Origin: Piedraia hortae CBS 480.64
Lineage: Eukaryota
NCBI GenBank assembly: GCA_010093745.1
Contig: MU005957.1
Span: 434,001-498,000, forward strand
Direction of reading: 5' to 3'
DNA length: 64,000 nt
Below are positions 1 through 64,000 of this stretch, in pieces. How positions within the stretch are numbered: the stretch's first letter is position 1; every line of letters starts with the position of its first letter. The notes under the pieces are model-generated. The model did no database searches, was not told the origin of the DNA, and saw nothing but the letters and a program-made list of their open reading frames with translations. A program made the translations under genes and the position numbers.

Positions 1-1051
1 CTGGGTGGAGGGCCAAGTCAGACCTCAACGCCACTATGACATCCGGGAGTCAGCGGGCGGTTCAAGCGGGCCGCTCCGCATAGCCGTTGAATAGATCACA
101 CCCAACTCACTGGGAAGACATAGATCCAGAAAGCATATGACTTAGACAGAGACAATGACGTATCATGTTTTGTCCAGAACATTCTTCATATGCCATACGT
201 GAATGCCAGATCTAATTCTGTGGATTATACCCGAAAATTTCCAACGGACTTGGTCGCGCATTGTCCATGCCGTAGACAATCGTAGAAAGTGAATCTCTCA
301 TCCCGGAGGAAATTCTCACGCACGCACAGTCTTTGTTCGCATTTCGCGAACATACAAGTCCTGTGCCGCTTGCCCACCTTAAAAATACTCAAAACATACC
401 CTAGTCCGTAATCGGCAAACCTTGATATGCAACTCCCTATGGGCCGAGTTAGCCTTCGCACGTGACCCACGTAATTTCGAGCGTCCACATCGGTTCATGG
501 CACGTACACAGGTGTGAGTAAACATTGCAGATTGTACGTTAATGTACGCCCACATTTTGGTACTGGTATTTAAAACGCTCTTGGTGTGAGGATACAGACG
601 GGGGTTGCAGCTGGCTCTGGGTGGGACTCTCATGGTGGATGAGACACGTTTTTCACAAAGATCTACTTTCACTTGAGACTCTGATCACAGAAAGGGGTAA
701 TTTGGGTTGCTTATCATGTCATGTATCTGCGATATAATGCCTCCAGTGACTGACCACTCACTGCTTCATTCGTCATGCAGAATCATGTCGGACAAATCAG
801 CAATCATATGCTTGCAAAAGGCAAAGGCCACGGCGGAAGAACCTCCGTAGTTGGGCCTTCCATGATGCCAATCGATTTTGTACACATTTATACACTCAAA
901 GAGGCATCCCGCTGAATACCAGCATTACGATGAAACCCAGAATGTACAGTAGGGTATATGTGCAAGTTCACATGAGATGCTATGCCGCGTTCCATCATGT
1001 AATGCAAAGGTAAAGCATGGCTTCCTGTGAGAAGAAGGGGAGGGAAAACAA

Positions 1052-2137
1052 CTAAGAGGGAAGAGGGCGTGGAAGGTCTTGTTGTGCCAGCTTAAGACCG
1101 AGCTTTTCGAGAAAATCATCGGCCTGTTTACGCACACGCTTTCTTTGTTTCTTGGCACGAGCAGATTCCAGCTTACTATTGCGTGCTTGCACCCGTGGAT
1201 CATTCTCTGAGTGAATGATATTTTCATGGGGAATCATCTCAAACGGACTGCTTTCAGGCTGAGCAGCTGCAGCTCGAATTCGTTCAGTCTCTTCGCGCTG
1301 TTTTTGAAGACTCTCCATCTGCGCTTTCCTTTCGTTCTCATCGGCACTGAACTGGAAGAAGCCAGTGCCCTTGCTGCGAACCTCATGTTTGCTTTCGTAG
1401 TGCTCATCCGCAAGGGGCGTCGGCGAACGATCGCGTTTGCTAGCCAAATCCTCCATTGCAGCTGGCGCTTCGAACGCCGCGTGCTGGACGGTATCGCCAA
1501 CAATGATCTGTGCTGGTGCACTCGGCCGAGCAGTGAAGCGGTCTTCGCGATCACGATCCGCCGCATTGGCGGCTTCCAGAGCAGTTCCTTTGCGTGTACG
1601 TCCAAACTCGTCGACGTATTCAACATTTGCAGCATCGTCTTCCTGCTCGGAGTCGGGTTCTCCCGGAGGCCGTTCAGCCCATTTGCGGTCAAAATCGACC
1701 GCATATCGCTCGTCTTTGTCTTCAATATCGCCACGTTTCATGGCTGCATAAAGGCGAGACTTCTCTTCCAGCTTTGCCCGGCTGCGTTCCAAGTCCCGAA
1801 GCTCAGCCTGTTCAGCTTCCCTCATTGCTTGGCTCTCAGCCATTTGGCGTACGCGTGCATGGTACGCCAGCTTTTTGCGCTGCTTGTTGCTCATCTGCCC
1901 ATTGGCCGGGGGAGCCTGGCCCGGCTTGTAAACCTTGTGCTGCTTCTGCTTCTGTAGTGCAGGCGGCAACGGCTTATTCGGTATTTGCGCATGATCTGGC
2001 CGCTGTTGCGGAGGCTGTGCAGATTGTTGGCCACTAATGAGCGCGTTCATCTCCGAGAGAAAAGAGCGATCGGCCGAAGGCACATTCGTCCGTTTCTGCT
2101 TCCCATATGGACGCATATCTTTAGAAAAAGGCGCCAT
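1052..2137 (-). CDS. DUF4078 / CCDC174-like coiled-coil protein
   Basis: 361-aa ORF with family motifs LEEKSRLYAAMKRGD, VDFDRKW, VEYVDEFGRTRKGT, EVRSKGTGFFQFS. Confidence 0.8.
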   Translation of the reverse strand: MAPFSKDMRPYGKQKRTNVPSADRSFLSEMNALISGQQSAQPPQQRPDHAQIPNKPLPPALQKQKQHKVYKPGQAPPANGQMSNKQRKKLAYHARVRQMAESQAMREAEQAELRDLERSRAKLEEKSRLYAAMKRGDIEDKDERYAVDFDRKWAERPPGEPDSEQEDDAANVEYVDEFGRTRKGTALEAANAADRDREDRFTARPSAPAQIIVGDTVQHAAFEAPAAMEDLASKRDRSPTPLADEHYESKHEVRSKGTGFFQFSADENERKAQMESLQKQREETERIRAAAAQPESSPFEMIPHENIIHSENDPRVQARNSKLESARAKKQRKRVRKQADDFLEKLGLKLAQQDLPRPLPS

Positions 2138-2832
2138 AAGTGAGGCGCACGAAAGGCGTGAGAGAACAACGAAAGTGGTGAAAGTGGGATAGTTTTGTGA
2201 AGTTGTGGTAAATATCCGCTTTTGAGGAGGTGCGTGTCGATCACGTGAAAGTCCCTTTTTAGATACCCCACGTTGAAACGTCGAGATGCAGCTACATAAT
2301 TACCGGGTTGGTCCCGGAGAATCGGGCTGGGGGGAATTGTTTTATTTGTGCATGAAGCAAAGCACGGTATGAGCGGACGGGCTCGACTTCGGTTGGATAT
2401 CGGCCAGACGCTTTTTTCTAATTGATCGAACGCCGTACCACTGAGCTGCTGACCGATGGGATCCTGGATCCATGGGGGTATACGACGAGATGTAGGGCCG
2501 AAGATTTGGCTTACATATGTCCTAACCAAGGAGATAAAAATTTTCACTTAGACAGGTATTTCGTTCCCACGTACATACTGGTTTAGATGGAAGTCCCTGC
2601 GGTCATGCGTTCCATCATTTGCTTGTTTGGCTGTTCCTTTCCGAGACATGCCAAATCACGGAAGCAAACCCTCATTCTTAGTGGTCGTAGAACTGCCGAA
2701 TGCCAGCATTGTCCATGGCAAATATACAGCTTGGAGGATGGTGTTCGTAAATTCGTTGAGATGCAGGTACAAAGGGGAAAGTCTGTACGCATATAGGGTG
2801 TATACACCCGAAATTACCACCCCCAGCCTTTT

Positions 2833-5217
2833 CTAGCCATGTTTCCCGAACAGAATGCCAAGACAGCCGTCTAGAACCAATGCAGAATCTCTACCAAGTT
2901 CCCACTTCAGTTCTCTTAGTAAGGTACCGACGAGCCTGAGCAAAGCAGCAGATTGATTCCTTCCTGTCAGGTGTGCAAGGCCACTAGAGCTCCGCACTTG
3001 GCTCATTTTGAAGAGGAAGTTTCGTACGTCGGACAAGATTGCGAAATCAGCGGCAACTTGAGCAACTTGGTTCGTCGCAAAATGACCATTCCGGGCCAAA
3101 TTTGCAAGGTCTGCAGCATCGCCACCGCCACCAAGTACTCCATCAAGCGCAAAGCCATATGCCCAAACCAGGAGCGTTGCAAAGAACAGGACATATGGCC
3201 TATTCAGCACATGGTCTGAAGTCGCCGAGTAGGCCAGATATACGCGCGAAGGGTCTGCACTACTATCGTCCATGTTTGCCTGGGTCAGGATAAGGAGGCC
3301 GTTCAACCATCTACACGCGGTGAGAACGACTTCTCTCGCCCGAGCAGAGTGTGCCCAGCCATGCATCTTTTTACGCATAGCTTCCCTGTCGGAAGACGTG
3401 ACTTGGCGTCCAAGTACGCGCTCAGCGCCTGCAAAGACTAGAAGGTCCGAGATTTCCATGTCAAATGACATGCGTGCCAGGGTGTACCAGCACGCGGTCG
3501 CGCCAGAAGCATCGTAGAGAAAGGATGCAGAAGGGGAGTCGGAGAAGGACGAAGAGGAGGGAAGAGAGGATGGAGGAGAAAGAGATTTCCACGTCTCCAC
3601 CGCCAAAGTCAATGCTTCGCGCCAATCGTTCTCTCCTGTAGCGGTAGAGGAGCCAAGGCTGGAAGCTTGAACGTCTCTCTGGCGCAGATGAAATGCCACG
3701 TTCAACACGCCAGCTATGAGAGCAGTGCGGGCAAAGGTATCGACACGGACACGATGCCCGTTGAGAGTCTTTTTCAACCCTTCTACAAAGTAGATGGGTT
3801 TGACCCCGTTAGCGTTTAACGAATCCTCAATGCGAGTGACTTCGATTTTGCTGGGGGCTGACCAAAGGGACTCGTCGCAGGGCAGTGGAAGGCGTAGCTC
3901 ATGTGGAGCCATGGCTGCACTGTGGCCAAAGAGCGTTGCATGCGTTGCATCTAGTATGAAAGCGGCAAAGGCAGCGCGCCGGGTTGCTTCGGCTGTGATC
4001 CATCGATTCCAAGCAGCATCGGCTGTGTTGGTTCCTGCCGTATTGATGCTGCCGTCGGGCCCCGGCGGCGTGCGGGTTGGGTCCGAGGACGTGTTTTCCG
4101 TGCAACGGCCCACCAGGGAAGAGCCCCGGCGCATAACCGCAAGAAGTGTGGCGTGGTGCACGTGAGCACGTTCATGAAGGGCGTGTGTACTGAACATTTT
4201 CTCAAAAAGTTCGAGAAGCAGCAGAGCCTGAAAAGTCCAAAGCTTTGCCGGAGGGCGGAACTCGGCGTCACGGAAGACCTCCCACCTTGTATGATGTGCC
4301 ACAAAGAAGCTAAGTTCCGTGCTGTGGGTACTGGATGCTGTAGCTCCGAGGCATATCATGGCAAGCAGCAAGAGGTCTGGGCAACTCTCGGCGTTGAATG
4401 TTGGCTGGTGCAGGATGGGCATCTGGCAATGTATGCTCACCCAGTACGTCAGCAAATAGTGCCTGAACATGCTTGTGCTCAGTACATGGTGTGGCTCTGC
4501 GCTGTCGCCGGAGAGAATGTCGGCCTTACTCCATCGGCCGGGATTTGGATGGATCTCCGGCCAGCTCGCTATCAAATCTACCAGCCTCTGACGCTTTGCT
4601 TCGCAGATGTCAGTCTGTATGCTGGCCGGATGAAAACCCATGTTGGGTTGGATGCCGGCCGGGTCGTAGCCATAATTGGTGTAGAACTGATGCTGGACGG
4701 CATCTTCAAGGACAAGAGGGGCTTGTTCGGTTGCGAGGAGCGACGACAGAAAGACATCGTCGAGGGAGCAGGCCGAGGGCGAGAAGCTGGTACCAAAAAC
4801 GGGCATGGAGCCCGCGGCGGGATCAAGGTACCAGTCCTGTTGGTCTGACGGAAAGCCATAGGCCGGCCGCAGCTGTGACGGGAGGTAGACTGCATGATTC
4901 TGGTACGTGGGCTCAACCGTGTACTGTTGCGACGGAACCGTGGCGCTAACGGCGCGGAAAGCATCTTTGCGCTGCAGCTGAGACCCCTTGGCGGCGTGAC
5001 GTTCCTTGTGCCTTGCACGAAGGTCGGCGCGCACAAAACTCCTCGCACAGCCAGGATGGTCGCAGAGGTAGATCTGCTTGGGCGCGTGATTGAGTTGGTG
5101 GCGATAGAGATGCTCAGCTCGACTGTACGCCTTGTCGCAGTCGCCGTGCCCACAGTGGAAGCGCCTATCTGGCTCCTTCACCGCGCGGCGGCCGCGCTTC
5201 TCCATGGCTGCGGGCAA
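2833..5217 (-). CDS. C2H2 zinc-finger transcription factor with fungal TF middle homology domain
   Basis: Two N-terminal C2H2 fingers (CGHGDCDKAYSRAEHLYRHQLNH; CDHPGCARSFVRADLRARHKERH) plus YW..IH.QMPILHQPTF and LPLPCDESLW motifs. Confidence 0.92.
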   Translation of the reverse strand: MPAAMEKRGRRAVKEPDRRFHCGHGDCDKAYSRAEHLYRHQLNHAPKQIYLCDHPGCARSFVRADLRARHKERHAAKGSQLQRKDAFRAVSATVPSQQYTVEPTYQNHAVYLPSQLRPAYGFPSDQQDWYLDPAAGSMPVFGTSFSPSACSLDDVFLSSLLATEQAPLVLEDAVQHQFYTNYGYDPAGIQPNMGFHPASIQTDICEAKRQRLVDLIASWPEIHPNPGRWSKADILSGDSAEPHHVLSTSMFRHYLLTYWVSIHCQMPILHQPTFNAESCPDLLLLAMICLGATASSTHSTELSFFVAHHTRWEVFRDAEFRPPAKLWTFQALLLLELFEKMFSTHALHERAHVHHATLLAVMRRGSSLVGRCTENTSSDPTRTPPGPDGSINTAGTNTADAAWNRWITAEATRRAAFAAFILDATHATLFGHSAAMAPHELRLPLPCDESLWSAPSKIEVTRIEDSLNANGVKPIYFVEGLKKTLNGHRVRVDTFARTALIAGVLNVAFHLRQRDVQASSLGSSTATGENDWREALTLAVETWKSLSPPSSLPSSSSFSDSPSASFLYDASGATACWYTLARMSFDMEISDLLVFAGAERVLGRQVTSSDREAMRKKMHGWAHSARAREVVLTACRWLNGLLILTQANMDDSSADPSRVYLAYSATSDHVLNRPYVLFFATLLVWAYGFALDGVLGGGGDAADLANLARNGHFATNQVAQVAADFAILSDVRNFLFKMSQVRSSSGLAHLTGRNQSAALLRLVGTLLRELKWELGRDSALVLDGCLGILFGKHG

Positions 5218-5421
5218 ATAGACATGAAGCCTACACTGCTACCTGCAAGATGCGTGGTATATACAAGCACAAAGGGCCCCCTCACACCCCGGTCGGGCGC
5301 GGCCGATAGGGTTAAACCGCCGATGCAGCGCGGATGTAGCCGACATGGAGTAAAGTGTCAGACGTCAGAGACGTTAGAAACGACAGACAACCACGTGATC
5401 CTCAGACCCCCGCTGACTGCG

Positions 5422-8016
5422 TCACCGCCAACCTTTCAGCCCGCTCCATGGATCCCCGTCTCCCGCTGGCGGTCCGGGCGGCGGGCCTGGTGGCGGGGGT
5501 GGGGGCTGCCAGCCACGACCAGGCGACTGGAAGCCCCGGTACTGCGGCTGCGGCTGCGGCTGTGGCGACGTGGTATAGTCCTTGGGGTTATACTCGGGAG
5601 TCGTATAAGGCACAGGGTAGCGCGGCGTCGTCGCGGGGCTCGCATGGTTGTGGCCGTTGAACCCTGGTGGCAATCGCTCTGTTGCCTCTACAGAGTTCAC
5701 GCTCATGCGCTCCATTAGACCCCTGAGCCGTGCCTGCTCGCTGCCCTTAGCGGCTTCGATGGCGCCTAGCAACTGGCTGCCCTCGCTGCGCCGATTCTCC
5801 ACAAACGCCTCGACGTTCTGCCGCAAGCTTGCCATTGTCTCCTCCATGGCATCATAGAATTGCAGGGCGCGTTCAAGTCCCGCGTGCAGGTTTACGTAGG
5901 CCTGGTAGATGAGGCGATATTTTGTTAATACCGTGCTCCGTTGGCGTGTAAATGCCTCGTATTTGTCCTGTTCCGCACGCACCCGCTTATCCTGGAGCAA
6001 ATCCCCGTAGCGCCGTGTCAGCTCCTTCATGAGTGCCGCTTGCTTGTGGTTAGCCTGCCAGATTCGCTGCTGGTGTGGCCGGAACTTCTCCAGTTCCTGT
6101 TGAAATAGCGCCGTTTCCTGGCTTGAAACAGCCTTTTTGTTCAGAATGAGCACGTGGCTGATATCATCATTGTGCACCCTGTCCTTGAGATCCCTGAGCA
6201 CCTGCTGCCGCTCGCGCTTGACCAACTGCAGCTTCCGCATCAGTTCTTCCACTCGCTCCACTTGTTGGCTAACGCTTGGCCCTCCGTCGGCCACGTCGTC
6301 ATCCAGCAAGTGACCTTCTTCCGTCTTCCTTGATCCCCCTGCTTTGAGCATTGCCCGTTGGTAGAGCACGTCCGCCTCGTCCGTCTCGCCTGCAGATCGC
6401 ATTTCGTCAAAGTCGCTTTCGTGCTGCTGAAACGTGCGCGACAACTGGGCGTCCGTTGCGCCAGCGGCTTCTACTGCTGTTCGATGTGACTTCAGGTCTG
6501 ACCGCAGCGTTGACGTCAACCTGGATGATGGCTGTTGGGTCCACTCGCCCCCGTACTTGCTCCTCATCTTCTCGCACACTCTCTCTTCCGTGTCCAGCTG
6601 CTTGCTGCAGCTGTCCAAAGACGCGACGATGTTTGAATTAGCCCTCCGTAGCCTGTCAAATATCGACCCAAAGGGACTGTGCCCCGCCAGCTCCGAGCAC
6701 CACTTGCTAAACTCCTCGTCTACGCCCAGGTCTTGGTCAAGGCCGCCCTTTAGAATATTCAGCGAGCCAGGAAGTTTGAGATAATCCAGACTGGCAACCA
6801 GTTCATCGTCTGCAGTCTCAACGCGCTCAGCCTCTGCTCGAATCAGTTTAGCTTTCTCCTCGTCGTACAACGAAGCACTTTCAGTAACGCTCATTGGAAC
6901 GATTTTTTGAAAGATATCTGGGCCAATAATGCGTTGAATGTCTTGCCCATGATAGAGCTCACTGACAGGCATAGCCTTGGCTGCAGGCATCTTGGGGATG
7001 GTCGGTAGCGCGCTCTCTGAAGGTACGGGCTGATGGTATATCATATCATTGTCCCTATTATATTCTTTGAAACGGTCCTGGATCGAGGATACAAGCTTCT
7101 TGGCCATGTCGACCAAGATGCCACCGCTTTCCGACGGCAGCTGACTGTTACTGGATGGGCTGGCCGGGAATGCGTTAGCCGCACGCATGGCCTCTTTGCC
7201 GGCAACCAATCCCGCCTGCAGCCTACAAATTGCCTGGCCGTAGTTGTTTGCCTCAAAATCGGCCTCTGCCTGGTAGTACTGGGCCATGGCGGACATGTGA
7301 TGCTGCTTGGTCTGCACCAGCAATAGCCAGGAGCGCTCGAACACGGCTTTAGAGACACCATCCTGCACGCCTTCAAAAGCTTGGGCATACAGAAAAGACG
7401 ACTGAGCAGCCAGCTTCGCCAGCAAACCGGGCTTTTTCAGGTCCATGACCTGCTTCTCGATGAACACCTCCTGGGCCTGTGCAAGCATGATGCCGACCAG
7501 CGTCTTGACCGTCTCGCGGCTTAGATCCGTCGATGGTGCATGCAGAAAGTTCTCATTGATGTAGGTGAACATGCCGGCGCTGGCTTGGAAGCTGTGGTAT
7601 GCCGTCTTGACGCCAACGTCGGTGTGGCGATCCTGCATCGCGCCATGGCAGGCTAGAACGGCGGCAATGTTGAATATAATGCTGGCTTTCTCGTATGCCA
7701 GGCTGTACTGTGCTGTAGGCTTGTGGGTAAAGGCGTCGAACCAGTTAAAGCTGACCCTGATGTGGTGTTCGTCGACGGGAAAGCGCAGGTCCAGCAGCTC
7801 CAGTTGGCCGTAGTAGCGGTAGAGCAGATCGCGTCCGGCTGCACTATCTCGTCCCGCCCCACGCATGTCCTGCCGTAGCCGGTTCAGCGTGTGGCACTCA
7901 TCGTTGTAGCGTTCCGGGTCGTCGCCATACACTGTCTCGATGTGGTGCTTCAGCGGCCCAACCCAGTCAACTTCGTTCGTGGCCTTGAGCGGACACGAGA
8001 TCATCGGCACCTGCAT
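5422..8016 (-). CDS. BRO1: Vacuolar protein sorting protein Bro1 (Bro1 + V domain, Pro-rich tail)
   Basis: LNRLRQDMRGAG, GRDLLYRYYGQLELLDLRFP, SLAYEKASIIFN, DNDMIYHQ; intronless 864 aa. Confidence 0.95.
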   Translation of the reverse strand: MQVPMISCPLKATNEVDWVGPLKHHIETVYGDDPERYNDECHTLNRLRQDMRGAGRDSAAGRDLLYRYYGQLELLDLRFPVDEHHIRVSFNWFDAFTHKPTAQYSLAYEKASIIFNIAAVLACHGAMQDRHTDVGVKTAYHSFQASAGMFTYINENFLHAPSTDLSRETVKTLVGIMLAQAQEVFIEKQVMDLKKPGLLAKLAAQSSFLYAQAFEGVQDGVSKAVFERSWLLLVQTKQHHMSAMAQYYQAEADFEANNYGQAICRLQAGLVAGKEAMRAANAFPASPSSNSQLPSESGGILVDMAKKLVSSIQDRFKEYNRDNDMIYHQPVPSESALPTIPKMPAAKAMPVSELYHGQDIQRIIGPDIFQKIVPMSVTESASLYDEEKAKLIRAEAERVETADDELVASLDYLKLPGSLNILKGGLDQDLGVDEEFSKWCSELAGHSPFGSIFDRLRRANSNIVASLDSCSKQLDTEERVCEKMRSKYGGEWTQQPSSRLTSTLRSDLKSHRTAVEAAGATDAQLSRTFQQHESDFDEMRSAGETDEADVLYQRAMLKAGGSRKTEEGHLLDDDVADGGPSVSQQVERVEELMRKLQLVKRERQQVLRDLKDRVHNDDISHVLILNKKAVSSQETALFQQELEKFRPHQQRIWQANHKQAALMKELTRRYGDLLQDKRVRAEQDKYEAFTRQRSTVLTKYRLIYQAYVNLHAGLERALQFYDAMEETMASLRQNVEAFVENRRSEGSQLLGAIEAAKGSEQARLRGLMERMSVNSVEATERLPPGFNGHNHASPATTPRYPVPYTTPEYNPKDYTTSPQPQPQPQYRGFQSPGRGWQPPPPPPGPPPGPPAGDGDPWSGLKGWR

Positions 8017-8162
8017 CTCGCTGGATCCGCGCTGGATTGGCGCTGGAGGGCTGACCGCCTCATGGCCGTCGTCGTGACGTGGCGGCTAGAGGACTAGGGT
8101 TAGGATTGAGAGTTTGCTAGTGTACACGTTAAATTACAGTGCCCCGCCCCCGCTACCCCGCT

Positions 8163-9725
8163 CTATCCCGCTCCGCTGCCCTTCTTCGCCTCACCATCGT
8201 TCTCGTTCTTGTCGAGGTGGTCGTGCTGTCCTGTCATTGTATGCCACATGTTCTTGAGGAAGCCCTCGTTCTTGTGGCTATCTGCTGCTGAGCTACCCTC
8301 TTTCTTGAACCGGCCGACATTCATCGTTCTGCGGGCGTCGGTATCACCCATGTCGTCTGCCAGCATTTCGACCAAGGTGCGTTGGTTAGCTGAGAGATAT
8401 TTGGGCATCTGTACCTTGAACTGCACATGCAGGTCCCCGTGGTTTCCCCTTCGAGAATCCAACTTCTTCATGCCCATTCCGCTCAGCGTGATCTTGTCCC
8501 CCGTGCCCGTGCCCGTTCCTACTTTGACCTTAACATCGCCATTGAGGGTGGGAATAGTAATCTCTCCGCCCAGCATGGCCGTGGTCAGGGGGATAGTCGC
8601 GGTGTAGAGGATATCGGAGCCGTTCCGTTGGAACTTTGCGTCGGACGTGACTCGGATGCGGATATAGAGGTCGCCAGTCTTGCTTTGGGCATTGCCTGCG
8701 GAGCGTCCAGTATCTGGGTAGTCTCCCTCGCCCACGACTCTGAGCGTCATGCCGTCCTCTATACCTCCGGGGATATCCACCTTGACCGTCTTTCGCTCTC
8801 TGACGGCTCCATTGCCTTTGCATGTGCTGCACTCATCACCCTTTGGCACAGACACGCCCTCTCCTCCGCATGCGCTGCACGTCGAGGCCATCTGGAACCC
8901 ACCTTGCATGAAATGCACTCGAGTCCCGGAACCATTGCAGACCTTACAAGTGCTCCGACTGACACCCTTCTTGAGGCCGCTTCCTTTGCAGGTCTTGCAC
9001 TGCACTGAATGAGTGATGGGAACATCCTTGGTGATCCCTTTTGCCGCATCCATGAAGGAAATGCTTGTCGATGTCTCAATGTCGTCGCCCACGAGAACTT
9101 CGGCTTGCTGGAATGGATTTCTCGACTTCCCTCTTCGTCCAGCGCCTCCGCCAAAAGCCGAAAACAGGTCCTCAAAATTAAATTCTGCCCCGAATCCACC
9201 ACCTCCACTGCTAAATCCACCACTAAACCCTCCAAATCCAGGTCCACCACCAGCTCCAAATCCACCGAAGCCCGCGCCCGGCCCACCCCCAGCGCCAGCG
9301 CCAGATGGATCGAAGCCTGCGCCGGGCCCATCAAAGGCAGCTGCACCATACTGATCCCACATATTCTTTTTCTTTTCATCGCTCAGGAGCTCATAAGCCG
9401 ATTGCGCATCCGCAAACTTTGCTTTCGCGTTGGGCTCTTTGCTCGTATCTGGATGGAATTTTTTCGCGAGTCCATAGTAAGCCTTTTTGATGTCTGTCAA
9501 CGAGGCCGAGGATGGGACACCGAGGACTTTGTACGGATCTTTGGTCGCATTGAAGACTGTAGACGCATGGAATGCTCTTTTCTGTTCGGTCGGCCGTTTC
9601 GGTGGAGATCTGCCAGATGATGAAGTGTGGACTGCCTGCCGCAGGTACGGTGTCGCTGCTTCTTGCCGGCTCGCGGCGTGCAGCGCAACTCTGGGAATTA
9701 GTAGCACCGGCCGACCCAAGCTCAT
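8163..9725 (-). CDS. MDJ1: Mitochondrial DnaJ/Hsp40 co-chaperone
   Basis: Presequence-like N-terminus, J domain with HPD, G/F-rich region, four CxxCxGxG repeats. Confidence 0.95.
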
Positions 9726-9843
9726 CGCTCAAGAAATGCGAATTCCGGGAAGAAAATGCAGCAGAAGTGACAGATGCCGGAGTTGAGCCGCTCCAATCAG
9801 CTGGAAAGTTCGAGAAGGTTCCCGTAAAGATAAGGTGTGCGCT

Positions 9844-9870
<27 letters not shown>
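9844..9870. repeat. (CA)n microsatellite in the divergent MDJ1/ARV1 promoter
   Basis: acacacacacacacacacacgcacaca seen directly. Confidence 0.9.
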
Positions 9871-9876
<6 letters not shown>

Positions 9877-9893
9877 AGGTTCGATGAAAGATT

Positions 9894-10989
9894 ATGCCGA
9901 TTTGCATAGAATGTCGTTATCCTGTTTCGACATTGTACATGACATACAGCAAGGCAGACGATTCAGCTCTGGGGAAGGGTGTGCGACTAACACAGTGTCC
10001 GCGTTGCAAGCGTTTTGCGGACAAGTATGTCGAACATGATCTTGTGATTCTTTTCATTGATCTCGTCCTAATTAAGCCTCAAGTAAGTGGCGGTAGACCT
10101 ATAAAGGTACCGTTTTGGAACTAAATGGATGCAATCAGGTCTACAGGCATCTTCTCTTCAATCGAGTCGGCAAGGAAGATGCCGGTAGGTTCGACGTATG
10201 TGAGCTGTCTAGAACCGTAACTGCGTGATAGGCTCATAGTGATGACAGTTTTCCATGCTTCGCTTCGGCTTCCTCCTCCTTCTATTTGACGTCTATATGA
10301 CCTGGGCACGCATTGAGAAGGCTACGACAAGCCCACCATTACCATTGCTTTCGGCATCTACGGCTGATCCCACAAATGGGAACATATCTGTTTGCCAAAA
10401 CAGCACAGTGACAGAGCCCTTTCCATATGAAAATGGAACACCTACTCCTCTTGCCTCTCAACCAGTCCTAGTCCAGTACCTTTTCTTTCTCATTCTTTGC
10501 TCTCTCGAGGTATATATATCGGGCTGTACTTTCCCCCATGTTCTATCGCTGACAGGTATTATTAAGACCATCAGCTTCCATCTCCCAATCCGCTTGTTAC
10601 TCTCGGGCCCATTGCCCCGACCTTTCCGCAAGGTGATCCCGTATTATCCCCACCCGTCAATGGTCAGCATTGCCATTTTGGTGTCGAGCTTTACCAAATT
10701 GTTCCCGCTCCTGATGCTGGTCTGGCCCTACGACCTTCCGAGTAGCGCGAGCGCGGTAAGCTGGGCGGTCATCATCAACAATGTTGCTGCCATGGAAATT
10801 CTACTTGATTGTGGGTATATCCGGGCGGGGATTCTGTGTGCTGTCGGCGCTGTTTGCCGGGCTGGGGTTGGATGGGTAATTCTTAGGGCGGTGGGGATTG
10901 GGGGCGATGTCGCGGCCGTGGGCGTTGTGGAGACCGTGGATCTGATAGAGATCTGGAGAAGAATTATGGAGGGTGTTGGACTCGGTTGA
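9894..10989 (+). CDS. ARV1: Arv1 ER sterol homeostasis protein (about 3 introns)
   Basis: MPICIEC...LTQCPRCKRFADKYVEHD...IDLVLIKPQ, intron from 10083 (gtaagt), then VYRHLLFN; downstream hydrophobic exons LLLLFDVYMTW. Confidence 0.93.
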
Positions 10990-11074
10990 TGATTCGTCAA
11001 ACAGTGTACATGTATAAGAAATGGAAATTCCGTACGAAAACCTCATGAAACTCCTCTCTCTCCGTTCATTCCTC

Positions 11075-11427
11075 TTAGTGTCCACTAGCATGCGGTCCGT
11101 TTACGTATTCTGGTCTCAGATCGCTCCGTTCGGGGGCAATAAGCGGATGCCATTGCGCCAAGAAAGTAATTGCTGTTGATCCCCGTCAGTATCGATCAAA
11201 ATCAGCCGACTGGCAATATATAAACGCACCCCACATGAGCCAGCAGCTCCATGCTGACAGCACAAGGGTACTGCGCCAGACGGTGTGGTTTTCCCCTTTT
11301 GGGCTTGCGAACCAGGACACGGCGGAGAAGACGCCAACGAAGAGGATGCTGATGAGAATGCTCCATCTGTTCATTACATGTTAGCAAGCAGTGTTCGTTT
11401 AATTCATTGATCGTACCCGTTCGCCAT
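11075..11427 (-). CDS. VMA9: V-ATPase V0 subunit e (2 introns)
   Basis: Spliced MANG-WSILISIL...PKGENHTVWRSTLVLSAWSCWLMW-AITFLAQWHPLIAPERSDLRPE... Confidence 0.9.
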
Positions 11428-11775
11428 TATTCCTTGAAGTATTAAGGAGGTGGTAGTTGAGGCCCTCAACTTGAGGGTGAGGTGGTGGGCCGGGGAAACC
11501 TCGGGTATGTGCGTAGTGCCAAACCCGGTATCTGTGAAGTCTCTGCATTTCGAAAACCATCTATCAAGTCAACAAGTTCGTACCTTGTCCTGTTGAGGTA
11601 TGTATCTCTTTATCGTAGTGCATTAAATCCTCTGAAGCATTACCTTTTGCGTCTGTCCATCTCTTTGCCAACAATACCTGCAATCTGTGCCTGTACTACA
11701 GACACATTGCATGTTTGAAATTGGCTTCGTAACTTACTCGGCAGCCGTCCTCATATGCCAAGGGTAACCTCCGAC

Positions 11776-12960
11776 TCAAAACTGGTGCGTATGCCAGGTT
11801 TTCTCAGGACGCCGACCAACTGCACAGTGACTGGCTCGGCGTCAGTTCAACCTACCAAACAACGAAGGAGACTCACGCAAAAAAGTAAAGCCTGGAATCT
11901 TCACGTTCCAGTTCGTTCTGAGCAGGACGGATCAAATCCTCCCACTGCTCAAAGCCCATCGGTGGCTGGCCGAGCTCTGGCAACTCAGCAGTCATGGGAT
12001 AGAGGGAAAGTGCTTCGATTGCACTTCGCACATTTTGCTGAATTTTCGCCCCAACACTTGGTGAACCTGGGAAACTGTCAATCTATGTTCATTTTTGGCA
12101 CAGGGTATATCTCACTGTTCCAGTTTCCAATACGGAGAGGCACCGTTCGTGTTTCAATATGCTCAAGCCCAGTCTGTTCCATATAATGCCTTAGCTTTGA
12201 CCCTACGCGATTGTCCTTACTACGCTGCTGCATGACAAGATCATACCAGGATTGCCACAACTGCAACGGCTCGTCGTCGCTGGTTTTGGGACGTTGGCCT
12301 TGTGAGAGGAACCGATATTCTGCCTCAACCGCCTGCAACCAACCGTTTGGCTTGAGCAAGCTGAATAGATCACCAATAAACGATGGCCACCGCTGAGCAT
12401 CGATACCTGCAGCGAGATGCCGACTGTTGATAAAATCAAACGTCTCTGGCTGAAAACTGTTCCTGGAATGGGTTAGCTGCAGGGGCATGTTCATGTTCCA
12501 TTGATGATGCTCGAATTGTTTTACGATCCCGGAACATTGTCGTTGAATAACATTATGGCCTTGGTCCTCGTTAATGTCAACGTTAGTCACCTATGTTGGA
12601 GTTAGCTTCTTCGGCTCGTCCTCGAAGACAATATGGACCTTGCAATGGCCATAAGTTTCCAGTAAGCTCTTGCCCCAGTCTCCTTCTCCAGGGCCACAAT
12701 CGAGCACCTTTGGGTGTTCGATGCGAGTCAGATTATGCCACCTTGGATTGGACAATACTAGCCGATCGTTCAGCGTCTCACGAATGATGTCGTTGAGGTC
12801 CCTCAAACGTTGGGCATCGACCTGTGGACTGTTATCAGCTCACGCCCCAAGCCCTCTTGCGCCAAAGGCTTACCGCATCAATTGGCACGCAATAGCCATT
12901 GCTTTCAATAGAATACTTGGAAAAGAGACGACCGTGGAACGATATTTTTCCAGTGCCCAT
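11776..12960 (-). CDS. LaeA-like class I SAM-dependent methyltransferase (about 4 introns)
   Basis: Exons FHGRLFSKYS...YCVPID; VLDCGPGEGDW (SAM motif I); FDFINSRHLAAGI...LLKPNGWLQAVE; last exon AVGRRP. Confidence 0.78.
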
Positions 12961-13976
12961 TTTTGTAAGGATCCTCAGCACTTTACCAGAAATTTCCAAG
13001 GATCCTCTCAAGGGTTTGCTACAATCGTTTGGACGATCTCCAGGGTGATCAGAGGATGTTGAAGAGGATTTTAAAGCCGTTGTGGTGCTGCCACTCCGCC
13101 ACCAACAACGCTGTGAATATCTGCACACTTCTACTGCATGAGAAGCCCAATGAGCGATTCTGGCTCTGGTTGGCTAGCTAACTGAAAATACCATGTCCGA
13201 CCATGGCCATTCGGGTGCTAATATTGCATGTCATTCGGCTTAGATCCAACCCCAAGGCCGCGTGAGGTTTACGTTTGGGTTACCGCCCCCAAGATGCATG
13301 TGCATTGAACCACGGAAGATAACCATCACAGAACTCTCACTTTAATAAACACTCTGTACATTCTCCAGATCATTGGTAAGTTGTGAAAGTAGCATACACC
13401 AATCAACGAAGTCGATTGATCGAGTTTGTACTAACTGCGTTGACAAGGCTATAAGCAATAAGAATGGAGATACATTTTCGCCAATCACAAAGGACAGATG
13501 TTGTTCATGGGATTGGTTCGCATGCAAGTGGTGCCTGAGCAAGTGTGCACAGCAGATGATCGACGACAACTCAGAGGGTAATGTTCGGGTCTACTTCCCT
13601 GCTCATACCAAACTAATGATCTGATACGTACATGAATAGACAACCGTTAGGAAAGGGAACTCACTCATTGGCTGAGGAAGGTAAAATTGACCTTCTCTTG
13701 CATGGCGAAGCCAGATTGCATATGCAGCCGGGACGCGGCCGGGCCCAGTTACGGCTGACATCTGTGCAAGCAATGTCGGCATGCGGCGCTGCCTCGCATC
13801 GGGTAGATCTCGCTATCGAACGTCTTCTCGAACTGAATCGGGTTGTCGTCTCGGTAGAACTCCGGGCGGCTCAGTAAACGTTCTTCAGGCAACCGTCTTT
13901 TTGGCGTGCATCGGCCAGCCCAAACTTTCTTCAACATTTTAACGCACTTGCACAGTACCATTAAAATTCAACAGAG

Positions 13977-14922
13977 ATGACAATGGATCGCGGCGATGTG
14001 GAGTCGATTGGCGCTCATTGTCAGATGACCTTTTGCCATCAGCTTGATTTTCTTCCATTTAAATGCGAGAGCTGCAAGGGGTAGGTATGTCTTGATGACA
14101 GCCTTGCCGCGAACACATTCTAAATTAAACTGCAGAACATTTTGCTTGGACCATCGTTCAGAGTCTGCGCATAATTGCCAGTCGGCTGGCCAATGGGCTC
14201 GACGACGTGCGGAAGAACAACGTTCTGGTGCATCTCCGTCGCCAAAGCCTAACATTCTGACTCACGAACAGCAATGTTCGGAGCCTTCATGCAAGACTCT
14301 TATCCATACAGCTCGGGTCACGGGCGTACACTGCGATAAGTGTCGCCGCGATTATTGCCTTAAACATCGATTTCCTTCTGACCATGGTTGCGCGAATCTC
14401 GCGCCGTTGGGCGCGGTGCCTGGCTCTGTAAAACGTTCTGGTGCCCAAAATGCCAAAGGTCTGGCGGCTTTGGAAAAATTACGAGCATGGGGTGCACAAA
14501 AACGCCAGGCAGCTGCCCAACAAGCGCCTAAGAGCATTGCTTCGCGGCAAATTCTGGAGGCCACACAGATGAAAAAATCTGCAAAAGGTGATCCCAAGAT
14601 TCCACCCGACAAACGCATCTATCTGTACGTGGAGGCGTCAAGCGACACTGTCACTTCGAAGGTGCCCAAGGGAACCTTTTTCTATTCCACAGACTTCACC
14701 GTGGGCCGCGTTCTGGACGTGGCAGCGAGAGAGTTACAAGTGAGCAATGTCAACAATCGAACGGATAACATCAAAGACAAGCTGCGGGTCTTTCACATTG
14801 AAGGAGGCCGGCTTCTGGGTTTCAACGAAAAACTAGGCCAAACCGTCCAGACAGGCAACACGATTGTGTTGCTACGGGGCGTGAATGATGGCATGGCCCA
14901 GACGCCCGATCGGACGGCTTGA
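13977..14922 (+). CDS. CUZ1: AN1-type zinc finger protein (ZFAND1/Cuz1 family)
   Basis: IGAHCQMTFCHQLDFLPFKCESCKG | intron 14081-14135 | TFCLDHRS..H.C; second AN1 finger CDKCRRDYCLKHRFPSDHGC; C-terminal AKGD..IP...R UBL-like domain. Confidence 0.88.
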
Positions 14923-15355
14923 CCGTGGCTGTGTTTCAGCAGGGTGCGACTTGCTCACCCGGTTCTTTGTTGCCAACGTGGTACAGCTCGGGAACTGGAG
15001 TTACTTTTCATTCCTGTCTGTCATCCATGGTCGATCAAGAAAGGTATGCCCATTTTTATCTGATCAGTGTTAGCAGTAGGCGACCGCTACAGGCGTCTAA
15101 TGGTACATAGTTGACGCATTATTCGTTACGATTATTTTGTTCAAGTGGCGGTGGCTTTCAGGCGCAGCTGTCATTCCCCACTCCATCCCCGGGGCTGAAA
15201 CAGGCTTACGCCCATTAAGCGCATGCGAAGCTGGTGTGCATGCCGAGAGCTGCACAGAACCGCGTGAGGTATCATACAACATGGATTCGATGGACTATGG
15301 CCGAAAAGTAGGCTGAAGATGAACCGGATAGCTCAATTTATAATCGGCCAATCGA

Positions 15356-16399
15356 CTAATCATACATCCCTCCGCTGCTTTCATCATCCTCGTTGTCGTT
15401 GCCACCCGTTTCTATAAGGTCCAGGACAGACTCTGACAACTCACCACCCGCACTTTTAAGTTTGCCAAACACTTCAATGACCTTGGCTCTTTCTGTGCGT
15501 GATCTTTCAAGGTTGTCTTCAGCGTCACCGCCCTCATCGCCCTCGCCGCTTGCAGTCGCGATGTAAAGATCTGAAATCCATAGACCGACCATGCCACGAA
15601 GTTTTAAGAGAGGAAGGCTTTTATTATACGCCGGACTTTCCATTACTTCATCCATTCGTGCCGCAATTTCAAGTGCTGTCTGGAGTTTGTGGCCAAGCTC
15701 ATGCTCATCTACACTAAACTGTCTTTGCGCCCCAGATATCCACATGTTGAAGAGCGCTGGATAAAAAGCTACCGCGCTTACCAGATACTTCCTTGCAATA
15801 GCATGTGGATATCGCGTTATGAAGCGGTTATAATACTCCTGCGCCTGCCTGAAACCCTCCTTCTCGTTTGTGCGGATCAGCAGTTCAGCTCCTATGCCCC
15901 AATGGCCATATTCTCTTACATCCATCCCTGTGCCGCCAATTTCCAATCGCAACAACAAGGCCCAAGCACGAAAGGCCCGGTGCCAGTCTTGTCTAAGCAT
16001 GCAGATATGAAGGATGGTCATGAGTTTATCGGCATGATTCCGTTTGAGAACGGCCTGTCCGCGGTGTTCGATGCCTAACCGCGGCGGGAGCAGAGGAGGG
16101 TTAAGGTCTAGAAATTCTTCTTCTACGGGTTTATCTTGGGGCTTTTCGCTTGGAGCCGCCGCAGAAACAACCCACTCCTCGCGCGAAACACCTGCCACAT
16201 AGAAGGGATCTGTGATGCTGACCGAGTGAACCCTCGGATCAGGAGATGGTGGCTGCCTTGTAGCCTCATCACGGGATTCGTTGGAAGCACTATCGCTCTC
16301 ATCGCTTGCATCTCGCTTTTGCTTCCGCTTGTCTAGCGATATGCGGCGAGCAAGGACAGTTTGACGACCCCTGGTGGGCTTGTGTGCCGGTGCAAACAT
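15356..16399 (-). CDS. RRN11: RNA polymerase I core factor subunit Rrn11-like protein
   Basis: LMTILHICMLRQDWHRAFRAWALLLR...DVR..GHWGIGAELL motif; start set at first ATG (MFAPAHK). Confidence 0.65.
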   Translation of the reverse strand: MFAPAHKPTRGRQTVLARRISLDKRKQKRDASDESDSASNESRDEATRQPPSPDPRVHSVSITDPFYVAGVSREEWVVSAAAPSEKPQDKPVEEEFLDLNPPLLPPRLGIEHRGQAVLKRNHADKLMTILHICMLRQDWHRAFRAWALLLRLEIGGTGMDVREYGHWGIGAELLIRTNEKEGFRQAQEYYNRFITRYPHAIARKYLVSAVAFYPALFNMWISGAQRQFSVDEHELGHKLQTALEIAARMDEVMESPAYNKSLPLLKLRGMVGLWISDLYIATASGEGDEGGDAEDNLERSRTERAKVIEVFGKLKSAGGELSESVLDLIETGGNDNEDDESSGGMYD

Positions 16400-16843
16400 C
16401 GCCACGTGACGTCTATGTCGTGTGGCCTTGTGATGTGATTCAACTACAGAAACAAGAATGTGGCCCTGATTTGTGCAAGGGTGGCTCTTGAGGCTGACGG
16501 AGCTAAACCTCAATAAGCGATGGTGTAGTGGGAGTTGCGAATCTGACGGGCGGTGCGTTGCTTACAGCCGACGATTACGTAATCCATAGCCCGTAACCCT
16601 ACACCACACGCACCACCGGGCGGCCCGGGGAATGTGCCATTTGCCGCTAAACCGTGTCCTCTCTGACAGCGCCGATAACCACACCCATTGCCCCGCGGCA
16701 ACAGCGTCACTCGTGTTGTTCTTTCACAACCGTACTTAGCGTTACTGGCCCAGCGTCACGGCACATGGCTTGCGGCTGCCTACGAAGCTGAACGCCGAAC
16801 ACCGCTCATGATAGCCGAAGTAGGAGCATAGACAGCCTCATCC

Positions 16844-19059
16844 ATGGGTCAGAACTCTTCGCGTCCGGAACCGGATGCCCGACCTCCCTCGCGACAGGCA
16901 TTTGCGCCAATGGCCGGCCGTCCGCCGACCGACTCCCGCCGCCGCTCCCTCAGCGCCAATCGCCTGTCGCAGTTGCTGCACCGCACCGACAGCCCAGGTC
17001 CAGACGATTTGAGCAGAGGGACTTCGATCCGCCGCACGGCCACTCGTTTTAGGAACCTCGTTGGCCGGCGAAGCACGTATCGTGGAGACTTCATACACAC
17101 TGGGGGCAACTGGCCTTCCCAAGAGGCCCCCCGTTACACGCTGGCGGCGGCCCACGACGAAAGTTCGAGCTCCTGGCCGTCGTCGCTACCGTCTATCGAT
17201 GTTCCTTCCTCCTTGGCCCAGAACACGTTCGGCATCAGCGCAGCTGACGATGGCGAGATGCCACCCCGGCTTGCCAGTTCCAGTCGTTTGTCCGGCCTCC
17301 GTCGCAACTCTTTGAGGCCGGACAGGTCGTTCAGACACCTTGCATCACAGCTGCGCAGAAGAAGGTCGCCGTCAGGGCTCTCCAGACGACAGCGCGGTCA
17401 GGAAGACCAGGTGGCGCTGCTGAGCAGGATTTTGTCGGCTGCTGCCACTGCTACCGCCGCCACATTGATTGGGGATGACCAACAGGCGCTCGCCGAAGCT
17501 CGTAGTCTGACCGGGAATGCTGCCCTAGACGATCTAGGTGACGGCGAGGATGGAAGCTTCGAGGGCTTCCTCCGCGCACTACAAAACGGACGCATTGCTT
17601 CGGCACTGCGGCAGGGCACGGGTGACATGGCAGATGCATCCCAGGAAGAGTCTCTCAATTTTTTCCGCATGTTTCGCTTCGGGTCGTCGGGGAGCGGCAG
17701 TGCCGAGGGCGGAAACGCGGTAGAAGGCAGCACCGGAAACCGCATGGTTCCTATCATTATCGTGGGCATCAGAAGTATTAGCGTCAACTCCACCACGTCC
17801 CTTACCGACGATCTCCCTCCGTTCATCGATGCCCTGGGAGACATGTCCACGCCAGACACGGACTTGCATGACACGATTGATTCCATTCTGCACCCTCCCC
17901 GCAACAGCTCATCGTTCCGACATCGGCGTAGAGCCAGCATGGGTGGGCTGGGCCTCGGACGCAGCAGGCTAAGCGATCGTCTGGATAATCAGCGGGACCA
18001 GCGGTCTCCAGACAGCAGGCGTGACCGGTGGAGCGTAGCAAATGCATCTTCCCAGGAAGCCCGGTCAGGTGTGCCTGCCTCTACCAGTGTGAGCGCCGAG
18101 CTGAGTCGCATGTCCTCCAGGACGCCTACGTCAAGTTCAAGAAGCGCCTCTTTCGTTTCAAATTCTGTGCGAGACTTTGTCTCCGATTCACGTCGTCACA
18201 GCATGCTGAACCGTATCTCTCCCAGTACTCCTCTTAGCGCGCAACTCGAGGAGGCGACTCCACTTCGGCCCAGGTCAACTTTGTCTTCTGACACATCAAG
18301 TCCGAATCGTCCGAATCGGCAGCGACGGGCTGAAACAACACCCAACGTTCATTATCCTCGTTTTGCGTCTGGTCATCCCCGTCGCAATGGCGTGGTTGAG
18401 CCTGACAATCTGCCGCCTTTGCCCGCGAGTCCTGCTTCCAGTCCCTCTGACACAGGCAACAGCCGTGATGGTAGCGACAGTGGTCCCAGTGACAGCCGTA
18501 GCTGGATCATCTACGTACTGGGGGGCTCTTATCCCGAAAACCATCCCATCCTGACCACGCCAAGCCTATTTACAGAGAACCCTACTTACGAAGACATGAT
18601 GCTGCTGTCGGCTTTGCTGGGTCCGGCAAGAGCTCCTGTAGCCTCTGACGAGGACGTCGATTCTGCTGGCGGCCTCTATAACATTGAGAGAACTGTCACG
18701 ATGGATACAACAAAGATGGGGCTTGTTGCCGTTGCGGCTGCTAGCGACATTGCCCCTGACCACGCACGCATCGTCCTGGACGATGGACAACGTTGCTTGG
18801 TGTGCCTCTGCGATTACGAAGTCAAGGAAGTTGGTCGCCGACTCGTCAAGTGCGGGCACCTCTTCCACAAAGAGTGCATAGACCAGGTATGCCTTTCCTT
18901 TTATTCCGACCAACTCAACACTAATTCGAAATCTAGTGGCTTACTCAAGGGCGCAATTCGTGTCCCCTCTGCAGAGGCCAGGGCGTGGAGGAATATGCAA
19001 AACCGGGCGACGGACACACGGGCACACCCAGCTCTCCTGCCGAGCTTGCTGCTTCGTAA
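16844..19059 (+). CDS. RING-H2 finger E3 ubiquitin ligase
   Basis: SWIIYVLGGSYPENHPILTTPSLFTENPTYEDM; CLVCLCDY...CGHLFHKECIDQ | intron 18887-18936 | WLTQGRNSCPLCR; MGQ N-terminus (possible myristoylation). Confidence 0.9.
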
Positions 19060-19396
19060 GAACGGCCATGAAAACGACGATTGCACTGGCTTTTTACAGC
19101 GATACGCATGTGATATGATACCCTTTCACTAATTCAAGATGTGACGCTTTGATGTTGTGCTTTGGCGGAATGGGGGACGAATAAATGGGAGGAACCATTG
19201 ACGATGACACGATCGGTGCTTCTATCATTGCGATTTTATTCCTTCGGCGGCTGTACTAAATAGCGGAGTTGATTCGAGTCTGCTTTGAACGTCTATAAAT
19301 GATTGTACGTTGACTGCTTTGATGGCGGCAACTCCCGTTGCACGCCTCGGTTGTTGTCGATAGCGCCGTTTTTTTCTCCCCATGATGTAGGATAGT

Positions 19397-20980
19397 ATGA
19401 TAAGCGCAGAAACAAGGGCCCTGCTAGGCCTTGTACGACCTGTTAGACCAAGTAATGTCGCGCCTCAGTCCCGCCGCCGTTTCCTACGTCTCGGATGTCA
19501 ATGGCGTCAACCCGCACCGCTAGACAGACGGCCTGTTGCCCTGCGTCAACATGACTGTCTGAGACGAGTGCCGAGGAAAAGGACGGCAGCAACTGCTACT
19601 GCGACCAAGAGCAGAACTGAAGGGCCACTGGCTGAATACGATCGACGGGTTCAGGCAGGAAGGTTACAGGACGATACGCATCAGCGTTCCGTTGTAGAAT
19701 CACTGCAGGCCTTACACGATGAGCTTAAGAATTACAACCCGCCCGAGGTAGCAATGCCATCTGTCGAGTCAACACTTCCTAAGAAAAAGGGTCTGTTTGG
19801 ATCTATTTTCGGTGGAGGCGACGATGCTAGCAAACTCTCCATGGAACCCCGGGACGATGTGCCCAAGGGATTATATATGTACGGCGACGTGGGGAGCGGA
19901 AAGACGATGTTGATGGATCTCTTTTATGATACGCTACCGCAGAGTACGCAAAGGAAGACGCGAATCCATTTCCACGACTTCATGCAGAACGTGCACAAAG
20001 ATGTACACAAGTTCAAGATGGAGTACGGCGGGAATGTCGATGCAATCCCTTTCGTAGCGGCCAAGATAGCCAGGCAGGCGACTGTCCTGTGCTTTGACGA
20101 ATTCCAGTGTACAGACGTGGCAGACGCGATGATCCTACGCCGCCTGATAGAGAGCCTCCTGGCGCATGGAACAGTTCTGGTGGCGACAAGCAACAGGCAC
20201 CCGAACGACCTATATAAAATGGGCATCCAACGGGAATCGTTCATCCCCGCCATCAACCTCCTCATCAAATATCTGCGCGTCATCAACCTGGACTCCCAAA
20301 CAGATTATCGCCGCATCCTGCGAAAGTCTCTAGACGTCTTCTACTATCCCCTCGATGAGTCCTCCAAGGAGCATGCGGAAGAATGGTTTCGCTTCTTTGG
20401 CGATTTCGAGCGCGACCCTCCACATCCGGCAACGCATGAGGTATGGGGACGCCAGATTCTCGTACCCAAAGCCAGCGACAAGGCGTGCTGGTTTGAGTTT
20501 GACGAGCTCATGGGTAGAAATACCGGAGCGGCAGACTATCTCGAGCTGGCGCGGGCATACGACGCGTTCATCGTTGTTAATGTCCCCGGCATGAACATCC
20601 GCAGCCGTGATTTGGCACGAAGATTCATCACCTTCATCGATGCCATCTATGAGGCCAGGTCCAAGCTCGTACTCACCACCGCTGTGCCGCTGACGGAGCT
20701 GTTTATGGCCAAGGACAAGGTCGCGGATGCGCTCAAATCCAATGGGGCCAAAGATGCCGACCATAATGCAGATGTCAGCGACGCCATGAGAAATCTCATG
20801 GATGATCTTGGCATGAGCATGGAAACGCTTAAGGGCAGCAGCATCTTTACGGGTGATGAGGAGGCTTTTGCGTTTGCACGAGCGCTCAGTAGATTAAGCG
20901 AGATGGGGTCTCAGGAATGGATACAGAGAGGTCTCAGTGAGGGAAAAATTCGGCAAATGCCAGAGACTCCGGACAGATGA
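19397..20980 (+). CDS. AFG1: Mitochondrial AFG1/LACE1 family ATPase
   Basis: PKGLYMYGDVGSGKTMLMDLF, LCFDEFQCTDVADAMIL, TSNRHP, ARRFITFIDAIY. Confidence 0.95.
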   Translation: MISAETRALLGLVRPVRPSNVAPQSRRRFLRLGCQWRQPAPLDRRPVALRQHDCLRRVPRKRTAATATATKSRTEGPLAEYDRRVQAGRLQDDTHQRSVVESLQALHDELKNYNPPEVAMPSVESTLPKKKGLFGSIFGGGDDASKLSMEPRDDVPKGLYMYGDVGSGKTMLMDLFYDTLPQSTQRKTRIHFHDFMQNVHKDVHKFKMEYGGNVDAIPFVAAKIARQATVLCFDEFQCTDVADAMILRRLIESLLAHGTVLVATSNRHPNDLYKMGIQRESFIPAINLLIKYLRVINLDSQTDYRRILRKSLDVFYYPLDESSKEHAEEWFRFFGDFERDPPHPATHEVWGRQILVPKASDKACWFEFDELMGRNTGAADYLELARAYDAFIVVNVPGMNIRSRDLARRFITFIDAIYEARSKLVLTTAVPLTELFMAKDKVADALKSNGAKDADHNADVSDAMRNLMDDLGMSMETLKGSSIFTGDEEAFAFARALSRLSEMGSQEWIQRGLSEGKIRQMPETPDR

Positions 20981-21550
20981 ACGCAGCTCCACACTGCGTC
21001 CACTTGCCCCTTTGGATCGCCGAGGTTGGATCATCTCGTACTTCTCTGCCCCCCCGCTACGGCCGAGGAGCTCTTGAACAAATTTTTGTATAGCATTGCA
21101 GGGTTAATTAGTCTGGTGCTGTGCGATACGGGCGTATAACCACGTTGTACATAGGTATACCATCGTCCCATGATTGATTTTTGGGAGTGACTAACAGATT
21201 CGGCCAACGCCAAGGAGTGCTAGCGGACAGCTCACAGGCAAGCGACAGGCAAGATTGTGATTGGATCAAAACGGTCCCGTGCCCACTCTCCGAAGATGAA
21301 GCGAAAGCCTGCTCGCATGCATGTGCACTGTTGTTTTTGTTGTCGCTGTCGGCTATAACTTGTCACACTCCCATCCTGCAGTTTTCGCTTGGTTTCTTTT
21401 TTCCCCTTCACACGCAGGTGTCGACCCATGGAGTTTGTGCCAGACTATTTTTCCCTCCTCCTCAAAGCGATCCGTTGAACGATCTTCTGCCCATCCCCCT
21501 TTCCAAATTCGAATACTCAATTCTATACCCCCGTGGACAGTGGTATCATC

Positions 21551-23242
21551 ATGGTCAGAAGCAGTGATAGCGATGCCCTGGCCCTTTTGGGTAAGAAACA
21601 GGTGCTCGAACGCCGATTCTCGCTCGTGTCCATGTTCGCTTTTGCCGTTTGCGAACTGATCACTTGGGAAACCGTTCTTGCTCTTTTTGGCCAAGCCTTT
21701 GAAAATGGCGGACCTGCAGGTGCTGTCTTTGGGTTCATCATAGCCTGGGCTAGTACATTGTCTGTGTATACGGTGATATCGGAACTCGCAAGTATGGCTC
21801 CTATTGCTAGCGGACAGTACTATTGGGTGTAGGCCAACTTGCTTCGCATAAAAGCACTTGACTGACTCATTTCTAGTTACATGCTGGCCCCACAGCGATA
21901 TAAGCAGGCGTGTAGCTACGTCATTGGCTGGTTGACGTCTCTGGCGTGGATTGCTACAGTGGCTACAGAATGTCTGTTTGCTGGCACCATTATCCAGGGC
22001 GTAATGGTCATGGACTACTCTGGATATGAGGGGACACGCTGGCAGGGAACCCTGTTGACATGGGCAGTGATCCTTTGCTGCATCTTTATCAACGTTGTCA
22101 TTCCAAACTGGCTTCCGAGATTCGAGGTTTTTATCTTGGTCCTTCACATTGCCGGATTCCTTGCCATTGTAATCACAATGTGGGTGATGTCGCCTTCTAT
22201 CGGTTCGCACGCATCTGTATGGCAAACAGTACTGAATGAAGGTGGCTGGCCAACACAAGGCCTTTCGTTTTGCGTTGGCTTCCTTGGCAATGTAGCCACT
22301 TTTGTTGGTGCCGATGCCAGCGTTCATATGGCAGAGGAGGTGTCCAACTCGGCCTTGAACATCCCTAGGGCAATCTTGGCGGCGATGCTGATAAACGGTG
22401 CTGTCGGATTCATCATGATGGTTACAGTGTTGTATTGCCTGGGCGACGTTAAATCAGTCCTCGATTCAGCCACGGGGTTCCCGTTCCTCCAAGTGTTCCT
22501 GAACAGTGTGGGAAATGTAGCGGGGGCAACAGTCATGGCGGCTGTCGTGCTCGCATTGACAATATCTTGCAGCACAGGTATCACAACGAGCGCTTCACGG
22601 ATGACTTGGAGCTTTGCTCGAGACAATGGCCTGCCCGGCTCGCACTTTCTCAGCAGAGTCTCTCCCCGAACTGCCATCCCTGTCAACGCTGTGCTGACCG
22701 TCACTGGTATTGCGGCTCTACTCACGTTAATCTACATCGGCTCCTCCACGGCATTTGAAGATGTCATATCTTTGACTATCACGGGCTTTTACGGGTCGTA
22801 CTTCCTTCCTGCCGCCTTATTGCTATGGCGGCGGTTGAAGGGAGATGTAGCACCGCGCAACGTCTTAGAGTCTGAGCAGCCCGAGCAGCCCAAACAGCCC
22901 GAGCACCTTCCTGTTGACAGCAAATCTGTCAGTACCCATGAAGTAGGAGTGGCCAATGCACCTCTGATTTGGGGCCCATGGAAGTTGCCGGGTGTCCTTG
23001 GCACCATTAACAATGCCTACGCCTGCACTTACATGATCTTTGTCATCTTTTGGAGCGTCTGGCCGCCTTCTACACCGGTAAAGGCATCGACAATGAACTA
23101 CAGCGTGGTTGTCACGGGTGGTGTGATGATTCTCTCTGCCATTTGGTACTTTGTCCGAGCCAAGAAGGTGTACAAAGGTCCGTTGGTGGATCTCGAAGTT
23201 GCTGAGGTCATGAGAAGAGGCAGTGTTGTATCGGTCAGTTAA
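21551..23242 (+). CDS. APC-superfamily amino acid/choline/GABA permease
   Basis: SELASMAPIASGQYYWV | intron 21829-21876 | YMLAP; GADASVHMAEEV; SRMTWSFARDNGLP; about 12 hydrophobic segments. Confidence 0.92.
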
Positions 23243-23438
23243 AGTGGATACGGTAAATCAAATTTAGTCACCATCTGTGTCATCTGCGCAATCGTCTTTG
23301 GTGAAATGCGGGGTGCGGGGGACAGGTGGGGAAGCAGTGACATCATTCCCGTCCCGGCGGAGCGGGCCGTCGCACTTGTTCGAAAATTCATCGTTGAGTG
23401 TGCTGAAATCTCAAGTCTGCCAGCGACCACGTTATACG

Positions 23439-25450
23439 ATGAAGACTGCTTGGAAAGACATTGCGCCGGTGCCTACGCACCAGGAGTTCCTCGTGGGTTT
23501 TTATTGCCTAGGTTTAATTGTTCAAATGGACTAACTGCACAGGACATTGTGCTCTCTCGCACTCAGCGCCGGTTACCGACCCAGATCAGAGCAGGTTTTA
23601 AGATCACAAGAATTCGCGCGTTTTACACTCGCAAAGTCAAGTTCACCGCCGAAACATTTTCTGAGAAGCTCACGACTATCCTGACGGACTTTCCGCGACT
23701 AACCGACATCCACCCATTCCACCGTGATTTGATGAACACTCTCTACGATGTCAATCACTACCGCACAGCTCTGGGCCAGCTTAATACTGCCAAAGGGTTG
23801 ATTGAGACCGTCTCGAGGGATTATGTTCGGCTACTCAAGTACGCCCAGAGCCTGTTCCAGTGCAAGAGCCTCAAGCGCGCAGCGCTGGGCCGCATGGCAA
23901 CCATCTGCAAGCGACTCAAGGACGTGCTGGTGTACTTGGAGCAGGTTCGGCAGCATCTGGGGCGTCTGCCATCCATTGATCCGAACACGCGCACTCTGCT
24001 CATTTGTGGCTACCCCAATGTGGGCAAGTCCAGTTTCCTCAAGAATATCACGCGGGCCGATGTCGATGTGCAGCCCTATGCCTTCACCACAAAGAGCCTC
24101 TATGTAGGCCACTTTGATTACAAACTGCTGCGCTTCCAGGCCATTGACACGCCGGGAATCTTAGATCACCCGCTAGACGAAATGAACTCGATCGAGTATC
24201 AGAGCATGATAGCAATTGCCCATCTCCGCAGTGCCGTCCTCTACTTCATGGACCTTAGCGAGCAGTGCGGATACAGCGTGCAGGCACAGATGCAGCTGTT
24301 CAAGAGCATTCGGCCGCTCTTCCAGAACAAGCTCGTTTTCATTGTCATCAACAAAATTGATTCCATGCGGCCCGAGGACCTCGATGAGGAGACGCAGACA
24401 CAGTTGCAGGATCTGCTGAAGTCCAGCGAGGTTGAGATGCTGCAGTTATCCTGCACAACCACCGAGGGCTTAATGGCAGTCCGTAACGCCGCATGTGACC
24501 AGCTCCTCGCACAGCGTCATGCGGAGAAGCTGAATGCCTCCAAAACCGCCTCTGGTGAGCCGACGGGTCGCATGAGCGATGTTTTGAAACGCCTGCACGT
24601 TGCGCAGCCAGCAGGCGGTGTTGTGCGTGAAGCATATATCCCGGAGGCCGCTCTCTCGCGCAGAAAGCACTCTACCGCCGACCCCAACCGGCCAAAGGGC
24701 ATTCGCGAAATCGAAGCCGAAAATGGCGGGGCGGGAGTCTTCAATGTAGACCTCAAAGAGCAATATCTCTTGGCCGATCCCTCATGGAAGCACGATAAAG
24801 TGCCCGAGGTGTTCAACGGCATGAACGTCGCCGACTATGCCGGTGACCCAGACATCCTGCAGCGCCTTGCTGAGCTAGAAGAGGAGGAAGCCGCCAACGA
24901 AGCCGAGGGTGTGTACGACGATACCGACCAAGAGTACACACCCGAGGAGATGGAGATCCGAGACAAAGCGGAGATGATCCGGGAGAAGATCCAGCTCATC
25001 AGGAACGAAAACCGCATGCGCAAGACAACAAGCCAGATTCCGCGCTCGAAGAAATCCGTCTCCCTGCAGCAGTTACAAACTGGCCTCAAAGACGCCGGCT
25101 ACGACTTTGAGATGATCGCCAAGCGCGCCAATGAGGCAGCCGCGCGTAAGAGAAAAGCCGTGAATGCCATGGATGTGGACGGCGAGAGTCAAGCGGATGC
25201 AATGGACATTGATCCCACACCAGCCCAGAGGCTGAGGAAGAACATCTCCACCGCTCGTGTCCCTCGTGAAGGTCCCACGGGCGTGACGAACCCTCTCACT
25301 CTTGAGAAGGCGCGGAAACGCGCGAGGTTGGATCAGAGGGGCATGAACAGGAATGCGAGACAGGGCGAGGCGGATCGTCATACTACTGCGTCGAAGCCGA
25401 AGTGGCTACTTGCTGGAAAGAGGAAGATGGGCTCTACAAGAAGCAGATAG
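23439..25450 (+). CDS. NOG1: Nucleolar GTP-binding protein 1 (60S biogenesis)
   Basis: MKTAWKDIAPVPTHQEFL | intron | DIVLSRTQRRLPTQIR; GYPNVGKSS, YAFTTK, DTPG, NKID; C-terminal PKWLLAGKRKMG. Confidence 0.96.
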
Positions 25451-25679
25451 ATGGATCTTTTTTCCTTTTGATCACGTCTCACACTTGTATTCTGCAACGA
25501 AATTTGGTCCCCAGTTGGATCTGTAGGTTCATCATTCGTTACCATGACGTCTGAGAGTGGGTTACAAGGCACCAAAAACGATTTATCTCAAGTCCACTCA
25601 TGGCATGTATGAATGTATGATTTATCTTCATAAGCCCAGAAAAGCCAAATGGTAGGAAAATCTCGACAATTTTGGGGTA

Positions 25680-26820
25680 TCACACGTCACGCACTTTTGC
25701 ATCTGGCGCAATTACCGGTCCACTCATATCCACTGCCTCCTCGGGTTCGTTCTTGGGATGTTCGGATTCAGGCAGGAACTTTACCTCGTTCCCCGTCTGG
25801 CCAATAACCAGCTTGTTCTCTTTCAGATCGATGACGGCCTGGAAACGTTTCAGCATATCCAGACCCAGAAGGAGATCGACGCCCTTGCCCTCCATGACGG
25901 TAAATGAACAGGGCATTACGTCGTTCCCGATTTTGATAGGAGCGGAGTGGACGCGACCGAGGATCTTTGCCGTTCCAACGCCGCGGGCGACGCCCGCGTA
26001 GCGTTTGTCAATCAGTCGCATTATCTCGCACATTTCGGCGCACCTGGGCGACATGATGGTTGTTTGCGCTCCAGAATCCACAAATGCCTGCACGGCATGA
26101 CGGTTGACTTCGACGGGGATATAGAGCATCGATACGCGAGCAAAGACCTCGGGGTTATGTTCGTACGCAAATTGGAGGTTCTCGTTGACGGCCTGTTGGC
26201 GAATGGTTTCCTCAATCTTGGCTTGCGCTTCGAGGTTGAACGGGTCTTCGTTCAAAATGCGAGCTTGCTCCTCCATCTCGTTTGCAAGGTTGCTTTCTAT
26301 ATGCACGCGCTCCATCCAAACTTCGCGGAACCGCATGGGGTCGTTGATCTCGTTTGCTAACGAAGGCATGTAGTGTTGGATTTGACGGAGGGAGTCGGGG
26401 TTGGCAATGAGGCCTCGACGTGTTGCTTCAATTTCGTCGGCCCCTTGCGGCCGGTGAAAAGGCCCCGTGCCCTGTGTAGGCCGTGGTTGTTGTCTAGCCG
26501 GAGCCTGCTGTTGGCCGACCGGTGCATCGACGATTTGCAGGCCAATGATGTCCTCATCCTGGATCCCTAACGTGCCGAGCGTTATGGTGGTATCGCGCAC
26601 CGCCTGGTTGTGATACCAGAACTGCTGTCTCTCAGGAGGGACGTCAATCTCGGCATGAATAAACGTCTTGAGATCGTCCAACGTAAGATCGTGGGATACA
26701 TCGTAGGCGATCACCTCACGGTCATACTGATGAGCATTGCCAAGAATGGATATGGTAAGGTAAGGCCTAGCGATTTGATCGTCAGCGTCTATTATTCGGA
26801 TGCGCCCTGCTAACTCACAT
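25680..26820 (-). CDS. DDI1: DNA damage-inducible protein Ddi1 (UBL + HDD + retropepsin-like protease)
   Basis: DPFNLEAQAKIEETIRQ, MLYIPVEVN..AFVDSGAQTTIMS, LLLGLDMLKR; ATG reconstructed across intron 26767-26818. Confidence 0.93.
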
Positions 26821-27088
26821 TGTGATGGACACGGTATGAAAAAAAAAACAAGCCACAAACAACGGTGGCCCCGCCCTCATGTCACTCCACCTCAACCCCA
26901 CTTCTGGACCCCCGCATTTGGACCCCGCCATTCGAGTGACGCAATAACGGTCCCGATATCTGATACTGGGACCAATTCACGCCATGAGCTTCTGTGGACT
27001 AGTGTACATGGCCAAACCACCATCTTCGCTCACATAAACAGCATCGATTAAATTATACAGGTTAACAGACTAGGGTATTAACGTTCGC

Positions 27089-29017
27089 TCATCTCCGTAT
27101 CTTGACTTCCTCTTCACCAATCAACCTGACCCTGTACAAACAAGTATTGGGCGCCCCCCAGTTGGTGACAACCCTTACAATAAACTTGTCAAAGCCATTG
27201 GAAGACGCAACTCCAAACCTTTGGACCCAATTGTCACCGTTGACATCATACCTGCCTGTTCCCAGGCAAATGTATTGCGATGCTGGCGGAGTAGTCGCGC
27301 ATCCCGCAGAGTAAGGGCCTTCGAGACCACGCATGTCTGTATCACCTGTCATTTTGCCAGCTCTCGCCCAGAACTCCAAGTCCCTGGGTGCAGACCCAAT
27401 GACATCTTCTTCGCCTGTGGGGACATGCTCCATGACAAACTCTCTCGGAACCACCCTCTTAGGTAGCGTTACGGCAAGTTGGGCCTTTGGGTCTCCATAA
27501 ATGGACGCTGCAGCGCACCAGCAATCTCCTGCTTCCGCCCAACGCTCCAATGCTGCGTTGGGTGTTCGATGAGCAGTGCGAGATGTAAGGTAGATGTCTG
27601 CTTTCGCGCCAAGGGCGGGGGAGAAGAAGTTTTTCTCATGTATGGATTGTTGCATGTTCATTATTATTCTGCTCTGGGCGAGTTCACGCGCCTGTTCGTG
27701 CGAAAGGGATGCTGCAGACATCCTTTGTGAGAGAGCTTTTGCAATTTTTTCTTCGACTTCTATCAAGCTCGAGCCGAACTCTTTGCGGAGCTCACTAAAC
27801 CGCGCATTCATCACATCACGAAATGCATCGGATGTTATAACATGCAGCTTTTCTTCTTTGGCTGCCGATCCATCATTGTCCTTGAGCGCTTCAAGCCGGT
27901 CTGTGTTGCTCTTGACAAAGTCGTTCCAGAGAGACGTGTTCTTCTCTCCGCTCAAACGCTGCTGAAGTGCCTGCCAAAATTGCTCGGGAATGTCTAATTG
28001 GTCGTTGGACTTGCTGACAACAATGAGTGAAGGGAGCATCTCTTGCAGAGATCGCAACGCTTGGTCCTGATGCGTCGTTATCGCTTCTAGGTGGTTGATG
28101 CGCGAAATGTAGTGATCAATGTCCTTTGATTCAGTGTGCAATATTGACATCTTGGGCCACTCGAATGACAGCTGCGGGTAGTCCCATGGGACTGAAAAGA
28201 AGGTCCATACTAAGGCTAGAGCTCCAGCGAGCACTAGAAGTCCAAGCACAGCCTGGGCCCAAGTGTTGAAATTGATTTCTTGCCAAGGCCATTCGAATAC
28301 AGGATTCCCATCCGTGTATTCATGATCAGTGTCAATTGGAGTAAACTGTCGCATATTTCTAAGATTCTGTGGCTCGGAAGAATCGGATTGGTCTGTATCA
28401 CTGCTTGATGGCGAGAGTGGCCCTCTCCGATGCACAACGGGCTGGGGGATTGTACGGCGCCGAATCGCTGAGTCCTCTTGGCTGAGCCGCGTAGCAGCAG
28501 TTCTGCTCATCGCAGTCGGACGGCAAGCCACATTTCCCTGACTTGTAGCATACGATACAGAATCGGTGGATTCTTCTGGTGCAATCTTACTCCCGGTGGT
28601 TACATGGGACTTCAAAGCTGGCCGTTTGGCATTCAAGACAGACTCGTTCCTTGAACCAAGCACAGCTTCGGGACTATCAACTGTCCCGTCTGCTGCATCA
28701 GACATGGTCAGCCGATCTGTGTTGGCAAATAACAGAGTTGTTGACAGAATCCTACTCTGCACCTTTGCCTGACCCCGATCGTCCACACGAGGCGAAACAT
28801 TTGCCAGTCTGGGCACCTTCGATTCAACTGCTGACGTGAATCGTTGTTGGTCAAGATCATCGTCATTGTTAAGCCGCACTTTCTTCGATTCGTTTACAGG
28901 TTCATCATGGACTATATGACAGTTTGGCGTGACTCTTGTAATCTTATCAGCAACCTTGGCTGATTCTCTTGCCTCCGCGTTCCGTGTCTGTAATCGCGTC
29001 TGGCGTTTGGGAGGCAT
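27089..29017 (-). CDS. SUN-domain (Sad1/UNC-84) nuclear envelope / spindle pole body protein
   Basis: Single TM (WAQAVLGLLVLAGALALVWTFF), coiled coil, NFFSPALGA..D..LTS, W.EAGDCWC, APRDLEFW, VVTNWGAPNTCLYRVRLIG. Confidence 0.9.
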   Translation of the reverse strand: MPPKRQTRLQTRNAEARESAKVADKITRVTPNCHIVHDEPVNESKKVRLNNDDDLDQQRFTSAVESKVPRLANVSPRVDDRGQAKVQSRILSTTLLFANTDRLTMSDAADGTVDSPEAVLGSRNESVLNAKRPALKSHVTTGSKIAPEESTDSVSYATSQGNVACRPTAMSRTAATRLSQEDSAIRRRTIPQPVVHRRGPLSPSSSDTDQSDSSEPQNLRNMRQFTPIDTDHEYTDGNPVFEWPWQEINFNTWAQAVLGLLVLAGALALVWTFFSVPWDYPQLSFEWPKMSILHTESKDIDHYISRINHLEAITTHQDQALRSLQEMLPSLIVVSKSNDQLDIPEQFWQALQQRLSGEKNTSLWNDFVKSNTDRLEALKDNDGSAAKEEKLHVITSDAFRDVMNARFSELRKEFGSSLIEVEEKIAKALSQRMSAASLSHEQARELAQSRIIMNMQQSIHEKNFFSPALGAKADIYLTSRTAHRTPNAALERWAEAGDCWCAAASIYGDPKAQLAVTLPKRVVPREFVMEHVPTGEEDVIGSAPRDLEFWARAGKMTGDTDMRGLEGPYSAGCATTPPASQYICLGTGRYDVNGDNWVQRFGVASSNGFDKFIVRVVTNWGAPNTCLYRVRLIGEEEVKIRR

Positions 29018-29339
29018 TGTTTACATGGTTCTACCGGATGACATAGGTTGATTTCCGAACCAGTGATATGATCGATTTGTCTCGTAGATTGCTTAGGTTT
29101 CCTCTCAGCCAGTTGCGATTTAATGGAGCAGCTGCTGTAGGTGACTTTGCTGATTCAGCTCCTTGGTAACGCATTTCTAGCGCAGACGCGGAACAACACC
29201 CGCGCTCCCTGCCCCGCTCCCAAATTTCTTTCTCTTCTCACAATCCACAACACCACTTCCTCCTCGCGCACCTGGAGACATGGCCACACGCTGGTTCTAT
29301 TGAATGGATGTTGACGTGACTACAAGGTCTCTTGCTCAA

Positions 29340-30137
29340 GGATTGGCGCCGCTACATGGGGTGGCCGCCTTCTGTGTGTGCCGCCTGTTTACCTTGAAAT
29401 GTTCATAGGCTGACTTTGACGATAGGTCAAACGGAGTACCGCCCGGCGGCTTTTGCCGCTGGGTGCCGCCACCTCCTGTTGCCCGCCCTAGTGGCGGGCG
29501 ACCAGTCCCATCCGGCCTTGTGCTGCGTTGGGATGCTTTTTGCCTCGGCGGCACGCCGACCCTGACGCTTGATGGGTTCGATCAACATGGTGCGTCGCCT
29601 TGGCCCCCTTGGGATTGACGGCTCCGCTACGGCGGGGTCGTCGCCCCTCTTGAAGGCAGGCAGCCTGGGTTCGGCCATCCGGCCAGTGCGCCGCTTATGA
29701 ACACGGACTCGTGTATCCGATGGATGCACGCTACGCGGAATTTTGGAGCGCCCAAAGGAGCCTGGGAAACTCTAAAGGGCTGATGCTCCCACGAAGAAGT
29801 CGGGCAGAGTCGCCCATGACCCACGGAAAAGTCGTGCCAGATTGCACGCAGCATGTGACGCGATGATGTCACCTACCGAGTTGGAGCAAGGCACGCTCCT
29901 ATAAGTCCTACAGTTGATGGTACTGTTAGGCAGCCAACATTGTCGAAGACCCCAATAAGGGATGAAGACTAAGACAAATGCCGGAGCAGCTATAAGAGTT
30001 GTCCGGCAGCCGGCAGCTGGTAAAGTTGTTCGGCAGAAATATCTTGATGCATTGAAATGGTAAGTCATACTCTCTGCTTCATTCGTGGTTTATCTCGTGG
30101 TGCCAGGTATGTACCCCCGGATCATAAACTAATCTAG
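29340..30137 (+). ncRNA. Candidate large structured non-coding RNA, identity unknown
   Basis: More than 10 consecutive hairpins with G-U pairs on the + strand, including a C(UACG)G-capped 11-bp stem; no credible ORF; splice-like signals at the 3' end; boundaries approximate. Confidence 0.55.
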
Positions 30138-30320
30138 GCAATGGACTGCGATGCGGATGGATGGAAGACGAGACGTGAATCGGGCGAACGTATTGGTCAA
30201 CGTATTGGTCAGTGGATACCTTTGGAATGGACGAATGTATAATATCGATTGTTTACTGTCACTTTTCCACTGTCCGTTGTCTGTTGTCAATCCCTCGCAA
30301 TGAGTACAAAATGTTTTGCA

Positions 30321-31415
30321 CTAGTACAGTCCCTCAACAAGTTTCCTTACCTCTGCATCACCCCCGGCAGCATTCACGATCGTGTCAACTTGGTCCTTCC
30401 CAACTCCGCGTTCAGTCAATGTCGTCTTAAGACCAAGCCTCTCTACCAGGTCAAGGACGGCTTGTCCGACTGCAACGGCGTCCTTTTTGTCATCTCCCGT
30501 TGGCGCAATGCCTATAAAGGGTGCCACACGGGCTATCTGCGCAGCATCGGCTGGGTTCTGGGCCTTGAGCTTGACAACATGGCCGAGGGTCAGACAAGAA
30601 GTTATCCCGTGCGGAATACCATAAGGCGAGCCAAGAGCGTAGCCCAACGAATGGGACAAGCCCAAGCCGCCTTTGGTATTCAAGCCTAGGAATCCCAAAG
30701 AAGCAAATGTTGCCAGTTGAAGATGTGTGATAACGTCCTCGTCCTTTGGATCTTCCTTGTAGCGGGGAAGATACTTGAAAAGCTCGCCGGCAGCCTGCAG
30801 GGTCATCCAGCGACAGGGCATCTCGGTGGCGGTGGGATGATACATGAGTTCTATGGCATGATCAACCGAACGCATTGCAGAGCTCAGCATCAACCAGATT
30901 GGCGTGTGAAGGGTAAATGAACTGTCGTAGAGGACAGCGTTGGGGGCGAGCTGAGGATCGGCCACTCGCGTCTTGCGTCCGTTGGCATCCATGTGCCCGG
31001 CGCCAGAGGTGCATTCGGCCGCGCTCAAGGTGGTGGGGATGGCGATGTGATGTAGCCAGCGCCCGCTGATTTCGTGAAAGCGGTAGGAGATTGTTTTGGC
31101 GCAGTCAATGGGACTACCTCCGCCCAGGGAGACGAGTGTGTCAATGGCTGGGTCCTCGGCCACCTTTCCAGTTGCCTCATCCAGCTGTGCTATGGGAACA
31201 AATTGGCCAATATGATCAAACGTTCCGGCATGTCGTTGATCGAGTAAGCCCTCGACCTGGCCGATGAGGTCTGTCTTGGCAATCGAGGATGTGGTGACGA
31301 TGAAAGCCCGCGACTTGTCGCTGGGAAGACAGTCGAGGAGGTGTTTTTTCACACAGCCGCTTCCATAGTACAGCTGAGCGATGACGTTTGGCTTCCAATA
31401 GCCCATGTCCAACAT
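30321..31415 (-). CDS. Iron-containing alcohol dehydrogenase family protein (maleylacetate reductase-like)
   Basis: LGGGSPIDCAK, IPTTLSAAECT, RSVDHAIE, LSHSLGY, IPHGITSC; start at MLDMGYWKP (31415) or 31406. Confidence 0.88.
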   Translation of the reverse strand: MLDMGYWKPNVIAQLYYGSGCVKKHLLDCLPSDKSRAFIVTTSSIAKTDLIGQVEGLLDQRHAGTFDHIGQFVPIAQLDEATGKVAEDPAIDTLVSLGGGSPIDCAKTISYRFHEISGRWLHHIAIPTTLSAAECTSGAGHMDANGRKTRVADPQLAPNAVLYDSSFTLHTPIWLMLSSAMRSVDHAIELMYHPTATEMPCRWMTLQAAGELFKYLPRYKEDPKDEDVITHLQLATFASLGFLGLNTKGGLGLSHSLGYALGSPYGIPHGITSCLTLGHVVKLKAQNPADAAQIARVAPFIGIAPTGDDKKDAVAVGQAVLDLVERLGLKTTLTERGVGKDQVDTIVNAAGGDAEVRKLVEGLY

Positions 31416-31480
31416 CTTCACAACTTGATTTCGAGCAACTGTCGTTTTGATAAAGTAATCCCTCAGGCGGGCGAAGCTTC

Positions 31481-32438
31481 TCAGCTTTTCCCGAGGACGC
31501 CTCTTATCCACCTCCCCACCTCCTTCAACCGAGCACCATCAACACCCGTCTTCAATCCCAACCCGTGCATCAGCTCCACCAAATCCTCCGTCGCAACATT
31601 CCCCGTCGCACCAGGGCTAAACGGACACCCACCTAATCCACCCACACTCGCATCGAACCTGGTATACCCCTCCTCCAAACACCTAACCACGCAATCTTTC
31701 GCCATAGAATTCGTGTCATGAAAATGCCACCCAACCCTCTTCTTCTCAAACCGTCCTACTTCGCGAAGCATCCCTCCTACCCTCACCGGCGTAGCCGATC
31801 CAGTAGTATCTGAAATCACAACCTCATCGACCCCCTGTAGCCCCAAAACCTCCTCCACCAGCAACGCAACCCTCCCAACCCCGACTACCCCTTCATAAGG
31901 ACAATCAAACGCCGTAGAGACATAAACCCTCCTCCACCTCCCCTCTGAAACCCCCAACGAACCCCTCAACCTCTCCATCGACTCCCCAATCGAACAATTC
32001 GTATTCCGTCGTGAGAAAGTCTCACTCGCGCTTAGCAGGAAGGCGAGGGAATGCTCCCCCCTTTCTTTGCAGAGGGCGTTGAATTCCTCCATCGCTTTCG
32101 CGTTGGGCACGAGCCATTGGTACTTCGTGCCGGGTCGGATGGGGAGGGTGGTGAGGAGGGCGGGTGTATCCCTCATCTTGGATGGTTAGTTAGGGCGGTG
32201 TAGATGTGTGAAAGCGTACCTGTGGAACGAGTTTGGGATTCACGAACGCGCCGGCTTCGATTGTGGGTAGGCCGGTTTCGGAGAGGTTTGCGATGAGGCG
32301 ATGTTTGACCTCCAAGGGGAGGGTGGTGGGCTCGTTTTGGAGACCATCCCGTGGGCTTACTTCGGTTAGGTGGATGGATGTGTGGAGTTGGCGCGGGCGG
32401 ATCCATTGAGGGAGGAGTTTCGTGAGGTGGGTGCGCAT
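31481..32438 (-). CDS. Hydroxymethylglutaryl-CoA lyase family protein (mitochondrial-type)
   Basis: EVSPRDGLQNE, IEAGAFVNPKLVPQ | intron 32177-32219 | MRD; HFHDT; GLGGCPFSPGATGNVATEDLV. Confidence 0.92.
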
Positions 32439-32537
32439 TTGGTTGGTTTCATGAGGAGTTCGCGTCTACATGCGGACTCTCGGGGCTTGGATGGATGAAT
32501 TCAACGCTGGAAACACTATACAAACGCTACAGAACGC

Positions 32538-34185
32538 TCAAAACTTGACCTGAAATCTTGGATTCGTCCTTAACCTTTCACCATAGTAATAAAACGCCCA
32601 GGGAATGGGACACATGGCGAGTGCGACGAACGCGAGGAGGCTATTTCCCCATCCCAGTCCAAGGGCATCGTACATTTGAAGCCCGAACAGAGGAAAGAAG
32701 GCTCCGAGGAGCGACCTCAACACAGTATTCGCCGCCAATGCCGATGCTGGATAACGTCAGCTGTTGCCAAGTCTCAATGGACGGGTACCCCACCAGCATA
32801 TTGCGAATACGTATCGACCAAGTAGGTGTTGATGCACATGAAAGCGGCAATGAGGCCGATTCCAATGATCAATGTACCCAAGAGCGGCACCGCCCATTGC
32901 TCGTTATGCTGTGCTGTCCAGCCGTAGATAAACAAGCCCACAGGAACGGTGAGTCCGGCATACATGAGCGGTGGTAGGCGGAACTCGGGCTTCATCTCGC
33001 CGTTGCCGCGAGTGATAGCCAAGCGCTTCATGATTGGGTCTGATATCTTGCCCAGGATGGCAAGACCAAGCAGCATACCGACGCCCATTCCTATATACCT
33101 GTTCGAAAGTATTAGCGGTGCGGAAGATGGCAAGTGGTATCGACATACACCAGACCAACATGGCTCGCCGAGAAGTGGTAACGTTGTTCAAAGACAAAGG
33201 TATATGTTGTGAAGAGGAGGTATAGAATGCCATATACGATTCCCATGTATAGACACATCAAGGAACAAATGGGCGAGAACAGCATCATCTTAGCTGGACG
33301 GACAAGTGAGCGGATCCAGAGCTCTTTCGTGGAAACTCCAGAATCCAACTTGGATCGAAAAGTTTTATCAGGCGACTCCTTCCTCAGACGTTGGGCCTTT
33401 CTTTCCAGCAAGACAGCAGGATATGTTTCCTTCAACAGCACAAAGGACGCCAAAGTTGAAACGCCATAAGCAATGGAGATGACCCAGAACGACCACCTCC
33501 AACCCGCCGCATCAGCCAAAAATCCGCCTGCAATGGGTCCTATAACGGGTCCCAAAAGAGGACCCATCGCCCAGATAGCCATAGCTGCACCACGCTGTGC
33601 AGGCGGCATGAGATCAGCAATCGTGCCGCCTCCATTTGTTATGGTCGCAACTCCGCAACAACCGGCAAGAAATCGAAAGACGATGAGCGAGGCCATATTT
33701 GGCGCCAACGCGCAGGCTACATTCCAAATCACAAACAGTACATTGAAAACGTGATAGACCATGGCACGACCCAGCATTTCACTCAGCGGCGCTGCCAGAA
33801 GCGGCCCAAAGGCGAAGCCTAGGACAAACACAGATACCACGAACGTTGCGAGGTTTCGATTCTCGGTGTGGAAATCTTTGAGCAGGGCTGGGACGGCTGG
33901 GGCAAACATTGAAGATGCCAACGGAGAGAGAAGCGTCAAGAGTGAAAGCAGGGCTATCTGGGCCCATTTGTGTTTCGGACTCCAGTTCAGTGGATTTGCT
34001 GGATCGTTGGGACCATCCCAGTCTACGATCATCGGCCCCTCGATACCGCTTTCAAGGTCGTTGGTTGCATCAGGTGCAACGCCGACAGATTTCTCGCTAT
34101 AATCATCCTTGATGTTTCTCATATCCTGGAGTTCAATGTCGGATACCTGGCGGCCTGCATCATGGGATGAAGATGCTGTAGCCAT
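32538..34185 (-). CDS. MFS DHA1-family drug:H+ antiporter (2 introns)
   Basis: [64 protein letters not shown]. Confidence 0.93.
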
Positions 34186-34410
34186 GACCAGCACGCATCC
34201 GCAGAGATCGCGTCCTCATGCGCTCGAGGCATTGAATACTCCAGCCCTGCAAAAGTCCTGCGCAAAGGAAGCGCCACCGGGAGAGTCTGGTCCGCGACCC
34301 CGAAGATTCGGAGAACCGGTCATCCGGTAAACCGGATTCGACAAAAGTCAAAAAGAAAGTTTCCTTCCTGGCCCTTGCCATAAGCCATCGCACTTCCACT
34401 TAACTTTTAT

Positions 34411-34411
34411 C

Positions 34412-34446
<35 letters not shown>

Positions 34447-34447
34447 C
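34411..34447. repeat. (CAA)12 microsatellite
   Basis: Perfect caa repeat between the Zn2Cys6 gene 3' end and the MFS start. Confidence 0.95.
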
Positions 34448-34495
34448 TAACCAGGGATATCTTCGTCTAAGCGTTTATAACATTCACATCGTACA

Positions 34496-37289
34496 CTATG
34501 CAGTCTCCTCCCCTAGGACCCGTTCGTCAGCCTCGGTGCTTACGACACCCATGGCCCAAAATAGCCGGGCCACAGCTCGCTTTTCCGTACCTTTGTTCGG
34601 AATGTGCGCAAGGTCGGGTACCTCGCTTGTGCCATTCAGCCGTATATCTTCACTCTTGGCATTTTTGGTGAAGCGTTTGTAGGGCGGCCCTTTTCCTGCC
34701 TGCGCCGCCTTGATCCATGCCGTTTCGATGCCGTGTGCTATAAGTTCGACACTGCCCCATCCCGTGCGTCGTGCAATGTTGACCAGGCGTTGTATTGTGA
34801 AGTGCCTTTGTGATGCATCGCAGTATTGTATCGCTGCAAAGAAGGTAGGCATTGCGCTTTCGCACAAGGCCGCGCTGAGCACGGGATTTGTTGGCTGGCC
34901 TGTTCGATCTAGTGCGATACCTGCACTGATTTGTCCAATGCGTAGCGCGTACTCTTCCGTATCGCGAGCAGCCAGGCCAGCTGCCACATGTGTGGCTGGT
35001 GGCATGCTGGGATGCAGCCTTAAGGTGATGATGAGAGCCATGTTGTAAAGCGCCCATAGACAGCCAATGTCGTAAGAACGGTAGAACAGGGCTGGCCCAA
35101 ACGGCGTCGGCATCTCAGGCTGGTATTCCGATGTGAGCGGTTGGAACGCCTCCCCCAGGCTGGCTGCGAAACGATCCAAGGCTGCACGTAGGCTCGCGTG
35201 GTCCTCTAACGCTATTCTGGTCGCCACCTCCACCTCGGCTGGCGTTGCTGAGGCCATGTCTGCACTTGGTGATGGATTTCGACCTGCGTGCAGATCTCGA
35301 ATTGACCCGTACGCTGCAGGCATGCTCACGTGTTGTGGAGACGGCCCAGCTGTTGTATTCCACGGGCTACCCTTGAGCTGCCATTGCCTTCGCTTGCGCG
35401 CCCGATCTCGGGACGCAAAATCGGCAATACGGCCCAGCAACAGAGTAAGATGATCAAATGAACCATGCACAGCATCAGCACGTCCGATGGCAGCCCGTGG
35501 TGGACATTCTCCCCAACGACTGTAGTCCAGCCTAATTTTCGTCAGCTCGCTGCACATGTTAAATAAAATCAAAGCCTTACATCAATGGATTGCCACTTAT
35601 CAGGCTTTGGTAGGCATCCTGTTTGCAATACCACCAGTACACGTCCTTTAGCATTTCAAAATTGGCCAGATCAATTTCAGGTGGAATGAGCGGTTCATGG
35701 CCAAGGCCTGGATCGTGATACCGCACGGGTCTGCCTACGAGCTGTCCCACCAAGCGTTCATCAAGGTCAGGAATCTGGTCAAGCAACTCATCCTCACCAA
35801 AGGATGGCGGTGGAGGCGACGAGGGATTGGCCATGGACCACTGACGCCTAGCGGCCCGTTCCAATTTCTTACGACAGAAATGGCGAGTCAGACTTACAAA
35901 GTCAGTCTCGATGAACAGTTTGGCTGAACCAGCCAAATGTGTGTTCCATTTCATATGCTCCGCTGCCATGACTTCGTAAAATCCAAGCAGTAGCGAGGCA
36001 GCAATGGTCGTTACCTTTCGACGACGCTTGGGGTCCCCAACCCAAGCGTGCACACGCCGCAGCGCCCAAGAGTAATGTTGCATTGACGGCGTTAACGAAG
36101 CGTTCTTTAGACGGGCGATATGCAAACTGGAGAGGGCCAGCATAGCATGTAGCAAGCCCTGATGGTGAAGAGCTGCCATGGGCATGGCATAGGTCCAGAT
36201 GCCCTGTTGGGACAACGGAATGGGGCTATGAGAGAAAAGAATCGACGTGTTACGGGGCTGACGCTCGAAAATCGACAGGCCAGGCCCCGTCACGGCAATG
36301 AAATGGGCAAAGACACGCGCCGTAGCTGCGTTTTTTAATGGATTCGCAACCCATTCTGGCTTGTACGTAGCGAGCATGCCATCGCCGATAAAGGCATCAC
36401 ATCGACGCATGCGCCAGTCGTCCATAGGCATTCGGTGCTCCATGATGATCCCGTCCAGCGGGCGTTGCGCATCAGCACCTTCAAGTTCATCCTCTGAGTT
36501 AACATCGTAATAATCGTCATCCTGACGCTCAACGGCTGCCTCCAGCAGCAGGTGATTTGGAGACATGGGGTCCGAAGTGAAAACAGGAGTGTTGTAAAGG
36601 TCACCCTCTGTGAAAGCCATGGCTGGAGCATACACGTTCGTAACAGCTGGCTGGAAGCTTCCAGAGGCCGAAAGAGCTGGCTGGGCTCCCAATTCTGACC
36701 CACTTGTTTTCCAAAAGGTCTCGGGAGAAGCGTTTGTCATTTGCTGGGGCATGGGTGGAGGCATTGGCATAAACGGGCCCCCGGCGTACAGTGGTGCCGG
36801 TGGAGGATATGTCCCACACGGTGGATAGAATAAATTGGAGAGATCATCGTTTGTGAAGAACGGCTGTGTAAATGAGGGCTCCTGATGGTGTGGAAGTGAC
36901 AGTGTGTGTGAAGGAAGTGACATTGTGTGTGGTGGAAGCTGCGCTTGCTGCGCAGGAGCAGTGGAAGCGGGCTGAGGATAGTAGGGAACAGTACCGGCAT
37001 CAGATTGATCTTCGCCGGCACGCATTGGAGGAGGAAAGGCGAGGGTAGGCGGCCTAAAGGTTATGGGCTGGTTGTAGCCGTCGCAATGGCGCTTGCTCTT
37101 GATGCAATTGCGACATATCGGTCGCGTCTCGTCACACTTGATTCGCCTCTTGCGACATGTCAGGCACCCCGTTTTGGTACGTTTTCGTGGTTGGTTTGTG
37201 CGCGCAGATCGCGGGTTTGCGCTCGACTTTGCCGCTTTTGCCGTTCGCTCGGCTCCCGCACGCGCGGACGCGTTGCCGGAGCCGTCCAT
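34496..37289 (-). CDS. Zn(II)2Cys6 transcription factor (Fungal_trans_2-type C-terminal domain)
   Basis: [50 protein letters not shown]; intron 35532-35580 joins SGNPLM to [13 protein letters not shown]. Confidence 0.93.
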
Positions 37290-37794
37290 CGGTCGCCTGT
37301 CAGACCTGCGGGGCTGGAATAGAAGATTTTATGGGAAATGTCACCCAGTAATATGTGGGGACCGGGGCTGAGGCCACGCGAGGGCCACGAGAGTGATAGA
37401 TTGACGGGCGCCGAGGTGTCGGGACGGCACGAGCTGCATCCGGTGGCTTTTGTGGACAAGGGCTGGCGCTACAGCTATCTCATTACAAGTTTATAGAGAG
37501 GTCGCCGGAGGAGAAGTGAAGGAAAAAAAAAAAGATTGAGAACGAAGCTGAATTTTAGACTGGCATGACAGTTGACGTCGTTCGGCCCCAGGCCACGCCG
37601 GCGCTAATTACAAAACTTGCTGCATCCAGCGGCCTAATTCGCGCTTCTTCCCTTCTCTTTTGGGGAATTATGGATCCGACGGCAGCCATCCTCCCGCTCC
37701 CGGGCCGGGGCAATCCGAAGAAGGACATTGGGCTGGAGCCCTATTATTAATAGTACACTTTATGCTTGATCATCAGATATCCACACAATGCCTT

Positions 37795-40700
37795 TCATCT
37801 GTTGTCTTCCTCTTCCCTTTCAACATCCTCCTCAACCTTGGTGTCTTTTTCGTTTTCCCCTAGCCTGCCCTTCCATACTTTGTTGGCCTTTTCTGTCGTC
37901 ATGTTTGGAAATACGAGGTCAAACACCTCGTGATACCATTCCACTGGTCGGCCTTCGATTCCTTCTTGAATGGCCGATGGCAGCTCTTCCCAATCGCCGA
38001 GGTTGTCTCGAGGGAAGATTATCATTTTTGCCCCGGCCCTTCGGGCTGCCACCGTCTTCTCACGTAGCCCACCAATGCGTAGCACACGACCCGTTACAGT
38101 TAGTTCTCCAGTCATGGCGATTTGTCCATCCAGGGGCGTGTCCAGTGCCAGAGAGAGTAGTGATGTGGCCATGGTGATACCAGCCGACGGTCCATCCTTG
38201 GGCACGGCACCCTCGGGGCAGTGTAGGTGGACACGTACCCGCTCCAAAAATTCGTTCTGGGGGTAATTGCGGGCCATTAGGCCCTTGACAAAGGAATAAG
38301 CAATAGCTGTGCTCTCCTTCATTACCGGCCGTAGGTTTCCAGTGCGTTCAAGGCCTGGTCTGGGTCGTCCGGTCAACCCAGACTCTGCAATAGATTCCAC
38401 ATAAAGCGCTGCGCCGCCCATCTGCGTCCATGCCAACCCCATTGCCACCCCGGGTGGCGTAGTCTCGTACAGGCGGTCTGACGTGAATATAGGAGGGCCC
38501 ACATAATCACGCAGATTATCCTTGTTGATGGACACTTGCACTCCTTCCGGTACCTCCATGCCTTGTACAGTCTTCGCCACTTCCTCTGAGCCCTTGTTAC
38601 CCTCGGTCGATTTTGTCGATTTTGTCTCTTCCTCTGTTACAGCCTTGTCTTGGTCTATGGTTTCGTTGGTAACGACTTTGCACTCGGACGCCTCTTTGGG
38701 AGGTTCTTCAGTCTCACCAACATCCTCTACGATGCGGAGTGCAGCCTTGCGGTAGACCTTTTCGATCTGCTTCTTCAGGTTTCGCACACCTGACTCGCGA
38801 CAGTATCGATTAATTAGCTCTAGTAAGGCATCGCCTTCCAGACGCACATCGGCCTTGCCCAAGCCACTTCCTTCGCGCGCTTGGGGGGCAAGGTAGCGCT
38901 CTGCAATGGCCATCTTCTCGTCAGCCACGTAGCCAGACAGCTCAATGACTTCCATGCGATCCAGCAGCGGCCGTGGAATCGTGTCCAACACGTTGGCAGT
39001 GCACATGAAAAGCACCTTGGACAGGTCCACAGGCACATCCATGTAGTGGTCTAGGAAACTCCCATTCTGCTCTGGATCCAACAGCTCCAGCAACGCACTG
39101 GAAGGGTCGCCTTGATGGCCACGCCCAATCTTATCCACTTCATCAATCAGCACCAACGGGTTTTCTGTCCCGCACTTTTTCAATGCCTGGATGATGCGTC
39201 CAGGCAGAGCGCCCACATATGTTCGTCTGTGGCCTTTGATCTCAGCTACATCGGTCAGACCTCCTACAGAGAAGCGGTAGTACTGTCGGTTGAGCGCTCG
39301 CGCTACTGACTTTCCAATCGACGTTTTGCCCACGCCTGGAGGCCCAACAAGACACAGGATCTTGCCCTCCACCGAGCCCCGTAGCTTTCCTACAGCGATG
39401 AACTCGAGGATGCGATCTTTGACGTCTTTGAGCCCGTAATGGTCTGCGTCCAGCACTTCCCTCGCGTTTTTAACTCCAAAATTTTCCACTGATCGCTTGC
39501 CCCATGGAATCTGCGTCAGCCAGTCGAGGTAGTTCCTTGTGACGTTGAACTCGCTTGCCGCGGGTTCCAGATGCGCTAATTTATTGATTTCCTCGTCAAA
39601 GACCTTTTTGACCGCCTCTGGCATGGCCAACTTTGAGGCCTTTTCTTTGAAGGTCTCCACCAACTTGTCCTTGCCGTCTGTCTCGAGGCCCAGTTCGCGG
39701 CGGATCCCCTTCATCTGCTCCATAAGCCAGTATTCCCGTTGCCGCTTCTGGATCTTTGATTCAACGTCCTTGCTAATTTTGCTGCTTAGCTGGGCGTTCA
39801 TGTGTTCTTTCTTGATGACCTCTAGGGCTTTGGAAAGCCGTTTCTCGATATCCACGCTAGCCAAGACCTCTTGGGCCTCTTCCATCTCGCCGCCGCTGAC
39901 AGCCGCCGCAAAGTCGGCTAATTTCGCTGGCTCGTCGGCAATATTAGCGGCGGATTGTGACATGGCAAAGGCGCTGACATGATCCCGGAAGAGGTTGTTA
40001 ACGTTTCCGATTTCTTTGCAGGTGTTTACGATCTCAGATACCAGTGCGCGGACAGTAGGCGACCGCTTATCCACTGGCTTATCTGGAAGGTTCTCGACAT
40101 TAACCACTGACACGGGCCAGCTGCGCAAAAAGGAAGTCGGGCTCAGCACACCGCTCTGTGGTTCTTCCTGCTGTACGCCCTTTTCTGGCTCGTCCTTTTG
40201 CTGCTCTTCGAAGCTAGCTGTGACTGCACCCTTTTGCTCGTCCGTCTCGGGCCGTTCGCCCTGCTCGGCAGCCGGAACGGCTTGAACAGTTGCCCGTCCA
40301 GATGTACTAGGGGTAGATTGGTTGGGAGGGGTGAGTCCTGTCAGTCTTATTCGTCGATGCGGGTATAATACGGCCTGCAGCGTCTTTTCGTCGGCGTGGC
40401 CGGCCGAGAAAGCGCCTGTGACCTGGCAAAATGTGCCCACATCGTACACTTCACTGGGCTCGTTGATGACATCTTGTTTGCCCTCTGGATCCTTGAGGAG
40501 AAAGGCGCCCACGTAGCTCTGGCCACGTTTGAGCAGTTCCTGCACGGCGGCGATGACATTTGGATCGCGAATGGTAATGGCCTTGTAGAAGCCCGGAAAG
40601 AGCGGTCTCTGAGCGATGGGGATGGCAAGTACTTGTGGATACACATCTGGCACCTGTGGTTTAGCCAGCTCTCTTGATGCGTTGGACCGGGACCGTTTCC

Positions 40701-41118
40701 TGCCTCCACCACTACCACTACCACCGCTGCCCTCTTCGCTTCCGCTTCCGTTTTTGCTCCCAGAATCGTCGCCATTACCACCACCTGCCGCTGCTGGTGC
40801 GCCGTCTGCTGCAGAGGGTATAGGCGTCGGCTCGGACGATTTGTTCTTGGCCTCGACTTCCTCCTCTTGCTCTTTTCGGAGTCGCTTGGCTGTTTCTTCC
40901 TCTTGCATTCGAGAGCCCTTTCCCTTTCCGCTGCCTTCCCGCCGCCGTGCTCTTGACGAAGCAAAAGCGCGACTCAGCAACAGCGTTGCAGGAGATTGTC
41001 GGGCCGGCTGCCATTGCGTAGCGCCATGTATGCCTAATCGCGATCGACATGTTCGGCAAATTATGTCCGCCGGGACACGCTGTAGCGACCGCCACAGCTG
41101 GACATGTCCATATACCAT
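37795..41118 (-). CDS. PIM1: Mitochondrial Lon protease
   Basis: PLFPGFYKA, GPPGVGKTS, LIDEVDK, PKDGPSAG (catalytic Ser), IGGLREK (catalytic Lys); intronless. Confidence 0.97.
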   Translation of the reverse strand: MVYGHVQLWRSLQRVPADIICRTCRSRLGIHGATQWQPARQSPATLLLSRAFASSRARRREGSGKGKGSRMQEEETAKRLRKEQEEEVEAKNKSSEPTPIPSAADGAPAAAGGGNGDDSGSKNGSGSEEGSGGSGSGGGRKRSRSNASRELAKPQVPDVYPQVLAIPIAQRPLFPGFYKAITIRDPNVIAAVQELLKRGQSYVGAFLLKDPEGKQDVINEPSEVYDVGTFCQVTGAFSAGHADEKTLQAVLYPHRRIRLTGLTPPNQSTPSTSGRATVQAVPAAEQGERPETDEQKGAVTASFEEQQKDEPEKGVQQEEPQSGVLSPTSFLRSWPVSVVNVENLPDKPVDKRSPTVRALVSEIVNTCKEIGNVNNLFRDHVSAFAMSQSAANIADEPAKLADFAAAVSGGEMEEAQEVLASVDIEKRLSKALEVIKKEHMNAQLSSKISKDVESKIQKRQREYWLMEQMKGIRRELGLETDGKDKLVETFKEKASKLAMPEAVKKVFDEEINKLAHLEPAASEFNVTRNYLDWLTQIPWGKRSVENFGVKNAREVLDADHYGLKDVKDRILEFIAVGKLRGSVEGKILCLVGPPGVGKTSIGKSVARALNRQYYRFSVGGLTDVAEIKGHRRTYVGALPGRIIQALKKCGTENPLVLIDEVDKIGRGHQGDPSSALLELLDPEQNGSFLDHYMDVPVDLSKVLFMCTANVLDTIPRPLLDRMEVIELSGYVADEKMAIAERYLAPQAREGSGLGKADVRLEGDALLELINRYCRESGVRNLKKQIEKVYRKAALRIVEDVGETEEPPKEASECKVVTNETIDQDKAVTEEETKSTKSTEGNKGSEEVAKTVQGMEVPEGVQVSINKDNLRDYVGPPIFTSDRLYETTPPGVAMGLAWTQMGGAALYVESIAESGLTGRPRPGLERTGNLRPVMKESTAIAYSFVKGLMARNYPQNEFLERVRVHLHCPEGAVPKDGPSAGITMATSLLSLALDTPLDGQIAMTGELTVTGRVLRIGGLREKTVAARRAGAKMIIFPRDNLGDWEELPSAIQEGIEGRPVEWYHEVFDLVFPNMTTEKANKVWKGRLGENEKDTKVEEDVEREEEDNR

Positions 41119-42319
41119 GCTCGTCTTGCCTCTAAGCCCTTCCGTGACCTTCCTTGATCTATGCGATGAGGAACCGAAGAGCTTTGGTAACAGTGGCGAT
41201 CCGAAGTCTTATCAGATCATCTCCGCATTTCCGCTAACTCTATTGGGATGTAAGCCGCACACGTGACTAAAAACTGATAGCGAATCGTTGGAGCACACGT
41301 TTTCTGATCTTGTTTCTCCTTCTTGTATTATAAATCAGACTATCTGCTATCTTGTGTAAACACTTGTCATGAAGCTGGTAGGTTTGACATGCGGCCCGTT
41401 CCCGTCTTGGCAAGACACAGTGGCATGTGAGGCTTGAAACAAATTCTGCCAGCTCATCTACGAAGCAGTGATCAATCTGGTAAGCATTTGTTCTGCTCTT
41501 CTTTTATCCATGGACCATCATGGTGGTGGGTAGTTGCACTGCTCTATCTTTATTCACGAACAACTATCGTCGTGGACAACGAGTTATGACTTCACTGTTC
41601 TACTTCCGAAAGATTATTCATGTCTACTTCATAGCAGCTTCGCGTGTCTAAACTTGGTAGTAAATTCTCTATTCTATAACCATAACCCTCTCTACGACAG
41701 CCCTACCAGTTCCATCATCTTTTTCCAGTCCACGCATCCTAAAATTCCCGCTCTAACACCTAAGCTTGAAAATTTATCCCCTCACAAATGTATCAACATG
41801 ACTCTTCCATCTCCAATCAAGCTGTCACATCAACTTCCCATCAGATTATAATCAAAATCATACACGTCTCAGATCACCTCGACGTCCTTTCACACCACAT
41901 TCGATAATCCTCAGGCATATCTTGAAGGAGAGGGCAGCTGCTGAGCAAATCGGCAAGCGCCTGCCCAGTTTAGTCGAATTTTTCACGGATCCTCTGTCTT
42001 GCGCCAATTGGGTTGTCTCATCCGGGTTCGCACTGGGCATTGCCGAGGGGGGGAGGGCTGGCAGATGGCTATGCGCCATCTGACAATTTTCCGATGCCCT
42101 TTGAATTTTTTTAACACATCAATGGACGTAGACTGGAGTATTGAAGCACACCAGCATGATTTGTGGTGTTTTCCAGTCACATTATGTGGGCCTGTGGGAT
42201 CACCATGCACAAATATGTAAACTATGCAATTTAGAAACTTTCTCTTGGCGATAAAACGAAAAAACCTCATGCGGGTGTCACAACGCGAGGCTAAGGACGT
42301 GAGGTCGGGGACGAGAGAT

Positions 42320-43001
42320 CGATGAGAAACAAGGGTGGGAGGTTCAAAGCAAATGGGCTATGGACGAGAGGACTGCGTAGACCCTATGTAGACAGAGAAC
42401 AATGCATGAAGAAGAGAAAAGAAGAGTCAGTGCCGCCTGTGTGCCGCAGAGTGATACCACTAGGCTCGGGCCGTGGACGGACCGGACCCTTATGCATAAC
42501 TTAGGCCCTGAGTTCTGGCAGCGGGTCTATTTGTTATGCTTCAAACATACTTCTTCACACAAGTGTAGAGCTTACATGGCCAGTTTTGCTATTGAATTTC
42601 ATCTTGCTGTCAGATTCCCATTCGACATTAACTTTCCATTTCTGGCCATCCATCCACTCCAATCTACATCTCGGATGAAAATCCAGGAAGGTTTAAAATG
42701 TGTGGTTTGTCTATTGTGAACCAAGGGCTTCGTTCCAATCATCGACATCTTGCCAAAATCTGACGGAATTTATAGATTTGAGATTGGTCTGTTCTCTCCA
42801 CCTTGGTCTTCTCAACAGAACTCTCAAAGTGTTATTCAACGCGAGGCGAGAGGAGACAAGTCAGCTTGCGAGTGTTGGTTTCACGGTACAGTCTCTGAAT
42901 ATTTTACAGAAGATGGTGAGGCCCTCGCCAGTCCTAATCGACATTACACCAAAGCAATCACATTCTCGCATGTAGAATTGAAAATACTACAAATGGATTA
43001 A
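42320..43001 (+). pseudogene. Possible decayed lineage-specific gene fragment(s)
   Basis: Protein-like peptides (VPIIDILPKSDGIYRFEIG..., WFHGTVSEYFTEDG) interrupted by stops and frame changes; no family recognised. Confidence 0.2.
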
Positions 43002-43898
43002 ATATGCCCGGCACGGTAAGACATGCATGACTTTGCATCGCCATTGTTTGAAGTTTTAGTGAAGATTTTGAGGCTTAACCGGGAACGAGTTTCCCAACTG
43101 CAGCCGGGAGTTGATACATAATCCTTTCAACCAAAAATATGAACATATGCCTCCAAATACGGAGGGTTGCTCATGAGATAATGAAATCAACCAGTCGCTA
43201 CTGCCAGCAGACAGTATGGTCTCCCAGTCTGCCTATACGTTCATAATCAAGGTTATATCATCCATAAGCCGTTTACATTCACCCTGAATTTTTCCGCTCA
43301 TGAACCTTTCCAAACAAAAGCAATGACAAAAGTCAGAGCATGAAAATCGTGACAAAAGGTTATTACCCACGGTGCCAAGAAAACTTGACTCGTTTTACGG
43401 GTCATGAAAATTTGATGCGAAGCATCTCCGCAAATCGAGCGCACGAAAGATTTCGAAGAGACACAGCAGGGAGAATTTCTCAAGGAGGGCTCCTATAAGC
43501 GTACACAAACGCCCACCCCGAAAAGGGGCAAACAGAATGAACAGATCCCACACTCGGGCTCTGCAAGCGCAGAAATTGGCTGGAAAAGAAGCCATCCTCA
43601 CTCTACATTTCCAAATTCCTTAATCACCCCTGGGTAGCAGAAAAATCTTAAAAACTAGCTGCATGTATTCATAGCAAGAAAAAAAGAAAGAATAAAACAT
43701 ATCTGCCACATCCCATTCCCTCTCACACAATTTCAAACCCCAACAACTCCTCCCAAGGAGGAAAAAAGGAAACTAATCATACACTCACGATGCCATAAAC
43801 GCATAACGCATATCCACATTCCCTGAGAAAAACTCCAATGCAACCCTCTCTAAAAAGATATCTCAGAAAAAAGGAACCAAAAAGTCGGGAGTGAACAG

Positions 43899-44939
43899 TT
43901 ACCACTCCTCCCCCTCCTCCACATTCTCATCATAATCATCAACATCATCACAAACCTCCACTTTCGTCCCTAATGCCTGCTGACCCATTCTGATGAGCTC
44001 TTCAAGTTTGCGGGACATGTCCGTCATTTGGGCATCAGCGAGACGGTCCTGTTTTGCGCGTCTGCGGACGAGACGTTCTGCTTCGGGGGTGACGAAGACT
44101 GCTGATGCGGCGCTGGCGGCACGGGAATGAGAACGGCCCAGGGAATTGGTCGACGCGACGCTTGCGCGGCGGACAGGGGAGTGGTGGGAATAAGAGTGGT
44201 TTTGGATATGGACGGGGGAGAGGGGTCTTGAGCCCCCACTGGGGGAAAGGCGGAGGGAACGGCGATTCGTATAGGACCGTCGGCCGAGGGTTGCGGATCG
44301 GGTAGGGATGCTACCGCATCGGGTTGGGCTGAGGAGCGATTCGTCTGGGACGACCCAGCTGTCTCTGCCTGAGCGGCGGCGTTTGTATGGCGGTCGACTG
44401 GGTGTTTTACTGCTGCTTAGTGGGGTTTCTGCGCCTACATCCGTGGCTTTGGTTGGGGTAGCTTCTTGGTTGTCTTGTTCGAAATCGCCAAGGAATTCGC
44501 GCGGTGGGAGCGGAGAGAGATCATATCCCTTTCCGCCACCAGCATAGAAGCCGCGGACTACGTTCGTACCGAACGTGAAAAGCTTCGCGACGACGAGGAA
44601 CGCGAGACCCGCTAACCCTGCGACCGAGACAGATGGCGCGACGGGCGCAGCGGGCGTTCGGGTTGCGGCTCGCGGGCGGTGATGCTGCCGCTGATCATGG
44701 GCCCTGGCAAGCGTCTCCGGCCCGCCAGGTGAAGATTCATTGACGCAGAAGCAAAACGTATCGGTGGACCAGTCCTGAGCGTCATCGGTTTGGTTGTCCT
44801 CGGCTCGACCGCGTTTGCGGGACAAGGCATCATTGGTGGAGGAGACAAAGTTTGCCGTGGCGGCGGACATGACTGGCGGCGGGTGAAGGAACAGCGGCGG
44901 CGGTGGGAACAACGGCGACGGCAAAGACTGGAGCGACAT
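43899..44939 (-). CDS. Uncharacterised fungal protein (Ser/Arg-rich, C-terminal coiled coil)
   Basis: 346-aa ORF; RGFYAGGGKGY and MSRKLEELIRMGQQALGTKVEV segments look like conserved blocks. Confidence 0.75.
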   Translation of the reverse strand: MSLQSLPSPLFPPPPLFLHPPPVMSAATANFVSSTNDALSRKRGRAEDNQTDDAQDWSTDTFCFCVNESSPGGPETLARAHDQRQHHRPRAATRTPAAPVAPSVSVAGLAGLAFLVVAKLFTFGTNVVRGFYAGGGKGYDLSPLPPREFLGDFEQDNQEATPTKATDVGAETPLSSSKTPSRPPYKRRRSGRDSWVVPDESLLSPTRCGSIPTRSATLGRRSYTNRRSLRLSPSGGSRPLSPVHIQNHSYSHHSPVRRASVASTNSLGRSHSRAASAASAVFVTPEAERLVRRRAKQDRLADAQMTDMSRKLEELIRMGQQALGTKVEVCDDVDDYDENVEEGEEW

Positions 44940-45128
44940 GCGATGGAAACGCGCAAAGTGCGCGGTCGGGTTGTCCCGATAATCTCACGGCTGTTTGGCC
45001 CAGGGTCCCTGTGGCGCGGCTAAAACGCGTGGCGCGTCGCGACTCGCAACTCCCGGGCGCCACGTGCGAGGGATTTCATTGGCTGCGTCGGGCTATTTAG
45101 GAGACTTCAGTTGGTGCATATTTACACA

Positions 45129-46475
45129 TCATGCATTCACTATCCACCCCATCCTACATGCAAACTCATAAATCACTTCGGCCTTGGGCGCGGCTACCAT
45201 CGCCTTGAACTTCTTCTTGCTGAGCTTTCCGTCGTTTTGCGACGATTGCACGAATATCTCGGCCTTCACAACGTTATATGCCTGCGGGGAGATGCCATGT
45301 TCAGAACACAGTTCCCGCTCCTTAGGCAGCAACAGGGTTGTATTCGACGCATCGTCATCGGGATATGCAGTGGTAGGCGAGATGCGATATGGCAGCGCAA
45401 ACGACTTGACGGCTGCCGCCTGGTCCTGCTTTTTGGTTTGCTGAGCTAAACGGTTGGCCAGTTCCATTTCGTACTGTTTGCCTGCCCTCAACGTTGTGAT
45501 TCCCTGCTGCCGCCATGTCTGCAGCTGTTTGATAGCCTGCCTCAGGTCGTGCTCCTTCATCATGTCCCGTGTGAACTGTTCAAAGTTCGCGGGCGACATG
45601 AGTCTCGCAAACGGCTTCAACTTTGCATAAAACTCTCGCTGGTCTGGTAACCGCGCCTTCTCCACTGCCGTATTTTTTCGGTATTCCAGAAGGTTGTGGC
45701 GGAGAATTATTTTTTTGCGGTCTGTCCGCAACGATACACGGTCGTTGTAAATGTTCATGACTAGCAGCTTGAGCTTCGTGTCAGGGTCAAAGTCGCCCGT
45801 GCTCGGATCTATGCCCTCTCCGGGCGTGAACTGAAGATGTTGAACCGCTTCTTCAGCCTCGTTAAGGTGCTCATTCTCAAACTCCAGACGCCCAGGCATG
45901 TATCCTGCAACCTCATGGCAGCTAGGTACGGAAGATGCCGGTTTCTTGTTCACGGCAGCAGACGCCGAGGCGTTCGCAGCGCGCTCAGTCTTGCGTTGCT
46001 CGATGCGACGCTTCTTACGTGCTTGAAACTCGTCGCGCGGAATGGCATCACTCAGGCTGGTGTCGTTGGGATTGGAGCGTTCTGGCAGCGGGAACTTTGA
46101 TGAGTGAATATATGTGTCGAGGTAGTGCTGCTCAACTTCTTCCTTGGAACGATAATTTCCCACATAGTCTGCAATATCGGCCCAGCTGCCTAATCCAAAC
46201 TTTTCACAACCTTCAACCAGCAGAAGCTCTTCGTCAGCGCCCCAATCTTCGACAAAGATGGGGATGCTGTGGGGCTCAATGACCTGATATGAGTGGGTGC
46301 GCGCATCGTGGTTGGACCCCTCTGCACCCTTGGAGAAACATTCGACGCAGAGATCAAAGTCCTTGCAGATGGGATTGGCGCAATGGATGCGAACCGTCGA
46401 CGAGATGTCATTGGAGCAAAAATTGCACACGAACCGCGTCCCGCCTCCTTTTTTGCTCAGAGTCATGGTTACCAT
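45129..46475 (-). CDS. ADA2: SAGA/ADA complex transcriptional adaptor Ada2
   Basis: ZZ finger (CNFCSNDIS...DLCVECF), SANT (DWGADEELLL...GLGSWADIADYVG), GYMPGRLEF, SWIRM-like C-terminus. Confidence 0.95.
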   Translation of the reverse strand: MVTMTLSKKGGGTRFVCNFCSNDISSTVRIHCANPICKDFDLCVECFSKGAEGSNHDARTHSYQVIEPHSIPIFVEDWGADEELLLVEGCEKFGLGSWADIADYVGNYRSKEEVEQHYLDTYIHSSKFPLPERSNPNDTSLSDAIPRDEFQARKKRRIEQRKTERAANASASAAVNKKPASSVPSCHEVAGYMPGRLEFENEHLNEAEEAVQHLQFTPGEGIDPSTGDFDPDTKLKLLVMNIYNDRVSLRTDRKKIILRHNLLEYRKNTAVEKARLPDQREFYAKLKPFARLMSPANFEQFTRDMMKEHDLRQAIKQLQTWRQQGITTLRAGKQYEMELANRLAQQTKKQDQAAAVKSFALPYRISPTTAYPDDDASNTTLLLPKERELCSEHGISPQAYNVVKAEIFVQSSQNDGKLSKKKFKAMVAAPKAEVIYEFACRMGWIVNA

Positions 46476-46854
46476 CTTTGCTGATGTGTTTGCTGTTCCG
46501 TTTTATCGCTCGCTCACAACTTCCGAACGCGTTTTGGCGGGCGACTTCGTTGTTCGTTGTCCGCGATCCGGCACGTGACCTGTCACCGGCTTTGACACTT
46601 TCCGCATCCGGACAATGACAAGCTTGGCGATGCACACAAGTGAATTCCGGCCACATTTAAACTCTACGTAGACAGCACTGTGAAAAGACTAGCGAATCAA
46701 AGCAGCAAAAGACTGCCACTGCATCAATACGACAGACAGCCTCTGATCAATGCCAGCCCGTTTTACCTACATCCAGTCCAGAGTCATAATGGCCCGCCAA
46801 TGCTGTACTGCTGTCCACATGCTGTGATCTGCCCACGTGAGTCGTCAACTTCGT

Positions 46855-48906
46855 CTATCTTTGCTCAAACGCATTGCCCTGCACAATTGACCCGCCCGCA
46901 TCGCCCAGACCCTCAACAGGTCTGTTGTAGGACCAGCCTGCAAACTGTTGCTGCATCGTCTGGCTCAGCATCGGGCCATCTACATAACTGTCCGTCGGTG
47001 CCTCGCTCGTAAACTCCTTGTCAAAGTTCTTGGTATCTAGCTCGTCCTGCACGTTGGGCTTGAAGCCAGGCTCGTACTTGCGGTCCAGCAACTTTCGCCA
47101 GTCAATCGAGTGGAAGAAAGGATGGGCTTTGATTTCGCTTGCTCCATTCGTTCCTAGACGTGCACTGGGATTGCGATCCAACAGCCGCGTGAGGAGATCC
47201 CGTGCTGATGGCGGGACAATTTCCGAACTAGGAAAGCGCAGCGGCTCCGACAGAATTTTGCGGTACATTTCATTGGTGTTTTCGTCGTAAAATCTGTGCT
47301 CATGTTAGCAGAGTTCCAAGGCAAATGCGTCCAATTCGTTGGGAGGGGGTTGGGGGGGGGGGGGAGGGGGGGGGAGAGAAAACTTACGGTGGGAGGCCCG
47401 TCAGCATTTCATACACCAACACGCCCAGTGTCCACCAATCAACGGCCTTTGTGTATCCCTGGCCATGCAGAAGCTCCGGCGCTAGATACTCGGGCGTGCC
47501 ACAAAACGTGTTGGTCTTGTCCTCGTCCTTCATGTCCAGCTTGCAGAGACCAAAGTCGCACAGGGCAATGTGGCCGACATAATCTAGCAGGATATTCTCA
47601 GGCTTCAGGTCGCGGTAAATGACGCCAAAGCCATGTAGACACTCAAGCGCACATAGTAGTTCGGCGGCGTAGAAACGTGAGCGGTTAATGTCGAAACGCT
47701 GCTCCTTTTGCAGGTGATGGAACAGCTCACCGCCGTTAACAAAGGCCAGCACGAGGTAAAGCTTTTCAGGGCTCTGAAAGGAGAACTTTAGGGGGACAAT
47801 GAAGGGATTGTTGATCTGCGCGAGCACCGAACGCTCGGCCAGCGTATGGGCGACTTCGGAGCGCGAGATGATGTGCTGTTTACGCAACGTCTTGAGAGCG
47901 TAGATGCGCTGCGTGTCCTTTTTCTTCACTTGCATCACCTTTCCAAAGCTGCCTTTGCCAACCACCTTGAGCAGGTCGAAATCTTCAATCTTGAGCGACC
48001 GCTGCCGGTTCTCCACAAACCGAACGCCCACCTTAATTGTGCCTGTACCATACTGCACGTCATAGTTGTGCACGCCCGACTGTCTGCCGTCCTTTTCATC
48101 ACTCGGATCCTCGCTGAAGCGCGGCGACAGCTTGACGGTGCCGATGAAGATGTCGTGCTGCCGCCCAGTATTTTGCGGCGCCGACGGATTGCGCACATAA
48201 AGTGAAATGTGCACTTCGGTCGATCGGCTGACGTCGAACTTGTACTGTGTGCTGTCGCCTGCCCACACTGGGTTCTCCGGTGAGCCCGACACGGCATTGA
48301 CAAAGATCTGCTGCTTATCAAAGTCTACCAGCGCGTACGGCAAATACTTTGAGCTGTATCTTCCGTGGGTCGACGGTACACTATTAATCGAACCGCCGGC
48401 CGCGGACCCCGGCCGGTATGACTGCTGCGACTGCTGCGAGCCTGGCCTTGCGCTGTTGCCAGAGTAGCCACCGCCCATGAAGCTGCCCGTGCTCATGCTG
48501 GTGCCGTGGCCAGGCCGTTGCTGGAACGCAGCGGCCGCTGAAGCCGGAAGGCTGAAGCCGCGTCCTTCGTGCAGTGTCAGGACCAGAATGCCTGGCTTGG
48601 TCGGGGCAACTGGTGGCGATACCAGTGCTTCAGACGCTGCAATATTTTGTGCATCCGCGCCATTGCTAGAGGATGTGGTGGTGGTGGAGGGATTAGGGAC
48701 CGGGGCGGCGGGCGGCGTCGCCGCTCCCGACGGTGTCGGCGTGGACGGGCTTTTGGCGGGCGCATCAGTGATGGTTGACTGCGACGACGACCGCGAGAAG
48801 GTGTTGGCCAGCGGCGCGAGGTGCGTTTCCTTGAGCTCTACGTCGCTGTCAGTCCCATCAACTGTCATCGCCTGCGTGACATACTCTTTGTCAGCTTCCA
48901 CGACAT
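46855..48906 (-). CDS. YPK1: AGC Ser/Thr kinase Ypk1/Gad8 (2 introns)
   Basis: MSWKLTK | intron | KLKETHLAP; GKGSFGKV, YRDLKPEN, DFG, TFCGTPEYLAPE; intron 47294-47387; hydrophobic motif FAGWSY. Confidence 0.96.
47341..47375. repeat. G-run tract (C-rich on transcript) inside the YPK1 intron
   Basis: gggagggggttggggggggggggg aggggggggga seen directly. Confidence 0.85.
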
Positions 48907-50068
48907 GTTGGGTGGTCTATAGGCTAGTAGGGCGAGTAAGGCTACAAAGGATGGAAAAGGATGGACTGCCAACCACCGCCGCGATTGCGTCACGTCCAAC
49001 CAAGAGAGCGTTCGGTGCTTGCTGGCTGGTCTGGCGGCCTCCTGTCGCTGGGGACTTGGGGGTCAATCGGGGCGGTGGGGCTGTGGGGCTGCAGACAGCA
49101 CCGGAGTTTTGCCGGCGCATATGCTCAGATGTCTGATTAGATCATCAGATAATATTACAACCCGCATAGGTATTCGTTTGATCATGCATGTGGCAGCCAC
49201 ATGCTGGCCATTTCACTTTCCGCACGAGGGCCATCTTCCTGGTAGAGTCAGCATGAGTGGAGGAAAGCGGCAGGAACATGGGCGATCAAGAGCCGGAGAC
49301 AATCCCATTCATTGCCGAAGCATGTTTCTTGCTGCCCAAGTTTCCGACGACTTTTACTAACTGACGAAATCATGAGCGAACATGAGTTGAGTGCAGCCAG
49401 GGTCACAGTGCTACATCTTTCCATGAAGACTACAAACTTAATTTCTGCATTGCTAGATGTATCATTGAATCGGTGAAAATTGATCGTTCGATATCGGCAG
49501 TGTGTGTGATTCCTGGGATAGCTAAATGGACCCCGCATTATGGCACGACCCGGACCGCACTCGTCGTGACGACGTCCTGTGACGTGACCATGCCAAAGGG
49601 GAATAACTCTCATTGAGGTAAAAACCCTGGGAAGTCCAGTGCCCTATCTACCTCAGGTAGGCGTCTGACAATTGATGACTTCATCCCAAAAATGGGTGGT
49701 CGCTCCTTTTTCATTCAAACTAGGCAGTCGTCATCACTACCCATAAAAGGAAGTCTCTCCTCCCACGAGCAGTGCTCTCAAGACAGATCAGCGACACATT
49801 TCCTTTCTCACACCAGAACAAAGCATCCGGCATCCGCCGTACCGTTCGTTGCTATAGGTATCATAATTATGGCTCAGCAAGCACCCTATCCGGCGAACGC
49901 CCTCCACGGACTGCGTGAGGCAGATGTTGTTATATGACGGGGCCAATGGGATTGGAACTAGATGGAGTGGGACTTGTGGGAGAAGATTCTTGTGAGGGCC
50001 GCGCAACTGGTCTCGACGCCGTTGCCAGGGTGTACGTCACTTGAGGGATATGGCTGCTGTGGCGTAGC

Positions 50069-50996
50069 TTACTTGGTGCAGCTGCTGCAGATGCCATCAC
50101 GGTGGTGTCGGGGAGCGCTACGTTGGTCGAGCGAAAGATGCGAGCGGCCACCGTGATCCTCGGGATTGCCGCCGTCCTTGCGAGCCTGGCCTTCGATTTT
50201 CTCCAAGAGATAGAGAAGGCCTCAGTACAGGCCCATCGGGATGAGCCATTCGTGTCGGTGGAGCCCCGAGAGCTCATACTCGGCGACATCTTGATGGAGG
50301 CGGGCCACCAAGTGCGGGCGAACGGCGAGGTGGTATGCTCCTTGGCCAAGGTCGATCCTTTTGCTTCTAAGGAGGTAGCAAGGCTGCAGCCGGCGCAAAC
50401 CACGGGCTGGTCCTCCAGGTGCCTTCCGACTTGGGATGAGGATGAAGATGTGGCGACTTGCTTGGAATTGTCGCAGCCGAACCAGAAGCGAGTAGGCTTG
50501 CTGGTCACCAAGTGCGTGCGTGGTCGAGCCTGGATCCAAGTTTTGCACTCGGTCGCCTACTCACGAATTGGGTTGCTGAAGTGGAAGTGCCGCTGGTGGA
50601 GTTACGCTGGTGTTCTGGGCCTTCATGGTCCTTCTGAGCTGTGCAAGCTTCCCATTGAACATTTGTCTCGCGGTCGTCAGGTTACAGTGAAGTATGGGCC
50701 CCAGGTCTTGCTTCTCACTGCGGCCAAACTCCACATCGACTCCGCTGCTGGCCATGTTTCTCGCCGCAGCGAGCAAGTTCTCCACAAGGGCTGCTGGTCA
50801 CGGCACTCGCCGCAGCCATTTTGCTCACCTTCCCCTTCTTAACCTCCACGGCTCGCGGTCGGTGTTCCACACCGAGCATCGGACCTATGGCATGTCGGCA
50901 AACTCGTATCACCACAGTCATTCGTGCCGCCAACCTTGCCAAGAGCTGAGCCATTGGCAACAATGCACAGCATCCGGGTTTCTTTAGGCACTTCAC
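50069..50996 (-). pseudogene. Possible degraded gene of unknown family
   Basis: Consecutive minus-strand peptide fragments (50715-50996, 50561-50785, 50222-50548, continuing past a TGA as GLLYLLEKIEG...) with no intact frame. Confidence 0.25.
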
Positions 50997-51342
50997 CAGG
51001 CTATGACATAAACCTCGCTGGGATTATGATTGCTGCGGGCTTCTGGAAGACATCCTGCTGGGCAGGATATCTGGATGTGAAGAACGGGTGAATAACTATT
51101 TGTAGCCAGTCATGCAGACGTTTTAACGATCAAGAACCACGGCCAACGCCTTAAAACTCGTTGCGGTCATTACGCCTCTTCAACCTCTCCCGGCGGGTGT
51201 TCTTTGCTTCGACCTTTCCGTAATTTTCTCTATTTTTGCCTTTGTCGTTCTCCACCGCTACGGTCTCTTTGCGCTTCTTCTTCTCCTTGGCCTCCTCTTG
51301 CGACCGCGCGCCGTTTCGTGCGAGATGACGGCACGCGCCATC

Positions 51343-52267
51343 CTAGTCTCGCTTCCCAGCATTGTAACCGTAGCCATTGTACCCGTTGGCGAACCCGTAG
51401 CCCCCAAGCCCTCCACGTTCCATGCCGCCGAGCCTGTCTTTACCATGGCTGCGTAACCGCCGCGGCAGCTCCACGCCTCTAAAGTAGGCCAGACAGATGG
51501 CTGCCGATGCCCCGGCAGATATAAGGCAGTAGACCAGCGTGCTGAATGTCAAATGGCCACCGACGCCCGTCCAGCCGCTCGGTAGGTTCGTGTTGGGATA
51601 CCAGCGCACGCTGAAGCGCAGAGGTAGGCTGTCGCCAATGACAATCCGCGTTGGTGGGTCACGCGCGATGCTGTAGGCAGTCGCGGCCGCAATGGTTCCG
51701 GGTGCGATGCGCTTCGGTACGGCGTGGACGAGGACATTGAGGCTGGTGCTAACGTGCACATGGCTGAGCTGCAGCACTCCGGCCAGGGCCACTATCATGG
51801 GCGTGTAGACTTCGCTCAGGCTGCCTTGGCCATCTGTGTGGTCGGTGGCTCCCTTTTCGAACTCATCCTTTAGCGCCGACGGGGGCAGCGGTTTTGTTGG
51901 AATGCGACAGGTCAATGGCGCATCGTTGTGGACGTAAAACTCCAGTAGATGAAAGAAGGCGTCGTCTATGAAGTCGATGGTGCAGTTGATGTCTTTTTCC
52001 ACGCCAAACAGCAGCTCCAGCGGGCGGCCAGTTTCGTTGCAGGTGGGAAAGGGGATGTATGTCAGTTGGCCCGAGGCGTCGGTTATGTGTTCTCCCGTGT
52101 CGCTGCAGCCGTCAGTCATGCATCGTGCGGCCGCAGGAACGCCGGTACCTGGTCCTGTTTAAGCAGCTGACGGGAATCGGCAGTCCGACTTTGTACCCGG
52201 GCTGCTCAGCCGATATTGCGAGCGTCGTTGTTGTAAATAATGTAAGCAATAAAACAAGAGCCATCAT
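51343..52267 (-). CDS. Conserved fungal type I membrane protein of unknown function (1 intron)
   Basis: Signal peptide MMALVLLLTLF; PIPVSCLNRT | intron | DTGEHI...YIPFPTCNETGRPL...FHLLEFYVHNDAPLTCRIP; C-terminal TM and Gly-rich tail. Confidence 0.85.
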
Positions 52268-52703
52268 GGTTGCAAGAGACGGTGATGAGCAGAGCAAGGT
52301 CCTGTTACAATACTAAGCGAATGGGCATTCCCTTGCCTCTGTGGGCAAGAGGACGGAGGGAAGAACGACTGGTGAAGCAACGTTAAAGAAACGGCCATTT
52401 GTTAATTTTGGCGTCATCCTAAATTTACAGAATCATCCCGGCCCAACATTCCAGCTGATGGTCCGCGTCTGTCCGATGGAGTGGCATAGTGTTGTGTTAT
52501 TTACGTCCTAAGCTATCACCGTCGTTCAAACGCAATTCCTATTTGAGATTGTTCAGCTCGCTTCAACACCCAAGCGGGTTTGGTGGTGGTGCTATTCGCT
52601 CGACTCCAGCGGGCGCTAACGGAAGTGCAAGCACAACGGTTGTAACTTCCATTTTTGGCCAATCAAGAAGCTGCAAGTCAACAACTCACCAGGAAACGTT
52701 CTA

Positions 52704-53300
52704 ATGGCCTCCCGGGCGCTGTATATTCAACGCCTTGCTCTCCCTCGTTGCGTTCTTCAATCTCCACGTCTCCAAACTGGCCTATTTCACCATGGTTTTT
52801 TAAGATATAACTCCACCACAAGCGAAGCAACTCCCATATTCCAGGCCATCCGAACAGATCTCAAGTCTGCGATGAAAGCCAAGAACTCCGTCCAGCTCGG
52901 GGTCCTTCGATCTCTTCTCTCAGAAATCAACAACTCCCATCATGGGCCGAACCCTATTACCACCCATGCTCAAGTGCTTCGGATGCTGCAGAAGAAGATC
53001 ACCGCAGCACAAGAAGCGCGCGAAGAGTTTGTCCAAGCCGGCAGGAAAGACCTGCAGGCCAAGGAAGAAGAACAAATCGCAATTTTGAAATCCTACGTGG
53101 ATACTTACCGAGGAGAGGAGGTGAACTGGGACGATCTGAAGAAGATCGTAACGAGTCTCGTGAAAGAAGTGAAAGAGCTGGACAGCAAAGGGGCGAGCAT
53201 GGGTGAGGTGCTGAAACGTCTGATGAAGAAGGTCGAGGGGTCGGATGTGGATAGAGGACAGCTTGCAAAGCTGGTCAAGGAGCTTTGGCCGGGGAAATAG
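52704..53300 (+). CDS. AIM41: Mitochondrial YqeY/GatB-like protein (Aim41)
   Basis: Presequence, IRTDLKSAMKAK...LRSLLSEI, EFVQAGRKDL..KEEEQIAILKSY, MGEVLK. Confidence 0.88.
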   Translation: MASRALYIQRLALPRCVLQSPRLQTGLFHHGFLRYNSTTSEATPIFQAIRTDLKSAMKAKNSVQLGVLRSLLSEINNSHHGPNPITTHAQVLRMLQKKITAAQEAREEFVQAGRKDLQAKEEEQIAILKSYVDTYRGEEVNWDDLKKIVTSLVKEVKELDSKGASMGEVLKRLMKKVEGSDVDRGQLAKLVKELWPGK

Positions 53301-53353
53301 GCACTCATTCGGGCTGCTCCAGTGTATACATTACCTGTACGATAAAGTGCGTT

Positions 53354-53938
53354 CTACTCCTCCTTGCCCTTTCCCTCGAGCATCGCACTCAGCCTCGCAA
53401 ACATGTCAATCGCCATGACGATGGCTATATCCATTAGCCAAATAATTCCAAGGGCAGGAAGCTGACAACTCACGTAGAACAAGATAAGGAAGATACAACG
53501 CCACCAACGCAGCTGTACTCCCCTTAAAATCCTCCCATGCGAGCATATCCACCATGCACGTCGCCGTCGTGATGGTAGTCTGCACCGCATAAACCAACAA
53601 ATGAAGGTAAAACCGTCCGCTGTTTCTCCGACTCCAGAGCTGGGTAACAGCCCAACAGCTCAGCGGGAGATGGTAGACGAGCTCGAAGAGCGTGAAGACT
53701 TTAAACCAGAACGGCGGCGTGATGAAGAACCGATCCGCATATCGCGCAACGTACCACTCCCGCAGCTGGACTAAAGCGGTAGGACTGAAGCGTCCGTATA
53801 GTGGTGCGATGTCCACCACTTTTATCATCGTACAGTAAGTACCATGGGATGTGTAACCAGGGGGTGGAACATACGCAGTATAATCGGGATGTGGATGAGA
53901 AAATAGACGAGGTAGAGTGTATCCAGCTTCCGAGCCAT
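53354..53938 (-). CDS. EXPERA-domain (TMEM97/DUF2781) membrane protein (2 introns)
   Basis: LDTLYLVYFLIHIPIIL | VDIAPLY...WY...YADRFFITPPFWFKVF..FELVYHLP...LYLPYLVL | IVMAIDM. Confidence 0.85.
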
Positions 53939-54015
53939 GGTTGTTCGTGGGAAGAAAAAGGGAAACGGGGAACAAGACACATTGCGAAGCGACGACGATC
54001 CTAGTACTACCCAGG

Positions 54016-56481
54016 CTACACTTCTTTGCAGAACCTCTCCCAAACTCCAAGATCAGTGACATTCGGTGCCAAGCGACCAATTTCCTGAAGCTTGATATCA
54101 GCTCTGATACTGCCGTACGAATCCTCCATCAGCAGTTCGCTGTCAACAAGCTCGTCCCACGCTTTCTTCGCGACCTCACGTTTGGACACACGTGCAGTGG
54201 CCCCGGCGTTTGCGCCCTCTTGCAGCTTCGCCCTTAAAGCGAGGGACTTGTATTCCTCGTACGCAATGTCAAATTTGAAAACGATCATGCCGCGGATGGC
54301 GGTCAGACGCGCGGCAGAGATGAGCAGTGCCATTTGGAGGGTTGACAAGGACGACAGGAGCGTGAGCTTCGAGTCCGGGATTAATTTTTTCCGCGGCTGG
54401 AAGGAGGCCAGGATCGTCTCTGCAAGTTCGTCGCTCCGCTGCGCTTTGGTCGTGTCCATCTGGCTGATCGGCACAAACATGGCCGACATGAACTCGGGCA
54501 CGAACTTGGTGGTGAAATAAATTCTGCGCACCATTTGCTTGTAGCGGATGTCAGCGTACATCTTGTCGAGCACCTTGTCCCATTTCTCCTTTCGCTCCAC
54601 TTCGAGCGCGCTGTCGCACATTGTCTGAAATACAGCAAGGCACTTGGCAAGTCCAAAGTGCACGATGCGGTGGCTGAAGCGGCTTTTGACACGTTTCTCG
54701 AGCATTTCTACAATGTCGATCCGAGTGGTACAGCCGAGCACGGCAATCGGGGCTTTGCGGCTCTGAGCAATGTCAAAGAGGTTATACAGGAGCGTCTGGC
54801 GTGGGTGAGCTGCGAAGAGATCAAATTCATCTATGATGAAAATAATGCTCTTGGTGATCTGACCCGGCTTCTCTTCGAGGCCTTGCTCGGTTCTATGGGA
54901 CAGTAGAGCCAACAGAGTAGTCAGCGCGTCGGCATAGTTCTGCGGCTGCACTGTATCCAGCGACATTTCTTCGCCCAACTGCCGCCAGATTTCACGCAGC
55001 GCGAGCTTGTCATCCGTCTGCACGAAGCCGTTAAGGCGGATCGTGTAGAAATCCTTGGCGGAAAATTGGCGGAGGATGCTGTTGATGGTGGCAGTCTTGC
55101 CGCTGCCCCGAGACCCGACGAGGAGCATGCTGTTGCTTTCGCCATGTTTGATGGTATTCTGGAGGAGTTGCTCCACTTTGACGTGTTCCTCCTCCAGGCC
55201 GATGAGATACATCGGGGCCTGGCCAGTCAGCTTTGCGAGGATAAAAGAGCGGATGAAGGCGAGTTCGTCAGGCTCCAAGATCGGTAGAGGACCGCACGAG
55301 TCGGGTTCGACCGATCCCACCGTTGGTGGGCGATCCGGACTGGGCGTCTTTTTCTGCAGCTCGCCCTCCAGGCTAGGTTCGCTTTCAATGCTCTTCGGCT
55401 TATTGGACGCGCTTCCCCTGGCACTCTGACGAAGCTCTGCGTCTAGCTTCCTCTCGAGACTCTTCCTTGGTTTCGCCTTAGATGCGACCTGCTTGGTCCC
55501 CACCTCCTTAGCTGCCTCTTGCCGTGCCTTTTCTTCCAACTCCTTAATCTCATCTTCGAACGTCTTGATGGGCTTCGTAGAAAAAACGTACCCACGTCTC
55601 ACATGTCTACGCGTATCTTTCTGAGCGGTCCGGGTTGTGTCAGGCTCAGCTGCGGCAGACTTCGCAGCAGAATGCTCGACTTTGGCCACATGTTTGGCTC
55701 CAGCCTCATCTGCCATCTTTCCCGTCTGCTTAATCACGTCCTTCATGGAAAAGATGGCACCGTCCGTCGTCCCCTGCCTCTTCTTGGCACTAGTCACTGC
55801 TGTGGGCTGCGACTTTCTTGGCTTGACAAGCCTCCCCTTGAGGGCGCTCTTCCGGGCGTTGCCCGCGTACGCGTTGTCCTTGTCCTCCGAGGGAGAATTG
55901 TTGTCGTCGGTGTCGGTGCCATGATAGGCGCTGGAGCTCTCCTTTGACGCGCTTTCACTCGTCACATCCCTTCCCTTTCTCTTTCTCTTGGCCGCGCGCT
56001 GTGTGACTCTTCCACTGCCCTCAGCAGCCCCTTCGCGGCGCGCAGCTTCCACCACTTCCCGCATCTGCTCCTCAATAGTCTTTGCGCCGCTGGGGCGCGC
56101 ATCGCGATTGCTGGCTCTACGACTACCCCGCTTCGGGGCCGAAGTCGCGCCATTCCGCGTCGCGTTGCCCGCCTTGGGGTTGGTAGTCTTGGGCGCCGAA
56201 GCCGTGGGCGCATTAGTTGGCGCACCGGTAGGCACATTGGTGCGCGCATAATGCGTCGCATTTTCAGCATCGTCCTTCAAGGGATCCTCGACATCGGAGC
56301 TCTTGGCCGGGGCACAGAACTTCTTGAAGAAGCCCTTGTTCTTGATAGGCAACGGCCTGGACGAGTCGGAAGCGCTCACAGATACGGCGGAGCCAGCGCG
56401 GTCCGGCGTGTCGGTCGCCAGCAGCTCATTCTCGCTGTCGCTGTCAATCAACACACGGCGTTTCTTGGACAGGTGTGACAT
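54016..56481 (-). CDS. ORC4: Origin recognition complex subunit 4
   Basis: GESNSMLLVGSRGSGKT, RLNGFVQTDDKLALREIWRQLG, IDEFDLFAAHPRQTLLYNLFD, LEKRVKSRFSHR. Confidence 0.96.
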   Translation of the reverse strand: MSHLSKKRRVLIDSDSENELLATDTPDRAGSAVSVSASDSSRPLPIKNKGFFKKFCAPAKSSDVEDPLKDDAENATHYARTNVPTGAPTNAPTASAPKTTNPKAGNATRNGATSAPKRGSRRASNRDARPSGAKTIEEQMREVVEAARREGAAEGSGRVTQRAAKRKRKGRDVTSESASKESSSAYHGTDTDDNNSPSEDKDNAYAGNARKSALKGRLVKPRKSQPTAVTSAKKRQGTTDGAIFSMKDVIKQTGKMADEAGAKHVAKVEHSAAKSAAAEPDTTRTAQKDTRRHVRRGYVFSTKPIKTFEDEIKELEEKARQEAAKEVGTKQVASKAKPRKSLERKLDAELRQSARGSASNKPKSIESEPSLEGELQKKTPSPDRPPTVGSVEPDSCGPLPILEPDELAFIRSFILAKLTGQAPMYLIGLEEEHVKVEQLLQNTIKHGESNSMLLVGSRGSGKTATINSILRQFSAKDFYTIRLNGFVQTDDKLALREIWRQLGEEMSLDTVQPQNYADALTTLLALLSHRTEQGLEEKPGQITKSIIFIIDEFDLFAAHPRQTLLYNLFDIAQSRKAPIAVLGCTTRIDIVEMLEKRVKSRFSHRIVHFGLAKCLAVFQTMCDSALEVERKEKWDKVLDKMYADIRYKQMVRRIYFTTKFVPEFMSAMFVPISQMDTTKAQRSDELAETILASFQPRKKLIPDSKLTLLSSLSTLQMALLISAARLTAIRGMIVFKFDIAYEEYKSLALRAKLQEGANAGATARVSKREVAKKAWDELVDSELLMEDSYGSIRADIKLQEIGRLAPNVTDLGVWERFCKEV

Positions 56482-56736
56482 GGCGACTTGTCAATGTGTT
56501 GACGGAAGGAGTGCAAGAGAGGAATCAGCCACAGCGACGTCAACGGCGCGTCAAGAACACAGTGACGCACCGAGTCCATGTGGAACAACAAAGGCATTCA
56601 TCCCAGACTCTTTTCCCTTCATCACTGTGCTGTGAAACACGTATCCCCTATTTACCCTATCTGCACAAATCCTATTATGCATTCTTCCCCGCGCTCATAA
56701 GAAATACATGCGTCATTACCGATACATCCCCTCCTC

Positions 56737-57714
56737 TTACGAGCCGTCATCGGGCTTGGTGTTGCCGAACTCGACGTCGCCGCACATTGCGCGCACGAAC
56801 AGGCCGGTGCCAGGCTTCATCGGGTGGTTCGGCCCGGCGTTGTAGAACGCCAATATGCCCTCCCCGCAGTTCAGCGTGCCCTTGTTGGGGTCAACAGGGA
56901 ACTCGAGCACGCAGCGGTGGTTGCGAATGTCCCACGAACTTGCGGCACAAGATTGCGACTCGGCGCAAAGCTGGCAACACTGCGACGCGTCATCCGTCGT
57001 GGCCGTATACGTGGCACCGCCAGCAGGAACGTTGTCGGCATAGTCGATGCCAAAGCCATTGTACGCACTGGTCATGGCTGACGGCGCACAGCGGGCGTCC
57101 ATGGTAACCGTGGAGGTCGGTTTCAAACCGCTGTTTGTTGAGCCACACTGGGCATCTGTGGTAGCCACGGCTGAAGCCATGGCATACGCCTTGCCGTTAT
57201 ATTTTGTTTGAGTAATTGTGGCCATGGTAAATTCGGTGTAGTCGGAATACGTTGAAGTTACACCTGAAACTTGAACGAATGTCTGGGTTTGCCCGTAGTG
57301 AGTTGTTGTAGTGACCGTCACTGTGCAGGCGCGGGCTTCCAATTCCAAAGGAGACCGTCTGTGATTTGTCGGCGCACTAGCATATACCGTTACGCGAGGA
57401 GCTCTGCCGTCACTGTTAGAAGGCCGCACTATGACTGTCGATGAAACCTACAGTTGGGTCTGGGCTGTGCAGTGTATGCTGGTACTGGTGACGGTGCCAA
57501 TTGTGGTTGTGGAACTGATAGTTGTGACATGGGTAAATGTACCCAGATCCTTTGGTGTGGTCTCATGGACGGTGACGACAGGCGTCGACTTGTACGTCGC
57601 TGTAGTGGTTGGAATTACTACTGCCGTGGTGACTGTGGTGCACGCATCCGCGACGTTCTGCGGAAGGGCAGATGCCAACTTGGCCAGAAATGGAACGAGT
57701 GTGATCAACCACAT
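56737..57714 (-). CDS. Secreted Thr-rich protein with C-terminal Cys-rich PAN/apple-like domain
   Basis: Signal peptide MWLITLVPFLAKLASALP; 39-nt intron 57413-57451; DASQCCQLCAESQSCAASSW....CVL. Confidence 0.8.
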
Positions 57715-58402
57715 ACCGAAAAGAAAAGTAGACGAATGGTTCCTCTGAACGATGCTCGTGCTTTTTCTTTGCAGCGTTGGCCCCAATTTGTAGGTTGCCG
57801 TTCCGAGATTAATGATGAAACACGTAGATTAAGGGCTTCAAGAAGAAAGTAACAGAAAACGGTAGAGAAGGTAATGTGGTGGGTGAAAGACGAAGGAGAA
57901 AATAAACCTGGGATTCCTTGCCGTTTTATGTCCTTGGCATTCGAGGTGTCTGCACAACGCATTTTCGCCCGTTGATCGGCCGTTCTCGGGGGAGCATGCA
58001 GCAGTGCCTCGTGGGCTTTGACGTCCATCCACTCGGATGTCATCTGCGTTCCATATTTGGCAACAGTGACGTTGTCAATCATCTGCGAGAATCCCCGGTG
58101 TCACTCCATGTTCGTTACCGATTGGTTCGAGTCTTGAAGTCCAGGCACAGGAGAAGCTAAGCAACCCCCCTCACCCCCCCCCCCCAAAAGTTCACCATTC
58201 CACTTTTAGCTGTCGAAAACCTTACCAAGCAATAGCCAAAGGCTCAGGGATCATTTGCGCATATTTACTTTGTAACTTGAACGTTGCAATGGTTGAACCA
58301 GAAGTTTACTATGATTCTTCCACTACCCTATACTCCGCCTTATACCTGCACGTCATCGTATTCCAAAAGCTACGTACATTAACAACTCCTCAAGATAGCA
58401 AC

Positions 58403-59551
58403 TTACTCAAACTTTGCAAAAGCCAACTCATATGCCAAGCCCAACGTCAGTCGTGCATGCTGCAGCATATGATTAAAATCCAAGTAGTCGATCGTATCTT
58501 GCGTCGTGTGGATCTTCTTGTCCGAGTACTTGAAGTCCGACTCGATGACGAAAGCGCTAGGGTAGCCTGCCTTGCTGGCCGAGGCGTGATCAGAACAGGC
58601 GTAGCCACACTTTGTTTCTACGTAGGGGATGGTGCAGTATGCATCGACAACCTTCTTGATGAATGTCGTCAGCCCAGCATCGACAAAGTCGGTAATCACC
58701 CCGACAGACTCCTTCTCTCCCGCTGCTTTAGTGCCATGAGAATAGCCCGTCATGTCTTGCTGAAGCATGGCCGTCACGTTACGCCCTTGCTTTCGATATG
58801 CCTGGAAGATAGCCTGGCTGCCCAGGAGGCCGCCTTCTTCTGCAGAATACCAGTGAAACTCGACCGTATTCTCAGCTTTGCCATGCAAGATATCCTTATC
58901 CATCAGCAACACCCGCAGGGCTTCGAGGATAGTCACTGTGCCTGAGCCATCATCGTCAGCACCAGGCGCAGCCAAAATGGACGGCAGAAAGAGGTTAATG
59001 CTATCTTGATGCGCTCCTATGATAACCGTCTTATCGCTTTTGCCTGGCAAAGTCGCAATGATTGAATTCTGGCCCCAGGAATGTGGGAAATGTGCCACAA
59101 CACCAGCCCCAGCTTTCACAATGGTCTTGTTGACTTCATTAAGCAGCCACTCGGACGATTTCCGGCCATAATCACTCCTGTAGTACCTCGTATGGAAGCT
59201 AGTAAACGCTTCAAGGTGAGTCCTCATGTTCTTCTTGCTCAATTCCTTGAGCAGAGGCTCAACGGTGGAATTATGAGCCATCTTCTCGGGGTACGTTATC
59301 GAGTGCTCGTTCAGCTTCCCATAATCTCCTCGTGGAGCGTCTGTAATATCGAAAAAGCGAATGCCTTGGCGCCTAGATGCCCATTTCTCCTCCTCGGTAA
59401 CCCATTGCGTGTCATCGGGACCGAATTCGAGGAGGAATGTCTCTCGAGGGAGCACCTTGTGCTCAAGACTAGACACCACCGAGCGAAATGTGGATGGAAT
59501 CAACAACGCAGACGCCTGTCCCAAGGCCAACAGTACCAAAGTAGCTTTCAT
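58403..59551 (-). CDS. LAP1: Secreted leucine aminopeptidase (peptidase M28)
   Basis: Signal peptide, [62 protein letters not shown]. Confidence 0.95.
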
Positions 59552-59640
59552 TTTGACGTCAATTGGATGGTTACGTCAACCTGCGGGCAGAGAGTCTGGG
59601 GAACCCGTGACAGCGACGTCACTGGTGAAGGATGGCGTCG

Positions 59641-59790
59641 CCGATATCGGAGACAGCGAACAGAATGGTTAATTGTGACATGTGACGTAACTTACGGCAA
59701 CCTGCTAAAGACAACCTGTCAGTCATGACGTTGATACCTGTCACGTGGAATGGCGGGGAAACATTGCTAGAAATCCTTGGCCGATATCGG
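59641..59790. promoter_or_regulatory. Two CCGATATCGG palindromes (CCG-N4-CGG, Leu3/LeuB-type sites)
   Basis: Identical sites at 59641-59650 and 59781-59790 upstream of LEU1. Confidence 0.65.
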
Positions 59791-59864
59791 AAGCAAGCAA
59801 CAGCACAGTGTACAATAAAAGGGAACAGAAGCCTTCTGCTTCTTCACCTTAAAGCCCAGACACA

Positions 59865-62189
59865 ATGCCCGGCCCAGTTAGTGGTCCGCGTACGTTGTAC
59901 GAAAAAGTTTTGGACGATCACATTGTGAACCAACAAAAAGATGGCACAATCTTGCTCTATATTGACCGTCATCTGGTCCATGAAGTTACCTCACCACAAG
60001 CGTTTGAGGGCCTCAGGAATGCCCAACGCAGAGTGAGACGTCCAGACTGCACCTTGGTCACCACTGACCACAACATCCCAACCACTCCACGCAAGAACTT
60101 CAAAAGCGTCTCTCAGTTTGTGGAAGAAGAGGATGCCAGGATCCAGTGTGAGACGCTGGAGAAAAATGTGAAAGATTTCAAGCTTACTTACTTTGGCATG
60201 GGAGACAAGAGGCAAGGCATTGTGCACGTCATCGGTCCCGAACAAGGCTTCACTCTGCCGGGTACCACTGTCGTATGTGGTGACTCGCACACCAGCACTC
60301 ATGGAGCATTTGGAGCCTTGGCTTTCGGTATCGGCACGTCCGAAGTCGAGCATGTCCTGGCAACGCAGACATTGATCACCAAGCCAAGCAAGAACATGCG
60401 TGTTCAAGTCGACGGAGAACTTGCGGCAGGTGTCAGCAGCAAAGACATTGTCCTACATGTCATTGGCAAGATCGGCACTGCTGGAGGTACTGGCCACGTG
60501 ATTGAGTTTTGCGGCTCTGCCATCCGTGGACTGAGTATGGAAGCCCGCATGTCGATCTGCAACATGTCCATCGAGGGTGGGGCAAGGGCCGGCATGATTG
60601 CTCCGGATGAGACAACGTTCGAGTATCTCAAGGGCAGACCACTCGCCCCCAAGCCCGACTCACCAGAGTGGCAGAAGGCGGTCAAGTACTGGCAGAGCTT
60701 GAAGAGCGACGACGGGGCCAAGTACGACACTGACATCTTTATCAAAGCCAGCGACATTGCGCCCACAGTCTCCTGGGGCACGAGCCCTCAAGACGTCGTT
60801 CCCATCACCGGTCGAGTGCCGCGCCCAGACGACTTTGAAGACGAGAACAAGAAGTCGGCCTGCCAGAGGAGCTTGGAGTACATGGGGCTACGTGCCGGCA
60901 CCAACATGACTGACATCGAGCTTGACAAAGTTTTCATCGGCTCCTGCACCAATTCACGGATCGAGGACCTGAGAGTGGCTGCCCACATTGTCAAGGGGAA
61001 AAAAGTTGCCCCCAACATCAAGCGAGCCATGATCGTGCCCGGCTCTGGTCTTGTCAAAGCACAGGCAGAATCAGAGGGTCTAGACAAGATCTTCGAGGAG
61101 GCTGGCTTCGAATGGAGAGAGGCTGGCTGTTCCATGTGTTTGGGTATGAATCCAGACATTCTTTCCCCGGGCGAGCGCTGTGCCAGCACGTCCAACCGCA
61201 ATTTCGAGGGGCGGCAAGGCGCTGGTGGGCGGACGCACCTCATGTCACCCGCCATGGCAGCAGCAGCAGCTCTGGCCGGTAAGTTGGCAGACGTTAGAAA
61301 GCTCACCGGTTACGAAGCAGCAATTCCATCCGCGAAAAAGGCCAGTACTGATGTCGCGCCGCCCGCCCACAGGGAAGACCCGGAATCAGATGCTGAGCTG
61401 GATCAGCTCATGGATGATCCAGAAAACAGCCAGGGCAACACGGTGACGACCAAGGCCCCCAGCTCTGGAGGCATGACAAAGTTTACCCAGCTGAAGGGCA
61501 TTGCTGCCCCCCTGGACCGAGCTAACGTCGATACGGACGCCATCATCCCCAAACAATTCCTAAAAACAATTCAGCGAACGGGACTCTCAAAGGGCCTGTT
61601 TTACGCGTGGCGCTTCAATTCCGATGGCAGCCTCCGAGAAGATTTTGTTCTGAACAAGGAGCCCTACACTTGTTCCAAGATGCTCGTTGTCACGGGGCCA
61701 AACTTTGGTTGTGGTTCGTCACGCGAACATGCGCCGTGGGCTCTGCTGGACTTTGGCATAAAATGTATTTTGGCACCATCGTTCGGAGACATTTTCTTCA
61801 ACAATTCGTTCAAGAATGGAATGCTGCCGATTGTCATTGCTGATCAAACCGCGTTGCGCCACCTAGCGCAAGAGGCTAGCGCAGGCAAGGAGCTGGAGGT
61901 TGATCTCGAATCACAGACGGTCAAAGACGCCCAGGGCAAAGTGCTGGCATCGTTCGAGGTGGAGGAGTTCAGAAGGCACTGTCTTCTCAACGGCCTGGAC
62001 GATATCGGTTTGACGATGCAGATGGCTGACAAAATCGCCGATTTCGAGAAGCGTCGGAGCTCCGAAACCCCGTGGCTGGACGGCAGTGGCTACCTGAGTC
62101 GACACCGGACAGGGCCGGTCAAGGTTGAGGCCGCGTCGGTACCGACGACGAACCGGGGTGATGAAAAGCAGGATCCGTTGGAGTGGTAG
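59865..62189 (+). CDS. LEU1: 3-isopropylmalate dehydratase (fused large + small subunit)
   Basis: [68 protein letters not shown]; intronless. Confidence 0.98.
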
Positions 62190-62548
62190 TTTCGTAAATT
62201 AAAAGTGGAGCTCGTAATGGGACGCCCGACTGTACGGGCCCTGAGTTAAGCCTCAAAAGGACTCCGATTGGCTGTTCAACCTAATTGCGACCCACATAGC
62301 CCCCCCGTTTCATCCACGCGCAGTGACATGTCAAGCGATCGTTCTTTCTAGCTCGGCTGTCTTGCTATTTTTACAGCAGACGTTGACGATGCATGACTCT
62401 GCAATACAGAGACTCAGCTCGTTCGCTCGCGCCGATCGGGCGAGGGGTGCTCGAGCCTATTGTAGCCACCTTGCTCGTAATGCCAGAATCCCTTTCTTAA
62501 GTCCAACGACCTGCAAACGGCCGTCTTCACTCGTTTCCCACACTCGCT

Positions 62549-64000
62549 ATGCGTCTTCCTTCTTTTATTGGCATTTTGGCCTTGGCCGGGGCCACCATTG
62601 CTGCTGACACTCCCCTTTGTCCGACCTTTAATGGGAAAACTTATACCGACTCCAATGGGCAACAGTATAATGTCAAGTGCGGCGTACAGAACAGTGGAAG
62701 GGTACTGGATACCACTTCAGCTACCACTACCCTTGGCCAGTGTGCTGCCCTATGCGATGCCCGTACCGGGTGTGTGGCAGTCCTCTTCCATGCCTTTGTG
62801 AATACTTGTGATTTCCTTTCGTCGGTCGGGACGAACACTACCAACAGCAACTTCAACTTGGCTGTTAAGAAGGTTTCTCCTGTCTCATCAGACTCTCCGA
62901 GCTCAACTGGGTCTCCACAAATTTCTGTAACCTTCACCGAGCGGGTGACGACGGTGTTTGGTGAGAGCGTGAGGCTTGTTGGTTCAGCTACGCAGCTGGG
63001 TAGCTGGGATCCGGCTAATGGACTTGCCATGTCTGCCAATGGCTACACCGACAGCAATCCAATCTGGTCCCTGACGGTCAGCCTACCGGCTGGGCTGACT
63101 TTTCAATACAAATACGTCGTTGTGGGCATTGATGGGACTATTCGGTGGGAAGCAGACCCTAATAGGAGCTTCGTTGTGCCCTTTGCAACCGGTCAATCAT
63201 CAGCAACTTCAACAGCCAACACTTGGCAATCCGTCAGTTCTAGTTCCACCACGTCTTCCCTTACCCTTTCCACCCTAGTTACAAACACAATCAAGGCTAG
63301 CACAACAACATCGGTGGCTTCCACAGCCACATGCACTCATTCTGCCTCACGGAGAGATTGTTGGAGCAAGGGTTTCGATATCAACACAGATTTCGACTCG
63401 AACTGGCCAAAGACGGGTAGGACGGTCTCATACCAGTGGACAATCACCAACACCACTTTGAGCCCTGACGGGATTCAGCGCCCGGCGTTCTTGATCAATA
63501 ACCAGTACCCTGGGCCTAGAATCGAGGCCAACTGGGGCGACACGATCCAGGTTACGGTTAAAAACTCTTTGACAAACAACGGCACGTCGATCCATTGGCA
63601 CGGCCTTCGACAGTATCACAATAACGGCCAGGATGGAGTTCCTGGGGTGACCGAGTGTCCGCTGGCACCTGGCCAGACCAAGACCTACACCTTTGTTGCT
63701 ACGCAGTATGGCACTTCGTGGTACCACTCTCACTTCTCTTGTCAGTACGGAGACGGGGTTCTTGGGCCCATTGTCATTCATGGTCCAGCCACATCCAACT
63801 ACGATATCGACTTGGGCCCGTTACCGCTTACGGATTGGTACAGGCCTACGGTCAATGCATTGGCGGCGAGGGCGGAGCATGCAGATGCGCCGGCCCCGGT
63901 TGCAGACAATGGACTCATCAACGGCACAAATACAAGCCCATCGGGTGGCAAGCGGGCTGTGTCGCGGCTGACCACGGGCAAGCGGCATAGAGTGCGGCTG
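62549..64000 (+). CDS. Secreted multicopper oxidase (laccase-like, AA1) with N-terminal PAN/apple-like and CBM20 modules; 3' end outside window
   Basis: Open frame translated by hand from ATG 62549: signal MRLPSFIGILALAGATIA; Cys-rich module; CBM20 (VTFTERVTTVFGESVRLVGSATQLGSWDP...FQYKY...WEADPNR); NNQYPGPRIEANWGD, TSIHWHG, DGVPGVTECP, GTSWYHSH. Confidence 0.9.
   Translation, partial: MRLPSFIGILALAGATIAADTPLCPTFNGKTYTDSNGQQYNVKCGVQNSGRVLDTTSATTTLGQCAALCDARTGCVAVLFHAFVNTCDFLSSVGTNTTNSNFNLAVKKVSPVSSDSPSSTGSPQISVTFTERVTTVFGESVRLVGSATQLGSWDPANGLAMSANGYTDSNPIWSLTVSLPAGLTFQYKYVVVGIDGTIRWEADPNRSFVVPFATGQSSATSTANTWQSVSSSSTTSSLTLSTLVTNTIKASTTTSVASTATCTHSASRRDCWSKGFDINTDFDSNWPKTGRTVSYQWTITNTTLSPDGIQRPAFLINNQYPGPRIEANWGDTIQVTVKNSLTNNGTSIHWHGLRQYHNNGQDGVPGVTECPLAPGQTKTYTFVATQYGTSWYHSHFSCQYGDGVLGPIVIHGPATSNYDIDLGPLPLTDWYRPTVNALAARAEHADAPAPVADNGLINGTNTSPSGGKRAVSRLTTGKRHRVRL

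Follow-up and report, generated by a model that had tools for sequence, protein, structure and literature searches.

The window analysed here, a 64-kb stretch of DNA, is fungal in its gene content, with factors carrying Fungal_trans and Zn_clus domains alongside ordinary housekeeping genes, and its introns are 43-52 nt long with CTAAC or CTGAC branch sites. The locus of interest is a 1,303-nt gap (29018-30320) between the coding regions of two - strand genes, a SUN-domain gene on the left and a gene of the Fe-dependent alcohol dehydrogenase family (Fe-ADH) on the right (Table 1). The gap thus joins the 3' flank of the ADH gene to the 5' flank of SUN, and any + strand RNA within it would be divergent from SUN. 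The gap contains a GC-rich island with a succession of hairpins on the + strand, and all of the stems that the initial annotation had listed from the sequence alone were recovered at their positions, both in the sequence and in our hairpin census.

Table 1 Features of the gap, of its flanking genes and of the - strand gene run to its right. Positions are those of the window.
Feature	Positions	Strand	Description
SUN-domain gene, coding sequence	27092-29017	-	left flank; single ORF, 642 aa, ATG at 29017; Pfam Sad1_UNC, E 3.9e-10
Pyrimidine-rich (CT) tract	29200-29270	+	upstream of the first + ATG (29280), ~200 nt from the SUN ATG; putative core promoter/start region
Spliceosomal intron, 52 nt	29374-29425	+	5' GTGTGT, branch site GCTGAC (29409-29414), 3' TAG; joint in the X2 contig
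6-bp stem tttgac/gtcaaa	29415-29431	+	loop contains the 3' splice site; present only in unspliced RNA
Structured module 1	29432-29562	+	MFE -71.5 kcal/mol; z -4.42 on +
Hairpin A (module 1)	29441-29464	+	10 bp, loop UUUU; pair probability 0.98 in the spliced fold
Hairpin B (module 1)	29478-29502	+	10 bp, loop CUAGU; pair probability 0.92 in the spliced fold
Hairpin C (module 1)	29505-29534	+	
Hairpin D (module 1)	29545-29559	+	alternative to closing helix 29465-29470/29547-29552
Hairpin E	29617-29642	+	11 bp, C(UACG)G tetraloop; pair probability 1.0
Hairpin F	29710-29730	+	9 bp, triloop GAU; pair probability 0.92
Sm-site-like AAUUUUGG	29739-29746	+	lies after hairpin F and before the following stem; compatible with chance
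ATAAGT	29901-29906	+	variant of the 5' splice site found at the 3' ends of Aspergillus telomerase RNAs; may simply belong to a TATAAG box
Structured module 2	29975-30040	+	MFE -31.6 kcal/mol; z -6.11 on +; pair probabilities 0.88-0.99
Hairpin T1 (module 2)	29980-30007	+	tandem with and related to T2; common inner stem CAGCU/AGUUG
Hairpin T2 (module 2)	30009-30034	+	tandem with and related to T1
Intron-like stretch, 78 nt	30060-30137	+	GTAAGT ... CTAAT ... TAG; unspliced in the X2 contig; branch A only 5 nt from AG
Fe-ADH family gene, last exon; catabolic-like run	30321-31538	-	right flank; stop codon 30321-30323; Pfam Fe-ADH, E 6.9e-21, and ADH_Fe_C, E 1.5e-20
HMGL-like gene; catabolic-like run	31481-32185	-	Pfam
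MFS transporter; catabolic-like run	33112-34215	-	Pfam
ORF without Pfam match; catabolic-like run	34496-35581	-	
Zn2Cys6 factor; catabolic-like run	35577-37328	-	Pfam

Two public sequencing runs had contigs over the locus, which we placed on positions 26000-33000, one of DNA (X1) and one RNA-like (X2), the latter typed as RNA by the behaviour of its contig on the locus. The X2 contig (record 7, 7,241 nt) covers 27029-33000 and skips 52 nt at the GT..AG joint 29373|29426, whereas the X1 contig is unspliced, with zero skips across the locus. The branch site of the skipped stretch lies ~11 nt before its AG, as in the other introns of the X2 contig. Since the joint is canonical on the + strand only, is skipped in X2 and is absent from X1, a + strand spliced RNA exists, and the divergent RNA that the initial annotation had proposed from the sequence is thereby borne out; the spliced form is the one retained by the X2 assembly at this intron. 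Two further introns, with CT..AC ends and belonging to - strand genes (32177-32219 and 32747-32793), are also spliced out in this contig, and the contig's poly-T loose end, just past the SUN stop, places the 3' end of the SUN gene near 27029. Proof of the + strand RNA comes from the splice junction only, as contigs otherwise carry no information on strand, ends or level and a multi-gene contig is something other than a single transcript, and contig cover of the rest of the gap, which could stem from neighbouring - strand transcripts or trace DNA, was not counted as evidence of expression. The hairpin modules begin just downstream of the junction, from 29432, and from this position probably lie in the same RNA. 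Upstream of the intron, the CT tract is, to judge by its sequence, a plausible start region, which would make for a bidirectional promoter with SUN.

The - strand gene run from 30321 to 37328 resembles a small catabolic cluster, and the X2 contig spans its Fe-ADH, HMGL-like and MFS genes, continuing past 33000. One further record of each run (X1 record 3 and X2 record 6) touches the locus only by pieces of 22-25 nt (26541-26562 and 27679-27703, 90-95% likeness) with 682 other letters between them; these probably represent another locus with short similar pieces and no rearrangement.

The excess of hairpins is clearest in the count of long stems. On the + strand of 29340-30137 there are five uninterrupted stems of at least 9 bp (G-U pairs allowed, loops of 3-8), against a mean of 0.67 in shuffled sequence and a count of five in none of 300 dinucleotide shuffles, while the - strand of the same stretch has zero stems of at least 8 bp in this census. 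Folding energy gives a more uneven picture. The whole 798 nt folds modestly better than its shuffles and no better on the + strand (z -2.29, 1 of 20 shuffles as good) than on the - strand (z -3.27, 0 of 20). When four sub-stretches were compared with 200 shuffles each on both strands, 29432-29562 gave z -4.42 on + (1 of 200 shuffles as good) vs. -1.94 on -, and 29975-30040 gave z -6.11 (0 of 200) vs. -2.46; the other two, 29600-29740 around hairpin E (z -1.35 on +, -0.26 on -) and 29740-29880 (z -0.53 and -1.34, respectively), did not fold beyond their shuffles. The dense array described in the initial annotation therefore exceeds chance in its stem count and in two short modules and fails to in the two other stretches, and its fold is + strand specific in those modules and not over the 798 nt as a whole.

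A scan of the whole window, in which the folding energy of 120-nt windows was regressed on dinucleotide content (3,196 window-strands, R2 0.68), returned as its two most extreme values 29401-29520 (z -4.63) and 29441-29560 (z -4.37), both on the + strand. Among the next-strongest outliers of the scan, 25241-25360 lies close to where the NOG1 ORF ends and has z about -3.3 on either strand, and two more are antisense to an ORC4-like gene (54801-54920 on +, z -3.3; 54961-55080 on +, z -3.0). Two 18-bp G-U-rich hairpins are present on the - strand at 43684-43724 and 49735-49774, together with further - strand stems of 10-14 bp at 43510-43872, a cluster just downstream of the - strand ORF at 43899-44984.

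The imperfect pairs of the stems are also asymmetric between the strands. We treated the two strands alike, allowing either G.T or A.C besides Watson-Crick pairs in stems of at least 9 bp. By this definition the four hairpins at 29440-29730 contain six G.T and zero A.C pairs (one-sided binomial P 0.016), compared with 123 G.T and 114 A.C in the remaining 93 hairpins of the window, which confirms the + strand G-U asymmetry described in the initial annotation. The 52 hairpins inside Pfam-supported ORFs are balanced on the sense strand (62 G.U vs. 67 A.C), hence transcription alone is not the source of such a bias in this window. The tandem pair at 29980-30034 adds three + strand G-U pairs, at least one of them common to both hairpins by duplication. 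With six positions, and with a T-rich + strand at the locus (AT skew about -0.3) as a caveat, the G.T bias is suggestive, not strong.

Relatives of the locus were sought through the SUN gene. The exact SUN protein was absent from the protein collection searched, and the organism seems to be poorly sampled; a word-based search with this protein returned seven proteins at 26-32% identity. Scanning metagenomes with the single SUN protein gave 67 pattern stretches, none of them a relative, while an alignment of eight SUN rows gave 265 stretches, of which 112 were relatives and 80 loci were kept (21-46% identity over the best segment); for the closest loci, the nearest SUN relatives have an identity of at most 36%. 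Against these 80 distant SUN loci (709,557 nt), blastn of the gap found only two matches of 16-17 nt (E 0.22 and 0.77); the ADH gave no tblastn match at 1e-5, and thus no ADH synteny. A search of 773,557 bases with a covariance model built from the single sequence 29432-29562 likewise gave no match at E <=10 other than the stretch itself. Thirty of the 80 loci, from unrelated fungal SUN genes, had enough upstream DNA to be scanned over 4 kb upstream of SUN on the scale of the window scan, and only 2 of 5,754 window-strands reached z <=-4; both were on the SUN strand and at differing distances from it, which reveals no analogous divergent structure among the 30 loci. The 64-kb window holds no second copy of the gap, and a dispersed repeat is not indicated within it.

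The initial annotation had also stated that the gap has no credible ORF, and neither Pfam, homologue nor codon-position tests contradict this. The longest + strand ORFs have 69 aa (ATG at 29304, in frame across the intron) and 87 aa, the latter only if 30060-30137 is spliced out, and the longest - strand ORFs of the gap in the codon-score set have 98 and 83 aa. Codon-usage scores of the small ORFs, trained on 30 ORFs with 15,045 codons, run from -0.085 to 0.050 and are thus intermediate, as coding chunks score 0.113 (sd 0.089) and non-coding frames -0.196 (sd 0.181). GC content by codon position gives no coding signal in the GC island (0.62/0.70/0.65, vs. e.g. 0.57/0.45/0.64 in aconitase), and 0 of 10 gap ORFs reach the Pfam cut-off. 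A 114-aa - strand ORF over the hairpins drew 41 candidates, none at E <=0.1. Among 1.84 billion proteins, the exon-3 part (54 aa) of the 87-aa ORF had one match (E 1.8e-4), to a repeat protein in which a single short motif was hit six times; we take it as chance. On these grounds the + strand RNA is probably non-coding.

Known structured RNAs were compared by family and by motif. None of the 4,227 families of Rfam 15 reaches its gathering score in the 64-kb window, and at E <=10 the only matches in 28900-30500 are four at chance level (HCV_SL588, SNORD47, P9 and v-snoRNA-1), the best sub-threshold one scoring 21.9 bits against a threshold of 79. This agrees with the initial annotation, which had found no U1-U6, SRP, RNase P or MRP signature. 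Several class-specific readings were considered on the sequence alone and rejected: for RNase P or MRP RNA, the CR-I-like GGAAAAGUC at about 29823 has no partner complementary to it that could form P4; the C-box-like AUGAUGU at 29863-29869 is followed by no CTGA D box on the + strand; neither ANANNA nor ACA boxes were present for an H/ACA RNA, nor AGNN loops for an Rnt1-type substrate; and the UNAAAC repeats of a meiRNA-like RNA occur only about once.

The hypothesis put forward in the initial annotation, a telomerase RNA, did not survive. Telomerase RNA of the Pezizomycotina type is characterised by a CCCUAA template of more than one telomere repeat, a template-adjacent pseudoknot with U-A.U triples and a P6/P6.1 three-way junction, in which the P6.1 stem has 4 bp and an NUNGN loop (PMC3592445, PMC3603654), and CCCUAA is contained in all 13 Aspergillus-group telomerase RNAs (PMC3603654). 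To these are added a 3' cassette of a U-rich Sm site, an adjacent AUAAGU and then the branch point GCUAACU or GCUGACU (PMC3603654), and a size of ~1.9-2.4 kb, with 2,049 nt in N. crassa and 2,425 nt in M. graminicola (PMC3592445, PMC3603654) and an estimated 1,869-2,355 nt in A. oryzae (PMC3603654). At our locus CCCTAA is absent from either strand between 26571 and 32189, its seven matches in the window all falling outside the gap and its vicinity, and the TTAGGG template is not represented by any of its 7- to 9-mer permutations between 26565 and 31682. The ATAAGT is preceded by GGCACGCTCCT, without a U-run, and no GCTAAC or GCTGAC follows between it and 30137; the Sm-like AAUUUUGG, of a type for which we estimate ~0.2 matches by chance in 800 nt, is 155 nt upstream of ATAAGT and not adjacent to it. 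An RNA of ~2 kb would, moreover, have to overlap a neighbouring gene. With template and 3' cassette both failing, we reject telomerase RNA for a TTAGGG-type telomere.

Only one stretch of 9-10 nt in the window fits the template permutations, a telomere-like TAGGGTTAGG (CCTAACCCTA on the - strand) at 8095-8104, in the 77-nt space between the stop of a DnaJ gene (8163) and a BRO1-domain ORF (5422-8085); about three such 9-mers are expected by chance by our own estimate, and it could, we presume, be a promoter element of the Tbf1 type. Just upstream of the DnaJ ORF, at 9842-9871, lies a (GT)n/(CA)n microsatellite.

The locus thus holds an expressed, hairpin-bearing lncRNA candidate of an ordinary kind, with two unusually well-folding modules. 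It resembles the divergent spliced lncRNAs of filamentous fungi in its head-to-head position with a coding gene, its short canonical intron, the lack of a long ORF and an apparent restriction to its species, but it differs from them in having two stretches of extreme, strand-specific folding energy. Our preferred reading, to which we give about an even chance, is a lineage-restricted, spliced, non-coding + strand RNA that shares its promoter with SUN and of which two parts are kept as stable RNA structure. An RNA polymerase II transcript, with ends that we can place only provisionally, would start near the CT tract at 29200-29270 from a promoter head-to-head with SUN, lose the 52-nt intron and then traverse the GC-rich island, where 29432-29562 and 29980-30034 would fold into very stable, strand-specific structures. 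The stems would be kept at the RNA level and not as DNA sites; if they have a function, they may, and here we are guessing, lend resistance to decay or bind protein within a lncRNA that acts locally. Should they be under selection, a poorly sampled fungus would have here a structured RNA gene that has escaped annotation, and the divergent lncRNA would be a clean example of constraint acting on RNA. The main present value of the analysis is negative and practical, in that a telomerase-RNA candidate is removed and the + strand is shown to be transcribed and spliced, with the structural interest narrowed to two short modules.

The stems may also have no RNA function, being neutral GC-rich inverted repeats at the DNA level that happen to lie in an incidental transcript of a bidirectional promoter, and that arose by replication template switching or as sites of dimeric transcription factors upstream of SUN. 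We hold this, the main alternative, to be possible, though less likely. With 420-1,020 nt between them and the SUN ATG, the hairpins are upstream at a promoter-sized distance, and several stems hold CGG/CCG triplets, which are of the kind bound by Zn2Cys6 factors; two genes for such factors are present in the window. Lack of detected conservation, and of an analogous structured stretch upstream of the 30 distant SUN genes, fits neutral repeats as well, as does a - strand that itself folds somewhat better than its shuffles in both modules. Template switching is reported to create or lengthen perfect inverted repeats, yeast promoters included (PMC8794818, PMC13100816), and the locus shares with such repeats its near-perfect short hairpins, its position in promoter-proximal non-coding DNA and a tandem duplicated hairpin. 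Set against this, all six imperfect pairs are G.T on the transcribed + strand, which speaks weakly against the neutral reading and counts against template switching because a purely DNA-level process does not predict it. The hairpins also differ from one another in sequence, and with stems of 9-12 bp and loops of 3-5 nt they are unlike repeated sites for one dimeric factor and longer than typical half-site pairs, again a weak argument, and they probably fall within an exon of a spliced + strand RNA.

A coding role would make the gap a micropeptide gene or the leader of an mRNA, carrying the 69-aa ORF or the 87-aa ORF that ends at 30301-30303, with the hairpins as structure of the leader or coding region. 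We consider this improbable: splicing of the confirmed intron does leave the 69-aa ORF in frame, the candidate second intron has a length divisible by 3 and a GTAAGT donor, and codon scores of -0.020 and -0.007 are not clearly non-coding, but that second intron is unspliced in the X2 contig, the 87-aa ORF comes after very stable hairpins and many other ATGs, and the gap ORFs lack a Pfam match, a period-3 GC signal and, for the exon-3 part, any match beyond the one repeat protein. That the RNA is a divergent member of some other known class of small RNAs (snRNA, snoRNA, RNase P/MRP RNA or SRP RNA), as the Sm-like site flanked by stems and the C-box-like motif might suggest, is very unlikely given Rfam matches that never rise above chance level and the missing D box. 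Telomerase RNA we judge less probable still, to the point of near exclusion. The transcript does look like those of Pezizomycotina and Aspergillus (PMC3592445, PMC3603654), being GC-rich, multi-hairpin, ORF-poor and spliceosome-touched, with an isolated Sm-like site and an isolated ATAAGT. It is unlike them in lacking a CCCUAA template (the gap is also free of 7-mers of a TTAGGG template), an adjacent cassette and an Rfam match, in a space of at most ~1.3 kb between coding regions vs. the 2,049 nt of the Neurospora RNA (PMC3592445), and in an intron that is spliced out normally near the 5' end and not used for 3' end cleavage.

A more specific form of our preferred reading would make the modules at 29432-29562 and 29980-30034 parts of an undescribed, lineage-specific, protein-binding RNP-scaffold RNA rather than of a promoter by-product, transcribed by Pol II and spliced, in which the Sm-like site at 29739-29746 is functional; this we regard as unlikely. 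More speculatively, fungal A-to-I editing might act on the UAG that lies in hairpin B's loop.
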